Shown here: positions 1 through 64,000 of the stretch, piece after piece | How positions within the stretch are numbered: the stretch's first letter is position 1 | How the letters are laid out: each line of letters opens with the position of its first letter | Source of the DNA: Escherichia coli | GTDB taxonomy: Bacteria > Pseudomonadota > Gammaproteobacteria > Enterobacterales > Enterobacteriaceae | DNA: 64,000 bases | NCBI RefSeq assembly: GCF_965641715.1 | Contig: NZ_OZ282454.1 | Direction: 5' to 3' (one strand) | Notes under the pieces: generated by a model | The model's database searches: none | Seen by the model: the letters and a program-made list of their open reading frames with translations, nothing else | What the model was told of the DNA's origin: nothing | Program-made: the position numbers and the translations under genes

Positions 1-198
1 AACCTGCCTGCCGTTGCTGAGGCGGAACCAGCGGGGGGCTGGCTTTTCTGTCCTGGCTGACGTGCCTGCTGCAGGTTGTGCAGGCTGCGCGGCCATGCCC
101 TGCGGATTCCAGAGTCGTTCAATTTCATCCCGGGTGGAGGCCTGCACGGCAGCGGCTGCCAGCAACAGGGTGAACAACAGTGATTTAATGAGAGACAT
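1..198 (-). CDS. trbB: TrbB periplasmic thiol:disulfide interchange protein, 5' portion only (gene runs off window start)
   Basis: minus-strand ATG at 198-196 gives MSLIKSLLF...; sits immediately downstream of traQ as in F tra operon order; recalled homology. Confidence 0.7.
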   Translation of the reverse strand, partial: MSLIKSLLFTLLLAAAAVQASTRDEIERLWNPQGMAAQPAQPAAGTSARTEKPAPRWFRLSNGRQV

Positions 199-469
199 GT
201 CTGCCCTCCTGCTGCCCTTCCATCATGGCCTGTTGCCTGGCTTCCAGTGCCTCACGCTCTTCCCGGCTGACACGGGCAATCCATGCATCCAGCACCTGGT
301 ATGCGCCGAACAGCACAAGGATGGCCGCAATCAACTCCGCCAGAAAAAAAGCCATCCAGGGTTTGCTGTAAACAAGACGGGCGACGATATGAAACCAGAC
401 ACCCAGGGAAAATACCCACATTCCCGTAATATCAAGCCGGGGTAAAGAGAATCTGCGTTTACTTATCAT
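185..469 (-). CDS. traQ: TraQ pilin chaperone
   Basis: 94 aa ORF matching recalled F TraQ (MISKRRFSLPRLDITGMWVFSLGVWFHIV...); operon position. Confidence 0.9.
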   Translation of the reverse strand: MISKRRFSLPRLDITGMWVFSLGVWFHIVARLVYSKPWMAFFLAELIAAILVLFGAYQVLDAWIARVSREEREALEARQQAMMEGQQEGRHVSH

Positions 470-587
470 GTTAAACTCCGGTTATTATTTACATGAGAGT
501 ATTTATGTCTGTAATATTCGCGTTTGTGTGATATTAATCAGATCAACCTCATTATTTTGTATGGTTTTTATTACCGTTTTATATGAC

Positions 588-935
588 TTAGCCTGTCATA
601 AGCCCCCTTATAAAAAACCACATCACTCCGGACCATACTGATGACAACATAATACAGATAAATATTCTTCTGAACCCGTCGAAGCTCGTAACGTTCGGTA
701 ATGAGCCAATAACCATTGGAACAACCATTGCTGCGCCCTGATTCATAATTGCACCACACAGAAACCAGAGACTGGCAGTCAGCACATATAAACACGCGAT
801 ATTAATAACAAGGAAAACCAGTGAGCTCAGGAGAAACATTTTCCTGTCATTACGCTCAGAAAAGAAATAACCGGCAATAATGACAAATATTAACAGAACA
901 ACACCTGTAAACATTTTCAAACAATCTTCACTCAT
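588..935 (-). CDS. trbA: TrbA inner-membrane protein
   Basis: 115 aa hydrophobic ORF, same length and position as F trbA. Confidence 0.8.
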   Translation of the reverse strand: MSEDCLKMFTGVVLLIFVIIAGYFFSERNDRKMFLLSSLVFLVINIACLYVLTASLWFLCGAIMNQGAAMVVPMVIGSLPNVTSFDGFRRIFICIMLSSVWSGVMWFFIRGLMTG

Positions 936-950
936 AAATCAAATCCGCGA

Positions 951-1694
951 TTAAAAATTGGGTTTAAAATCTTCAGAAACGTTCAGGAATTGTTTTGCCA
1001 GGTCGTCCTGCGAAATAAAACCGTATGATAACGGACGAACACTACCCTGTTTCGGGTCAACCAGCATCATGGCCGGGAAATATTTCACGCCGAGGCGCTG
1101 CGCCTGCCCCTGGTCAGTCCGGGAATCCGGCAACAGCGGATTAATCACGCCATCCACGGAAACGGGAATAACACTCAGACCATAGGTATCCCTGAAGCCA
1201 TTAATGACCTGCGCCAGCTGCCCGTCGATGGGGTCCTGCCCCCGGTAAAAGAACATGATGCCGTAGTGTTCAGCCAGTTTCGCAATGGCCTGTCGCTGCT
1301 GCGCCTGGTCTGCCGCCAGCTGGTTCCGGACCGTGCCGTTGTAATGGCTGTACTGCAGGTTATAGTCCAGTTCGGGATGCGCCAGTATGGCTTTTTTGGC
1401 GCTCATGGTGAAAAGCCCGGCCTGCTGAGTCCAGTAATTCTGCAGCCGGAAATATTTCACAAAATTATCCACGCCGGGATACAGAATAGCTTCGTACAGC
1501 GCCCGCTTTGTTGCCGTCTGCAGTGCGGCCAGTTTCTGCATAATGTCCGGCTCCTGACGGGGGGCTGCAGGTACTGGTTTATTTTCTTTTTCCTTCGGAT
1601 TTATTTTCTCGTTATACCACTGCCAGCCTGCATCTTTTCCTGACGCCGGAAAAATAAAGCAGCAGAGTAACCGTGGCAGTAATGCTTTATTCAT
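951..1694 (-). CDS. traF: TraF pilus assembly protein (thioredoxin-like)
   Basis: ORF 951-1724; start placed at internal Met (MNKALLPRLL) giving 247 aa as in F TraF. Confidence 0.88.
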   Translation of the reverse strand: MNKALLPRLLCCFIFPASGKDAGWQWYNEKINPKEKENKPVPAAPRQEPDIMQKLAALQTATKRALYEAILYPGVDNFVKYFRLQNYWTQQAGLFTMSAKKAILAHPELDYNLQYSHYNGTVRNQLAADQAQQRQAIAKLAEHYGIMFFYRGQDPIDGQLAQVINGFRDTYGLSVIPVSVDGVINPLLPDSRTDQGQAQRLGVKYFPAMMLVDPKQGSVRPLSYGFISQDDLAKQFLNVSEDFKPNF

Positions 1695-1947
1695 CTTCAT
1701 TCCTTTCATCACTTTTTCTTTCATCAGGTTTCTGCAGGTCAGTCAGGGCAGAAAAACAAAAATACAGAATAAACAGGAGCACACCGGAGTAAAAAATAAC
1801 GAAAGCAGCAGCAAGTATCTCACCTGCAGTGGTTTCTTTTACCGTATCCCACGACCAGATAATTACCGGGGAAATGACAATCGCTGTAATCAAAAGCCGG
1901 ATAAGAAAATCAATAAAACGGTTCGACGTGAATATGACTTTCATCAT
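1687..1947 (-). CDS. trbE: TrbE small membrane protein
   Basis: 86 aa ORF, hydrophobic, position between traN and traF as in F. Confidence 0.8.
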   Translation of the reverse strand: MMKVIFTSNRFIDFLIRLLITAIVISPVIIWSWDTVKETTAGEILAAAFVIFYSGVLLFILYFCFSALTDLQKPDERKSDERNEDE

Positions 1948-1970
1948 TTTCCCCGGTTATTTTCCCTACC

Positions 1971-3779
1971 TTACTGTCCTGCCTGTTTCAGCTGGTCAGC
2001 AATCTGCTCTTTCACTTTCTGCGTCAGAACACCACTGTCCGGGATTTTCTGGTTATTCATCAGGTCTTCGTAGAAGTTAGTGAAATCCAGTCTGTCGAAC
2101 TGAATTTTCTGCAGCTCATCAACCGTAATCCCCCGACAGTCAGGATGTTTCGCACTGCCAAAACTGATACGCAGCTGTCCGTTGCGCCCCTGCTGCTGGA
2201 CTATCTGCGCCAGCTTCGAATCAAACTGACAGTAACTGCGTTTTTTCTCCAGGCAGACACCCAGCACTTTCTTCGAACAGAACTCTCCGACACTGACGGT
2301 CAGTTTGTTTGATTTTGCTTTAGCCAGGGCCTTTTCATCACTGCTGCATTTGGCCAGCCCGATATCCTGTCCCCAGCCGCTGTCCTTACAGCAGTTGCTG
2401 TATCCGGCTGCAGCCTTCTTACAAAATTTCGCCTGACCGGTGAAAGCACGGACATCCACCCCGTTCAGCGCCGCAACATCCTTACCTGCTGCGGCCAGTG
2501 CCGCCAGCTGAGAAACGGCTTCGGCAAAATCATTACTCTGCCCGCTCTGAGCCTTATCACATTCGCCATCGAGACAGAAGACGTCTCCCCCACAGACCAT
2601 CACTTTCCCGGATGTTTTTGACTCACAGGAGTAGGTGGCATATTCATGCAGACAGGCACCTTCTTCGGAGTAAAAGGCGCACTGGTGTGACACCAGGGTA
2701 CAGGCAGGATTGTCGGTGTAGGTCTGACAGGTTCCCTTGTCTGCTGACTGCGTGACATACGTGTCCCGGTATGCCCAGCAGCTCTGGTACATGCTGTATG
2801 ACTGACCATCTTTCACCAGCGTCCTGTTCTCGCCAGCCTCCGTACATTCTGTTTTTGTCAGTTTCCCCAGCTCCTTGCTGAACGGGCAGCTTTCAGACCA
2901 GACAACATACGGGGTGTACGAGGCTTTTTTTACCCTGACAACCAGACGCAGCTTCATTGCCGTATGACGTCTGAATTTTGTATTCCCGACCCGGACGGGG
3001 TGAGATGACGTAAAAGCAACACCGGCAGTCAGTGTTTTCTGTACTGGTGTAAATGAGGCATCTGCTGAGTATTTGGCATTCCAGCTCAGTGGGGTTCCCA
3101 GTACTGTAATTGTCATAGGTACACTCTTCTGCAGGTAAGTACGACTCCAGCTGTAATGCGCATCGACAATTTCACCGGTAACGGGAGAGGTAATGGAGAC
3201 AACATACTGACCATTCACTTCACGTGCAGGTAGCTGACTCATTTCATACTCCAGCGTCCGGGTTTCCCATGTGGTACTCCCCTGCAGCTCCATACGGGCA
3301 GTTCGTGTGCAGTACTGCTCCACCTGTAAATCCCTCTCACAGGAGTAATTCGTGTATTCACTCCGGCTAATCTCCTGCGCACTGCACTGCTGCCCGGTGT
3401 TTCCCACAATGCTGTCAGCCCGGTTCACCACATCCCTGCCGGTCTGGATAAACGGTGCATCCGGTGAAAGAATGTCTTTCGGCTTGTTCATGAATGACTC
3501 TGTGATGGTTTTTCCGGTTTCACCGGTCGCCCATTCCGTGGTGCCGTCATTTTTCAGGCCACCATCCCCGCCGGCAGTCACGCCACCGTAATATTTTGTC
3601 TCGTCCGGATTCGCGTTATAGCCGGGGATACTCTCCTGTGGCTTAAAGCCCTGAATACTGCTGCTTCCCTGTCCTTTGATCTGGTGAGCAAAATCAGAGC
3701 CGGCCCGGTAATCACTGTTGCTGTCAGCCTGTGCCATGCCGGCAACCAGAGCCAGTATCAGAGGTAAAATACGTTTCAT
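1971..3779 (-). CDS. traN: TraN mating-pair stabilization outer-membrane protein
   Basis: 602 aa Cys-rich ORF with signal peptide; length and position match F TraN. Confidence 0.92.
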   Translation of the reverse strand: MKRILPLILALVAGMAQADSNSDYRAGSDFAHQIKGQGSSSIQGFKPQESIPGYNANPDETKYYGGVTAGGDGGLKNDGTTEWATGETGKTITESFMNKPKDILSPDAPFIQTGRDVVNRADSIVGNTGQQCSAQEISRSEYTNYSCERDLQVEQYCTRTARMELQGSTTWETRTLEYEMSQLPAREVNGQYVVSITSPVTGEIVDAHYSWSRTYLQKSVPMTITVLGTPLSWNAKYSADASFTPVQKTLTAGVAFTSSHPVRVGNTKFRRHTAMKLRLVVRVKKASYTPYVVWSESCPFSKELGKLTKTECTEAGENRTLVKDGQSYSMYQSCWAYRDTYVTQSADKGTCQTYTDNPACTLVSHQCAFYSEEGACLHEYATYSCESKTSGKVMVCGGDVFCLDGECDKAQSGQSNDFAEAVSQLAALAAAGKDVAALNGVDVRAFTGQAKFCKKAAAGYSNCCKDSGWGQDIGLAKCSSDEKALAKAKSNKLTVSVGEFCSKKVLGVCLEKKRSYCQFDSKLAQIVQQQGRNGQLRISFGSAKHPDCRGITVDELQKIQFDRLDFTNFYEDLMNNQKIPDSGVLTQKVKEQIADQLKQAGQ

Positions 3780-4417
3780 TTCCCGGAATCTCCTTTCCCT
3801 GCCAGTAAATCATGAGCCACCTGCCGGCAGTCACCCGTGGCGGCCACTTTCTCCAGCGCCTGGCCGACCCGCAGGTTTCCCCGGATGATGTCGTATCCCT
3901 GACTGCAGAACACCACCAGTGCCGGTACACTGCGAATGCCGTACTGTGAAAACAGCGTCGGGTCGATCTGAACACCATCAGTCGCGCCGTCTTTCACCAA
4001 GGACAGCACGGCTTCAGCGGTGGTCTTCAGGTCATTGTTCACCATGCCCCGCAGTGTGGCGGGTATACCGTAGTGCCGGGTTTCGCCCAGCATTCGTTTC
4101 AGCCCCTCTTCGGGAATGGAAAACGACACAAAATACAGAGCACCCTGCCGGGGTTTCCCGTCCTGCGAAGCCTGCTGTTTACGAACCAGCTCATCCAGGA
4201 AATGGTTATCTGAACGCTGAAGGGGGTTTTCCAGCACCTGTTTCCCCGCCCAGGCTTTCAGCTGATGGTCAGGTTTTTCACGCAGTTGTCTGCTTAAATT
4301 TTCCTGCTGCTTCAGGAACTGGCGGTTTTCAGGAGTGTTCACGTTTTCTGACGCCATAACCGCCCCGTTCAGCATCATCAGCAGTGCTGCCAGAGATTTC
4401 ATACTCAGCTTCATCAT
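3776..4417 (-). CDS. trbC: TrbC pilus assembly protein
   Basis: 213 aa ORF with signal peptide; operon position. Confidence 0.88.
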   Translation of the reverse strand: MMKLSMKSLAALLMMLNGAVMASENVNTPENRQFLKQQENLSRQLREKPDHQLKAWAGKQVLENPLQRSDNHFLDELVRKQQASQDGKPRQGALYFVSFSIPEEGLKRMLGETRHYGIPATLRGMVNNDLKTTAEAVLSLVKDGATDGVQIDPTLFSQYGIRSVPALVVFCSQGYDIIRGNLRVGQALEKVAATGDCRQVAHDLLAGKGDSGK

Positions 4418-4422
4418 TCACC

Positions 4423-5415
4423 TCACAGGAAGACACAGTTACGTTTACGCCACATCAGGTAGCCGAAGTTTTTCTTTGTATTGGGCGGATTTTTCCCGGT
4501 TTCCCAGCGGGTCACACTGCGCCCGAACGGGTGGCACTGTCCGCTGTCCGGGTACATATTCACCATCTGATAACGCCAGCGTTCTTTGGGCAGGATTGGG
4601 GACGGATATTCATTACAGACGGCGTTATTTTTCCCGATGGTTTCCATAATCATGCCCTGACGGTGCAGCTTGAACGCCATGCGTTCACTGACCAGCAGGG
4701 AGGACTGCAACGGACTGGACTCATTACTCACCCAGCCATTGAACGGGTACATACTGCCCTGCGAACCGGCACACTAGAACAGAACATCGAGAGGCATATT
4801 AAAGGCGCTGGCAATGGCATCTGCTGCACAGGCCCCCTGTGCTATCGGATTGGCAAAGATGACAGCTTCCGGATTGAGAATGGTGGTCAGGCTGCTGTCC
4901 GTCCAGGTGGGGTCAATTTCAGAAAGATAAGCGATATCCAGGTCACCACCTTCCAGACAGCCCAGCGATGTGATGATGTTAAGCCAGTACGTCAGCGGGT
5001 ATTTGTACCAGTGAACGTGATAGAACGCCCCGTTCACCTGCTTCTCATCTTTTTTCGCCGTTCCCTGTGCCGTTTTACCAAAAGCCGGCAGGCTGAAGCC
5101 CAGGTTAACCATGCATCCCGGTGACCGGGTGACGTCCGTCAGCGCCATCGGCTCCCAGTAACCAATGGCCAGCCCGATACGCCTGAACAGCGGCGGCGGT
5201 GCCGGACAAATCTGAATGGGCATCGACGGGTTCGCCGTGTCGGGGACCTTACCCTGACTGACTTTGATACTGCCCAGCGAGAGCGGGAAAATACAGCTCC
5301 AGCAGATATCCGTGATCGGGTTTACAAAACGCCCCTCACAGGCAGAATCCGCAGACGCTGCAGGGACATGACCGGCGAGAAGGAATAACATCAGCAGCCA
5401 CAGGCTTCGCTTCAT
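4423..5415 (-). pseudogene. traU: traU interrupted by an in-frame amber (TAG) stop at 4774-4776
   Basis: ORFs 4774-5415 (213 aa) and 4423-4752 (109 aa) are in the same frame, separated by TAG plus 7 sense codons (CAGSQGS); combined 330 codons equals full-length F TraU. Confidence 0.8.
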
Positions 5416-6044
5416 TTTCTGCCCTCCTCTGCCGGAATAAATTCCACCTTCAGGAAGCGATCGCCGGGAACGGCGCTCACCCGTGCCGGGACCTGATCAA
5501 TGCCGAGGCGCTGGCAGAGCACACCGTTCTGGTCAAAGTAAACACGGCTGTCCAGAGACTTCTGCATCTCCGGGATACTGCCCTGCACGAGGATAATTTT
5601 GCTCTCCAGTGTGGGCGGCGTCTGGCGTTTCATCCAGGCCACCTGCGCCGGATCATCGCCATTGATGAAATACAGCGTCTGGTTAAAAGGAACATACTGC
5701 AGCGGATTCATCACTTCACCCTGACGGGCAAACACCCGCCCTTCGTTATCCCGGATATCCGCAGCCAGTCTGACGGACGGGTCAAACAACCGGCTACCGT
5801 ATTTCTCCGTGCGTCCGATACCGGGCACGGCAGGGGGCCGCAGACTGTTGCGGATCACCCGCTCCTTAAAGGCATCCATTTTCCGGCCCATCTCACCGGA
5901 CTGCTCCAGTGCCGTCAGGCGCTGCATGATCACCGTCAGCATGTCCGGCTCCTTTACCGGCCACAGATCGCCCCAGGTACCAAGATCGGCGGCGGCCACA
6001 CTCTGCCCCCATATCAGCAGGGCAATCAGCCCCCGGCATCTCAT
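5412..6044 (-). CDS. traW: TraW pilus assembly protein
   Basis: start placed at internal Met (MRCRGLIALL) for 210 aa as in F TraW; signal peptide. Confidence 0.85.
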   Translation of the reverse strand: MRCRGLIALLIWGQSVAAADLGTWGDLWPVKEPDMLTVIMQRLTALEQSGEMGRKMDAFKERVIRNSLRPPAVPGIGRTEKYGSRLFDPSVRLAADIRDNEGRVFARQGEVMNPLQYVPFNQTLYFINGDDPAQVAWMKRQTPPTLESKIILVQGSIPEMQKSLDSRVYFDQNGVLCQRLGIDQVPARVSAVPGDRFLKVEFIPAEEGRK

Positions 6045-6427
6045 GGTTCCGCCCTCATTCGCCGGGCAATATCCTGCTGGATTTCCCGGGTGATATCCGG
6101 TGCCCCCTGTACCACAGCAGGCGACACCAGAATGACCGCGTGGTGTTTCTGCTGCCACGCCTGCAGGCTGGCTTCCAGTGCCGTGTTAAAACGCGCTGAA
6201 AGGGCTTTTGACTGTGCTTCTGACAGTTGTTTCTGACTGGCGCTGTCAAAAAACGCATCCACGGTCTGTTTCATGTTGAAGGCGACAGTCACCGGTGCGT
6301 TCAGTCTGACAATGCCGTAGCTGACGGCTGCGTTCAGTAACACTATTGCCAGGCATCCCGGCACCGTCCACCACCAGTGGCTGCGTCGTTCTGCCGTGAC
6401 GTCGGCGGGTTTCTGCGTTGAACTCAT
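6041..6427 (-). CDS. trbI: TrbI pilus retraction protein
   Basis: 128 aa ORF; operon position directly after traC. Confidence 0.85.
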   Translation of the reverse strand: MSSTQKPADVTAERRSHWWWTVPGCLAIVLLNAAVSYGIVRLNAPVTVAFNMKQTVDAFFDSASQKQLSEAQSKALSARFNTALEASLQAWQQKHHAVILVSPAVVQGAPDITREIQQDIARRMRAEP

Positions 6428-9054
6428 GCCACACTCCTGTATTTCTCATGTTCTTCCAGCCAGGCTTCCAGCGAAGCCATCTCCGGCCCTGACTTCTTCC
6501 ACGCCAGCTGCCACACCGCCTCATGAATACTCAGCCCCTCTTTACGCTTCTGCTGCACAAACTCAAAATCCGGGCCGTCAGAGCTGTACATGGCGCGGCT
6601 TAACGGGTCCACAAACAGACGGTGCCAGGAGGAGTGGTTCTCCACCTGCAGCAGGAAGGAACTGAACCACTGGTCTTTGGCCGCACCAAACTTACCAATC
6701 ATGTCGCGCTGCAGTGGCAGGAACTGGTCCGGATACAGCTGGTTGTATTTCGCGAACTCCTTCGCACTCTGTTTGAGGATCATTTTGTAGGAGGAGTTAC
6801 CCCATGCCGCGCGGGCAGCACTGGAGGCCTTGTCAGAGTCAAAGTCGACGATGTTCTGTGTGATGGTGATATAGGCACCGGTATGACGGCGGGCGGTACG
6901 GTAGCCTTTCTCAATAAATTCACCGACCTTGTGATTTTTGAAGTCCAGCAGACGCCAGCCTTCATCAATAACGTTCAGTTTCTTGAGGTTACGCGGCGTG
7001 CGGTACATCCTGTTCTCGATGTAGATAATCAGGGAGAACATCACCGCAACCAGCAGTGACGGACGGTCTTCCAGTCCGCCCAGCTCCAGCACCACCATTT
7101 TTGCGTCATCCCGCAGGGACGGCTCATCAGAGTTAAAATACTGGCCGTAAGTGCCGTTGGCAGTGTACTGGTCAAGCAGCACAATCATTTCGTCCAGACG
7201 GCTGCGGATAGTCGGTGACTCGGCATACTGCTCGCTGTCACTGGCGTTTTTCAGGAAATCCACCACGTCATCAATACGTGCCCTGTTCTCTTTGGCCAGC
7301 CATGATGCCCTGACCGCCTGCAGCAGCAGACCTTCATGCACTTCATCCAGGTTACCGTTGGGGCTGGCCATCACCGACAGCTGGTCGCGGACACGCTCCG
7401 CTGACTGGTCAATATCGGTGATGTTCGCAAACGGGTTAAAGCGCAAGGTTTCACCGTCCAGATATACGCCCCCCATGTTCTCACACAGGGACTTGTAGCC
7501 ATCCCCCATGTCGAACACCACGGCAAAGCCCCCGGAGTCCAGCACGCTGCGGATAAGTGGCTGTATCAGCCCGGTTTTACCGGCCCCGGAGGTGCCACAG
7601 ACCGCCATGTTGTAGTTGGTGTTATTCATCCCCCGGAAGAAAATATCGATAAACGCCAGCTGGTTACGGTAGGTGGGTGCCAGCAGACCTGCCGGTGTCA
7701 GGGGGTTATCCGCCACTAACGGCATCAGGTTGGCAACATTAAAGCTCTCTGCGCGCTGAACCACTCCGGCCTCTTTCAGCTGTTTAAACAGCCCTTTCCC
7801 GGCCATAAAGGGCAGGCAGGTCAGGAAATTGCGCATGTGGTTAAAGCGCGGTGAAATCAGCTCAAAACCGTTTTTACGAAAGCTGTTCAGGATGTCCTGC
7901 TCCACTTCCAGCGCCGTTTCATTATTGTCCTTGCAGAATGCTGTGATGTTGAGGAAGTAGGACACCACGGAGGACTGACCGGAGCCCAGCCGCTGACGCA
8001 GTTCCCCCCACTCCTTCGCCTCTTTCTCCACGGACGGAAACCATTTGGCATAGGAGGTCTTCGACTTTTTCTCCAGGTCCATGTACTTCAGGCTGGCTTC
8101 GCTGTGGGTTTTCACCTGGTCTTCCACCACCAGAGTCAGCGTCAGGATGAACGGACAGGAGATGGATAATTCCGGGTTCAGCAGGTTGCTGTAGTTGTCG
8201 GCCATGTTCCACAGGAAGGCGATTTCCGGGTTACGGGCCAGATGGAAATTCAGGATGCGGGCCGTGCTGTTCCTGCCGTTCTCACGCAGGCCCAGCGTCA
8301 GGTAATCAGCCCGGACTTTCAGATCAAAACTGTCCTCCACACACTGATAATTCAGATCAGAATACGGGTCCAGCTGACGTCTTTTCGGGTACAGGGAGTC
8401 CGGGTTATGGTTAATCATCTCCCCGACAATATCGATAAAGGCCTGTGCATCCACCGTCTGTGTGGTGATACTGGCCCCCTGTAACGACGCCCGGATGATT
8501 TTCACCAGGTTTTCCATTTCCAGAATGTCGGCCCGGCTTTTTTTCTTCGAAGGAGAACAGTACGAGATAAACACCCGGTAATGGCGCAGGGTCAGGGGCA
8601 GATTCATCCCCTCCGGCAGCGGAAACTGTGTCGCTGCCGCTTTCATATAATAGGCCCGGGTAATGGCGTTAAACCGTTCAGCCTGTTCACCTGACCAGGA
8701 GAACTCACGCAGCCCGTATTCAATCCTGTCACCAACCAGCTGACTGGACATCAGATGGATACACAACGGAATACCGCGCGGCAGTTTGGTGCGCAGCATG
8801 TGATCGAGGGCCTCCACAATGGACTCATTCGCCCCATTGATGGGAATGGCTTCCAGCATAAAGCCCATCGTGGTGTCATTCATGAACAGACCGGATTCCT
8901 GGTTATAATCACGGTACGGCAGCAGACGGCTGAACTGCGGGAAGCTCATTTCGCCCAGAACTTCATTGGCCTTTGCGGATTCGTCAGGCAGTTTCAGTGC
9001 TGTGACGAGGGAGTTAACCGCCTGAGTGACGGCCTCAAGTGGGTTATTACTCAT
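6424..9054 (-). CDS. traC: TraC conjugative ATPase (VirB4 family)
   Basis: 876 aa ORF near-identical to recalled F TraC N-terminus (NNPLEAVTQAVNSLVTALKLPDESAKANEVLGEMSFPQFSRLLPYRDYNQESGLFMNDTTMGFMLEAIPINGANESIVEALDHMLRTKLPRGIP); Walker A GTSGAGKT. Confidence 0.96.
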   Translation of the reverse strand: MSNNPLEAVTQAVNSLVTALKLPDESAKANEVLGEMSFPQFSRLLPYRDYNQESGLFMNDTTMGFMLEAIPINGANESIVEALDHMLRTKLPRGIPLCIHLMSSQLVGDRIEYGLREFSWSGEQAERFNAITRAYYMKAAATQFPLPEGMNLPLTLRHYRVFISYCSPSKKKSRADILEMENLVKIIRASLQGASITTQTVDAQAFIDIVGEMINHNPDSLYPKRRQLDPYSDLNYQCVEDSFDLKVRADYLTLGLRENGRNSTARILNFHLARNPEIAFLWNMADNYSNLLNPELSISCPFILTLTLVVEDQVKTHSEASLKYMDLEKKSKTSYAKWFPSVEKEAKEWGELRQRLGSGQSSVVSYFLNITAFCKDNNETALEVEQDILNSFRKNGFELISPRFNHMRNFLTCLPFMAGKGLFKQLKEAGVVQRAESFNVANLMPLVADNPLTPAGLLAPTYRNQLAFIDIFFRGMNNTNYNMAVCGTSGAGKTGLIQPLIRSVLDSGGFAVVFDMGDGYKSLCENMGGVYLDGETLRFNPFANITDIDQSAERVRDQLSVMASPNGNLDEVHEGLLLQAVRASWLAKENRARIDDVVDFLKNASDSEQYAESPTIRSRLDEMIVLLDQYTANGTYGQYFNSDEPSLRDDAKMVVLELGGLEDRPSLLVAVMFSLIIYIENRMYRTPRNLKKLNVIDEGWRLLDFKNHKVGEFIEKGYRTARRHTGAYITITQNIVDFDSDKASSAARAAWGNSSYKMILKQSAKEFAKYNQLYPDQFLPLQRDMIGKFGAAKDQWFSSFLLQVENHSSWHRLFVDPLSRAMYSSDGPDFEFVQQKRKEGLSIHEAVWQLAWKKSGPEMASLEAWLEEHEKYRSVA

Positions 9055-9179
9055 ATGAGTATTCCTTAGTGCGTTTAAAAAAGGAAAATATCAGTCTGTG
9101 GCCGTGGATATATCACGCAGTGCCATTCCTGAAACCACAGCACAAATAAGAGATGGAGGCTTTTAACAGGAAACTAGGA

Positions 9180-9569
9180 TTAACGTTCCTTTACTGAATG
9201 AGCATCATTTAATGCCTGAATTTGTTTTTCGCGAATCTTATTGCGCTCATTTTCTCTTACCCGTTTCACCTCTGCCATTTCGTTTCTTTCTCTACACGCT
9301 GATGCAAGCTCTTTTGCCTTACCAAGACTTAAAGGTTCAGGCTGATAATCAGATGTGTCAGACTTAATAGCTTCCTTAAATGCTTCTGCTGCACAGGGGA
9401 TATCCTGTGTAATCTCTGTCAGTTGTTCTGGTGTTGCAGGTTGTTGCTCAAGGTAGTCATTGTAAAAAAGACCACATATCAACATAGCCATAACGCCAAC
9501 AAATATAAAAGCCAGAACAGATTCTAAATATATCGACTTCATTTCATTTTCCTTTGAAGCAGTAAGCAC
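9180..9569 (-). CDS. hypothetical membrane-anchored protein (cargo inside tra operon)
   Basis: 129 aa ORF with one N-terminal TM helix, charged C-terminus; AT-rich relative to flanking tra genes; no homolog recalled. Confidence 0.5.
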   Translation of the reverse strand: MLTASKENEMKSIYLESVLAFIFVGVMAMLICGLFYNDYLEQQPATPEQLTEITQDIPCAAEAFKEAIKSDTSDYQPEPLSLGKAKELASACRERNEMAEVKRVRENERNKIREKQIQALNDAHSVKER

Positions 9570-9785
9570 TCATTGCCCCCCATTCAGTGTATCCATCACG
9601 TTGTTCAAAGGTTTATTTGTTTTAACTTCAATACATTCCCCTGTATTTCCAAATCCCCTGCCTCCGTGTGATTCGATTGTCCGAAGAACCTGCACGCATA
9701 CGTCCGTATTTGGCATGGGTGTAATATTCCAGCTTCCGCCACCGTTAATATTTTTTATCAGCACAAGAAAAATAAAGGTATGCAT
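9570..9785 (-). CDS. hypothetical small protein (cargo inside tra operon)
   Basis: 71 aa ORF abutting 9180-9569 (stop/start adjacent); AT-rich. Confidence 0.35.
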   Translation of the reverse strand: MHTFIFLVLIKNINGGGSWNITPMPNTDVCVQVLRTIESHGGRGFGNTGECIEVKTNKPLNNVMDTLNGGQ

Positions 9786-9864
9786 TCTTTATTACCTCCG
9801 CTTGTATATTAATCACTGAATATCCCTTCAGTTAACTTATGAGGTCATAAAACACTGCAGATTC

Positions 9865-10338
9865 TCATTCGGATTTATTCCCTTCAGTAAACTTCCGAAT
9901 AGTATCCTGTTCACGCTGACGGGTGGCAGACTCCTGCATTGCATCCACTTTCTCCTGCCAGAGACGCCGGATATCCTTTTCATCCCGACCAGTCAGTTTT
10001 TTACCGGACAGCAGACGGTTAAGCAGTTCCTGTCTCGCATCCGGTACGTCTTCAGTCAGACGCATAAGCTGAACCAGGCTCTGACGGCTGAGGACCATGA
10101 GTGATTCCGGCAGGAGGGTGAAGAAGAAAATAAAAAAGCATACCGCACCACAGCAGGCAAGGACCGCAAACAGGATTTTCAGATATATACCATCAACGCC
10201 GAACGCAGCAATAATACAGGGAATCCATGCAATACACGCACAAAACGCCAGGATGTTATATATCCGGTTATGTCTGCAATATATCTGTTGATGTTCATCC
10301 AGAATAAAATCTATTTTTTCATTTTCTGATTTATGCAT
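9865..10338 (-). CDS. hypothetical two-TM membrane protein (cargo inside tra operon)
   Basis: ORF 9865-10377; likely start at internal Met (MHKSENEKIDF); Cys-rich hydrophobic hairpin then charged tail. Confidence 0.5.
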   Translation of the reverse strand: MHKSENEKIDFILDEHQQIYCRHNRIYNILAFCACIAWIPCIIAAFGVDGIYLKILFAVLACCGAVCFFIFFFTLLPESLMVLSRQSLVQLMRLTEDVPDARQELLNRLLSGKKLTGRDEKDIRRLWQEKVDAMQESATRQREQDTIRKFTEGNKSE

Positions 10339-10552
10339 AGTGTTTCCTCTGCCTTTCCTGATACGCCTGACATTCAACGCACAACGTCACACCGGGAAAT
10401 ATTTTCCGCCGGGCTTCCGGAATAGGATTTCCGCATGCTTCACAGAGATAAACAGGAATACTATGAACATTTATTTTCTGGCGTATCCGGTTTATTCCTG
10501 TCATGGTCAGTTGTTCTGTCACTGAATATGCTTCATCGGCTTCATCACTCAC
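10331..10552 (-). CDS. traR: TraR (DksA/TraR C4 zinc-finger family)
   Basis: 73 aa with CxxC...CxxC (CEACGNPIPEARRKIFPGVTLCVECQ). Confidence 0.9.
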   Translation of the reverse strand: MSDEADEAYSVTEQLTMTGINRIRQKINVHSIPVYLCEACGNPIPEARRKIFPGVTLCVECQAYQERQRKHYA

Positions 10553-10686
10553 GGAATATTCCTCCCGACATGTTCTGACACGCTACCGCCCATCCCTTTT
10601 CACGCACAGGGCACTCGTTTTACAGGCAGATTATGAATACAGAAAGCCCGCCGGCATTGCCGGCTGATATACAACTTCAGGGCCAG

Positions 10687-11202
10687 TTAATTAATGCGTG
10701 GTTTTCCCCACGCAGACGGTTTAATAACAAAAAACACGCTGGATGGCTGATGATAAACATCCTGATTATCAATATAAGGCGCTATCCATAATGCTGCCGT
10801 CTGCTCACCCGTTCTTAGCGGACGGGGAGGTGTTACCGGCGCAACTGAACTGACCGGAACAACCGTTTTCACTTCCCGGGCAGCCGTAAACAATGGACGT
10901 GGTGCCAGCAGTTTCTGCTCCGGAAGTGCTGTCACCGCTGGTCTGCTGCCGGACGGAGTGGTCGCGGTGACGGTCTGCACCGGCATTGTCCGGAAGTTCC
11001 CTTCAGCCAGGCGCGGCAGTGATGCCGCAACCGGCTTTGCTTCTGAGGACTGCTCCAGTTTTTTGGCCTTCTCATTGGCCTGCTCCATCGTCATACAGGT
11101 ATCGGATGTGGTGGCGTTACACTCAAATTCCGTATTTGTTCCAGCGCAGCCGGAAAGTAATAAGGTCCCCAGCAGAGGAATAAATAAAGAAATCTGTTTC
11201 AT
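10687..11202 (-). CDS. traV: TraV outer-membrane lipoprotein
   Basis: 171 aa; lipobox LLLSGC; operon position. Confidence 0.9.
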   Translation of the reverse strand: MKQISLFIPLLGTLLLSGCAGTNTEFECNATTSDTCMTMEQANEKAKKLEQSSEAKPVAASLPRLAEGNFRTMPVQTVTATTPSGSRPAVTALPEQKLLAPRPLFTAAREVKTVVPVSSVAPVTPPRPLRTGEQTAALWIAPYIDNQDVYHQPSSVFFVIKPSAWGKPRIN

Positions 11203-11450
11203 TGCCCTTCACCTTTTTTATTACTCCCCACAACAGCAGAAATTAACTCTGCTGTCAGATTTGTTTTCCCTGCACAGGGATGTCCGGAGACCACTGTATT
11301 TCCCGGAGAAGAAAATAAGCTCATCGACATTCCCTTCTTCATCACACCGACAGCAGCCATATTAAAATTGTGCGGCAATGATTCAGAACTGAACTCCTTC
11401 GGAGCAGGAAGAACTATTTTTGTGGTGCAGTTACTGAGAACAGCATGCAT
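11199..11450 (-). CDS. trbG: TrbG
   Basis: 83 aa from internal Met of ORF 11199-11567; length and position as in F; trbD location not resolved. Confidence 0.6.
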   Translation of the reverse strand: MHAVLSNCTTKIVLPAPKEFSSESLPHNFNMAAVGVMKKGMSMSLFSSPGNTVVSGHPCAGKTNLTAELISAVVGSNKKGEGQ

Positions 11451-11505
11451 AAAATCATCTGATACGTTTTTATCTGGCACAACGCGGGCTGTAATAACAT
11501 TAATA

Positions 11506-12096
11506 TTACGCATGTTCATTTTTATCTCCGTTGCTTCTGTTTGTTCGGTCATCAGGGAAATAAACATGGCATTTCCTGATTTTTCCCGGCAGGGAAGCGT
11601 CTTCCGTATAAACGTCCTTCAGATATTCATCTGCGGTTACCACCCGGATACATTTCATTTTTCCGGGCAGCACCGGATATTTCCCGGTGATCGCTGCCAG
11701 CGAGACATACATCAGTGCCAGTGTTGCCCATAATGCGGTGACCAGTTGCATCAGTGACCGGTCAGTCTCCCTGACATAATCTGCAGCATCAGCCGCGCGG
11801 TAATGGCAGATATCCTGTATTTCTGATCTGCCTGAAGAATCAGAGGAAGAAAACCAGCATTCACTGACCGGGAACTGTCCGGCAGGTGCTGTTTGTCTTA
11901 CGAAGTTAATCTCCTTAACCAGTAATTTCCCCGGCGTGGTGTTGTCCTTCCATAAAACAAACAGAGCCATCAGGGCCATTGTGGCCAGAGGCAGAATGAC
12001 GGTGTACTTCAGACACCAGAACAGTCCTCGCAGAACCCGGGCGACAACATACCGGGCGGCATGGCACGCCTGACGGGCCGACATATTATTTGCCAT
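11506..12096 (-). CDS. traP: TraP inner-membrane protein
   Basis: 196 aa as in F TraP; operon position. Confidence 0.85.
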   Translation of the reverse strand: MANNMSARQACHAARYVVARVLRGLFWCLKYTVILPLATMALMALFVLWKDNTTPGKLLVKEINFVRQTAPAGQFPVSECWFSSSDSSGRSEIQDICHYRAADAADYVRETDRSLMQLVTALWATLALMYVSLAAITGKYPVLPGKMKCIRVVTADEYLKDVYTEDASLPGKIRKCHVYFPDDRTNRSNGDKNEHA

Positions 12097-13513
12097 CGTT
12101 GCCTCCTCCCTGGCTGCCGGACATAAACTGCTGCGGATTCAGGTTGCCCAGCTGCTTCAGCATCTGGTCAGTATTAAAGCCGTTAAGATGACTTTCAGCT
12201 GATGGCGGAACAGGAACCGGACTTTCCGGATTATCTTCTTCCGCTCTGTTCTGCGTGCGCTCCAGCGCCATCTCTTCCACGGTTTTCAGCTGGAAGCCGT
12301 CCTGGAACACCACGGTCACTTCGTTGCCCGCACCAATCGGTATCACCGGGTGATACTGTTCGGCACGTTTGATGTAGTAGTCACTGAGCGTCTGTGCGGC
12401 TTTCGATGCGCCGCCACCGATACCCATTTTAAGGACATCGCCGGCCCCGTAAGCAGCAGTGGCACCCAGCCCGACAGCCGGCTGGGAAGCACGCTCCATT
12501 CCCTGACCGATACCGTCAACAAATCCCGCGCCCCATGCCCAGCCGAGGATTTTGCCGTTACGCATCACCACTTCGCCCTTAATACCGTTTTTACCCCGGA
12601 AGCTGACATGCCCCTTAATCGGCATATCAATGGTTTTGCCGTCCTTCAGGCAGCTGATATTGCGGGTACGTACAATGGCACGCTCACTGGAGACATCCCC
12701 CCAGGCTTCCAGACCCACAAAACATCCCTTTGCGTCATACGTTTTGCTGTTCGGCATTTCCACCAGGCCGATGATACGCAGCTGCATCGGCACCGTGGAT
12801 TCATTACCAGTAACAGAGGCATTGGCATCCGCCCCTTCAATCAGCATGGCTTTCGCAAAACTTCCTGACGGAATGTACGGCAGCGAGGGGCCCTGTTTTC
12901 CCTCATTACGGGTGAACACCTTACGCTGTATCCGGTTAGGCACCGGTACAGACTGGTACGTCACCTGCGGTGGTGGCGTGACACCATTCCCGGGATAAAA
13001 CGCCGTCGGCGGTGGAACAGCAACGCTGCCCTGCGGCGGGAAAGATACGGGTGTGTTTCCTGGCTGTGGTTCGCCTTCCGGGCCGGGCGGTGAGGCTGGC
13101 GTCTGCGGTACTGGCTCACCGGTCGCGGTGACAGGATTTGCACCCAGGGCTTTCACCTGCTCTGCCAGTGCAGCATTGTCCTGTCCCAGCTTTTCAATAC
13201 GACGCTGGTCATCACCGCGCTGTTTGTTCAGGACATCCAGCTCACGACGGATTTCCTCATACTGCTTCTGCATCTGTGCTGCCGTCACCTGCATCTCTGT
13301 GGTGGCATGCTGACGCACCTTGTCATCAAAGGTCGTATCCACCACACCGGTCATATCCGGCACAGGCTCCTGTTCAGCCACGGTTTCACCGTTACCGGAC
13401 ATGTCCACATCAGACAGATACAGTGCCCCACCAATCGCGGAGGCTGCACCGACAACCACAATCCCCAGCCACAGGTACTGCTTGCGTTTCACAATGGTAT
13501 TGATACTGGCCAT
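12086..13513 (-). CDS. traB: TraB (VirB10-like)
   Basis: 475 aa, N-terminal TM, Pro-rich linker, conserved C-terminal domain. Confidence 0.93.
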   Translation of the reverse strand: MASINTIVKRKQYLWLGIVVVGAASAIGGALYLSDVDMSGNGETVAEQEPVPDMTGVVDTTFDDKVRQHATTEMQVTAAQMQKQYEEIRRELDVLNKQRGDDQRRIEKLGQDNAALAEQVKALGANPVTATGEPVPQTPASPPGPEGEPQPGNTPVSFPPQGSVAVPPPTAFYPGNGVTPPPQVTYQSVPVPNRIQRKVFTRNEGKQGPSLPYIPSGSFAKAMLIEGADANASVTGNESTVPMQLRIIGLVEMPNSKTYDAKGCFVGLEAWGDVSSERAIVRTRNISCLKDGKTIDMPIKGHVSFRGKNGIKGEVVMRNGKILGWAWGAGFVDGIGQGMERASQPAVGLGATAAYGAGDVLKMGIGGGASKAAQTLSDYYIKRAEQYHPVIPIGAGNEVTVVFQDGFQLKTVEEMALERTQNRAEEDNPESPVPVPPSAESHLNGFNTDQMLKQLGNLNPQQFMSGSQGGGNDGK

Positions 13514-14241
13514 CAGTTGCCCTCCCCGTCACGGATGACATACACATCCATGCGCGCACCTGCCAGTAACTGGCTGGCAGGCTGGCTGAACATCACGGCA
13601 CGGGTTCCCGGCTGCCAGAAGTCACTTTCCCGGATATTCAGGGCAGACAGCGTTTTATTTTCCACGGCAAAGCGGATCATCTTCAGGTGATTCCCCGTCC
13701 ATACAGCATCTGCCACTGAAGACAGCCCCGCCGGGGTCTGCAGGGTTTCTTTTGTCACCGGGACCTGATACCAGCCTGCAGGTAATTTTCCGCCACGGAC
13801 GGCTTGGCTGATGGTCACAAGCAGGGATTCGTAAGGCGTGGACGTTTCCCACGCTCCGGCTTCTTCTCCGGTTCCGCGCAGGTCACTGACCAGCTGAATG
13901 GTACGCCCCGCGCCTTCACGGGGAACGGCCTGAATGGAAAGATTCAGACCACGTTCTGTTTCCAGAATGAACGTAAAGGGCTTTTTGTTGACGGTGGCCA
14001 CCACCACACCGCCGGAGGCGGTCTGCTCATTATTGGTCAGGGCACCATCCAGACTGTTCACGGCGATAATCCGGTCACCGGGAACGGTAAACAGATTCGG
14101 GCTGGTATTGCTGATGGCAATACTGGCCTGACCACCGTTCACCATTGGCACCACGGTGGGGGCCAGCGTACCGTTTGCGGCCATCACGCTGCAGGAAAAA
14201 AACAAGCTGCCGAATATTATTGCCGTATTATTTTTTCTCAT
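13513..14241 (-). CDS. traK: TraK (VirB9/secretin-like)
   Basis: 242 aa with signal peptide; operon position. Confidence 0.9.
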
Positions 14242-14794
14242 CGTCTGTTTCCCCGAAATTATCCAGCCAGGTCACCCCGTTTTCCCGCTTCAGAATAAGG
14301 ATGTAATGTTTGATATCAGTGAAAGGTTTTGAATCACCAATCCAGGTTTTAAGCACACCACGAATTTCCACACGGCCATACTGAGGCCAGACACGAACAC
14401 TGGTCTGGAAAAAGGCTGAGTTCACGTTATCGTTTTTAATACGCTTCGCTTCTTCAGCCAGAATAACTTTCATCTGGTTCTGTGCGCCCGGGCGGATATA
14501 TTGCAGAAGCGCCTGATGTGAGGCATCGACGGTTTCTGATGAAACATTCAGACGGAGGGCAATAAATGACAGCGCCATCTGCTGTAAATAAGAGGCGTCG
14601 GCACTGTTCTGTGACACGGCAAAGGGGGCATTAAATGCCATTGGCGTCACGGCAGTGCGTTGCTCATTCTGAAGACGGTAGTTATTCACCACCTGAATGA
14701 CGTTAACAGAGAGGCTGAGAACAATAAGCACTGACATAAATATAAAGGCGATGGCCATTACACGACTGGTACTTAAACGGGCACCGTGTTCCAT
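14228..14794 (-). CDS. traE: TraE pilus assembly protein
   Basis: 188 aa, single N-terminal TM; length matches F TraE. Confidence 0.9.
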
Positions 14795-14815
14795 ATAACA
14801 ATCCTGGTATCAGTT

Positions 14816-15127
14816 CTATTTAATCCACTGCCGGAAACACGAATCGGGAACATTATGAAAAATACCGCGCAGCAGGGCTGTTGGCATATACCAGTAAATC
14901 AGGTCTCGTAACCAGGAACTGCCCCGCCCTTTTTTCAGTTTTTTAATCCCGAAATAAACCAGAACCGCTGCACCAATACCGAACAGATATTTCGATGTTG
15001 TGATACCCCAGCCAATACAGATTGCTGCGGGGATCAGTTCATCCAGTGGCAGGCCAAACCAGCGGCTCTGGTTGGTCAGTGTTTCCGGGAAACGATATTT
15101 CTTAAGTTTATTCTCGTCTCCCGACAT
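14816..15127 (-). CDS. traL: TraL pilus assembly protein
   Basis: small membrane protein directly downstream of traA; true start may be internal. Confidence 0.8.
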
Positions 15128-15141
15128 CGTTTTATTTCCTG

Positions 15142-15501
15142 TCAGAGGCCAACGACGGCCATACCCACAGCAATAAATACAGAGATGATGGCAAAACCGG
15201 CCAGGAACTTGACGTTTTTGGTCATCATGTACATGACCGCACCGACCAGAACTTCAGCCAAAACGACCCATTTAACAACACTGGAGTCCTTACCGAAGGT
15301 CGCCTTAACCGTGGTGTTACCGCTTGCCATCAGGTCCTGGCCCTGTGCTGCCATTGCCAGTTGCGGGAAGAACATCATCAGAACAGCAGCCGGGATCACA
15401 GCGCGAGCCAGGCGAAGCATATTCAGACGAGTGAATTTAGAAAAAAACGACTTCTTTTTGACGGGCGCAGAAGCACCCTGAACACTTAAAACAGCATTCA
15501 T
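15142..15501 (-). CDS. traA: TraA propilin (F-pilin precursor), group II / ColB2-like N-terminus
   Basis: 119 aa; leader ...FFPQLAMA then mature [21 protein letters not shown]...; 2 aa shorter than recalled F (AGSSGQDL). Confidence 0.92.
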
Positions 15502-15533
15502 AAGTTACCTCAATTTCGGATAAATGAATAAAA

Positions 15534-15935
15534 CTAGAGTGTATTAAATGTTATATCTTCCTCTTTATCTGCCTCCCTGAATATCTCCGAGTTATAAAAA
15601 TCAGGAAACTTGATCAAATGATCAATAACTCTGTCTGCAGCCTCATCTGTTTTACACCATCCACTACGATTTTTGGCTGCAATAAGTAGCTGGTTAGTTT
15701 CATCATCCAGACGCATTGTCAGATACTTAACCAGCGACTTACCATAGATATTCCCTGCCCTGTTAAACTTTGGATAGCGGTGAAGATGATCTTTAAGTCT
15801 TATTACTGCCTCAAACGATCGACTTCTTCCGCTTCTGTTACTTGCCTCAATTAATAGACTTTCCACATCTACAGGTAATTTTAGTTTTACCATCTTACCT
15901 GTTGCAGAACGTGTACCAAATCTTTTCAATAACAC
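15534..15935 (-). CDS. traY: TraY (ribbon-helix-helix oriT-binding protein)
   Basis: near-identical to recalled F TraY (KRFGTRSATGKMVKLKLPVDVESLLIEASNRSGRSRSFEAVIRLKDHL); probable non-ATG start. Confidence 0.88.
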   Translation of the reverse strand: MLLKRFGTRSATGKMVKLKLPVDVESLLIEASNRSGRSRSFEAVIRLKDHLHRYPKFNRAGNIYGKSLVKYLTMRLDDETNQLLIAAKNRSGWCKTDEAADRVIDHLIKFPDFYNSEIFREADKEEDITFNTL

Positions 15936-16027
15936 CTCCCGCTGTTTATCTTCTGGTTACCACTTATGTTTGCAGAATAATCAGAAAAGGTAAATAGACG
16001 GAAAGTCTATATTTTATTAACACTTTA

Positions 16028-16717
16028 TTAACGCGTATTTATGATACACATAGCCTTCTCGTACAAATAATGAATAAACTTTTTATTGTAGAGTAAGATG
16101 ATTAACTCATCTTTATTAGAAACAGAGAAGTAGTCGCATATCAGAGATGCGTGTTTCTTTGATGTGGAGATGGATATGTTTAATATTCTTGCTATAGCAT
16201 TATGACTGATTCCGGTGCTATATAAGTAAAAGACATCATTTACATATGATGATACAGAAGAATCATCACTCATTCTTCTGATTATATTTCTGATATCATC
16301 ACTGACAATCGTTTTTTGATTATAACTGTCTTTATGACGAACATGAGCAGCATCATAAAATTGCCACAGAATGATATTTCTGTGTCCATTAAGAAATGAC
16401 TGGACAGATATTGTCCAGAATCTGTTCTGAATAAAAACATCCTCTACAAGATTAAGATGCGTATGCTCATTCCTGTATGCTTCCATCTCTGTGACAGAGA
16501 TCAATTCACAAAAATCTCTCTGCGACAGAAGCCATTTTTCAGCACTTTGATCTTGTGTAAGAAATGACTCATGAAACAGCGTATTGCAAAAAATAAATTT
16601 TCCAGTTTCGTCCCTGATACAGGCTGGATTTGGATAATCCTGAATAACTGCCGTCAGATTTTCCAGCAGATCTATTTGACGAGCATGTTTTTGTTGAATA
16701 CGATCCATCGGATACAT
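16028..16717 (-). CDS. traJ: TraJ transfer activator
   Basis: start at internal Met (MYPMDRIQQKHARQIDLLENL) with GAGGAGG RBS upstream; 229 aa as in F. Confidence 0.9.
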   Translation of the reverse strand: MYPMDRIQQKHARQIDLLENLTAVIQDYPNPACIRDETGKFIFCNTLFHESFLTQDQSAEKWLLSQRDFCELISVTEMEAYRNEHTHLNLVEDVFIQNRFWTISVQSFLNGHRNIILWQFYDAAHVRHKDSYNQKTIVSDDIRNIIRRMSDDSSVSSYVNDVFYLYSTGISHNAIARILNISISTSKKHASLICDYFSVSNKDELIILLYNKKFIHYLYEKAMCIINTR

Positions 16718-16797
16718 AGGAACCTCCTCACAAAGGATTCTATGGACAGTCGATGCAGGGAGGAGAGAACTCCCTGCATCGGCGATTTTCAAATTCA
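16715..16797 (+). ncRNA. finP: FinP antisense RNA (approximate ends)
   Basis: antisense to traJ leader/RBS; perfect hairpin GATGCAGGGAG...CTCCCTGCATC followed by GATTTT. Confidence 0.5.
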
Positions 16798-16903
16798 AAT
16801 TTTAACGTGGCATTAACCACGTAATTAATATACTAATTATCTTTCGTACTGTCACCCTTTTAAATCATAAAAACTCTGATGTTTGAACGAAGTCAAATTT
16901 CTT

Positions 16904-17287
16904 TTATTCATCATCATTTTTTGGAAAAAATCGTTCCATCTCAGATGATACCTTCTCCCTGATATCTTCAACCATATTGGCATATTCAAACTTTGGATTT
17001 CCGGAGACATGAGGACTGAGAGACTCAATACCCAAAATTTTCGCTACTGATGATTGTGTTTTTACAACGCATTCAAGAAGCAATTTATTAAACTCAGTCT
17101 GATTAAATGCAGACTCTTTACGCTCCATCTGAGCCTCATGTACACGAAGCCCCAGTTCAAGAAGCATTGACGCTGTTGCTGAAAAACTGACATCTTTTTC
17201 CCTTGCCCCTTCCTGTCGACGCTTCTCAATAATCGCATTTATTTTTTCATAGGCATCATTGCTGATATACAGGTTCACCTTAGCCAT
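16904..17287 (-). CDS. traM: TraM relaxosome accessory protein
   Basis: 127 aa identical over its length to recalled F TraM (MAKVNLYISNDAYEKINAIIEKRRQEGAREKD...). Confidence 0.95.
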   Translation of the reverse strand: MAKVNLYISNDAYEKINAIIEKRRQEGAREKDVSFSATASMLLELGLRVHEAQMERKESAFNQTEFNKLLLECVVKTQSSVAKILGIESLSPHVSGNPKFEYANMVEDIREKVSSEMERFFPKNDDE

Positions 17288-17289
17288 TA

Positions 17290-17640
17290 GAGATTACCTT
17301 TTTTGAACATAAAATAAAGTTAATTTCGAAACACTAAAATTCATAATGCAAACAGGGACGCACCGCTAGCAGCGCCCCTAGCGGTATCCTATAAAAAAAC
17401 ACACCGCGCCGCTAGCAGCACCCCTAATATAAAATAATGTTTTTTATAAAAATAGTCAGTCCCCCCCCTACAAAGCGGTGTCGGCGCGTTGTTGTAGCCG
17501 CGCCGACACCGCTTTTTTAAATATCATAAAGAGAGTAAGAGAAACTAATTTTTCATAACTCTCTATTTATAAAGAAAAATCAGCAAAAACTTGTTTTTGC
17601 GTGGGGTGTGGTGCTTTTGGTGGTGAGAACCACCAACTAG
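17290..17640 (+). promoter_or_regulatory. oriT: oriT region with F-type nic motif; inferred nic between 17609 and 17610
   Basis: TTTGCGTGGGGTGT/GGTGCTTTTGGTGGTGAGAACCACC at 17597-17635; GCTAGCAGC-containing direct repeats and a long inverted repeat (17479-17516) upstream; lies between traM and geneX. Confidence 0.8.
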
Positions 17641-17700
17641 TTGAGCCTTATTGTGGAGTAGGTTAAATTATTTCCGGATAATGTCACCAGAGGTGAAAAA

Positions 17701-18210
17701 ATGAAAAAGTGGATGTTAGCAATCTGCCTGATGTTTATAAATGGAATCTGCGAAGCCGCCGATTGCTTTGATCTTGCAGGTCTGGATTACAAAATAGACC
17801 CGGATTTACTGAGAGCGATATCATGGAAAGAATCCCGTTACCGGGTTAATGCCATTGGTATTAATCCGGTAACGGGATATGGCAGCGGACTGATGCAGGT
17901 AGACTCCCAGCATTTTAACGAACTGGCCCGCTACGGAATTAAGCCAGAACATCTGACAACAGATCCCTGCATGAACATTTATACCGGTGCCTATTATCTG
18001 GCAATAGCATTTAAAAAATGGGGCGTATCCTGGGAAGCCGTTGGTGCATACAATGCCGGATTCAAAAAGAGTGAACGCCAGAACCGGAGGCGTCTTGCTT
18101 ATGCATCAGACGTTTACCGGATTTATACCGGGATAAAGAGCAGTAAAGGCATCCGGGTTCCGACCACGAAGAAATCACTCCCCCAAATTAACAGTGTGCA
18201 GAACAATTAA
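17701..18210 (+). CDS. lytic transglycosylase GeneX/Orf169 (P19 family)
   Basis: 169 aa with signal peptide and SLT-like motifs (ISWKESRY...GLMQV...AYNAG); first gene beyond oriT. Confidence 0.88.
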
Positions 18211-18468
18211 TATTGTATACATTGTCAAATACCGGTTATGCCGCGACAGCGGCATGGAAGGCCACACACAAAAATATCATATGAGTGATAATGCTGACTG
18301 GCCGAAGCCCCGCAAAGCGGGAACCCATCTTATATATATCCGGTAACTACGCAGCCTCCTGCCAGACCATTTTTCGCGGGCACAATATTTACAGACTACC
18401 GAAAAGCCAGTTGATGAAATTGAGGTATATCAGACGACACAGCAATGCCGCAGGATGATAATATAAGT

Positions 18469-18492
18469 AAAGCCCCGAAAAATTTTTCGGGG
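18469..18492. terminator. palindromic hairpin, possible bidirectional terminator
   Basis: GCCCCGAAAAATTTTTCGGGGC followed by T-rich run; between convergent geneX and ORF 18666-19328. Confidence 0.4.
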
Positions 18493-18665
18493 CTTTACTT
18501 ATATTATCATGACTTCCACTCCCTGAACTGTTCGGCAATCATCCATAATGCTTTGTTGATTCGGATATCACCGTCAATGCCTGTAATTGCTCTTGTTCTG
18601 GTATTTTTACCGGAGGCACTTCGCCCCGATAATCCACCTTTTATCATATTCTCCTGAACCCGCTG

Positions 18666-19328
18666 CTAGGTTGTCCAGAGATCGTTCTGTTTATCCTCCC
18701 AACGGCGGGGAGTAATTATTTGTTCAGGCGTCACTGGCGTTTTATTTTCATCTTCATACCTGACCATCAATGCAGCTCTGCCAAATAAATATTGTTCGTC
18801 ACTGTTAAGATGTATCCCTTTCATTGTCTCCATATTTTCAGTGACTTTATCAAAGACACCGGGCACTTCATACGCTCCCTCAATAACCTGCCCGACAATA
18901 TCACCTTTATGTGGAACGCGGATTTCGCCAAAATTATTCCCGCACACCAGGCCATTTGTGTAGACAAAACGAAAAATTCCTGGGATCATCTGATAACTGG
19001 ATGAACCATCATGTGAATTAAGCAGGGTAATTTCAGGAACTTCTTTCCCGTTAATATGCCCTTCCCTGCGAAGACGTAACATATGTTTACTGTATTCGCG
19101 GCGTCCCAAATCACGAACCCGACTCTGACAGGCAAAGAACGGCTGGAAACCTTCATCACGTAACTTATTGATGATATTGATGGTTGGGATATATGTATAA
19201 CGCTCACTCCGGGATTCATGTTTATCACCAGAAAAAACAGATGGAACAAACTGCATTAATTCGTCATCCGTTAACGGGCGCTCACGGCGAATAGAATTAT
19301 ATCGACCAAAACGGGAAGCTAATCGCAT
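18666..19328 (-). CDS. hypothetical leading-region protein (possibly DUF932-like)
   Basis: 220 aa ORF; family assignment from memory only. Confidence 0.55.
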   Translation of the reverse strand: MRLASRFGRYNSIRRERPLTDDELMQFVPSVFSGDKHESRSERYTYIPTINIINKLRDEGFQPFFACQSRVRDLGRREYSKHMLRLRREGHINGKEVPEITLLNSHDGSSSYQMIPGIFRFVYTNGLVCGNNFGEIRVPHKGDIVGQVIEGAYEVPGVFDKVTENMETMKGIHLNSDEQYLFGRAALMVRYEDENKTPVTPEQIITPRRWEDKQNDLWTT

Positions 19329-19438
19329 AACAGTAACTCCTTTATGAAGGCATAAAATTAATAAAAATTTTTTCGCTTAATATCATCCCCCCTCGGTTAT
19401 CGTTAACAAAAAGACAACAATTCCGAGGGGAAGGACCA

Positions 19439-19735
19439 TCAAATCAGGTCAGTTCGGGACTGACCAACCTGCCGAGTGAAAAGCAGTAACAGCGCGATCA
19501 ACTCATCAGCGTTTTTTCTGACAAGAGGAGTATGATTCTCCAGGCTATCCAGTAAGTCATGCAGCTCATTATTGACCTGGTGGAGCACCTTAAAGAGTGC
19601 ACCAGAATCCCGGCAGCTCTGATATGCAAGGTTTGCCTGAACTGCACGATTCTGCATAATCCCGATTTGTGCGATTGCGTCTTTCTGCTGATCGCCTGTT
19701 GGCTGATAAGTGGTGTTAAAAGAAAATGCGCTCAT
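19439..19735 (-). CDS. hypothetical leading-region protein
   Basis: 98 aa ORF immediately downstream (in transcription sense) of repeat copy A. Confidence 0.45.
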   Translation of the reverse strand: MSAFSFNTTYQPTGDQQKDAIAQIGIMQNRAVQANLAYQSCRDSGALFKVLHQVNNELHDLLDSLENHTPLVRKNADELIALLLLFTRQVGQSRTDLI

Positions 19736-19749
19736 AATTCCTCCTGTAT

Positions 19750-20100
19750 CTGATGTTTTCAGCCCCCATCATCTGTTGAGTTTCGGGACCCGCCGCAACG
19801 ACGAAGAGCGCGTGCGCGAAACGGCGTTGCCCCTTACATCCCGGCGGCTTTTTGCCGGGATGCAAGGAGCGCAGGCCACGGCGCGACAGAGGCGGCGCGA
19901 CCGGAACGGTCGCTGCAAGCCCGGGGTTTTCACGCATCGGACCGTAGCGACAGCCCGAAACCGCGCCAGCGGGTTCGGCGGAGACTGGCAGGTGCGCCAG
20001 CAGCTGCCTGTCGGAGTCGGGCCTGACGACCGGATGCCGCCAGGCAGCCGGGAGCCGAAGGTGCGCCCGGCAGACAGGACAACACTGCTGTAGTCAGAAT
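19750..20100. repeat. Frpo/ssi-like leading-region repeat, copy A (shorter; lacks the 5' block)
   Basis: about 330 bp near-identical to 25431-25770 and similar to 28750-28890. Confidence 0.7.
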
Positions 20101-20351
20101 CAGAGCAGGAAGAAAAAGAGAATAATCACGGGAAAGGTAATGTCATTTCTGACAACTGACCATAAACAGAGAAGGCGGGGGAAAAGAACGGGCGCCGCAG
20201 GCGCACGTTCATCCCCTTTCCCGAAGGGAAAGCGCCTTCCAGGCAGTCTGGTTGTTCATGCCCGTACAATGCCAGCAAGGAGAAAGGGGCCACCGGCGAA
20301 CCAGCAGCCCCTTTATAAAGGCGCTTCAGTGCAGTCAGACCAGCATCAGCC

Positions 20352-20378
20352 CTGAAAAGGCGGGCCTGCGCCCGCCTC
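20352..20378 (-). terminator. rho-independent terminator of hok mRNA
   Basis: minus strand GGAGGCGGGCGCAGGCCCGCC then TTTTCAGGG, just 3' of hok stop. Confidence 0.5.
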
Positions 20379-20385
20379 CAGGTTG

Positions 20386-20547
20386 CTACTTACCGCCGGA
20401 TTCGTAAGCCATGCTTGCCGTAACCTCCCTGTATCCGTCCTTCAGCCGTATTTCGCACAGACGATTCCGGGTCAGGAGTGTGAATATCAACAACGTGCAG
20501 CACACGATTAATACGCACCAGATAAGGGCGTTTCCCGGTAGTTTCAT
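20386..20547 (-). CDS. hok: Hok/Gef family toxin (FlmA/Hok-like)
   Basis: hand translation [53 protein letters not shown] (53 aa); not in supplied ORF track (under 60 aa). Confidence 0.85.
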
Positions 20548-20605
20548 GGTTTACTCCTCCTTGCAATTTGCACGGTAAGAGGCCATACTGACGTGGACTA
20601 GACAT
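20390..20605 (-). CDS. mok: Mok-like overlapping reading frame
   Basis: 71 aa ORF overlapping hok in a different frame, as in hok/mok/sok loci. Confidence 0.55.
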
Positions 20606-21064
20606 GCAAAGGCCTCGTGGGTTAATGAAAATTAACTACGGGGCTTTTGTCCTTCTGCCACACGACAGGATAACAAACCACCTTCACGTCATGAGGCAGA
20701 AAGCCTCAAGCGCCGGGCACATCATAGCCCATATACCTGCACGCTGACCACATTCACTTTCCCTGAAAATAATCCGGTCGTTCAGCCAGTTCACGGGCAA
20801 TCAGTTCATCCGCAAACAGTGGTGCATGCCTGTTGATACGTTTCTCCAGATTCCGCCGTCGTACCACAGCCTTACGTTCTTCGCTCCAGCGGCGCACCTA
20901 GCGGTCAGAAATAAAATCCAGACAGACCGCATACCCTGCACCGGCAACCCAGCGTGACATAACGGATGCCGGTGCAGGCTGCCCCGCCTCCACCACTTCT
21001 GAAACCAGTTCATGCTCGCCAGGACAGGGAGAAGGCAGTTTCCAGCGCAATGAGTAACGCCACT

Positions 21065-21784
21065 TCACGCCGCCTCCCGGAGTTTGTTCGGCACCATCCA
21101 CCGCTCCATCTCACGGACAGCGTGACCGGCCTCTCTTGCTGCAAGACTGGCTTCCGCAATAACCTGCCAGAACGGCATATTCTGCCACTGCCAGCGTTCC
21201 ATTCCGGACAGTGACGGAAAACGCTCGCCCCACTGCCAGAACAGGGTTTCCAGGTCATGCTCTGCCACCCGGTCACTCCAGCGTGCATGCCAGCTTCCGA
21301 CTGTTTCCGGCGAATGGAATGCCAGTTCGATTTCAGCCTGAGCGACCAGCGCCTGGTACGCACGGGCTTTCTGCTCTGCCTCCCGTGCCTGCTGGCGGCT
21401 GTACTTCTGCATGACCAGCGCGGATTTATGGCGACTTCGCTCCCTGACACGAAACCGCACCGACGGAAACACCCCCTCTGCTGCATCACCGGGAAGGGGA
21501 AGGAGGCAGACCTCGCCCTGTGTTTCAATCAGCACATCGATGGCATACAGCCACTGAAGACGGTTGCCGTGCAGTTCTTCTGCGGTCAGGGACGGCATGA
21601 AAAATCGCAGGTCAGACAGCGATATCCTGCGGCTTCCGTTCAGACAGCGGAAAAACGCCCCCGCATACGGATATTCCGCCAGCGTGTTACCCTGATGGCG
21701 GCGTTTTTCTGTCTCCGCCACCGCCCGCCATGCGGCCTGTTGCTCTGTGCTGAGGGGAACCAGTGCCTGTGAACGTGCGCTCAT
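21065..21784 (-). CDS. psiA: PsiA plasmid SOS-inhibition protein A
   Basis: 239 aa, same length as F PsiA; directly downstream of psiB. Confidence 0.9.
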
Positions 21785-22218
21785 ACCTGACCTCCTTCCG
21801 CCATCAGGATATGGATGATGTCGTTAACGCTGTACCCCTGCGTATCCAGTGACGCCGCCAGTGCCAGTGAATGGCTGACTGCTTCCGGTGCAAACCGCCG
21901 CTGCACCTGAACCACCGCAAACGGCTCACCACCGGCATTCACCAGAACCAGCACCCAGACCAGAGAGACATTTCCCGGTGAACATAACGCCAGGTGAAAA
22001 CGTTCGTGGACAGGCGTGAAACGGACCTGGACGGGGAAAAAGCCGCCAAACTCGCTGCCGTACTCGCCGTTCAGCGTCCAATTGTCCGGCGCATCCAGCT
22101 CCCGCATCACGGCGTGTGTCAGCTCACGACGTTCACCACTTCCGGCAGCCCGGATATCCTCATATTCCTGTGCGCTCATGGTCTGTAATACATCCAAGGT
22201 CAGTTCAGTTTTCATCAC
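21781..22218 (-). CDS. psiB: PsiB plasmid SOS-inhibition protein B
   Basis: 145 aa; recalled PsiB sequence ([47 protein letters not shown]...). Confidence 0.92.
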
Positions 22219-22269
22219 GGTATCTCCCTTGCTGCCGCCCCGTCTCCGGCGGGGCGGTGTGGTTGTTCA

Positions 22270-24228
22270 TCAGGCGGCATCAGCCAGGTTATCGGCGCGT
22301 TCAGTGGCATCCGTCTGTGGACGTGGTGAACCCATCCAGCCAGGCACCCAGCGGTTGTCTTTCATGTGGAACTCTGCATGTTCAGCGGCATCGCCTTTCT
22401 TCATCTTCTCCGCGTCCTGTGCGGCACCGGACAGTCCGGCATCATTCAGGGCTGCGATAATCTGCGGCTTTTTCAGGTGTCCGAAGAAGTTTGCTTTCGT
22501 CGGCTGCCACCAGTCGCGCATGTGAAAGCCGATAGCGGTTTCCAGCGAGTCAAGCGGACTGCGTGACGTGTGACCATACTCACGGGTCTGAACACCGTGG
22601 ATGCTGCATGCGGTGCAGAAACTGAGCAGGGATAACAGCACCTCCTGACTGAGTGACAGGAACGTCGTCATGTTCCGTGCCCCCCCCTCCGGCAGCAGGG
22701 CAGCAAGACGGGCTTTTTCTGCCATCATCGCCATGAATGCGGCACCTTCCTTCCCCGATGGCGCATCGCTGGTCAGCGAATAATGTTTACATTCCAGGCT
22801 GATTTGTGCTGGTTTACTGTACGCTCCGCTGCCAAACACATTCAGACAGAGCGTCCATGCCAGCAGTGCCAGAGATTTGTCCGGCTGTTGCATCAGCGCC
22901 GCCTGGACTGCCAGCGTGCGCTCTGAAGACATTTTCGTCAGCAGTGGCAGACTGATTTCCTCCACTGACGCTTTCTCCTGCACCTGTTCCGTGCGGTCAG
23001 CGTCGGCAGCCGCGTCATCCTCGCTGCGCAACTGCACACCACGCTGGACACATACGTTGCCATAACGCCAGGACACCACCACACCGCTTCCGGCACGCAT
23101 CTCCGGCGTCCACGCCATGACCTTCGCCATGCAGTCAATCAGCTTCATTTCAGCTTCCAGCAGGTCGGATTCCTCACAGTGGTTTTCCAGCGCGTCGTAA
23201 CGTGCCATCAGTTCGTTCAGGCGTTCTTCTTCCGCCTCGGTCAGCACCGCTTCCGGCTCCGGCAGACAACGGTATGTTCCGGCATCCTCACGGCAGAAAC
23301 CGACAGGCTCCATACGTCCGGCGCACCATTCCCAGCCTTCAGCTTCCCGAAGGTGTTCAGCGACAGCCTGGAGTTTTTCCAGCAGGGCTGCATCGAGCGC
23401 AACACAGTCCACATAGCCACCCTCGTCGTCGCTGAACAAATCGGTGCGCAGTTCGTCTGGCGAGAAGGCATCAGCCCCCACGAAGCGGAATTTACTGTTC
23501 CCCGCCACCGCCACTTCACTTTCGGTCACCAGACGACGAATGGTCTGCACTTCCGGTTTTCCACCCCATCCCGACTGACAGGCAGCTTCAAACACCTGCA
23601 CCTGACGCGCGGTGTCGTTCTCCAGCGCCAGCGCCTGACAGTGCTCTGTGGTGATGCGGTCTTCTGCCAGCGCACCGAGGATGACTGGTGCAAGGTCTGC
23701 CAGTTTCAGCATTCGCTGAACGTGGCGGGGTGAATAGCCCAGCAAATCACCGATTTGTGCAGGTGTTTTGCCTTCCTGCGCCATTGCGCGGAATCCGGCA
23801 ATCTGTTCGGCAGGGTGCATATCCCGACGCTGACCGTTCTCGGTCAGCGATGCAGCCGTCGCCAGTTCCTGCGGGATAACCTTCACGCGGACAGGCCAGT
23901 CCGCCGGAATGATTCCACGCTCTGCCAGCATATTGAGTGCTGCCAGTCTGCGACCACCTGCGGCGACACCGTGGCGGTCACCTGGCAGGGCATGCACGAC
24001 CAGATTCTGCAGCAGGCCGACGCCTTTAATGGACTCCGCCAGTTCGCTGACTGACTCCGCAGAATACGGCACCGTGCGCACATTCAGTGGTGATTTAATC
24101 AGTGAGGCCAGCGGCACGCTCACTTCCGCCGTCTGCGCCAGCAGGGCTGACAGGGCAGTCTCCTGCTCTTTTGACGGTTTACGGCTGGATTTACGCTCCG
24201 TTTTTGTCTTAGACTCTGTAACTGACAT
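22270..24228 (-). CDS. ParB/Srx-like nuclease-domain protein (F Orf652/YubM type)
   Basis: 652 aa; N-terminal ParB-like region; conserved leading-region position upstream of psiB. Confidence 0.85.
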   Translation of the reverse strand: MSVTESKTKTERKSSRKPSKEQETALSALLAQTAEVSVPLASLIKSPLNVRTVPYSAESVSELAESIKGVGLLQNLVVHALPGDRHGVAAGGRRLAALNMLAERGIIPADWPVRVKVIPQELATAASLTENGQRRDMHPAEQIAGFRAMAQEGKTPAQIGDLLGYSPRHVQRMLKLADLAPVILGALAEDRITTEHCQALALENDTARQVQVFEAACQSGWGGKPEVQTIRRLVTESEVAVAGNSKFRFVGADAFSPDELRTDLFSDDEGGYVDCVALDAALLEKLQAVAEHLREAEGWEWCAGRMEPVGFCREDAGTYRCLPEPEAVLTEAEEERLNELMARYDALENHCEESDLLEAEMKLIDCMAKVMAWTPEMRAGSGVVVSWRYGNVCVQRGVQLRSEDDAAADADRTEQVQEKASVEEISLPLLTKMSSERTLAVQAALMQQPDKSLALLAWTLCLNVFGSGAYSKPAQISLECKHYSLTSDAPSGKEGAAFMAMMAEKARLAALLPEGGARNMTTFLSLSQEVLLSLLSFCTACSIHGVQTREYGHTSRSPLDSLETAIGFHMRDWWQPTKANFFGHLKKPQIIAALNDAGLSGAAQDAEKMKKGDAAEHAEFHMKDNRWVPGWMGSPRPQTDATERADNLADAA

Positions 24229-24291
24229 ATATTTCTCCTTTGACCGGGATGGTTGTATGTCTGCCGGACGCGTTCCCGTCCGGCACCTCTC

Positions 24292-24564
<273 letters not shown>

Positions 24565-24582
24565 TTATCACAGTCAGCCCGA

Positions 24583-25116
24583 TCAGAACGGGATGTCGTC
24601 ATCGAAGTTATATTCGGGTTCAGACGGCGGCTGAGGCTCCGGCTGCGCGGCCTTACGTCCACGGCCTTTCGTTTTTGCGCCTCCTTTTTTCGTACCGGCC
24701 TCCGCCTGTGGTTCCGGCTGAGACTGACCGCTGAACTGTTGCCCCTCTTCCGGCTGAGTCTGAGCACCTGCGGCACGTCCCAGCATCTGCATGGTGCCCG
24801 TGGTCTTAACAAGGATTTCGGTGACGTAACGGGTGATACCGTTATCCTCCCAGCTACGGGTGCGAAGCTGACCTTCGATGTAGACCTGCGCGCCCTTGCG
24901 CAGATATTCACCTGCCACTTCCGCGAGCCTGCCGAACAGCACCACGCGATGCCATTCTGTCTGCTCCCTCATCTCCCCCGTCTGTTTGTCACGCCAGCTT
25001 TCTGACGTGGCCACCTGCAGGTTTGCCACTGCGCCACCGTTGGGGATGTAACGGACTTCCGGATCTTTTCCCAGGCGTCCTACGAGAATGACCTTGTTAA
25101 TTCCACGAACTGCCAT
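24583..25116 (-). CDS. ssb: plasmid single-stranded DNA-binding protein
   Basis: start at [25 protein letters not shown]-fold N-terminus, Gly/Gln-rich linker, acidic tail ending DDDIPF. Confidence 0.93.
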
Positions 25117-25140
25117 GATGTGTCTCCTTCTGTTGATGTT

Positions 25141-25770
25141 TTCAGCCCCCATCATCTGTTGAGTTTCGGGAGCCGCGGTTTTGACGTTTTGCGGGGACCT
25201 GCCTTTTGTTCCCTCCGGTATTCACCATCACCTGTTTGAGAACCTTCGCCGCAAGGGGCATCACTGCCACGGCCGGAAACGACTGTCCGGGGGCAGACCG
25301 CAAAAGTTTTTGCCGGCTTTTGGGCAAAAACTTTTGTGGGATGTGCATTTCACCCCTGGACTGACGGAGACGGTTGTGGCTGTCTTTGCCCCCGGCGACA
25401 GGGGTTCAAACAGGTGCAGGGCACCGGACACAACAACGGGCAGGCACCCGCCGCAACGACGTGAAGCGCGGTTTGCGAAACGGCGTTGCCCTCACATCCC
25501 GGCGGCCTTTTGCCGGGATGCCAGGAGCGCAGGCCACGGCGCGACAGAGGCGGCGCGACCGGAACTGTCGCTGCAAGCCCGGGGTTTTCACGCATCGGAC
25601 CGTAGCGACAGCCCGAAACCGCGCCAGCGGGTTCGGCGGAGACTGGCAGGTGCGCCAGCAGCTGCCTGTCGGAGTCGGGCCTGACGACCGGATGCCGCCA
25701 GGCAGCCGGGAGCCGAAGGTGCGCCCGGCATACAGGACAACACTGCTGTAGTCAGAATCAGAGCAGCAGG
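25141..25770. repeat. Frpo/ssi-like leading-region repeat, copy B (full length, about 630 bp)
   Basis: GC-rich, hairpin-rich; directly upstream of ssb in transcription sense. Confidence 0.7.
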
Positions 25771-25972
25771 AAAAAGAAGAACAGTAGCAGTAGCAGGAAC
25801 AACAACATCAGTAACAGACAAATGACAGGCATGAAGAAACAGAAGCCCCCATCAGAACGTCCGCGTAATGAAAGGGGCGGTGCGTCAGCGCGCCCCCTTT
25901 CAGCGCCACCGGCGCGCGGTCTTTTCCCGGCGCGGGCAGACGGGCATTTATCCTCCCGCCTGCCCTGTGTCA

Positions 25973-26536
25973 TCAGGCACGCAAACGAATAATCATCGTC
26001 GGAACACGGGTATAAGCAAACGTCCCGCGCGGCAGCTCCTCGCGGATGTCAGAAAACGGTAACAGCTTCTCCTGCTGGCGTGGCCCGTTCAGACAGACGG
26101 CGACCAGCACGCCACCCGGACGCAACAGGGAAAAGGCCCGCAGGATATGCCGGATATCCTGCCCGTGACTGAACGGCGGATTCATGATAATCCGGCTGTA
26201 ATACTGCGCTGGCTGCCAGTCCATGAAGTCATCACACTGCACCCTGACACCGTTAAAATTTTCCCGCAGATACCGGACCAGCCCGCTGTTAATCTCCACC
26301 GCATCACACATGGCCCCCGGCGCGATATCCCGAATCGCCCGCAGTATGGCTCCGGTGCCGGCAGAGGGCTCCAGAATGTGATCATGGTTGCTGATCTCCG
26401 CCAGCGTCACCAAGCGATCACAGACCGGGGCAGGTGTCACAAAGAGCTGAGATTCAGCCCGGATTTCAGCAACCGGTGCAGCGTTATCCAGCCCTGCGCG
26501 CATCAGCCTGATACGTTCTTTTAACTGACTGTGCAT
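25973..26536 (-). CDS. SAM-dependent N6-adenine DNA methyltransferase (small orphan MTase)
   Basis: 187 aa; motif I-like EPSAGTGA and motif IV NPPF. Confidence 0.75.
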   Translation of the reverse strand: MHSQLKERIRLMRAGLDNAAPVAEIRAESQLFVTPAPVCDRLVTLAEISNHDHILEPSAGTGAILRAIRDIAPGAMCDAVEINSGLVRYLRENFNGVRVQCDDFMDWQPAQYYSRIIMNPPFSHGQDIRHILRAFSLLRPGGVLVAVCLNGPRQQEKLLPFSDIREELPRGTFAYTRVPTMIIRLRA

Positions 26537-26583
26537 GTCATTATCTCCGTTATCCCCCGGGGATTTTCCCCGGGGGATAAGTC

Positions 26584-27945
26584 TTATTTCTGCGGGATTT
26601 CCGTGATTTTCATGTCGGTGATATACACATTCACCAGACGGAAATTGTTGTCCATTGTGCGGCGGTAACGATATGCTCCGTGCTCTTCTGTCTCTGCCAC
26701 ACTGCGCACGGCCTTACAGTCCCGGGGCAGGGCGGCCCACTCTGCCTTTGTCATTTCCCGGAAGCCTTCCCCCGGATAGTTGACTACAGGCGGACGCTTC
26801 GCGGCCTGTCTGGCGACAACGGCCTCTTCTGCCGATGGCGCTTTGTAGTCCGTGATGCGATCAGGCGTCACTTTCATCGTGCCACTGTACCCGAGGAAAC
26901 TGTAATTCGGCGTTGTGACTGAACTCACCGCCCCGTTGCTTTTGTTCACGCGGATGATGGTCAGCCACTCGCCCCGGCTGCAAACCTGCCCGCCCGGCTC
27001 AAAATCTTGTGTCCGGGTAACCACGCCGCCGCTTTCGTCCAGCATGGCACGCTCATAGATCAAGCGGTTCTGATAGTGGTTAACCCAGCGTTGCTGACGC
27101 TGAATCTGCCGTTCATGGCAGCGGATCGCAATTTCGCGGGCCTGCTCCGTGGTGATAATGTCATCATCCAGGGCCGACCATAACGATCGACTCCCTTCAT
27201 ACTGGCTTTTTTCTGCCGGGCGCGGATACCTGTCCAGCGGGAAACAGGCACTGATTCGGTCATAACTGCTGATAAGTTTTGCCATATTCAGATCCAGCGA
27301 TTCAGCCCGCCACATCGTCAGATATTTCTGCGACTGTGCGATGGTCTTTTCAGCCTTGCGCAAATCAGCCTCGATTTTTTTGATACGACGCCAGCGAACG
27401 TCCGGACGTTCTTTATACTTCGCGAGAAGCAGTGCCGACCGCGCCCGCGCCTCCCAGTATTCCGCACGTTCAAAGAGCATCACGGCACGTTTCATACCAT
27501 TTTCAATACGCTGCGCATCACGACGGGCGCGGCGTTCGCTGTGATGTCCCACAAGGATCGGCTGACCGGGCGGGATCATCGCGGCCAGTCTTTCCACTTC
27601 ATCAAGTGCCTGTGCGGATTCACTGGCCCGCTTTCCGCTGTATCCGGTAAACCGCTCCGCCCGTGCTTCCTGACGTTCAGCGAGCGTACTGTCTTCATCC
27701 TCAATCTCTCCGGCAAGTGAGAGGAGCACGTCTTCCCGGCCCGGTGTCCAGGCAGGAGCCACAAACAGCGCCTGTTTGGGTGCCCAGCGGAAACCGGCAT
27801 CATGGACTTTTTTATACGTCTCCGGGTCAAGACGTGACGCGGCATACAGGCGCAGTTTGTTGTCATCCGGTGAGTAGGTCGCGCGGTACATCTGCACAGG
27901 GCTGGCGGCTTCCGGGGCGGTCATGGTGATTGCTGCTAATGTCAT
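26584..27945 (-). CDS. hypothetical leading-region protein (possibly DUF3560-like)
   Basis: 453 aa ORF; family from memory only. Confidence 0.6.
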   Translation of the reverse strand: MTLAAITMTAPEAASPVQMYRATYSPDDNKLRLYAASRLDPETYKKVHDAGFRWAPKQALFVAPAWTPGREDVLLSLAGEIEDEDSTLAERQEARAERFTGYSGKRASESAQALDEVERLAAMIPPGQPILVGHHSERRARRDAQRIENGMKRAVMLFERAEYWEARARSALLLAKYKERPDVRWRRIKKIEADLRKAEKTIAQSQKYLTMWRAESLDLNMAKLISSYDRISACFPLDRYPRPAEKSQYEGSRSLWSALDDDIITTEQAREIAIRCHERQIQRQQRWVNHYQNRLIYERAMLDESGGVVTRTQDFEPGGQVCSRGEWLTIIRVNKSNGAVSSVTTPNYSFLGYSGTMKVTPDRITDYKAPSAEEAVVARQAAKRPPVVNYPGEGFREMTKAEWAALPRDCKAVRSVAETEEHGAYRYRRTMDNNFRLVNVYITDMKITEIPQK

Positions 27946-27996
27946 AAAATGTTCTCCTTCCGTCTGTTGCCGCCCCTCGCGGGGCGGCTCACCTCA

Positions 27997-28227
27997 TCAG
28001 TTAAAAGCGCGTTTCAGTTCGAGTGTGCGGAGCACCTGCCCGAAAGCCGTGTTTTTCATGGCGGGGATGTGTACACCACGCCCCCGGTGAAAACTCCGGG
28101 CTATGTGTCGCCCGAAGGCTTTCAGCACGGGGGCAATTTCCGGCGCGGGGATGTCTTCGCGTCTGAAACGGGGATGACGGCGGGGCTTTACAGCCGCTGC
28201 GGAAGGTGAAACAATACTTAAAGTCAT
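27997..28227 (-). CDS. hypothetical small protein
   Basis: 76 aa basic ORF first downstream of repeat copy C. Confidence 0.4.
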   Translation of the reverse strand: MTLSIVSPSAAAVKPRRHPRFRREDIPAPEIAPVLKAFGRHIARSFHRGRGVHIPAMKNTAFGQVLRTLELKRAFN

Positions 28228-28454
28228 AATTTAGCCTCTTATGACGGTTGAATGGAGCCGCAAAAACTGTTCGTGCAGTCTCTGCGGCGTGGATTAAGCA
28301 GGTCCCTGACCTGCTTTTTTCATATCTGCATCTGACGTTCTCCGGTGTTTTCCTCCTTCTGTTCCTGCGTTTTCATTACCTGCCAGCCGGATGACTGGCA
28401 GAATACATAAATGCGTATTGCCGGAGCCTGAAATAAATCCTGATTTTTAAAGAA

Positions 28455-28895
28455 CATCACCCGTTGAGTTTCGGGAGCCGCGGTTTTGACGTTTCGCGGG
28501 AACCTGCTGCTGTATTCCCTGTGGTATGAACTTCACCCGTTTGAGAACCTTCGCCGCAAGGGGCATCACTGCCACGGCCTGACGCACCTGTCCGGGGCAG
28601 AACGCAAAATTTTTTACCGGGTTCTGGGTAAAAAATTTTGTGGGCTGTTCATTTACCCTGGACAGTCAGTGCGACAGGTTGTGGCTATATGAGCCCCCGG
28701 CGACAGGGACTCATACGGGTGTGTGGCACCCGGCAGGCAATGAGCAGGGACCCGCTGCAACGACGGAGAGCGCGTGCGCGAAACGGCGTTGCCCCTTACA
28801 TCCCGGCGGCCTTTTGCCGGGATGCCAGGAGCGCAGGCCACGGTGCGACAGAGGCGGCGCGACCGTTCCGGTCGCTGCAAGCCGGGGGTTTTCGC
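28455..28895. repeat. Frpo/ssi-like leading-region repeat, copy C
   Basis: shares 5' block (GTTGAGTTTCGGGAGCCGCGGTTTTGACG...) and 3' block with copy B. Confidence 0.7.
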
Positions 28896-28931
28896 GCGGG
28901 CTGACAGGCGGCCTCCACCGCCTACCCTGTA

Positions 28932-29123
28932 TCACCTGTGTCTGCTGCCCTGAAGGATGTACTGACCACCGAGGAAAACAGCCTGCTGATTCGCTACAAA
29001 ATCGCAGATTTCATCAACAATCTGCGCGGTGGTGAGCGGTTTCTGTCCCATTTCACGACGCCGCGCATTAATCACGGCCCTGTAATTACGCAGAATTTCG
29101 CGGGTTTCCGTGCTGATATTCAT
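28932..29123 (-). CDS. hypothetical small protein
   Basis: 63 aa ORF abutting the next gene. Confidence 0.35.
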   Translation of the reverse strand: MNISTETREILRNYRAVINARRREMGQKPLTTAQIVDEICDFVANQQAVFLGGQYILQGSRHR

Positions 29124-29542
29124 TACCCGTTCTCCCCGTCCAGCGCCTGACGCATCACCCGCATAATCTCACGTTCTTCCCTGACAAATGCGTCACCGTC
29201 GCCCCCGTTCTCGCACCCGACAGCATGGAGGCGATAAATTTCACTACCAGCCATCACCATCACTTTTTCCAGCAGCACCGCAGGGACTGTTACAAGACGG
29301 TTTACGCGCTTTTCCTCCATCAGTTCATTGACAATATCGGAAACAACTCTGTCACATGCGCCATATACAAAAGCATCGTCCAGCCGCTGCATGACGGTTT
29401 CCAGCTCATCGTCTGACAGGTTCCAGTCCTGAGCCATATGGCGTACATCCCCACGGGTCAGCACTACGGCAAAAACGCATTCACTGTCCGGCACGTCTGT
29501 ATCCAGTACATCGCGGATAATTTCTTTAACAGTACAGTACAT
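29123..29542 (-). CDS. hypothetical protein, paralog of 32231-32698 (possibly DUF1380-like)
   Basis: 139 aa; shares motif NRLVTVPAxLL and acidic character with ORF 32231-32698. Confidence 0.55.
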   Translation of the reverse strand: MYCTVKEIIRDVLDTDVPDSECVFAVVLTRGDVRHMAQDWNLSDDELETVMQRLDDAFVYGACDRVVSDIVNELMEEKRVNRLVTVPAVLLEKVMVMAGSEIYRLHAVGCENGGDGDAFVREEREIMRVMRQALDGENG

Positions 29543-29588
29543 GTTCTCGTCTCCTTTACAGGGGCGGCATTGCCGCCCCGTCCGTTAA

Positions 29589-30014
29589 TCAGTCCAGTGC
29601 CGCATAAATCGCGTTACATTCGGGGTGAAATTCGATGTGGCTCCACAACTGCGCATCACGCATCCTGTACAGGTGTGCCAGCCCTGCGTTACCGCTGTCG
29701 TGGTACAGCCACAACTGGCGGTTAATCACAAGAGACATCAGAATGATGCCTGCGGCATCGGCACTGACCGTGCGGTCAAACCAGTTTTCACCGTTAACCA
29801 GATGAAAACGGTCGCCATCCGGCATCATGTAGCCGCCACCGTCCGGCAGGCGGATGAAATGCCAGAAGCCTCCCTGATATTCCGGCATCATTTTTTTCGC
29901 CAGCGCATACACTGATGCCTCGGCATACAGAAAATCGTTGCCAAACAGGTAAGGCAGAAAAGACAGACGGTCGATTTCTTCAACGTTCAGGGTGACAGAT
30001 TTTGCATACTGCAT
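29589..30014 (-). CDS. klcA: KlcA/ArdB-family anti-restriction protein
   Basis: about 141 aa from MQYAKS; recalled KlcA pattern DRLSFLP...FG...EASVYA...GGFWHF..LPDGGGYM.PD...VNGN...SADAAGI...AIYAALD. Confidence 0.78.
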   Translation of the reverse strand: MQYAKSVTLNVEEIDRLSFLPYLFGNDFLYAEASVYALAKKMMPEYQGGFWHFIRLPDGGGYMMPDGDRFHLVNGENWFDRTVSADAAGIILMSLVINRQLWLYHDSGNAGLAHLYRMRDAQLWSHIEFHPECNAIYAALD

Positions 30015-30120
30015 GGGATTTCCTCCGTTGTTCACATATTCCGCGACATCGGGCGGTGCCGGCGGCGACTTCCTTTGTGCTCTGTCCGGGGACCGGCAGG
30101 AAAAAGGCGGGGATTCTCCC

Positions 30121-31459
30121 CATAAGCGCTAACTTAAGGGTTGAACCATCTGAAGAATGCGACGCCTCGGTGCCTCGTTAAGACGATGCCTCGCGTTCTT
30201 CAATTGCGTTTTGTAGGCTGTCAGGGATACTGTCCCACGAATGGCCACCTGTAAGCTCCAGATGACCATTTTTGTTATTCTCCACAACGAGTTAGTTCTT
30301 CTTTTCGGATCCGGCACTTCTGGGGGGGAAATCCAGCGATGGCTGGATTATGTCGTCAATTAAAAATGCGGCGAGTAGATTAGCAAATATCCACGCTTTC
30401 GCGAGTTCAGGTTCCTTTGCACGCAAAGCATCCAGGTGCAGCAAACTTTTGAGCCGCTTAAAAGCCAGTTCAATTTGCCATCGCAGACGGTAACAATCAG
30501 CCACTTGCTCTGCTGAATATTCATCTTCCGGTAATGATGTTAGCAATAGCACATGGCCCGCTGCTTCCAGCGTTTCCGCCTGAACTACTCGTCCTTTTCG
30601 ACGATTCTCGCTGAGCAGTCGGGTTTTACTGATTAATGCTTTTTCGGGAGGAAGTGATACGGCAATGAGACGTGCCGGAAAGGGAGCTCCGGCTTTTTTA
30701 TTACCTGAATTGCCTATCATTACAGTGGTTTCACCGTTCTTACCGCAATCCAGCCCGCGCAGAAAACCCATCATGTCAAAGCGCATTCCTTCTGCAGTTA
30801 ACCAGCGCAATCCTCGCCAGTGAACCCGGACGATATAATCAGCTTCTCCAAAAGCAAGTGAGCGGATACATTCGGGACGCGAACCGAATCCCCGGTCAGC
30901 AATGCGTATCTCGTCTGCCGTTTGCGCAAATCGGTCCAGCCGTTCAGCGTCTCTGCTGTCGGTTAGCTCAAAATCAGTGAACTGACAGGTATGAGGATCA
31001 TATCCCATATGTAGTCGCCATTCAGCGCTGCCGCCCCCGGGCGCACTGATTGCTGTTCCATCGACAAGACGCAATCTCTTTCCGCTTGTACAACCCGTAA
31101 CTGCGGCGCGTACAGCAAGTGTTTGTGCGGCAAGTATGCCAAACCAGTCGGCGGCATTCCGCAGCCGCTTCAGGAGAGCCACGTCAGATAATGTTGCAAC
31201 GTCATGGAGCTGAGCCCATGCAGTGACTTCACGTAATGACATCCCCCCGGGGCCGTAAGCCAGCCCCAGACGTAGCAGAGTTGCAGCATCACGAATTTCG
31301 CGGCGGCGGGTTAGAGCCCCGGCATTACGTGCCGAAGTATCCAGTTCTTCGGGCTTACCAATATGGGCCAGAATTGCTGACCAGTTATCGTGAGAGTAAT
31401 TCATCGGCACGTTAAATCATATCAGGCGTAATACCACAACCCTTAAGTTAGCGCTTATG
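30121..31459 (-). mobile_element. IS186 (IS4 family), complete, with target-site duplication
   Basis: 1339 bp; terminal inverted repeats CATAAGCGCTAACTTAAGGGTTG (30121-30143) and CAACCCTTAAGTTAGCGCTTATG (31437-31459); flanking direct repeat GGATTCTCCC(C). Confidence 0.9.
30292..31410 (-). CDS. IS186 transposase
   Basis: 372 aa ORF matching recalled IS186 transposase (MNYSHDNWSAILAHIGKPEELDTSARNAGALTRRREIRDAATLLRLGLAYGPGGMSLREV...). Confidence 0.92.
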   Translation of the reverse strand: MPMNYSHDNWSAILAHIGKPEELDTSARNAGALTRRREIRDAATLLRLGLAYGPGGMSLREVTAWAQLHDVATLSDVALLKRLRNAADWFGILAAQTLAVRAAVTGCTSGKRLRLVDGTAISAPGGGSAEWRLHMGYDPHTCQFTDFELTDSRDAERLDRFAQTADEIRIADRGFGSRPECIRSLAFGEADYIVRVHWRGLRWLTAEGMRFDMMGFLRGLDCGKNGETTVMIGNSGNKKAGAPFPARLIAVSLPPEKALISKTRLLSENRRKGRVVQAETLEAAGHVLLLTSLPEDEYSAEQVADCYRLRWQIELAFKRLKSLLHLDALRAKEPELAKAWIFANLLAAFLIDDIIQPSLDFPPRSAGSEKKN

Positions 31460-31477
31460 GGATTCTCCCCGCCATCA

Positions 31478-32185
31478 TCAGCCCCTGATTTTTGCCAGGG
31501 CATCCGCCATGCTGCGGATTTCGACCCGGGCTTCCCGGACAACTTCCCGCAGAACACCACGGTCAAACCACCGGCGGGACGGTTCATCCAGTATACGCAG
31601 CACATCGCAGGCCAGCCCACTGGCCAGGATATGCTCAATACAATCGCTGACCAGATACATTTCCACCGCCGAAAAACGTGCGCCCCGGTTCAGAATGGCA
31701 TCGAGCACCACGGGCAGGTTTTCGTCGTCTTCATCGAGCCAGCAGGGGTGATCGCTTTCCTTCACGACCAGGCGAAAGCGGCGCGTCTGGCGGGTCAGCA
31801 ACGTCTGACCGCTTGTGGTCAGCGCCGCCCGGATACGCCGCGCATCTTCTGCCAGCCATTCGCCGGCATACGGGAAAGACACCTGCGTTTCGTCTGCCGG
31901 AAGTACCGGAAGCGACTGCCACTGACTGCCGGACAGAACAAGTTCCGCTCCGGTTCCGGTCAGTTTCTGAATGGCGGAGGCCAAGTGCGGCGGCAGTACG
32001 CCGCCGTGGCGGTTGATAAGTAACGTCGCCAGCCGGGGCGCATCCAGCCGCACGTAAATGCTGATCCAGCCCGGATACTTCGGGTTCCGCTGGTCAACAT
32101 CCGTCTCTTCCGGCCAGCCCTGCGCCAGTAGCAGGTTACGAGCGTGGCGATAAATCAGTGCATTCAGCGTTGTGTTTTCGTTCAT
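31478..32185 (-). CDS. hypothetical leading-region protein
   Basis: 235 aa ORF ending 18 bp from the IS186 right end. Confidence 0.55.
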
Positions 32186-32230
32186 GATTAATCGTTCTCC
32201 CTGTATCGCCGCCCGCAGGCGGCGATAACA

Positions 32231-32698
32231 TCAGTCGTTTTCGTGTGTGTTGTTTTTCAGCAGGGTGCGGGCCTGATTAACCACCGCCTGACGGCGGGTA
32301 ACGCATTCCGGGACGGCGAGGCCGTAATCACGGGCGGCCCATTCACGTTTCCACAGTGCCTGTTCGGCGGTCTGAATCAGGGACGCCAGCAGTTCAGCCG
32401 GGACGGTCACCAGGCGGTTTTCTCTCACGTTATTGATGATCTCCATCGCCACGCCGGAAGATATACCGGATTCAGTCCGCTGGTCTTCCGGGATGTCCTC
32501 CAGACGCGCCAGGACGGTCCTGATTTCATGATCGGACAGGGAAATATCCATTCCGTCAGCGAGGGCCTGAATCTCTTCCGGGGACCAGATAACCAGCATC
32601 AACGGCGTGTCTCCCGGATACTTTGCTGCCAGCGCCCGGCACAGCGTTTCGCATGTTCCGTACATTCTCATCTCCTTCTCAGTCTTTAAAGCACGCAT
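32231..32698 (-). CDS. hypothetical protein, paralog of 29123-29542
   Basis: 155 aa; shared NRLVTVPAELL motif. Confidence 0.55.
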   Translation of the reverse strand: MRALKTEKEMRMYGTCETLCRALAAKYPGDTPLMLVIWSPEEIQALADGMDISLSDHEIRTVLARLEDIPEDQRTESGISSGVAMEIINNVRENRLVTVPAELLASLIQTAEQALWKREWAARDYGLAVPECVTRRQAVVNQARTLLKNNTHEND

Positions 32699-32900
32699 CC
32701 AGTTCCAGAATTTCGGTATATGCCTCCATCAGGAGGCGGTTTGCGCGAAACAACGTCTGACGCACCAGACGTTCCGGCAGGGTGTCAGCATTAAAGCTGT
32801 ACCGCCGCTCCATCTCATTCATGGTTGTACGCAGGTCGCACATGACATTGGCCACCTCCGCCACTTCGGCGCGAAGTATTTCGTGTCCGGCATAGTTCAT
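32679..32900 (-). CDS. hypothetical small protein
   Basis: 73 aa ORF, translationally coupled position. Confidence 0.4.
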   Translation of the reverse strand: MNYAGHEILRAEVAEVANVMCDLRTTMNEMERRYSFNADTLPERLVRQTLFRANRLLMEAYTEILELDACFKD

Positions 32901-33635
32901 TTACGCAGCCTCCGGCATAAACCAGTCATCATTCGCGGCCCCCTGCTGCATGGGCCGTTGCACGGCGGCAAGGCGTTGCTGCCCGGCACGGTGATACTGC
33001 TCAAGCAGCTCGATACCGATATACCGGCGTCCGGACTGGAGGGCGGCGACGCAGGTTGAGCCGCTGCCTGCAAACGGGTCCAGCACAATTGCGTTCGGGT
33101 GTGTGAAGCTCTCAATCAGCGGTTACAGGCTGGTAACGGGCTTTTCCGTCGGGTGATGGCGATTGCCCGAATATTTCCAGCCCAGCACGTCCGGCGGCGG
33201 GTTTTGTGGCAGACGTGGACGGCCTTTTGCCAGGATGTAGGCGCATTCGTGGCGATAGCCCACATATGCGGCCTTCGATGTGTAGTTTTTGGTGAAGACC
33301 AGGTGACCAACAACGCTGAATCCCGCATTTTTCCAGGCGGCCATAAAGCGATCGGCGCGGTTCCAGCCGTAGAAGCTGACCATCAGCGCATCTTTTTTGA
33401 GTACGCGGAACATTTCATTACAGGCCGGTTGCAGCCATTCATCGGTTTTATCGCCGGCAATGGTACGCCCTGAACGGTCACGGACCCCCACCAGGTAAGG
33501 CGGGTCGGTAAGTATGAGATCAATGGCGTTATCAGGGATACGGGCCATAACATCGATGCAGTTACCGAGGACAAAACGGGACATAACAACTGTATGAACG
33601 CATCCCCGTTTGCAAGGCATCCGTTGTTCTGACAT
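32901..33635 (-). pseudogene. beta-class DNA methyltransferase interrupted by in-frame ochre (TAA) at 33123-33125
   Basis: upstream ORF has DPPY and ...HHPTEKPVTSL; after TAA the same frame continues PLIESFTHPNAIVLDPFAGSGSTCVAALQ (motif I). Confidence 0.75.
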
Positions 33636-33699
33636 CGACGATTAGTTGCAGCTCTGTATCCGGCCTTATTGCAGCCAGAGCTGCGGGCCACTATGAGAT

Positions 33700-35200
33700 T
33701 CGCTGACCTGAGCCTTATTCTCCTTACGGACTTTATATCCCGGCTGTTATTCAGATTTATCAGGTCACGGTCTTACCTGTCGTTGTCATCACTCGGGCCG
33801 CCAGAGCAACCTTTCAGCATTCACCCTTTTGTTAAGAGTTCATTATTTATCGGTATCAGCGATTAATATGGTCTGATACTGACATGGTTCCTGTCATACT
33901 TACGGTCATGGGCAGCTATCGCCCATACTGTTCGTGCCAGCTTGTTTGCCATGGCGACGATAGCCACACTGGCTGGACGACGTTTTTTCAGTTCGGTTAT
34001 CCACGGACCAGGTTCTTTAGTCAGTAATGCTGCCGCCCTTGCGCCATGAATAAACAGGGTTCGCAGATATGTATCACCACGTTTGCTTATCCCCAGCAGG
34101 CGAATTTTCCCTCCTGAGCCAGTCTGTTTGGGCACCAGACCAACATAAGCCGCGAACTCTCGCCCTGATTTAAACGCTGATGCTTCCCCCATGGTGGCCA
34201 CCGCTGCCGTCGCAATAAGTGGCCCAACACCAGGAATATCCAGCAACCGCTTACAGGTCTCATTCTGTTTCGCCACGCTGGCAAGCTGTTTTTCGATGTC
34301 TTCTATCAGGGAGTCCAGCTCATTCAACCGCTTATACTGGTTTTTCAGTACCGTGATGAGATACGGTGGCAGTCTCTCTTTCATTCGTTCCAGTGCTTCA
34401 GGGAACTCCCGCTCCATTGCTGCCCGACCTTTGTGGATGGTTTCACCAAACTCCAGTAACGTCCCGTGTAGGGCGTTAATTTGTGCGATCCGGAACTTCA
34501 CCAGTTGCATGCGGGTACGGTGCAGAACCAGTACCGACTGCTGTTCTTCTGTTTTGACGGCAATTTCTTTACCGGGCTGCTGAACCGCCATCCAGATAGC
34601 CCGGGCATCCATCACGTCGTTCTTGTTTCCCATGACGAATGCCTTAACGAAGCGGGCCTGTAACAAGCGGACGTTATGCCCCAGCTTTGTCAGCTCCCGT
34701 GCCCAGTGCTGAGAGCCTCCACAGGCCTCCATACCAATCAGGCAGGGTTCCCGGTTGCTGAAATATTCAAGAAAATCTCTGCCACGAAGTTGCTTATCCA
34801 CCACTTCACCTGTGTTCTCATCAATGAAGTGAACCTGAATCAGATGTTTTGCGATATCAACGCCAACCGGTGTATATTTCATTTGTGGAGTCTCCAGTCT
34901 GAGGGAACTTTATGCATCCCGTATTGGGCACAATGATGCCGGAAATCTGCGAGGCTCCACACCTCTCTGATTTCCCCCTTTATTCATCACTGTGCTCCGG
35001 ATTTAATGTTGGGGGATGCGTTCATCTCATTCTCCTTCTCTTACAGAAGACACCGGGAGGGCCCCCCTGTGGTGCCCGTTCCCCGCTGCCTGTGGGTTGT
35101 TCACCGCGTCCGGTAACGGGTCAGGCCGACCGTGGAATATCGCAGCCGTCGTCTTTTTGACGGCGAGAATATGCCGTGAAAGCGGCTTGAAGGGCGTTCA
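33700..35200 (-). mobile_element. IS110-family element (boundaries approximate, not determined)
   Basis: transposase gene plus non-coding flanks; this family lacks clear terminal inverted repeats so ends cannot be fixed by eye. Confidence 0.3.
33863..34882 (-). CDS. IS110-family transposase/recombinase
   Basis: 339 aa; MEACGGS...NKND.MDA (DEDD N-terminal) and LLDIPGVGPLIA...GLVPKQ.GSGGK...GISKRGD C-terminal motifs. Confidence 0.85.
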   Translation of the reverse strand: MKYTPVGVDIAKHLIQVHFIDENTGEVVDKQLRGRDFLEYFSNREPCLIGMEACGGSQHWARELTKLGHNVRLLQARFVKAFVMGNKNDVMDARAIWMAVQQPGKEIAVKTEEQQSVLVLHRTRMQLVKFRIAQINALHGTLLEFGETIHKGRAAMEREFPEALERMKERLPPYLITVLKNQYKRLNELDSLIEDIEKQLASVAKQNETCKRLLDIPGVGPLIATAAVATMGEASAFKSGREFAAYVGLVPKQTGSGGKIRLLGISKRGDTYLRTLFIHGARAAALLTKEPGPWITELKKRRPASVAIVAMANKLARTVWAIAAHDRKYDRNHVSIRPY

Positions 35201-35408
35201 TCAGAAAAGGGCGACAGGCTGGCGTACACTGTCACCGACGCCAGCCGGAAGTGGTAAAGGCGCCCGTCCCGTGCCCGCCGGACGCGGGACACTGACCACA
35301 GGCAGCGTTTATGCCGCGCCGCGTCAGCCGGCGCAGTAAAAAGAGGAGCACGGCGACATCCTTTACCGGAAAAGAAACGGGCGGTTGCCCGCCCGTCTCC
35401 GTCATACT

Positions 35409-36035
35409 TCATCCGCCATAATGCACCACATTGTCGACTATCCACGCAGGTCCGGTGACTTCCGGCAGCTCATCGTCATCTGTCGGGGAAGACCATTCCA
35501 GTTCCCCCCACAGCACATCAACGAGCTCTCCGCGCTCATACAACTGCCAGCCACAGAAATCACAGCCCTGTTCGGCATACCAGTGCTCCAGCGTGCAGCT
35601 GAAACGGCGGCTTAATTCTGCAATAACGTCGCTTTCCGGCTGACACCACGGAGTGTCGAAATCAACCTGAATGAAGTTGTCTCCCTGACTACTGATATTC
35701 ACCTCATACCCCACAGGCCACTTCACGCCATACCGTTCCGTATACCAGTGATATGCAGAAGGAACACCGTTCAGAACACCACCGTTAAAGCCATTCACTT
35801 CAACATCCAGGCGGGTCGGCAGAACCGTCAGCAGGTCAAACGGCATGGTATTTTCCGGCAGTACGTTGTCACACAGACGGTTCCACCACACCGATACATC
35901 CTCGTTACTCCAGAAGCCACACCAGTCACCTCTTTTTGCGGTGAAAAGTGCGGTGATGGTATCCCTGACATCGTCCGGTAATCCTTCCCAGCGACGCTGT
36001 CCAGTACCGCTCTGCAGCCAGAGTTCATGCAGCAT
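35409..36035 (-). CDS. hypothetical acidic Trp/Cys-rich protein
   Basis: ORF 35409-36302; start placed at internal Met (MLHELW...) because upstream part overlaps umuD-like remnant on opposite strand; hairpin terminator after stop. Confidence 0.4.
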   Translation of the reverse strand: MLHELWLQSGTGQRRWEGLPDDVRDTITALFTAKRGDWCGFWSNEDVSVWWNRLCDNVLPENTMPFDLLTVLPTRLDVEVNGFNGGVLNGVPSAYHWYTERYGVKWPVGYEVNISSQGDNFIQVDFDTPWCQPESDVIAELSRRFSCTLEHWYAEQGCDFCGWQLYERGELVDVLWGELEWSSPTDDDELPEVTGPAWIVDNVVHYGG

Positions 36036-36094
36036 CAGGCAGTTTTGCTCATCCAGCAGTACACCGTCCTGCACAGCCAGCGGTGAATCGATGA

Positions 36095-36336
36095 ACCAGG
36101 CTGGCGTGCAGAATGGTGATCTGCTGGTAGTGGACAGGGCCGAAAAACCACAACACGGGGACATCGTTATCGCTGAGATCGACGGGGAGTTCACCGTCAA
36201 ACGACAGCTGTTGCGCCCACGCCCGGCACTGGAGCCGGTTTCAGACAGCCCGGAGTTCCGCACACTGTATCCGGAAAACATCTGTATTTTTGGTGTTGTC
36301 ACTCACGTGATACACAGGACGCGGGAGTTATGCTGA
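36095..36336 (+). pseudogene. UmuD/MucA-like (S24 peptidase) gene, 5'-truncated
   Basis: C-terminal part ...SGESM...GDLLVVDRA...HGDIVIAEIDGEFTVKRL...FGVVTHVIH matches UmuD'; N-terminal region absent. Confidence 0.6.
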
Positions 36337-37576
36337 TGTTTGCACTGGCTGATATCAACAGTTTCTACGCCTCATGTGAAAAAGTTTTCCGCCCGGACCT
36401 TCGCAACGAACCGGTCATCGTACTCAGCAATAACGATGGCTGTGTGATCGCGCGCAGCCCGGAGGCAAAAGCTCTTGGCATCAGAATGGGGCAGCCCTGG
36501 TTTCAGGTCAGACAAATGCACCTGGAGAAGAAAATACATGTATTTTCCAGCAATTATGCACTGTACCACAGCATGAGCCAACGGGTTATGGCTGTTCTGG
36601 AGTCGCTTTCTCCCGCAGTTGAGCCCTACTCAATTGATAAAATGTTCATTGATTTGCGGGGGGTGAACCGTTGCATCTCTCCGGAGGTTTTGGTCATCAG
36701 CTCAGGGAACAAGTAAAGAGCTGGACAGGACTCGCCATGGGGGTGGGCATTGCGCCTACAAAAACGCTGGCCAAAAGTGCACAGTGGGCAACAAAGCAAT
36801 GGCCACAGTTTTCCGGTGTGGTCGCGCTGACGGCAGAAAACCGTAATCGAACCTTCAAGTTACTGGGGCTGCAGCCTGTTGGTGAAGTCTGGGGAGTAGG
36901 ACGCAGACTGACGGAAAAGCTGAATGCGCAGGGTATTAACACAGCGCTGCAGCTGGCGCAGGCTAACACGGCATTCATCCGGAAAAACTTCAGCGTCATT
37001 CTTGAGCATACAGTACGCGAACTCAACGGCGAGTCCTGCATATCTCCGGAAGAAGCCCCACCGGCAAAACAGCAGATTGTCTGTAGTCGCAGTTTTGGTG
37101 AACGAATCACAGACAAAGATGCCATGCACCAGGCTGTTGTTCAGTATGCAGAGCGGGCCGCAGAGAAACTACGTGGGGAGCGTCAGTATTGCCGGCAGGT
37201 GGCGACATTTATACGAACGTCACCCTTTGCAGTGAAAGCCCCCTGTTACAGCAATTCCGCTGTGGAAAAGCTTCCATTGCCTACACAGGACAGCCGGGAC
37301 ATTATTGCCGCAGCATGCAGAGCGTTAAACCATGTCTGGCGTGAAGGGTACCGCTATATGAAGGCAGGAGTCATGCTGGCTGATTTCACACCATCGGGTA
37401 TAGCGCAGCCGGGATTATTTGATGAAATCCAGCCCCATAAAAACAGCGAAAAGTTAATGAAAACACTCGATGAACTGAACCAGTCGGGAAAAGGGAAAGT
37501 GTGGTTTGCGGGGCGAGGAACCGCCCCTGAATGGCAAATGAAACGGGAAATGTTGAGTCAGTGTTATATGTATTAG
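36330..37576 (+). pseudogene. UmuC/MucB-like Y-family polymerase gene, frameshifted at T4 run 36688-36691 and 3'-truncated by IS
   Basis: ORF 36330-36716 (LADINSFYASCE...) and ORF 36671-37576 are consecutive parts in different frames; C-terminus ends inside IS481-family left end. Confidence 0.8.
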
Positions 37577-38769
37577 TCGCGACTTGATCTGACACATGAC
37601 CTTGAAAGGTTGAGAGTTACCGGTTTTGATATGGGTGTCGAATCCTTATACAAAACACGAGGTAACTCTCATGCTTCATACTACCAATCCCGTCATCAAA
37701 CACAAAGCCGGTTTGCTCAATCTGGCTGAAGAACTCAGCAATGTATCAAAAGCCTGTAAAATCATGGGCGTTTCGCGTGATACATTTTATCGCTATCGCG
37801 AACTGGCCGATGAAGGCGGTGTGGATGCGCTGGTTAATCGTAGTCGCCGCGCCCCTAACCTTAAGAACCGTACCGATGAGCTAACTGAGCAGGCCGTTGT
37901 CGATTATGCCGTCGCTTTCCCGGCGCACGGTCAGCACCGGACCAGCAACGAGCTGCGCAAACAGGGCGTTTTTATCTCAGGAAGTGGTGTCCGTTCTGTC
38001 TGGCTGCGCCACAATCTTGAAAACTTCAAAAAGCGTCTGAAAGCACTGGAAGAAAAAGTGGCTCGTGATGGCATTGAACTGACCGACAGCCAAATAGCCG
38101 CGCTGGAACGTAAAGCCAGCGATGACGAGGCTTGTGGTGAAATTGAAACCGCCCATCCAGGTTATCTGGGTTCACAGGACACATTCTATGTCGGCAATCT
38201 GAAAGGTGTCGGGCGTATTTATCAGCAAACATTCGTTGATACCTACTCGAAGGTTGCTCATTGCAAGCTGTATGTCACCAAAACACCGATTACTGCGGCT
38301 GATTTACTGAATGATCGTGTGCTGCCGTTTTATGCGTCTCAGGGCCTGCCAGTGCTCAGAATACTGACAGACAGAGGCACAGAATATTGTGGCAAAGTGG
38401 AGCAGCATGATTACCAGCTTTATCTGGCAATAAATGACATCGACCACACAAAAACTAAAGCGATGTCACCGCAGACGAATGGTATCTGCGAACGGTTCCA
38501 CAGGACGATATTGCAGGAATTTTATCAGGTCGCGTTCCGCAAAAAGCTGTATGGCGAACTCGACACATTACAGTCGGATCTTGATGAATGGCTGGCTCAC
38601 TATAATAATGAGCGAACCCATCAGGGGAAAATGTGCTGTGGCCGGACGCCAATGGAAACGTTACTTGATGGAAAGCACATCTGGGCTGAGAAAAATTTAA
38701 GCCAGATGTAATCTGACAGATACCTGTATAAATAACCGGTAACTGTCAGATCAGGTCTGAGCTAATACA
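37569..38769 (+). mobile_element. IS481-family insertion sequence, copy 1 (ends plus/minus about 10 bp)
   Basis: ends TGTATTAGTCGCGAC...GAGCTAATACA; one DDE transposase ORF; identical copy inverted at 48591-49790. Confidence 0.75.
37626..38711 (+). CDS. IS481-family DDE transposase
   Basis: 361 aa; N-terminal HTH; integrase core with SPQTNGICERFHRTILQEF. Confidence 0.85.
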   Translation: MIWVSNPYTKHEVTLMLHTTNPVIKHKAGLLNLAEELSNVSKACKIMGVSRDTFYRYRELADEGGVDALVNRSRRAPNLKNRTDELTEQAVVDYAVAFPAHGQHRTSNELRKQGVFISGSGVRSVWLRHNLENFKKRLKALEEKVARDGIELTDSQIAALERKASDDEACGEIETAHPGYLGSQDTFYVGNLKGVGRIYQQTFVDTYSKVAHCKLYVTKTPITAADLLNDRVLPFYASQGLPVLRILTDRGTEYCGKVEQHDYQLYLAINDIDHTKTKAMSPQTNGICERFHRTILQEFYQVAFRKKLYGELDTLQSDLDEWLAHYNNERTHQGKMCCGRTPMETLLDGKHIWAEKNLSQM

Positions 38770-39016
38770 ATTTATCAGCCGATTTACACGCCATAGGTGA
38801 ATCATGTTGAACGACTATGGCTGTTACTTCACAACACAATAACGCGTAATCATCAGTGCTGCTCAATGTGGCAACTGTTGAAAGATGTTCGCCATTTTAT
38901 AGAAACCGTCAGCCCATTCTCCGGAGGCAAACATGGGCTGGCGAAAGTGTAGTGGTATTAGGCACAGCTACTGAGTACGGATTTAACTTCGTATTGGATT
39001 TTATTGCCTCTGTTTA

Positions 39017-39718
39017 TTATAAGTACATCTGTAATTTATAAATCTCACTAAGCTTTACAGACGGATAATAATAACCTTGCCCCCCCCACAGACTTACATC
39101 TCTAATTTTATCCAGAATATATTGTGATTCAATTCCCTCAGCTATTACTTTTGAACAATGAGTTGAAATGCGCTTTATAATTTCACTGAAGTATTCTTTA
39201 TTAAGCGTTCTATAAAGAAAGTCTTTATCAAGCTTAACCGCCCCAACATCTTGTAATTGAGATATATTTATTTTACAGTTGTCAGCACCAAAATCATCGA
39301 CCCATATATGATTTGTAATATTTAGTAGCTTATTAACAATAATTCTACTATTTTCATGAAAATACGGAAATGTTTCTGATATTTCAAGAGCAATGAAGTC
39401 ATTCTCAATTATAGTTTTCTGAAGTTCCTTACAGTTAAAGATAAAAATGCAAGTATCATAATCAATATTAATTGAGCAAATTAAATCATTTTTGATAAAA
39501 AATGATTTTTGTTCAGCTATGGATTTTATTTGTTGCTGTAGTATATTTATCTTCATTGCTGAAGATAACCTCAGAAATGTATGTTGTGTTGATAATTGCT
39601 CGCCGCTTTGTGTATAAAAGCGACTTAGTACTTCAACAGCAACTAACTTGTTGTTTTTTATATCAACAATTGGCTCAACAATAAAATAAACACCCAAAAT
39701 ACAGCTCCAGTTTATCAT
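39017..39718 (-). CDS. EAL-domain protein (c-di-GMP phosphodiesterase-like, possibly degenerate)
   Basis: 233 aa, AT-rich; EVL in place of EAL, DDFGADN, KLDKDFL, EGIES. Confidence 0.65.
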   Translation of the reverse strand: MINWSCILGVYFIVEPIVDIKNNKLVAVEVLSRFYTQSGEQLSTQHTFLRLSSAMKINILQQQIKSIAEQKSFFIKNDLICSINIDYDTCIFIFNCKELQKTIIENDFIALEISETFPYFHENSRIIVNKLLNITNHIWVDDFGADNCKINISQLQDVGAVKLDKDFLYRTLNKEYFSEIIKRISTHCSKVIAEGIESQYILDKIRDVSLWGGQGYYYPSVKLSEIYKLQMYL

Positions 39719-40776
39719 ATGCTCTCATGAAATACAGTCGACTGTATTTCATGAGTATGTGGTAGTGTTTGCTACGATTAGCATCACCATCTAAAGTGAT
39801 AATGCGTGATAAATAAAATATAAACCACATAAAAAAAACATCAATCATCACAATATAAATTAAATATTTTTAATTTAAAAATGATGTAATGACTATAGAT
39901 GACATTTGCTCACGACGCACTTATATAGCAAAATAAATTTGCTGAGTCACATATGTTACCCTTCTTTTTAGATCTAACCCTTGCTGGCTAAGGATATATA
40001 TTTAAAAACCGCACTTTTTTTAGTGCTCAGTTTTTAAATACTGAGTGGATATCCTGTCGCTCTATTTTTGAAGATTAATTGATCTTATTATCCCCACATC
40101 AAGAATAAAAAGCAATAACAAAACTGAACATTATGTGAACTCCCAAGGGTTTTGCCCCTCTTGTCCGATACGGCATGATGTAACATATCGAGAAAATACT
40201 CTATTCTTATCTGTACAAAACTTTGAGTGAAGAGCGGGAAATCACGGAGAAGTAGTTATCAAAATATAATACTGGGGGAATACTAACCGAACCATTATTT
40301 AGGCAGGATAACAAAAAATGCATGGGACGATACTTGACGAACAGGCATGGAGGGGTTCCTGTGTAATTGATTCCACAAATTATTAGATCAATAAGCTCTA
40401 TGCCTACCCCCCCCATTACAGGGATTCCTCAGCACAGCTGTAAGTTCGGACTATGGGTAAAAAAGATACCCGTCAGGTAACGAGCTAACGCATTAATCAT
40501 CAGATGAGCGAAGTATCGTTTATTGTAAGTATGACCGCCACCAGAATGAATATTCAGCCTGTAACGCATTCTGGCGAATAGTCGGCTTCGATACAGTAAA
40601 CGACTCATTTGATAACGATCTTTATCAATAACTCAATTTTATGAGGTAAAAAAAACAGCACCGTATCTGCTATTACAGAATGAAGAACATTAAATAAACC
40701 TGAGTTATTATCCAACGCGGAAAACCGCCAGTGCTGTAAAATTACCAATAAAACAACCAGCAAGTCACGATTCTTT

Positions 40777-41163
40777 TTATTTCTTATATTTTGACAACAT
40801 TAAAAAATTAATTATTAGCTTATTATGCGCCCCCTCTCTATCGACGTAGCACCCTCTGCACCAGAACTCCCTGTTCCTGTATTTGAATTTCAAATCCCCA
40901 AACTGCTCGTAAAGCATCCGACTGCTTTTCCCTTTCAGATATCCCATAAAGCCGGATACGCTCATTTTGGGCGGGCTCTCCACAAGCATATGGATATGAT
41001 CTACGCAGCATACAGTTTCCATAATCCGTACACTTTTCCACTCACACAGCTTTCTCAAAATACTGCCTATTGCTCTACGCCTCTCTCTGTAGAATACCTG
41101 TCTTCGGTATATTGGCGCAAAAACGATGTGATATTTACAGTTCCATTGGGTGTGCGTCCCCAT
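40777..41163 (-). CDS. IS200/IS605-family TnpA-like (Y1 transposase), possibly degenerate
   Basis: WNCKYHIVFAPIYRRQ...CCVDHIHMLVESPPKMSVSGFMGYLKGKSS...; C-terminus diverges. Confidence 0.6.
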   Translation of the reverse strand: MGTHTQWNCKYHIVFAPIYRRQVFYRERRRAIGSILRKLCEWKSVRIMETVCCVDHIHMLVESPPKMSVSGFMGYLKGKSSRMLYEQFGDLKFKYRNREFWCRGCYVDREGAHNKLIINFLMLSKYKK

Positions 41164-42567
41164 TGCCCCCCCCCCCTTCCTTTTGATTTCTTGTCTGACA
41201 CTTGCAGTTGCCAGACCGCAGGGTGTTTTAACAAATCAAAAGTTTTTTTCTGTGCACAAAAAAAAACCGCCATGCCAGGCGGTTTGAAGCATAAGAATAC
41301 ACATTTTATACTTTGAGGTGTCGGGTGCCTCCCGAAATACCCGCCCAAAGACAGATATTGTGATTCCCCCGCTAAACCACTATATAAACCACCCTCGCAC
41401 TGAGGAACACCTCTGTAGTGTTATTCACAACACAGAAATGCCACATCACCGACACTACCAGAAACAGGAGAATTCCACCAATAATGCAGCATTCCTGTAT
41501 TGTGAAATATTAATACTGCAACTATACCTGACTTGGTATCATAGTAAGATACACTTGTTATCCCGTCTGTCGACATGAAATAAAAAAGCATTACTACATC
41601 TTTACAACTTTTAAGGTTGATACTACCGATGGTTCATATTAAATCAAAAATATAATTAGTTATAATGTGTTAACATATGTATATATTTGTATCAGACATG
41701 TGCATTTTATTCCTCCTTCTACTGCTCTCGCATTGGATTTTGCAAAAAACACCATGAACATGAACCATTTGGGATTGCACTCATTCAATTCTCGCAATGA
41801 CAGAAGAGTCACTTCGGGTTAACCGGTATATTGAAATGCCATCAGAGAATATATTTTAAAAAAGAGATAGGCTTGAATATATGATTAACACAAGTTCTAA
41901 TTTTGAGATGTTCTTTGCTATGCTGGTACTCTGTTAGCGCCCCCTCAGGGAAAAATCGTTTTTATTCGGCAGAACATGGAGTCCGGCATCCACGTGTTCC
42001 ATGTGGCTCAGGTTTATGGTATTTGCCCCCCCCCCGTTGTTTAAATATCAGGAAGGAAATCCTATTGCTGTTGCCGCAGGTGAAGATGTCGTTCCTTCTT
42101 CAACTCTATAAAACAAATAAAAGAGTTACAGCCCATGATGAGCAAAAAAATGGCTAGTGAGATCTTCTCAAAGAATCAGTGGAGTACGCTTTGTCGCAAA
42201 AATGAATAGCACCGCCCTAGTTGCCAACGGACATTGAATAAACCCTAGTAAGCCGTATTCTGGGCGTGTAGCGCACACAACAAGTATAACGAATGAAAAT
42301 CTTGGTAAGAAGACAAATAAATGGTTCGTAAATGCAAAGCGCGTTTATAGAATAAAAGTATGCGAGCGTACGCCTATAGTCACGTTACTTTATAGAAAAG
42401 GTATCTGGGCAGAAAAAATCTGAACCAGATTTGAGACGGTACATAGATTTGTGTAATTGCCTGATTTTGATATGTTCAATCCAGCATCAAATGAAGGTTA
42501 ATTTATGACGAAAAACAGTTACAGGCTCTGGCTAACTAACTGGCCAAAAACCTCAATCCCCTTGAAG

Positions 42568-43300
<733 letters not shown>

Positions 43301-43549
43301 TCATGTTGGCGCGCGAATTGCGTCAGATTAAAAAAAAGGATAACGTCAGACCTCATCTTTTCAGAAAAAGATATCTTTTAGTCGCCACGACACAAGAAAA
43401 AAAACTATTATTATTAAGAATGTGTTTTGATTGTTACTATGGGTAAATAGTATTATCCAGAAAATTACCAACATATATTAAACATTTTTTTAAGATTTTA
43501 TTATATTATTTTCTGGTTATCTTGGATATTACATTATATAGGAGGGATT

Positions 43550-55113: not shown

Positions 55114-55614
55114 CACCGTTATATGTATTAGTCGCGACTTGATCTGACACATGGCCTTGAAAGGTTGAGAGTTACCGGTTTTGATATGGGTGTCGAATCC
55201 TTATACAAAACACGAGGTAACTCTCATGCTTCATACTACCAATCCCGTCATCAAACACAAAGCCGGTTTGCTCAATCTGGCTGAAGAACTCAGCAATGTA
55301 TCAAAAGCCTGTAAAATCATGGGCGTTTCGCGTGATACATTTTATCGCTATCGCGAACTGGCCGATGAAGGCGGTGTGGATGCGCTGGTTAATCGTAGTC
55401 GCCGCGCCCCTAACCTTAAGAACCGTACCGATGAGCTAACTGAGCAGGCCGTTGTCGATTATGCCGTCGCTTTCCCGGCGCACGGTCAGCACCGGACCAG
55501 CAACGAGCTGCGCAAACAGGGCGTTTTTATCTCAGGAAGTGGTGTCCGTTCTGTCTGGCTGCGCCACAATCTTGAAAACTTCAAAAAGCGTCTGAAAGCA
55601 CTGGAAGAAAAAGT
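55114..55614 (+). mobile_element. IS481-family element, copy 3, 3'-truncated by IS66
   Basis: identical to first 500 bp of copy 1; transposase ORF 55181-55618 cut after ...KALEEKV. Confidence 0.75.
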
Positions 55615-55651
55615 GTAAGCGTACAGCGAGGGCCGTATTGACGGGGATGTG

Positions 55652-57190
55652 TTATTCAGCTGGCAGTGCTATGCGCCACGGAAGCAGTTCGCTGACCCGG
55701 TTGACCGGCCAGTCTGCTATGACGCCAAGCACATGGCGAAGGTAGCTTTCTGGATCCACGTCATTCAGTTTGCACGTCCCGATCAGGCTGTACAGTAGCG
55801 CTCCCCGCTCACCACCATGGTCAGAGCCGAAGAACAGGAAGTTTTTACGACCCAGACTGACCGCCCGCAGGGCATTTTCAGCGATGTTGTTGTCGATTTC
55901 CACCCAGCCATCGTTCGCATAGTACGTCAGTGCCGGCCACTGGTTAAGTGCGTACGCGAACGCCTTCGCCAACTCTGAGTGTCGCGACAGGGTCTTCATC
56001 TTTTCACGCAACCAGCTTTCCAGGGATTTCAACAGCGGTTTCGTTTTTCGCTGACGTTCAGCAAGCCTCTGCTCTGCCGGCATTCCCCTTATATCCGCCT
56101 CTATGGCGTACAACTGACCGATCTGCTCCAGGGCTTCTTCCGTCAGTGCTGACGGGATGCGGACGTGCACATCGTGGATCTTTCGGCGGGCATGAGCCCA
56201 GCAGACAGCTTCCGTTATCCCACCATTGCGATACAGCTCGTTGAACCCGGCGTACGCATCCGCTTGCAGCACACCGCTGAAGCAAGCAAGATGAGTCTGC
56301 GGATGGATGCCTTTTCTGTCCGGGCTGTAAGCGAACCACACTGCAGGTGCCAACGCTGACCCAGCATTGCGGTCATCACGAACATACGCCCACAACCGCC
56401 CGGTCTTCGTCTTCTTATTACCCGGCAGCAGTACCTGGACCGGGGTATCATCGGCATGGAGTTTGCCGTCAGTCATGACATAGCCATGAAGCGCCTCTTC
56501 CAGCGGAGACAGCAGCCGGCAGCATGCATCCACCCAGCCCGACAGCAGTGAACGGCTCAGCTCCACACCTTGCCGGCCGTATATTTCTGACTGGCGATAC
56601 AGCGGGGTGTGCTCTGCATACTTCGAGGTCAGCACGCGGGCCAGCAGCCCCGGTCCGGCGATACCCCGCTCGATGGGCCGCGAAGGTGCAGGTGCCTGCA
56701 CGATGGCATCGCACTGAGTACAGGCATGTTTTTCCCGTACCGTCCGGATAACCCGAAAGGCGCTACGCATCAACTCCAGCTGTTCGGCGGTATCCTCGCC
56801 CAGATAGCTCAGTGAACCGCCGCAGTTCGGGCAGCACGGCGCCGCAGGCAACAGTCGCTTTTCGTCACGGGGTAGTGATTCAGGGAACGGCTTACGGGTG
56901 CGGGTCTGAGGCAACGGACGCTGTACAGCCGGGTCATACACCCTACCAGTCAGCGTATCGCTCTCTTTCTGAAGCCGGTTCAGATCGGCTTCCATTTGTG
57001 CGATACGGCGGGAGACTTTTTCGGAACGACTGCCGAAGTTCATCCGGCGGAGTTTATCCAGCTGCGCCTGCAGATGGTCTATTTCGCGCTCCCGGTTGCT
57101 CAGCTTTTCCTGCAGGGCGTGGATCAGCGCCTCCTGTTCGGCCAGGCGCTGTTTCAGCAGGAAGATGTCGTCAGAAGAGATGTCGTTCAT
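55652..57190 (-). CDS. IS66-family transposase TnpC
   Basis: 512 aa; leucine zipper, CPNCGG zinc-finger-like motif, DDE core. Confidence 0.9.
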
Positions 57191-57239
57191 AAGCCCGTAT
57201 TTTACCGGGCTTATTCTGTGACAACCAGGATAAAGAGAT

Positions 57240-57587
57240 TTACAGCATGGTCAGGGAGGTCAGCAGCCGCTTGGGCTGTCGCCAGTCGATACCTTCCAGC
57301 AGCATCGCCAGCTGCGCCTGCGTAAGGAACACTTTGCCATCACGGGCTGACGGCCAGGCGAAGCGCCCACGCTCCAGCCGTTTGGTCAGGAGGCACAGTC
57401 CGTCACCGGTGGACCACAGCAGTTTAACCTGACTGCCGCTGCGGCCCCGGAAAATGAAAACATGGCCGGACATGGGATCGTCTTTCAGCGCCGTTTGTAC
57501 TTTCGCAGCCAGGCCGTTGAAGCCATTTCTCATATCGGTGATACCGGCAACCAGCCAAATTTTGGTCCCGGAAGGTAACGGGATCAT
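57240..57587 (-). CDS. IS66-family TnpB (orf2)
   Basis: 115 aa ([31 protein letters not shown]...). Confidence 0.88.
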
Positions 57588-57985
57588 CGCTTCAGTTCCT
57601 GTATCAGCAGAGTCAGGAGCTTTTCGCTGACATTGCCATTGAAGCGGAGCGTCCCGTGCCGGAACGTTACCTCACAGCTGATACTGAGGGTTTCCGGGTC
57701 CTCTGCGAGCGATTCTGGCTGTTCGGCAGCTGCATCGAGAGTCACAGGAAGTAGCTGGGGGCTCTCTGAAGAAGGTAATAGCAGCTTTCCCTCGCGCCAT
57801 TGTTGTCGCCATTTGAACAACAGATTGGCGTTAATGCCATTTTCAAGAGCAAGTTTTGAGATGGATATCCCGGGTTCACAGGAGGCAGCAACGAGCAGCT
57901 GTTTAAATTCGGGAGGATAATTAGGGCAGCCTTTTCGCCTGCCGGGAGTCACATTTTTCTGCATATCTGACACTTTGGTTCCCAC
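57584..57985 (-). CDS. IS66-family TnpA (orf1, HTH)
   Basis: 133 aa, overlaps tnpB start. Confidence 0.85.
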   Translation of the reverse strand: MGTKVSDMQKNVTPGRRKGCPNYPPEFKQLLVAASCEPGISISKLALENGINANLLFKWRQQWREGKLLLPSSESPQLLPVTLDAAAEQPESLAEDPETLSISCEVTFRHGTLRFNGNVSEKLLTLLIQELKR

Positions 57986-58086
57986 TACTTATTTGGTGGA
58001 CACCACTTTGTCTAATTCGTCAGATTCTGACCAGACGGTTCAGGCTGTACGCTTACCTACAAAAATTACTCTCCGAATTACCTCCT

Positions 58087-58662
58087 GTGTCAGCGTTATC
58101 CGTGTTCGAACTTGCCGAATGGTTGCCCGGGATCGTGGGAATGAAAGAGGACGACATTACTCTCTTCAGCAGACAACCAGAACAGCAAAAAACGGAACAT
58201 GACACAAACAGAAGACTTCGTAGTGGCTTTTACTGGCGCTTTTATTTTGCTTTTACCGCCCCTAGGGATGTCCGTTCGCCAGACTTTTTCAGCCGGATGT
58301 TCATTTTAGCAGGCGATCCTGACCGTCAGCGTGAACTAAGCGAACTTCTCTTTGGCGAGCTTGAAGAAACAGGTTTCTCCTCGCGGACATGGTTTGAACA
58401 CGTTATTGATAAACTCACCATGGAAATGCTCTCCCAGGCAACTCCCGCACAGTGCCTAGGATTACTCCGCTTTATATTTATTAATGGCACAAAGATCTCC
58501 AGGTACTATCGACAGCGGGATGGAATCATGGGGCTGGAATCCGCTGGGTTGACAGAACTGGCGGACAGGCTTTTTCAACTTACACTTAATGCCACTCATA
58601 GGGGGGGATCGACTGTTTTAGCCATGCCCAGCAAGATCGGCAAACGTTCAACTGGGCCATGA
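58087..58662 (+). CDS. hypothetical protein, probably a fragment of a larger gene truncated by IS66
   Basis: 191 aa ORF starting 31 bp from IS66 end. Confidence 0.35.
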   Translation: MSALSVFELAEWLPGIVGMKEDDITLFSRQPEQQKTEHDTNRRLRSGFYWRFYFAFTAPRDVRSPDFFSRMFILAGDPDRQRELSELLFGELEETGFSSRTWFEHVIDKLTMEMLSQATPAQCLGLLRFIFINGTKISRYYRQRDGIMGLESAGLTELADRLFQLTLNATHRGGSTVLAMPSKIGKRSTGP

Positions 58663-59132
58663 CGTATCTCCGTCATCTGCTCTGGCAAAATGGTCTGGCC
58701 GGTACGCGACCAGTACCACCGAATGAAAGGGTGCTAGGTAATGATGATTTAAGACATTTGTGTCAACAGGCTGCTGCATGGCTGGAAAATCCAGATAACC
58801 AAGAAGCCATTCTGGCGAACGGCGAACTGTCTGATTTGGTGTATGCCTGGCGGGAAATCAGCACCACCGAATCTGTTGCGACGTGGCTAACCTCAGTAAC
58901 TGACAAGGATGATGTTTTTCTTGAGGTCTTGCTGCGGCTCCGTTATGACGGTATCCGGACTAATATTGGCCGTTATCAGGGATTGAAACTAAATACCTTG
59001 GCTGAATTCTTTGGCGGAGAAGAGTATATCCTGAAGAGATTAGATAATATTGAAGCTAAAGGGCATCTGACTGAACTGACCAGTCAAGTGAGGAAAGCTA
59101 TCGAACTCGACTCTCCAGACATTCCCCGATAG
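58659..59132 (+). CDS. hypothetical protein (coupled to or frameshift continuation of 58087-58662)
   Basis: 157 aa ORF overlapping the previous one by ATGA. Confidence 0.35.
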   Translation: MTYLRHLLWQNGLAGTRPVPPNERVLGNDDLRHLCQQAAAWLENPDNQEAILANGELSDLVYAWREISTTESVATWLTSVTDKDDVFLEVLLRLRYDGIRTNIGRYQGLKLNTLAEFFGGEEYILKRLDNIEAKGHLTELTSQVRKAIELDSPDIPR

Positions 59133-59255
59133 ATCACTACGTCTGCTCAGGAAAGAGCAACTGAGAAAACTGACTAAGCTAATGCAGATTGTACACTTCG
59201 CCATACACTGTCTCAAAGGCCCATAACGGGCCTTATTCTTATAAAATGAACAGAA

Positions 59256-60188
59256 TCAGGCGCTAAACGCTTTTTCTTTATCAAAAGGAACACCTGCATA
59301 CGCCAGTTCGCTCAGCAGCTTGCGTTTCCATCCACCATGTTCATCAAGCTCGGTATAAAGTACGCCTGCGAGATCGGAAGGTATTTCGATGTCACCCTTC
59401 TTGAGTACCAGTACTTTCCCGCGACCAAGTTTCCCCGCGAAATATCCGAGTTCATACAAGACATTTTGACGTGCACGCAGTCGCGTGCTTTCAGATGCCA
59501 AGGCATTCCCGCTATCGTCAGGCGTCATCAGCACGATGGCAAAGCTGACATCTCCTGACTCCGCTTCAAACTTCTCGATAACCGTCCTTGAGCCGTCAGG
59601 GCGTTCAGAAAGTATGATCTCCTCAAGCCCTACACGAGAGATAAAACGGGCAACAGATTGAAGGGCATCATTATCATGGCCATGAACAATAAAAACTTTT
59701 CGGGAAACCGGACGTAGCACTGCTGGCTCAGGAGCGAACTGATTTTCCACATACAACTGGTAATCACGGACGAATGGGACAAGTAATGATGAGGTAAACT
59801 TGCGGACAGATTCAATAACCCTGCGGTCGTAGAAAAATGTATGCCAGAAATTAAATGAAAAATTGTTATCGATCGCCATTTTCTGTATCAGCAGCAACTT
59901 CAAGCCCAAAATATCAGCTGGTTCTTCAGGCCATTGCAGCACAGCGGAACCAGCCATGCTGGATTCAGTATCTCCACTCCTGGCCAGAAAGGCATCAAGC
60001 TCAATATTGCGGGTCAGGCGTTCATTAACTGCCTGCAAGTTATCTGAGTTCAATAGCCGGGCCAGTTGTTTAAGAGGTTGCTGATAGTTCTGAACGTCAG
60101 CGCGCTGAAGATCGAATACGCAATTTTTAAGTGACTGAAAGATATCAATCGCCATCCTGTCCGCTCTCCTGTCTTTGTTGTTCTGCAC
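59256..60188 (-). CDS. protein with C-terminal TIR-like nucleotide-binding domain (Cap12/pfam10137-like) and unknown N-terminal domain
   Basis: 310 aa; residues about 165-300: KVFIVHGHD...IEKFEAE...FAIVLMTPDD...RARQNVLYELGYF.GKLGRGKV..L.KG...PSDL.GV.YTEL; alternative start Met at 60155. Confidence 0.6.
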   Translation of the reverse strand: MQNNKDRRADRMAIDIFQSLKNCVFDLQRADVQNYQQPLKQLARLLNSDNLQAVNERLTRNIELDAFLARSGDTESSMAGSAVLQWPEEPADILGLKLLLIQKMAIDNNFSFNFWHTFFYDRRVIESVRKFTSSLLVPFVRDYQLYVENQFAPEPAVLRPVSRKVFIVHGHDNDALQSVARFISRVGLEEIILSERPDGSRTVIEKFEAESGDVSFAIVLMTPDDSGNALASESTRLRARQNVLYELGYFAGKLGRGKVLVLKKGDIEIPSDLAGVLYTELDEHGGWKRKLLSELAYAGVPFDKEKAFSA

Positions 60189-60435
60189 TGTCCAGAATCT
60201 GTTGGCGCAGATTTTCTTTCATGTGTTCGATTAATGGACTGACCATAGGATTAGTGGCATAACCAGAAGCGCGTTCGTCCACCATGGAGTAGGCTTCCTG
60301 AATTGCGTTCTCAATGCTGCTAGGATCGTTAGCATCAAAACGAACATCATAACTTCCGTTTAAGGCCTCCGTTGCTCTCTCAACCTCTTTTAGCTGTTTC
60401 TGCATTTTGTCTAAACCTGTGATTTTGACGCCCAT
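60145..60435 (-). CDS. hypothetical small acidic protein, upstream partner of TIR-like gene
   Basis: 96 aa ORF overlapping the start of 59256-60188. Confidence 0.45.
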   Translation of the reverse strand: MGVKITGLDKMQKQLKEVERATEALNGSYDVRFDANDPSSIENAIQEAYSMVDERASGYATNPMVSPLIEHMKENLRQQILDSAEQQRQESGQDGD

Positions 60436-61342
60436 AACAACCTCCGGACTAAATGAGATGTACCAGCCTGTATAGATAGCACGCCGGAAGAATGGGGTAG
60501 TGGATATCAGTCAAATTCTCCGTAATTTCATTAAGTTCCGGTTTTACCTTTTTCGGATCTTATTAGTGTAGAAGAACGATTGTTGCGGTGAGGGGATTAT
60601 TGCTTAGGAAGCAAAATTCAAAACTGACTAAGCCAGAAATAGCAACAACAAGATAAGGAAATTTTCCCCCTCAGCCCCTGCATGCCGTGAGGGGGAGCAA
60701 CTACCCAACTACAGTTTTCATTTTATGATACGTCTTCACTAGGTAATACCTGTGAACTGACAGAGTCTTTACGGAGTGTATGGCGGACCTAAATTTGATC
60801 CCTGAAAACTGCCAGCGCTGCGAGGACGAAGAAAGTATTACGGCTAAAGCCGTAATACCTCCCCATCCAGCTTCAAGCTATGTAGAAACTTATGTGGGTA
60901 GAGCAGTCCCGACAGGGCAGTACCGCATTGACAGGCCGTCAGGGCCGCTTACGAGCTTGTATGACAAGGGGGGCCGCCTGGATATAGCGAATTATTGTAC
61001 GGTAAGCCTTTTTTGAACAGCCTTACCTATTGCTATAGAGGGGAACTCCTACGTTATACGCCGCTTTCAGGGGATTCGACCTTAATGAAACAACTCAAAT
61101 ATGATCGACAACTTAAACGCGATAGTTGCTGATAAAATCAATCCATTACGCGTTTCAATTGATTAAATAATGCACTTAATGTACAAAAATTCCCGATCTC
61201 AAAACTGAACCCTAAAGATACCAGGCATCTCCCCCAGGAAGCGCCCTCATGCGTTTTCCTGTTCCGCCCCTGCCACCTACCTTCTGTTTCATACTTGTTG
61301 TATTATTGTTTTTGTTTTCAATCCCCAAGGAGACGTCGCTAT

Positions 61343-61510
61343 ATGACTGTGCGGGAGACAGAGGAAAACATTGAACAAATCTTCCCTGAGCTTTCGAACT
61401 TAATTGATATTATTAATAAATGGCTTTCCCATGGAAACATTGATCCTGAACTGGCACACTTCATCATTTATCTTCTTGATTACCTAACCACCACACACAA
61501 AAGCATATAA
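61343..61510 (+). CDS. hypothetical small protein
   Basis: 55 aa from ATG at 61343 with AAGGAGA RBS; followed by hairpin terminator. Confidence 0.3.
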   Translation: MTVRETEENIEQIFPELSNLIDIINKWLSHGNIDPELAHFIIYLLDYLTTTHKSI

Positions 61511-61620
61511 AAAATTTCCTTGCACATCCATTTTTTTGCGAATATTATTATTCCTGCTGAATATGATTCAATATCGCACGCTACTCATCCATCCCAGGAT
61601 AATAAGTACATAGGTTGAAG

Positions 61621-61650
61621 TTTCACCCCCCCCACTACGGGGGTGTTTTT
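61621..61650 (+). terminator. rho-independent terminator
   Basis: CACCCCCCCCACTACGGGGGTG followed by TTTTTTTT. Confidence 0.45.
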
Positions 61651-62552
61651 TTTACCAATAAACACAAATCACACCATCGCCATACTCTGTTTGCCAGACA
61701 TCGATTGGTAAATATGCGTAACTCGCTATAATACAAAAAGAAAAATCAGAACCAGAAACCAGTTTCCAGATAAAAAACACCCTCCCGAAGGAGGGGACAG
61801 ACACATTCATATTTCCCAAAACAGGAATTTTTATTTTTATGACGCATTAATGAAGTTACTTCATCTCCAGTAGATTAACTTCATTTAAAGTGGCGATCAA
61901 TCATATTTATTACGACTCTAAACTATTACAACAACCACAATAAGATATCACCTCAAATATAAAAGATAATTCTTACAAAAACGTTCCTAAAACAAAAAAT
62001 ACAGATAAACACCAATAAAAAACAGAAAACTCTTACACATTTAAATATGGTAAAATAATATAGAACTGTTAGTCTAATGGAGAAGGCGCATCTAATTCAG
62101 AGCAATCTATTGCGAAGAATCAGAGTAACAGGGCCCCATGATATAATCATGGGGCCCTGTTGCTTTTACAGATGTAAAAACGACCAATCATTTAACATCT
62201 GTTATCGGCACCGCCCCGGACGGGTTCGGCGCAAATATGGTATGGTACCAGCCCGGCAATTCACCTGCCGTGCAATCTGACGAAGCAGTACCGGCGTATG
62301 CAGATATATCGTCCAGACATATCTGCCGCATTCAGTCGGTGAGTAAAGCCTTCTCTCTCAAAAGAGGAGCAACAGTTATCCACAGATTCTGGGGATAACT
62401 GCGAAAAGAATATGTGCCAGGAAAGTCGGCTCCCGGGAAAAAGACCGCTGGCGGCGCAGCTGCTGGATACGAAAGCTGAGCTGAAAGGATCCCGGGAGGA
62501 CGTCCGTAAACTTCAGTCCCTGGCCCGTCATGACGGGAAGGTGAAAAAGTGA

Positions 62553-63161
62553 ATGCGGACACCTGGACCCGCCTGCAGGCCTTCCGACATGCTCTGCGCC
62601 GGGTATGATCACCTGAAGGATTTCCCGGCCGGTTGCAGCGAGCTGGCCAGCCAAACGCTGACTGATTATCTGACGGAAGACGGCAGCAACCTGTACTCCT
62701 GTATTGTCGGTACGCAGTGGGATAATGGTCCTGGCAGATACGGCCACGTCATTGCCGCCCCTGCCAGGGACTATATCGACCTGACCCTTGATCAGTTTCC
62801 AGGCTATCATAACCGGATTGTGGCAGAGCCCGTTGAGTCCGGCGGACAGCTCGCGGCAGACCTCAACAGGGAGCCTGCCATCAGTACAGCTGATGGAATA
62901 GTGGCCAGCGCATCAGATAAGGTTAATTACATTACTGAACAGAAAAATCGCCAGCCAATGGTGATCATTACAGAATGTTACAAACTGATCAGAATGACGG
63001 CAAGATTTATACCAATGTGCCAGTCATCTCAACTCTTCCAGCACCAGATATTCCCTCGCTTATTTATCATTTCAGACGTTGGCTCCTGCAGTTTGTCCAG
63101 GAACACCTTAGGTCGTTTAGCTACTGACTGGAAGGTGACACTGTCCGTCCTGTCGCTATAG
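62553..63161 (+). CDS. hypothetical protein (possible gene fragment)
   Basis: 202 aa ORF, no recalled homolog; overlapped by ORFs on the other strand. Confidence 0.25.
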   Translation: MRTPGPACRPSDMLCAGYDHLKDFPAGCSELASQTLTDYLTEDGSNLYSCIVGTQWDNGPGRYGHVIAAPARDYIDLTLDQFPGYHNRIVAEPVESGGQLAADLNREPAISTADGIVASASDKVNYITEQKNRQPMVIITECYKLIRMTARFIPMCQSSQLFQHQIFPRLFIISDVGSCSLSRNTLGRLATDWKVTLSVLSL

Positions 63162-64000
63162 GGCTTGATATAAACCAAGCAGGCAAGGGATCTGGTTAAC
63201 ACCTTTCCTTCCATAAAGTGTTTGAAGATCCAGAGATACGTATCCACAAGCTCCAGCCCTGTACTCAGTGTCCCCGACTGGAAGACCTGCGGTTCAGCTG
63301 GTATTTCCGTTACATCCATGACCGGTGTCTGCGCAGCAGTGCCTGTCATCAGGATATTCATGGAGCCAGTCTGTATGCGCCTCTGGCGTTGAAACAAACA
63401 TATGAAGTGTATTTCGGATATGACTGTACGCTCAGGAAGTACGGCAGATTCCGTCAAAAATTACCTGTAAAGACAGACTTCAGAAAAAACGGTGCTCGCC
63501 GCAGACCGGTGACCGGGCGAAGCCCGCGAACCGGCGAGGAAGCGCAATGGATCTGTAATCACAGTGAGCAGGTACGCCCTGAAGCCTTCATAATCGGTAG
63601 TGTATGCTGTTTTTCCGGAATGATTTATCCACATATCCAGAGGCCCGATCCAGTAAATAGATCCATGAATGATCAATAAAGGATCCATTAAAGATCCCCA
63701 TATCGCTACAAACCTTGTCACTCATGGGCCGGGACCACGATCACATAAGCTGTGGCATGTTACTGATAAACTGTAATATGCTAATGATAAGCTGTATTCA
63801 GTAATGCATATACTGAAGTAAGTTAATGACATAAACTATGGTCAGTACGCCAGACTCTGTTGTTAAATACAGACTGCAGGTTTTTCTTCAGTCAGTTAGC
63901 GGGGCTCTGACACACGATTTGCTGTTTATTCTTTTACTGTCCACAGGCAGGAGGCTTTCTGGAAAACGAAAATTCAGACATCAAAAAACTGTTCGGCGAG

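Follow-up and report, generated by a model that had tools for sequence, protein, structure and literature searches.

What is the role of two overlapping genes that have long been sequenced on the F plasmid yet are unstudied, the first encoding the small protein YuaX and the second a protein that ends in a TIR domain? The pair was encountered in a 64,000-nucleotide stretch of Escherichia coli DNA (RefSeq assembly GCF_965641715.1, contig NZ_OZ282454.1; hereafter the window), where a first-pass annotation made from the sequence alone had put it forward as an undescribed defence or abortive-infection module. A role in defence or abortive infection is the best reading of the evidence assembled here. 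The word undescribed holds for function, as a literature search found no published functional work on yuaX or its TIR partner, but not for the genes as such, since the YuaX family (PF27363) and the PDC-S35 TIR clade are already catalogued. The locus contains the following features, with the evidence for each in brackets.

55652-57985, minus strand: ISEc8 (IS66 family), three ORFs (annotation of the identical plasmid, ORFs)
58057-59132, plus strand: frameshifted 3' remnant of pifA, about residues 382-747, Salmonella-type (tblastn and blastn against intact pifA of pSE49-2444 and F)
59216-59234, no strand assigned: GC-rich hairpin AAGGCCC-ATAAC-GGGCCTT, located where the TIR gene and the pifA remnant converge (sequence)
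59256-60155, minus strand: TIR-domain partner gene, 299 aa, with helical N-terminal domain, flexible linker and TIR domain (ORF, annotation, alignment, AF2)
59343-59699, minus strand: TIR domain, residues 153-271, Pfam PF10137 CAP12-PCTIR_TIR (Pfam, PDB profile, Foldseek)
59451-59453, minus strand: codon of Glu235, counterpart of the catalytic Glu84 of SfSTING (alignment to 7un8)
59712-60155, minus strand: N-terminal domain, residues 1-148, seven helices, without known family or fold
60145-60155, minus strand: 11-nt overlap of the yuaX stop TGA (60145-60147) and the TIR-gene start ATG (60153-60155) (sequence)
60145-60435, minus strand: yuaX (ORF; Pfam PF27363 via homologue annotation; AF2 helices; computed pI)
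60441-60445, minus strand: ribosome-binding site GGAGG, 5 nt 5' of the yuaX ATG (read from the sequence)

Both minus-strand ORFs named at first pass are present in the ORF list of the window, and yuaX encodes an acidic protein of 96 aa, as proposed, with a pI of 4.53. The length of 310 aa given for the downstream product does not stand: it belongs to the ORF of a mechanical call, which begins at a GTG, whereas all database annotations and the homologue alignment begin at ATG 60155 to give 299 aa (MAIDIF...), and this ATG is most likely the start of the gene. The overlap of the yuaX stop with the TIR-gene start, ATGGCGATTGA, indicates translational coupling, in agreement with the two-gene operon originally described, and the junctions of 49 non-redundant unfused loci are built alike, 44 with an overlap of 1-17 nt and five with a spacing of 0-5 nt. 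A promoter scan upstream of yuaX recognised no consensus sigma-70 promoter. The hairpin at 59216-59234 has a T-run on the plus (pifA) side only; it is a probable shared terminator, which may also serve the TIR gene. The TIR partner is presumably yuaY of the F plasmid. RefSeq names its product "TIR domain-containing / nucleotide-binding protein", a label that was long just "nucleotide-binding protein".

What could the larger protein do? Every motif from which a C-terminal Cap12-type TIR domain had been predicted is present (VFIVHGHD, IEKFE, AIVLMTPDD, RARQNVLYELGYF and PSDLAGVLY), and the prediction is borne out by a Pfam search that matches PF10137 over model positions 1-118 of 119 (E 6.3e-37, 126.7 bits), by PDB profile matches to 9lmq, 7un8 and 8jsj (Cap12/TIR-STING and PycTIR), and by Foldseek, in which the best matches of the domain are TIR-STING. 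The NADase site of SfSTING comprises R78, N80 and the catalytic E84, with D110 acting in trans (PMC9402430). Alignment to 7un8 pairs these with R229, N231, E235 and D261 of the yuaX partner, all four of which are invariant in 57 homologues. That the SfSTING active-site residues are kept suggests NAD+ hydrolysis that requires TIR-TIR packing, and we infer from sequence that the TIR domain is an NAD+ hydrolase. Both domains of the protein, and the catalytic set with them, are under strong purifying conservation across phyla at ~45-50% identity.

The remaining half of the protein and YuaX itself are less familiar. As noted at first pass, the N-terminal ~148 aa are unrecognisable, with no sequence match in Pfam, NCBIfam, PADLOC, PHROGs or PDB and no known fold; the invariant residues of this domain are D15, Q17, Q22, F56, G69, W75, P76, F128 and R130. 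YuaX of the window is 100% identical to F-plasmid WP_000538310 and is predicted to form a three-helix unit, the helices of the AF2 model spanning residues 7-25, 38-59 and 66-90; its conserved core motif is F-D/N-P-x-D-P-x-S-I-E-x-A-I. The PF27363 "YuaX" assignment is a precomputed annotation carried by homologues from 100% local identity down to 45%, and the window protein is assigned to the family through that annotation. Across the searches of YuaX and of the N-terminal domain in Pfam, NCBIfam, PADLOC, PHROGs and PDB, chance-level matches to DUF3801 and Oxidored-like were all that came back, and profile searches of YuaX gave no HTH, RHH or AbrB-type match. A YuaX HMM built here finds matches in 65 loci (E 1e-19 to 1e-55). 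When YuaX and the N-terminal domain were modelled together on a paired alignment, AF2 packed the one onto the other with confidence (pLDDT 89.5, pTM 0.80), the predicted packing being judged from these two scores. The model of the N-terminal domain with the TIR protein reached a pTM of 0.51, and the linker was disordered. We propose that the N-terminal domain acts as a YuaX-binding sensor or regulator.

How closely are the two proteins associated across genomes? Among species-representative genomes, the yuaX gene lies directly upstream on the same strand in 46 of the 47 loci that encode a full-length homologue of the TIR protein, the exception being locus L056, and it is found in none of 33 loci in which the same TIR clade follows another N-terminus. 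Five alphaproteobacterial genomes encode the two as a single in-frame fusion with YuaX at the N-terminal end, and such fusions, of 333-405 aa, are also seen in many metagenomic proteins. YuaX is absent from some more distant N-domain proteins as well as from L056, and the existence of such proteins indicates that it is dispensable to the N-domain fold. With or without YuaX, the N-terminal domain is also joined to TIR_2, to tails of two transmembrane helices, to Hypoth_Ymh, to DUF4145, and to a shared hydrophobic Gly/Ala-rich tail; this exchange of C-terminal modules represents the effector swapping that is typical of defence systems. The whole-library protein search used a single concatenated sequence as query, not a profile, and thus probably missed the most distant relatives. 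The absence of a cyclase, SIR2 or other partner gene, remarked on at first pass, extends well beyond the window: 53 loci from different species have just yuaX and the TIR gene in common, and beyond the pair no neighbouring gene recurs in more than 3 of the 53, antisense shadow ORFs excepted.

The setting of the pair proved partly different from what had been described. The window is 100% identical to the E. coli plasmid pRHB38-C15_2 (IncFIA/FIB, conjugative), which bears out the conjugative plasmid, but the pair is not confined to an IS-rich accessory region: it belongs to the F backbone, between the RepFIA/ccd/pif block and a gene for a RepB-family replication initiator, and is convergent with pifC-pifA. 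Likewise, the supposed truncated gene pair at 58087-59132 is indeed truncated, by ISEc8, but is a single frameshifted pifA 3' remnant; the insertion element has removed the 5' part of pifA, while both genes of the pair remain intact. PifA is a KAP P-loop NTPase, the product of the T7 exclusion gene of F. F, Salmonella IncF plasmids (FIB/FII) with genes for pef fimbriae, and Klebsiella hypervirulence plasmids all preserve the convergent layout of a PifA-like NTPase gene with the TIR gene and yuaX, their nucleotide identities being ~81-93%. The neighbours on plasmids include ccdAB, vapBC and pifA, the last of these beside the pair on roughly a thousand enterobacterial plasmids; away from the plasmids of Enterobacteriaceae, pifA does not accompany the pair. 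Its other neighbours include MmeI and type ISP RM genes, AAA_15/DUF3696, AAA_13, an AAA_23+MC2+CTD6 cassette, HipA, integrases and resolvases, a picture of the defence context drawn from inspection of about ten loci. Of 5426 complete E. coli genomes, 316 carry the pair, and the module is common on chromosomes, in integrase/RM islands, of Alpha-, Beta- and Gammaproteobacteria.

We hypothesize that yuaX and the TIR gene together constitute an abortive-infection module that is complete in itself, in which YuaX and the N-terminal domain sense infection or regulate a TIR NADase effector, a reading to which we give somewhat better than an even chance. It is based on the identity of the TIR domain with its intact catalytic set, the co-occurrence and fusion of YuaX with the N-terminal domain, the coupling of the genes, the predicted packing of the two proteins, the lack of a third gene, the exchange of effectors and the mobile or defence-island neighbours, and it gains from the independent flagging of a sister TIR clade as defence candidate PDC-S35. 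Overlapping reading frames would yield YuaX and the TIR protein at a constant ratio. The three-helix YuaX would bind the helical N-terminal domain, and together they would constitute the sensing or regulating part that holds the C-terminal TIR inactive. A trigger, presumably either something made by the phage or a change that infection induces, would alter or lift this block, whereupon TIR domains of separate molecules could pack against each other so that the active site is completed in trans, as in TIR-STING. The active TIR would then degrade NAD+, and the infected cell would be killed or growth-arrested. For the pair we infer that the TIR has NADase activity, that YuaX inhibits or senses, that oligomerisation activates the enzyme and that a phage phenotype would follow, and we apply the label defence module on the grounds of architecture and context.

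Could the pair instead be a toxin-antitoxin system that serves plasmid addiction? In such a scheme the TIR would be a NAD+-degrading toxin and YuaX an antitoxin that binds it, acting mainly in post-segregational killing and stabilisation of the plasmid or island. The layout is suggestive of this, with a small upstream gene, a stop/start overlap and a larger downstream gene for a potentially lethal enzyme, as are the company of the ccdAB and vapBC maintenance genes on IncF plasmids and the tight packing predicted between YuaX and the N-terminal domain. The plasmid database PLSDB holds ~980 plasmids with the pair, and yuaX is found in 976 and the TIR-coding part in 931, several records having yuaX only; the excess gives a weak hint in the direction expected if yuaX is protective. 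However, no DNA-binding domain such as type II antitoxins usually possess is recognisable in YuaX, which follows the N-terminal domain and not the toxic TIR, as its absence from all 33 loci where that TIR clade has another N-terminus indicates. In-frame fusions also misfit an antitoxin that is labile and separately degraded, although fused toxin-antitoxin proteins do exist, and the module is common in chromosomal islands of three proteobacterial classes. Addiction is a fairly unlikely account of the pair. Addiction and phage-defence roles are not mutually exclusive. Were the pair a plain stabiliser, it would still be, to our knowledge, an unusual case of a TIR toxin.

A second alternative is a function outside defence, for example as a regulator of NAD+ or nucleotide pools in stress or conjugation, in inter-plasmid or entry exclusion, or as a decaying passenger. 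The pair lies on the F backbone, where decades of work passed without a second phage-exclusion locus being noticed, and the protein long bore the uninformative RefSeq name given above. Phage exclusion by the F plasmid has historically been credited to pifA alone (PMC12632615 cites Schmitt 1991), and for this reason it is not evident that yuaX has a strong effect on the classical test phages. Against a role of this sort, the two domains and the catalytic set are kept under purifying conservation at such distances, the pair has entered many unrelated islands independently, and effector swapping together with the RM, ATPase and integrase association ill suits either housekeeping or decay. We regard a non-defence role as distinctly unlikely.

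If abortive infection is the preferred reading, does the pair belong to a system already named? Among solved structures the closest relatives of the TIR domain are the NADase effectors Cap12/TIR-STING (SfSTING, PDB 7UN8/9LMQ) and PycTIR. Cap12/TIR-STING shares the PF10137 family, provides the best sequence and fold matches in PDB, and has the same active-site R, N and E with the D that acts in trans. In contrast to CBASS, a CD-NTase is present in 0 of 53 yuaX-TIR loci and none lies beside the pair in the window or in F; in contrast to Cap12, the TIR protein has neither a STING nor a SAVED sensor domain, and its TIR lies at the C-terminus, preceded by an unrelated helical domain. The NCBIfam Cap12 model NF050171 scores 44 bits on the TIR part only, far under its cut-off of 450. 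A cyclic nucleotide of the operon's own making cannot be the trigger. Pycsar PycTIR (PDB 8JSJ) also places a C-terminal PF10137 TIR behind a regulatory N-terminal part, but its matches to the TIR protein are weak (PDB E 1e-3; PADLOC E 6e-10 over residues 189-271 only), the loci have no pyrimidine cyclase PycC, the N-terminal domain is not cyclic-nucleotide-binding and YuaX has no counterpart there. Assignment as a CBASS or Pycsar effector was rejected on these grounds: a cyclase in no locus, the low NF050171 score and the missing sensor domain.

The nearest TIR clade is that of PDC-S35 (VFIVHGHD...RARQNV...PSD), whose members have a similar length and two-domain layout and belong to the PDC set of PADLOC, 145 candidate systems with predicted phage defence. 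Five PDC-S35 models match the TIR half of the yuaX partner (E 9e-42 to 1e-64), covering positions 114-262 of 264, whereas true members are covered over 6-263 of 264 at ~290 bits. Membership was rejected because only about half of model and protein, the TIR half alone, is matched; PDC-S35 proteins also have another N-terminal domain, are encoded by a single gene and lack YuaX in all 33 loci of this type. PifA is likewise encoded on the F plasmid, by an abortive-infection gene, the role proposed for the pair, and differs as an unrelated KAP P-loop NTPase. In defence sensors of the CapRel-SJ46 type, which are fused or paired toxin-antitoxin proteins, a small inhibitory or sensing element restrains a toxic enzyme until a phage protein is sensed. 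The likeness to yuaX-TIR would be one of concept, a mechanistic analogy in the use of a small element that is separate or fused; there is no sequence or fold relation, and the toxic domain of CapRel-SJ46 is a tRNA pyrophosphokinase where here it is a TIR.

The first-pass view that the layout is that of neither standard CBASS nor Thoeris is also upheld with regard to Thoeris, to which the pair was not assigned because its TIR belongs to PF10137 and is not ThsB-type, PADLOC gives no ThsB match and no effector gene is present in the 53 loci. That the TIR instead makes a cyclic ADP-ribose-type signal on infection, to activate an effector elsewhere or YuaX itself, is very improbable: bacterial TIR domains can produce signals (Yirmiya 2025 preprint) and a two-gene TIR operon looks superficially like new Thoeris types, but this TIR falls in the Cap12/Pycsar effector family, no effector gene is conserved, YuaX, helical and 96 aa long, varies together with the N-terminal part of the TIR protein, can be fused to it and is not a separate ligand-gated killer, and transmembrane-type tails in relatives take the place of the TIR, which puts the TIR in the position of terminal effector. 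The 2025 Thoeris survey preprint left out TIRs that it took for NAD+-depleting effectors or for standalone genes, and the yuaX-TIR pair is not covered in it.

What would an abortive-infection role of yuaX-TIR mean for F and its relatives? A broader proposal, to which we give rather less than an even chance, is that YuaX and the N-terminal domain constitute a previously unrecognised, widespread infection-sensing module, split or fused, that drives interchangeable killing domains (PF10137 TIR, TIR_2 and membrane-inserting tails). If so, F, Salmonella IncF plasmids and Klebsiella hypervirulence plasmids would have, alongside pifA, another abortive-infection system that has been overlooked, and the best-studied plasmid would have an unstudied NAD+-depleting immune module adjoining its classical T7-exclusion gene. 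Such a module, carried by about 1.3% of catalogued plasmids, would have a bearing on phage therapy and on the influence of plasmids over the phage sensitivity of their hosts, and would offer a clean system for the restraint and switch-on of a TIR NADase without a nucleotide second messenger. The pair might also account for F phage-exclusion phenotypes beyond pifA, and here "pifB", an old genetic locus that is not known to have been assigned, is a lead. A DNA search of a phage collection gave no match to the pair, which is present on eight IMG/VR viral contigs.

The locus at 59256-60435 comprises two overlapping minus-strand genes: yuaX, whose product is acidic (pI 4.5) as the first-pass annotation had described it, and a downstream TIR gene, which we infer to be yuaY from the way F-plasmid ORFs are named and whose product RefSeq calls 'nucleotide-binding' or 'TIR domain-containing protein'. 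The second protein had been given 310 aa, the length that a mechanical ORF listing yields from a GTG; however, all database annotations and a 57-homologue alignment use ATG 60155, which gives 299 aa. This ATG overlaps the yuaX stop by 11 nt (ATGGCGATTGA), in agreement with the coupling proposed earlier. No consensus sigma-70 promoter was detected upstream of yuaX (60436-60800, minus strand), and the ~350-nt leader has, at 60624-60636, a short hairpin and then T's.

Features of the locus
60145-60435, minus strand: yuaX, 96 aa, GGAGG 5 nt before the ATG
60155 (start ATG) to 59256 (end), minus strand: TIR gene, 299 aa (MAIDIF...), from database annotations and homologue alignment
59216-59234: GC-rich hairpin between the yuaX-TIR operon and the convergent ORFs
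58057-59132, plus strand: pifA remnant of Salmonella type, frameshifted 3' part (residues ~382-747), 5' part lost to ISEc8

YuaX and the TIR protein form an evolutionary unit, either paired or fused. Full-length homologues of ~300 aa, with 45-55% identity across both domains, occur in many genera, including Pseudomonas, Aeromonas, Methylobacterium, Agrobacterium, Burkholderia and Rhizobium. In a co-occurrence scan (one genome per species, loci searched with a YuaX HMM), YuaX lies immediately upstream on the same strand in 46 of the 47 loci with a full-length match and in none of 33 loci that match the TIR domain alone (same TIR clade, other N-termini). Stop and start overlap at 44 of the 49 unfused non-redundant loci, with a gap of 0-5 nt at the remainder. 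Moreover, five alphaproteobacterial genomes (Bradyrhizobium, a Rhodobiaceae MAG, an alphaproteobacterial MAG, Rhabdaerophilum and Octadecabacter) encode YuaX and the TIR protein as one ORF of ~405 aa, with YuaX joined in frame at the N-terminus.

YuaX-TIR fusions, by homologue locus
L053, 5674-6900
L055, 2412-3635
L062, 5659-6909
L068, 5671-6897
L091, 5653-6897

Many further fusions of 333-405 aa were found in metagenomes by whole-library search (proteins P0218-P0243). An all-against-all comparison of ORFs at 53 loci revealed nothing shared beyond the pair, the next ORF clusters being antisense shadow ORFs within the TIR gene. The unit thus amounts to two genes and no more, or to a single fused one, moving alone, and the absence of a cyclase, SIR2 or other partner reported for this locus extends to the lack of any third gene common to the 53. 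The only full-length homologue without YuaX (L056, Hyphomicrobiales MAG, about 5962-6894) has an N-terminus like the fused type (IFRQLENIVSDL) and starts directly after an unrelated gene, and for these reasons may derive from a fusion by loss of the YuaX part. On a Dickeya chromosome (L006, 8281-8919) the TIR gene is cut short ahead of the catalytic Glu, leaving 213 aa, with yuaX intact and an IS (rve) nearby; several plasmids (records H53-H55 and H58) retain yuaX only.

The N-terminal ~148 residues of the TIR protein (N-domain), which the first-pass annotation could not recognise, and YuaX match nothing in local Pfam-A, NCBIfam, PADLOC, PHROGs or PDB sequences; precomputed annotations assign YuaX to Pfam PF27363, named 'YuaX'. 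A model of YuaX joined to the N-domain as in the natural fusions, built on a paired alignment of 45 concatenated sequences, is all-helical (pLDDT 89.5, pTM 0.80) with disorder at the junction only, and the full-length TIR protein model (pLDDT 82, pTM 0.51) has a disordered linker at residues 144-149. We read these models as predicting confident packing of YuaX with the N-domain, the TIR domain being flexibly tethered, and YuaX would be expected to bind the N-domain.

The C-terminal part had been described as a Cap12-type TIR-like domain on the basis of five motifs, all of which are found in the protein. In the HMM search proposed as a check, residues 153-271 match Pfam PF10137 (CAP12/Pycsar effector TIR domain) at E 6.3e-37 over the whole model, so that the missing pfam10137 match named as grounds against this reading was not observed. 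The sole PDB sequences matched by the family profile, all confined to the TIR part, are Cap12/TIR-STING (9lmq, E 6e-10; 7un8, E 8e-7) and PycTIR (8jsj, E 1e-3), and Foldseek with the AlphaFold full-protein model ranks TIR-STING first, followed by SPARTA TIR-APAZ, MyD88 and others. The cryo-EM active site of SfSTING includes R78, N80 and E84, with D110 from the adjacent TIR (PMC9402430). Its counterparts by HMM alignment, in which the SfSTING chain index is 8 off native numbering, are R229, N231, E235 and D261, all invariant across the 57 sequences; for this reason the TIR domain looks catalytically competent, and would be a candidate NADase. By analogy with TIR-STING, TIR-TIR packing is probably needed to complete the active site.

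The N-domain turned up with other C-termini both in the library search and in Foldseek against AFDB50, demonstrating effector swapping on the N-domain module. Among 47 relatives, 18 carry PF10137, 3-4 carry TIR_2, and Hypoth_Ymh, DUF4145 and DUF2513 occur once each. The others have no Pfam domain; some of these terminate in a pair of predicted transmembrane helices (P0218, P0229), and a larger group shares a ~140-aa tail with a hydrophobic Gly/Ala-rich segment at its end (P0225, P0228, P0233, P0236, P0238, P0241, P0243, P0306). This tail, which belongs to no Pfam family, bears the motif …QTGxHxxANV…PGHDKDEILELxxDSK…. YuaX lies upstream of one non-TIR relative, and two more distant relatives are without it.

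The best-supported model is that YuaX and the N-domain would form a sensing or regulating unit, with the TIR domain as a terminal effector that would degrade NAD+; activation would permit TIR-TIR assembly and result in abortive infection. YuaX might act as an inhibitor, and the pair might confer a phage phenotype. As the main rival, a toxin-antitoxin or addiction module would be in keeping with the overlapping layout, in which the small gene comes first, and with the ccd/vap neighbourhood. However, it is the N-domain, not the toxic domain, that YuaX tracks; in some genomes YuaX and the TIR protein are fused, and the module is common in chromosomal islands. These three points argue against this rival as the sole role. 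Thoeris-kind signalling is unlikely, since no effector gene is present and the TIR belongs to the effector family.

The sensor-effector model predicts a TIR protein working much like the Cap12 and PycTIR effectors. The defining features of CBASS, Pycsar and Thoeris were nevertheless tested for and are absent, placing the pair outside all three, as the first-pass annotation had judged of CBASS and Thoeris from gene layout. Proteins of the TIR clade with other N-termini match PADLOC PDC-S35 models end to end, whereas the protein studied here matches in its TIR half only; PDC systems are 145 candidates from 'guilt by embedding', themselves only predicted (10.1101/2024.01.29.577857). A literature search found no functional paper on the pair. 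We rate as new a candidate split-or-fused helical sensor module on a TIR-effector abortive-infection candidate. Its interest lies in this module, in its ease of testing, and in its occurrence next to pifA on F and on plasmids of clinical importance, tempered by the many comparable candidates already catalogued.

The pair is mobile. Chromosomal copies neighbour restriction-modification genes (MmeI-type and type ISP), ATPases (AAA_15/DUF3696 and AAA_13), an AAA_23+MC2+CTD6 cassette, HipA, a large helicase (DUF4011), integrases and resolvases. The pair is also present on eight IMG/VR contigs, and one close homologue has a Caudoviricetes label. In Pseudomonas syringae (L014, 8013-8837 and 8936-9541), a second PF10137 TIR protein (274 aa) with an N-terminal biotin/lipoyl-type domain lies directly downstream of the pair, with a KilA-N protein and an integrase after it, and may represent a further TIR-based module of that island.

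The conjugative-plasmid setting described earlier is borne out by E. coli plasmid pRHB38-C15_2 (IncFIA/FIB, conjugative), which is 100% identical to the window. The classical F plasmid (NC_002483) has the same pair (WP_000538310 and WP_000963206), convergent with pifC-pifA and near ccdAB and repE. PLSDB holds the pair in 985 plasmids (Klebsiella 592, at ~81% identity; Escherichia 323; Salmonella 46), and 316 of 5426 complete E. coli genomes have it, almost always plasmid-borne. An IncF plasmid of Salmonella Enteritidis also has a PifA-like NTPase convergent with the TIR gene and yuaX, and so does the hypervirulence plasmid pCR-HvKP4-VIR of Klebsiella pneumoniae (L103, 4727-8180), where the NTPase is of the P-loop kind and rmpA2, vapBC and a DUF3800 gene lie a few kb away.

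In the window, the convergent 'truncated gene pair' of the first-pass annotation (58087-59132) is indeed truncated but is a single frameshifted pifA remnant cut by ISEc8, of Salmonella pSE49-2444 type (about 90% nucleotide identity), with the frameshift near residue 575. Its C-terminal half is just 25-34% identical to F-plasmid PifA at the protein level; in this half PifA therefore diverges strongly from one plasmid lineage to another, as would be expected of a sensor under diversifying selection. The allele at 59256-60435 is itself mosaic: yuaX and the first ~60 nt of the TIR gene match F at 100% identity, and over the remainder of that gene identity is 73-93% to F, taken per 60-nt block, versus 93-100% to the Salmonella plasmid, implying that a recombination junction lies just inside it. 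The TIR protein differs from that of F at 26 residues, 19 of them in the N-domain (residues 38-147).

Follow-up and report, generated by a model that had tools for sequence, protein, structure and literature searches.

Direct repeats at the end of an Escherichia coli plasmid sequence are very probably the origin-proximal iterons of a RepFIB replicon

Introduction

What are the short direct repeats that lie close to the 3´ end of a plasmid sequence from Escherichia coli (NCBI RefSeq assembly GCF_965641715.1, contig NZ_OZ282454.1), and to which genetic element do they belong? The stretch analysed here, referred to as the window, comprises 64,000 nucleotides of one strand. A sequence-only reading had noticed two imperfect 11-bp repeats in an AT-rich part of it and suggested that these could be iterons or DnaA-box-like elements of a replication or partition region extending past the window end; a comparison with the iterons of RepFIB and RepFIA was proposed.

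We conclude, with a probability of about 0.97, that the repeats are the iterons on the origin side of a RepFIB (IncFIB) replicon, carried by a conjugative E. coli plasmid of the F type. The RepFIB iteron array is itself already known, the replicon having been dissected since 1989 and re-examined in 2025 (Lloyd et al., NAR 2025; PMC11983097). Binding of Rep to the iterons is the stated basis of the model in the recent study, according to which Rep expression is weak and autoregulated, and the upstream iterons (BCDD´D´´) are tied to the origin and the downstream ones, from E onwards, to control (Lloyd et al., 2025). For P307 and pO157, binding of Rep to the repeats and autonomy of the replicon have been reported (Spiers, 1993, cited by Lloyd et al., 2025).

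Results

Five repeats in a 21-bp register

Both 11-mers are present exactly as read, TGATAAACTGT at 63764-63774 and TGATAAGCTGT at 63785-63795, 21 bp apart from start to start with 10 bp between them, and the surrounding sequence is AT-rich as described (G+C 0.32 in 63750-63830 vs. 0.49 window-wide). The count of two fell short: the noted copies are real, but they are copies 2 and 3 of an array of five repeats on the same strand with the core ATAARCTGT, spaced from core to core by 21, 21, 21, and 23 bp (Table 1). With both strands considered, ATAARCTGT has four matches in the window against 0.83 expected, a number reached in 0 of 100 shuffles, and three of the four (63745, 63766, and 63787) lie on one strand exactly 21 bp apart. 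Degenerate copies continue in register at 63808 (ATATACTGA) and 63831 (ATAAACTAT), and alignment shows that the core of the former is retained in distant FIB relatives. Elsewhere in the window, a lone ATAAGCTGT at 52336 (-) has no neighbouring copies and fits the chance expectation of 0.83.

The array was also scored with a weight matrix trained only on the five repeats found 3´ of rep in a near-identical plasmid, i.e., on sequence outside the window. The ranks in Table 1 are those obtained among 127,960 window positions. Upstream iteron 5 is identical in 16 of 18 bases to the first downstream iteron, ACATAAACTGTAGTCAGT. The array has the properties of an iteron-type origin, namely at least three helically phased direct repeats, each of about 17-22 bp, whose cores are better kept than the spacers. 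The repeat names B, C, D, D´, and D´´ of the literature are placed on these coordinates only tentatively. Further to the right, FIB relatives from Klebsiella and Salmonella have an intact core, ATAAACTGA or ATAAGCTGA, where the window has 63864-63880, and this segment might conceivably be a sixth iteron that has decayed.

Table 1. Features of the replication origin and the start of rep in the window (positions are those of the 64,000-nucleotide stretch; rank refers to the weight matrix).
Feature	Position	Strand	Remarks
DnaA box, perfect TTATCCACA	63625..63633	+	Left edge of the conserved origin
Five GATC (Dam) sites	63647..63696	.	Starts at 63647, 63660, 63671, 63682, 63693
Upstream iteron 1	63740..63760	+	Core ATAAGCTGT at 63745-63753; rank 3; tentatively repeat B
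Upstream iteron 2	63761..63781	+	Core ATAAACTGT at 63766-63774; rank 44; first repeat of the sequence-only reading; tentatively C
Upstream iteron 3	63782..63802	+	Core ATAAGCTGT at 63787-63795; rank 1; second repeat of the sequence-only reading; tentatively D
Upstream iteron 4	63803..63825	+	Degenerate core ATATACTGA at 63808-63816; rank 8; tentatively D´
Upstream iteron 5	63826..63846	+	ACATAAACTATGGTCAGT, core at 63831-63839; rank 2; tentatively D´´
Possible sixth, decayed iteron TAAATACAGACTGCAGG	63864..63880	+	Out of the 21-bp phase
Shine-Dalgarno AGGAGG of rep	63949..63954	+	pO157-type functional allele
rep, first 14 codons, CTG start	63959..64000	+	Translation LENENSDIKKLFGE; gene runs past the window end

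A CTG-started rep gene next to the array

The sequence-only reading had made its proposal depend on further repeat copies and on a rep gene downstream, and both were found. Three more repeats lie within the window and six lie past rep in near-identical plasmids, and rep itself starts at 63959 and continues past the window end. A Shine-Dalgarno sequence and a CTG-started rep of the FIB type, with 14 codons inside the window, are thus part of the locus. Near-identical plasmids have an annotated GTG in the same frame, whose first base corresponds to the one following position 64000.

Three independent lines back the CTG as the start. First, the 14 Rep residues encoded in the window align with the N-terminus of P1 RepA. 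Second, the approximately 70% identical relatives from Klebsiella and Salmonella retain the CTG as well as the peptide DIKKLFxEVDK by way of synonymous changes. Third, the CTG start of rep was shown by N-terminal sequencing and mutagenesis, and it sits 14 codons 5´ of the GTG annotated in most GenBank records (Lloyd et al., 2025). Between the upstream stop codon and the CTG at 63959 there is no ATG, GTG, or TTG in frame, and gene callers therefore pick the later GTG. Past position 64000, the sequence is expected to continue rep with GTGGATAAGTCG and onwards.

The body of rep and the downstream iterons lie beyond the window and are known from near-identical plasmids. In one of these, CP088797 (99.8% identical over 63400-64000), rep comprises 339 codons counted from the CTG. 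The full protein matches Pfam Rep3_N with 43.3 bits (cut-off 22.4) and Rep3_C with 18.3 bits, just under the cut-off of 21.1, and the initiator encoded by this plasmid belongs to the Pfam Rep_3 family. It is 46% identical to P1 RepA (E = 5e-94). A sequence search of solved structures with Rep returned nothing meaningful (best E-value 0.8). Phage-plasmids, too, encode homologues of Rep: those of SSU5 and Cyrano are 63-65% identical to it, those of Klebsiella phage-plasmids about 52%, and that of SJ46 47%; the replicon type is thus common to conjugative plasmids and phage-plasmids.

Six further iterons, one direct and five inverted, are found 3´ of rep in CP088797, the direct one (ACATAAACTGTAGTCAGT) straight after the rep stop codon. 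The first two of these downstream iterons make up a roughly 16-nt inverted repeat, ATAAACTGTAGTCAGT ... ACTGACTACAGCTTAT, right after the stop codon (5580-5630 in that plasmid), which could double as an RNA hairpin ending the rep transcript. A simple scan of 63300-64000 found no sigma-70 promoter or terminator; going by P1, the rep promoter should overlap the iterons nearest to rep.

Identity with RepFIB and the state of this copy

A search of a plasmid collection with 63400-64000 matched 3,173 records, mostly from E. coli and at 90-100% identity, 2,646 of them over nearly the full length. The precise allele is rare, with identity of at least 99% in only 8 of the 3,173 matching records. Two near-identical plasmids were inspected; each is typed IncFIB and has a 'RepB family plasmid replication initiator' annotated from the base after the window end. 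In a four-way alignment with F, pO157, and pO26_1, the origin at 63600-64000 has a mean column identity of 96%, which bears out the earlier suggestion of iterons of a replication region that runs past the window, as well as the proposed comparison with RepFIB. The pO157 gene is annotated 'RepFIB (P307 replicon)'. Identity to reference RepFIB origins is found together with an upstream direct-repeat array beside rep. RepFIB of P307, pO157, and F is the same element as that in the window, with five upstream iterons, DnaA box, Shine-Dalgarno sequence, and CTG start in common, and the near-identical plasmids carry the matching rep gene and downstream iterons. The differences from the reference RepFIB are only allelic, with substitutions mostly in the iteron spacers, e.g., at 63776-63783 in the comparison with F.

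An alternative that accepts the iterons as genuine is that they belong to a remnant or silent FIB origin, a copy that does not drive the replication of this plasmid. F-type plasmids often carry several replicons, the FIB of F is partly defective, an intact but inactive RepFIB has been cited for pCG86, and the part of the plasmid outside the window could hold another replicon. The ribosome-binding site speaks to this question. It is AGGAGG in the window and in pO157, AGAAGG (weak) in F, and TGGAGG in the P307 type, and the F-FIB defect was mapped to one base of this site (Lloyd et al., 2025). Because the window carries the functional pO157-type allele and not the crippling one of F, its RepFIB copy looks functional as judged from the sequence. 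In addition, the CTG start, the DnaA box, the five GATCs, and the five iterons are all intact, and the closest plasmids carry a full-length rep. We therefore regard a silent origin as improbable. A tblastn search of the 64 kb for homologues of RepE, FII RepA (C-terminal fragment as query), and P1 RepA gave no match, which also tells against a silent copy.

The conserved left part of the origin

Conservation was followed in an alignment of five FIB-type origins, i.e., the window, pO26_1 (91% identical), and three of the approximately 70% identical origins, from Klebsiella, Salmonella, and another E. coli plasmid. The DnaA box is invariant in 9 of 9 columns, the more distant origins included, and similarity to the distant relatives starts exactly at its first base, 63625. 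A DnaA site is also drawn in the FIB replicon by Lloyd et al. (2025; legend to Fig. 3). All 20 bases of the GATC cluster are invariant, compared with 13 of the 30 positions between the sites, and the corresponding figures are 38/45 for the iteron cores, 21/50 for the iteron spacers, and 27/81 for 63845-63925. The Klebsiella and Salmonella relatives thus keep the DnaA box, the five GATCs, the iteron cores, and the Shine-Dalgarno sequence with the CTG, while the spacers drift. That the motif columns are kept and the spacers vary argues for selection on the motifs rather than on the whole stretch.

The five GATC sites are spaced by 13, 11, 11, and 11 bp, mostly have the form (A)GATCC, and are separated from the iterons by a 40-bp spacer; a sixth GATC at 63739 abuts upstream iteron 1. 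This is the sole site in the window with at least four GATC in 51 bp, in a sequence where GATC is under-represented (130 found vs. about 250 expected).

Could the repeats themselves be DnaA boxes, or DnaA-box-like sites bound by host DnaA, as the sequence-only reading had allowed? They sit in an origin that uses a DnaA box, and the reverse strand of each repeat holds TTATC, the first five bases of the box. However, the best reverse-strand match to TTATCCACA within the repeats is 6 of 9, and nothing within one mismatch of the box is present in 63740-63850. The genuine, conserved box is found 112 bp leftward of the repeats, and the repeat core recurs six times 3´ of rep, an arrangement typical of iterons. 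On these grounds, the DnaA-box reading was abandoned as extremely unlikely, and the repeats are taken to be iterons in what follows.

DnaA boxes are also seen outside the origin. At one mismatch or less, TTATCCACA occurs 30 times in the window compared with 14.9 expected, and 30 was reached in 0 of 100 shuffles. Perfect boxes are located at 49851 (-), 62376 (+), and 63625 (+). Facing the second of these, about 1.25 kb to the left of the origin, is a box with one mismatch at 62390 (-). A 60-nt patch of 74% G+C (63490-63550) lies a short way to the left of the origin, outside the part common to the distant FIB relatives.

Plasmid context

A partition (centromere-like) site for a ParB/SopB-type protein, the other suggestion made from the sequence, deserves hardly any credence: centromeres of low-copy plasmids are also arrays of short repeats, and a ParB/RepB/Spo0J-family gene is annotated in a related plasmid under the match to window 1-20000, but relatives have a hypothetical ORF and the Rep initiator gene beside the repeats, followed by a tyrosine recombinase (integrase), with no parA/parB pair annotated adjoining, the region is the FIB origin mapped by experiment (Lloyd et al., 2025), and P1 parS is a separate site, located beyond parB and across repA and incA from the origin iterons.

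The iterons of RepFIB, as we understand them, are found in a plasmid whose best matches to the whole window form a mosaic. Window 1-20000 matches F-type tra genes. The best matches to about 39000-55615 are pig E. coli plasmids with an AIDA-I autotransporter adhesin, its heptosyltransferase, and several IS elements. In records with an F-like backbone from pifC to FIB, the match sets in only at about 55,610-55,615, and this points to a mosaic joint there. Within the backbone part, a gene at 59256-60188 (-) encodes a protein of 310 aa with a TIR domain of the CAP12/Pycsar-effector type (PF10137, E = 3e-37), and a small ORF at 60145-60435 (-) lies directly upstream of this gene and overlaps it. 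In F and in a related plasmid, pifC and a gene for a KAP-family NTPase adjoin this pair. We take the KAP-family NTPase beside pifC to be pifA. The TIR pair may, together with pifC and the NTPase, form a small defence island in the F backbone.

Rfam matches include the small RNA UptR, which scores 111 bits against a gathering score of 100 at 61556-61647 (+), some 2 kb upstream of the FIB origin. The other matches are FinP with the traJ 5´ UTR, sok, AS-pc01, and STnc490, at 16711-16822, 20545-20715, 28222-28319, and 41180-41284. At or near the repeats, no Rfam RNA family was found.

The position of the window end recurs in other records. The base equivalent to 64000 is the end of the record in 14 of the 20 best matches and in 14 of 32 evenly sampled close matches. 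It appears that such records were rotated so that the mis-annotated rep GTG comes first, and as a consequence of this rotation the true CTG-started ORF and its Shine-Dalgarno sequence land at the opposite end of the linearised record.

Discussion

The organization of the origin has a close parallel in the plasmid replicon of phage P1 (oriR/incC - repA - incA). The order there is a DnaA site, five Dam sites, five iterons 21-22 bp apart with PrepA inside, repA, and the incA iterons, and the window has the same succession of DnaA box, five GATCs, five iterons, and the gene for a RepA homologue. The P1 Dam motifs are AGATCCA and AGATCCC, and the FIB GATCs match them in order and motif. Based on the shared order of parts and the 46% identity of the initiators, RepFIB belongs to the P1 oriR type. 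Several features set the two apart. The P1 iteron, GATGTGTGCTGGAGGGAAA, is unrelated to the FIB iteron, ACATAAACTGTAGTCAGT; P1 has two tandem DnaA boxes and FIB has one; the second iteron set comprises nine incA iterons in P1 and six downstream iterons in FIB; repA starts with ATG and rep of FIB with CTG; and the second set is flanked by parAB-parS in P1 and by a tyrosine recombinase in FIB.

The RepFIA replicon of F (ori2/incB - repE - incC), the other candidate for comparison, resembles FIB in having one or more DnaA boxes, an AT-rich stretch, origin iterons that serve autoregulation, an initiator of the Rep_3 family, and downstream iterons engaged in handcuffing. It is only a remote relative of FIB, with a marginal match between RepE and the FIB Rep (E = 0.06, pairwise BLASTP). 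RepFIA has four origin iterons, made up of a 19-bp sequence that is different from that of FIB, and we know of no GATC cluster in its origin.

These comparisons, together with published work on FIB, suggest how the origin may operate. Rep monomers would bind the five 21-bp-phased iterons at 63740-63846 and, at two helical turns per repeat, all iterons would be on one face of the DNA. Host DnaA would bind the box at 63625; acting together, Rep and DnaA would open the intervening DNA, where the GATC cluster lies, and bring in the replisome of the host. From the same origin iterons, Rep would also repress its own weak expression, the low level of which would be set by the CTG start codon. Finally, Rep-mediated pairing (handcuffing) of the origin with the downstream iterons would limit the copy number and give rise to IncFIB incompatibility. 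The autoregulation and pairing steps are supported for FIB by the work of Lloyd et al. (2025), in which a pO157-FIB plasmid is cured by the downstream iterons on their own but not by the upstream ones, and whose model has Rep weakly expressed and under its own control. From P1 oriR the model proposed here borrows the opening at the GATC region, the dependence on Dam, and the place of the rep promoter.

By the same analogy, the GATC cluster would be the part of the origin that opens and senses methylation. For P1, Abeles and Austin are said to have found in 1987 that replication needs Dam-methylated GATC sites. It is conceivable, at somewhat less than even odds, that the five conserved GATCs make the initiation of IncFIB replication Dam-dependent and open to sequestration by SeqA, as in P1, and that the rare spacer and iteron allele of this plasmid in addition shifts its cross-reactivity in incompatibility, given that displacement is weakened where the ori region has diverged (Lloyd et al., 2025). 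A literature search found no test of Dam/SeqA control for RepFIB; such control has been shown for P1.

In conclusion, the window is the tail of an F-type plasmid record with a functional-looking FIB origin. The locus also has a bearing on annotation. Counted from its true CTG start, rep has its first 42 bases inside the window, and the combination of GTG annotation and rotation splits the gene across the junction of the record. Knowing where the origin and control iterons lie is useful in replicon typing and when plasmid-curing cassettes are designed.
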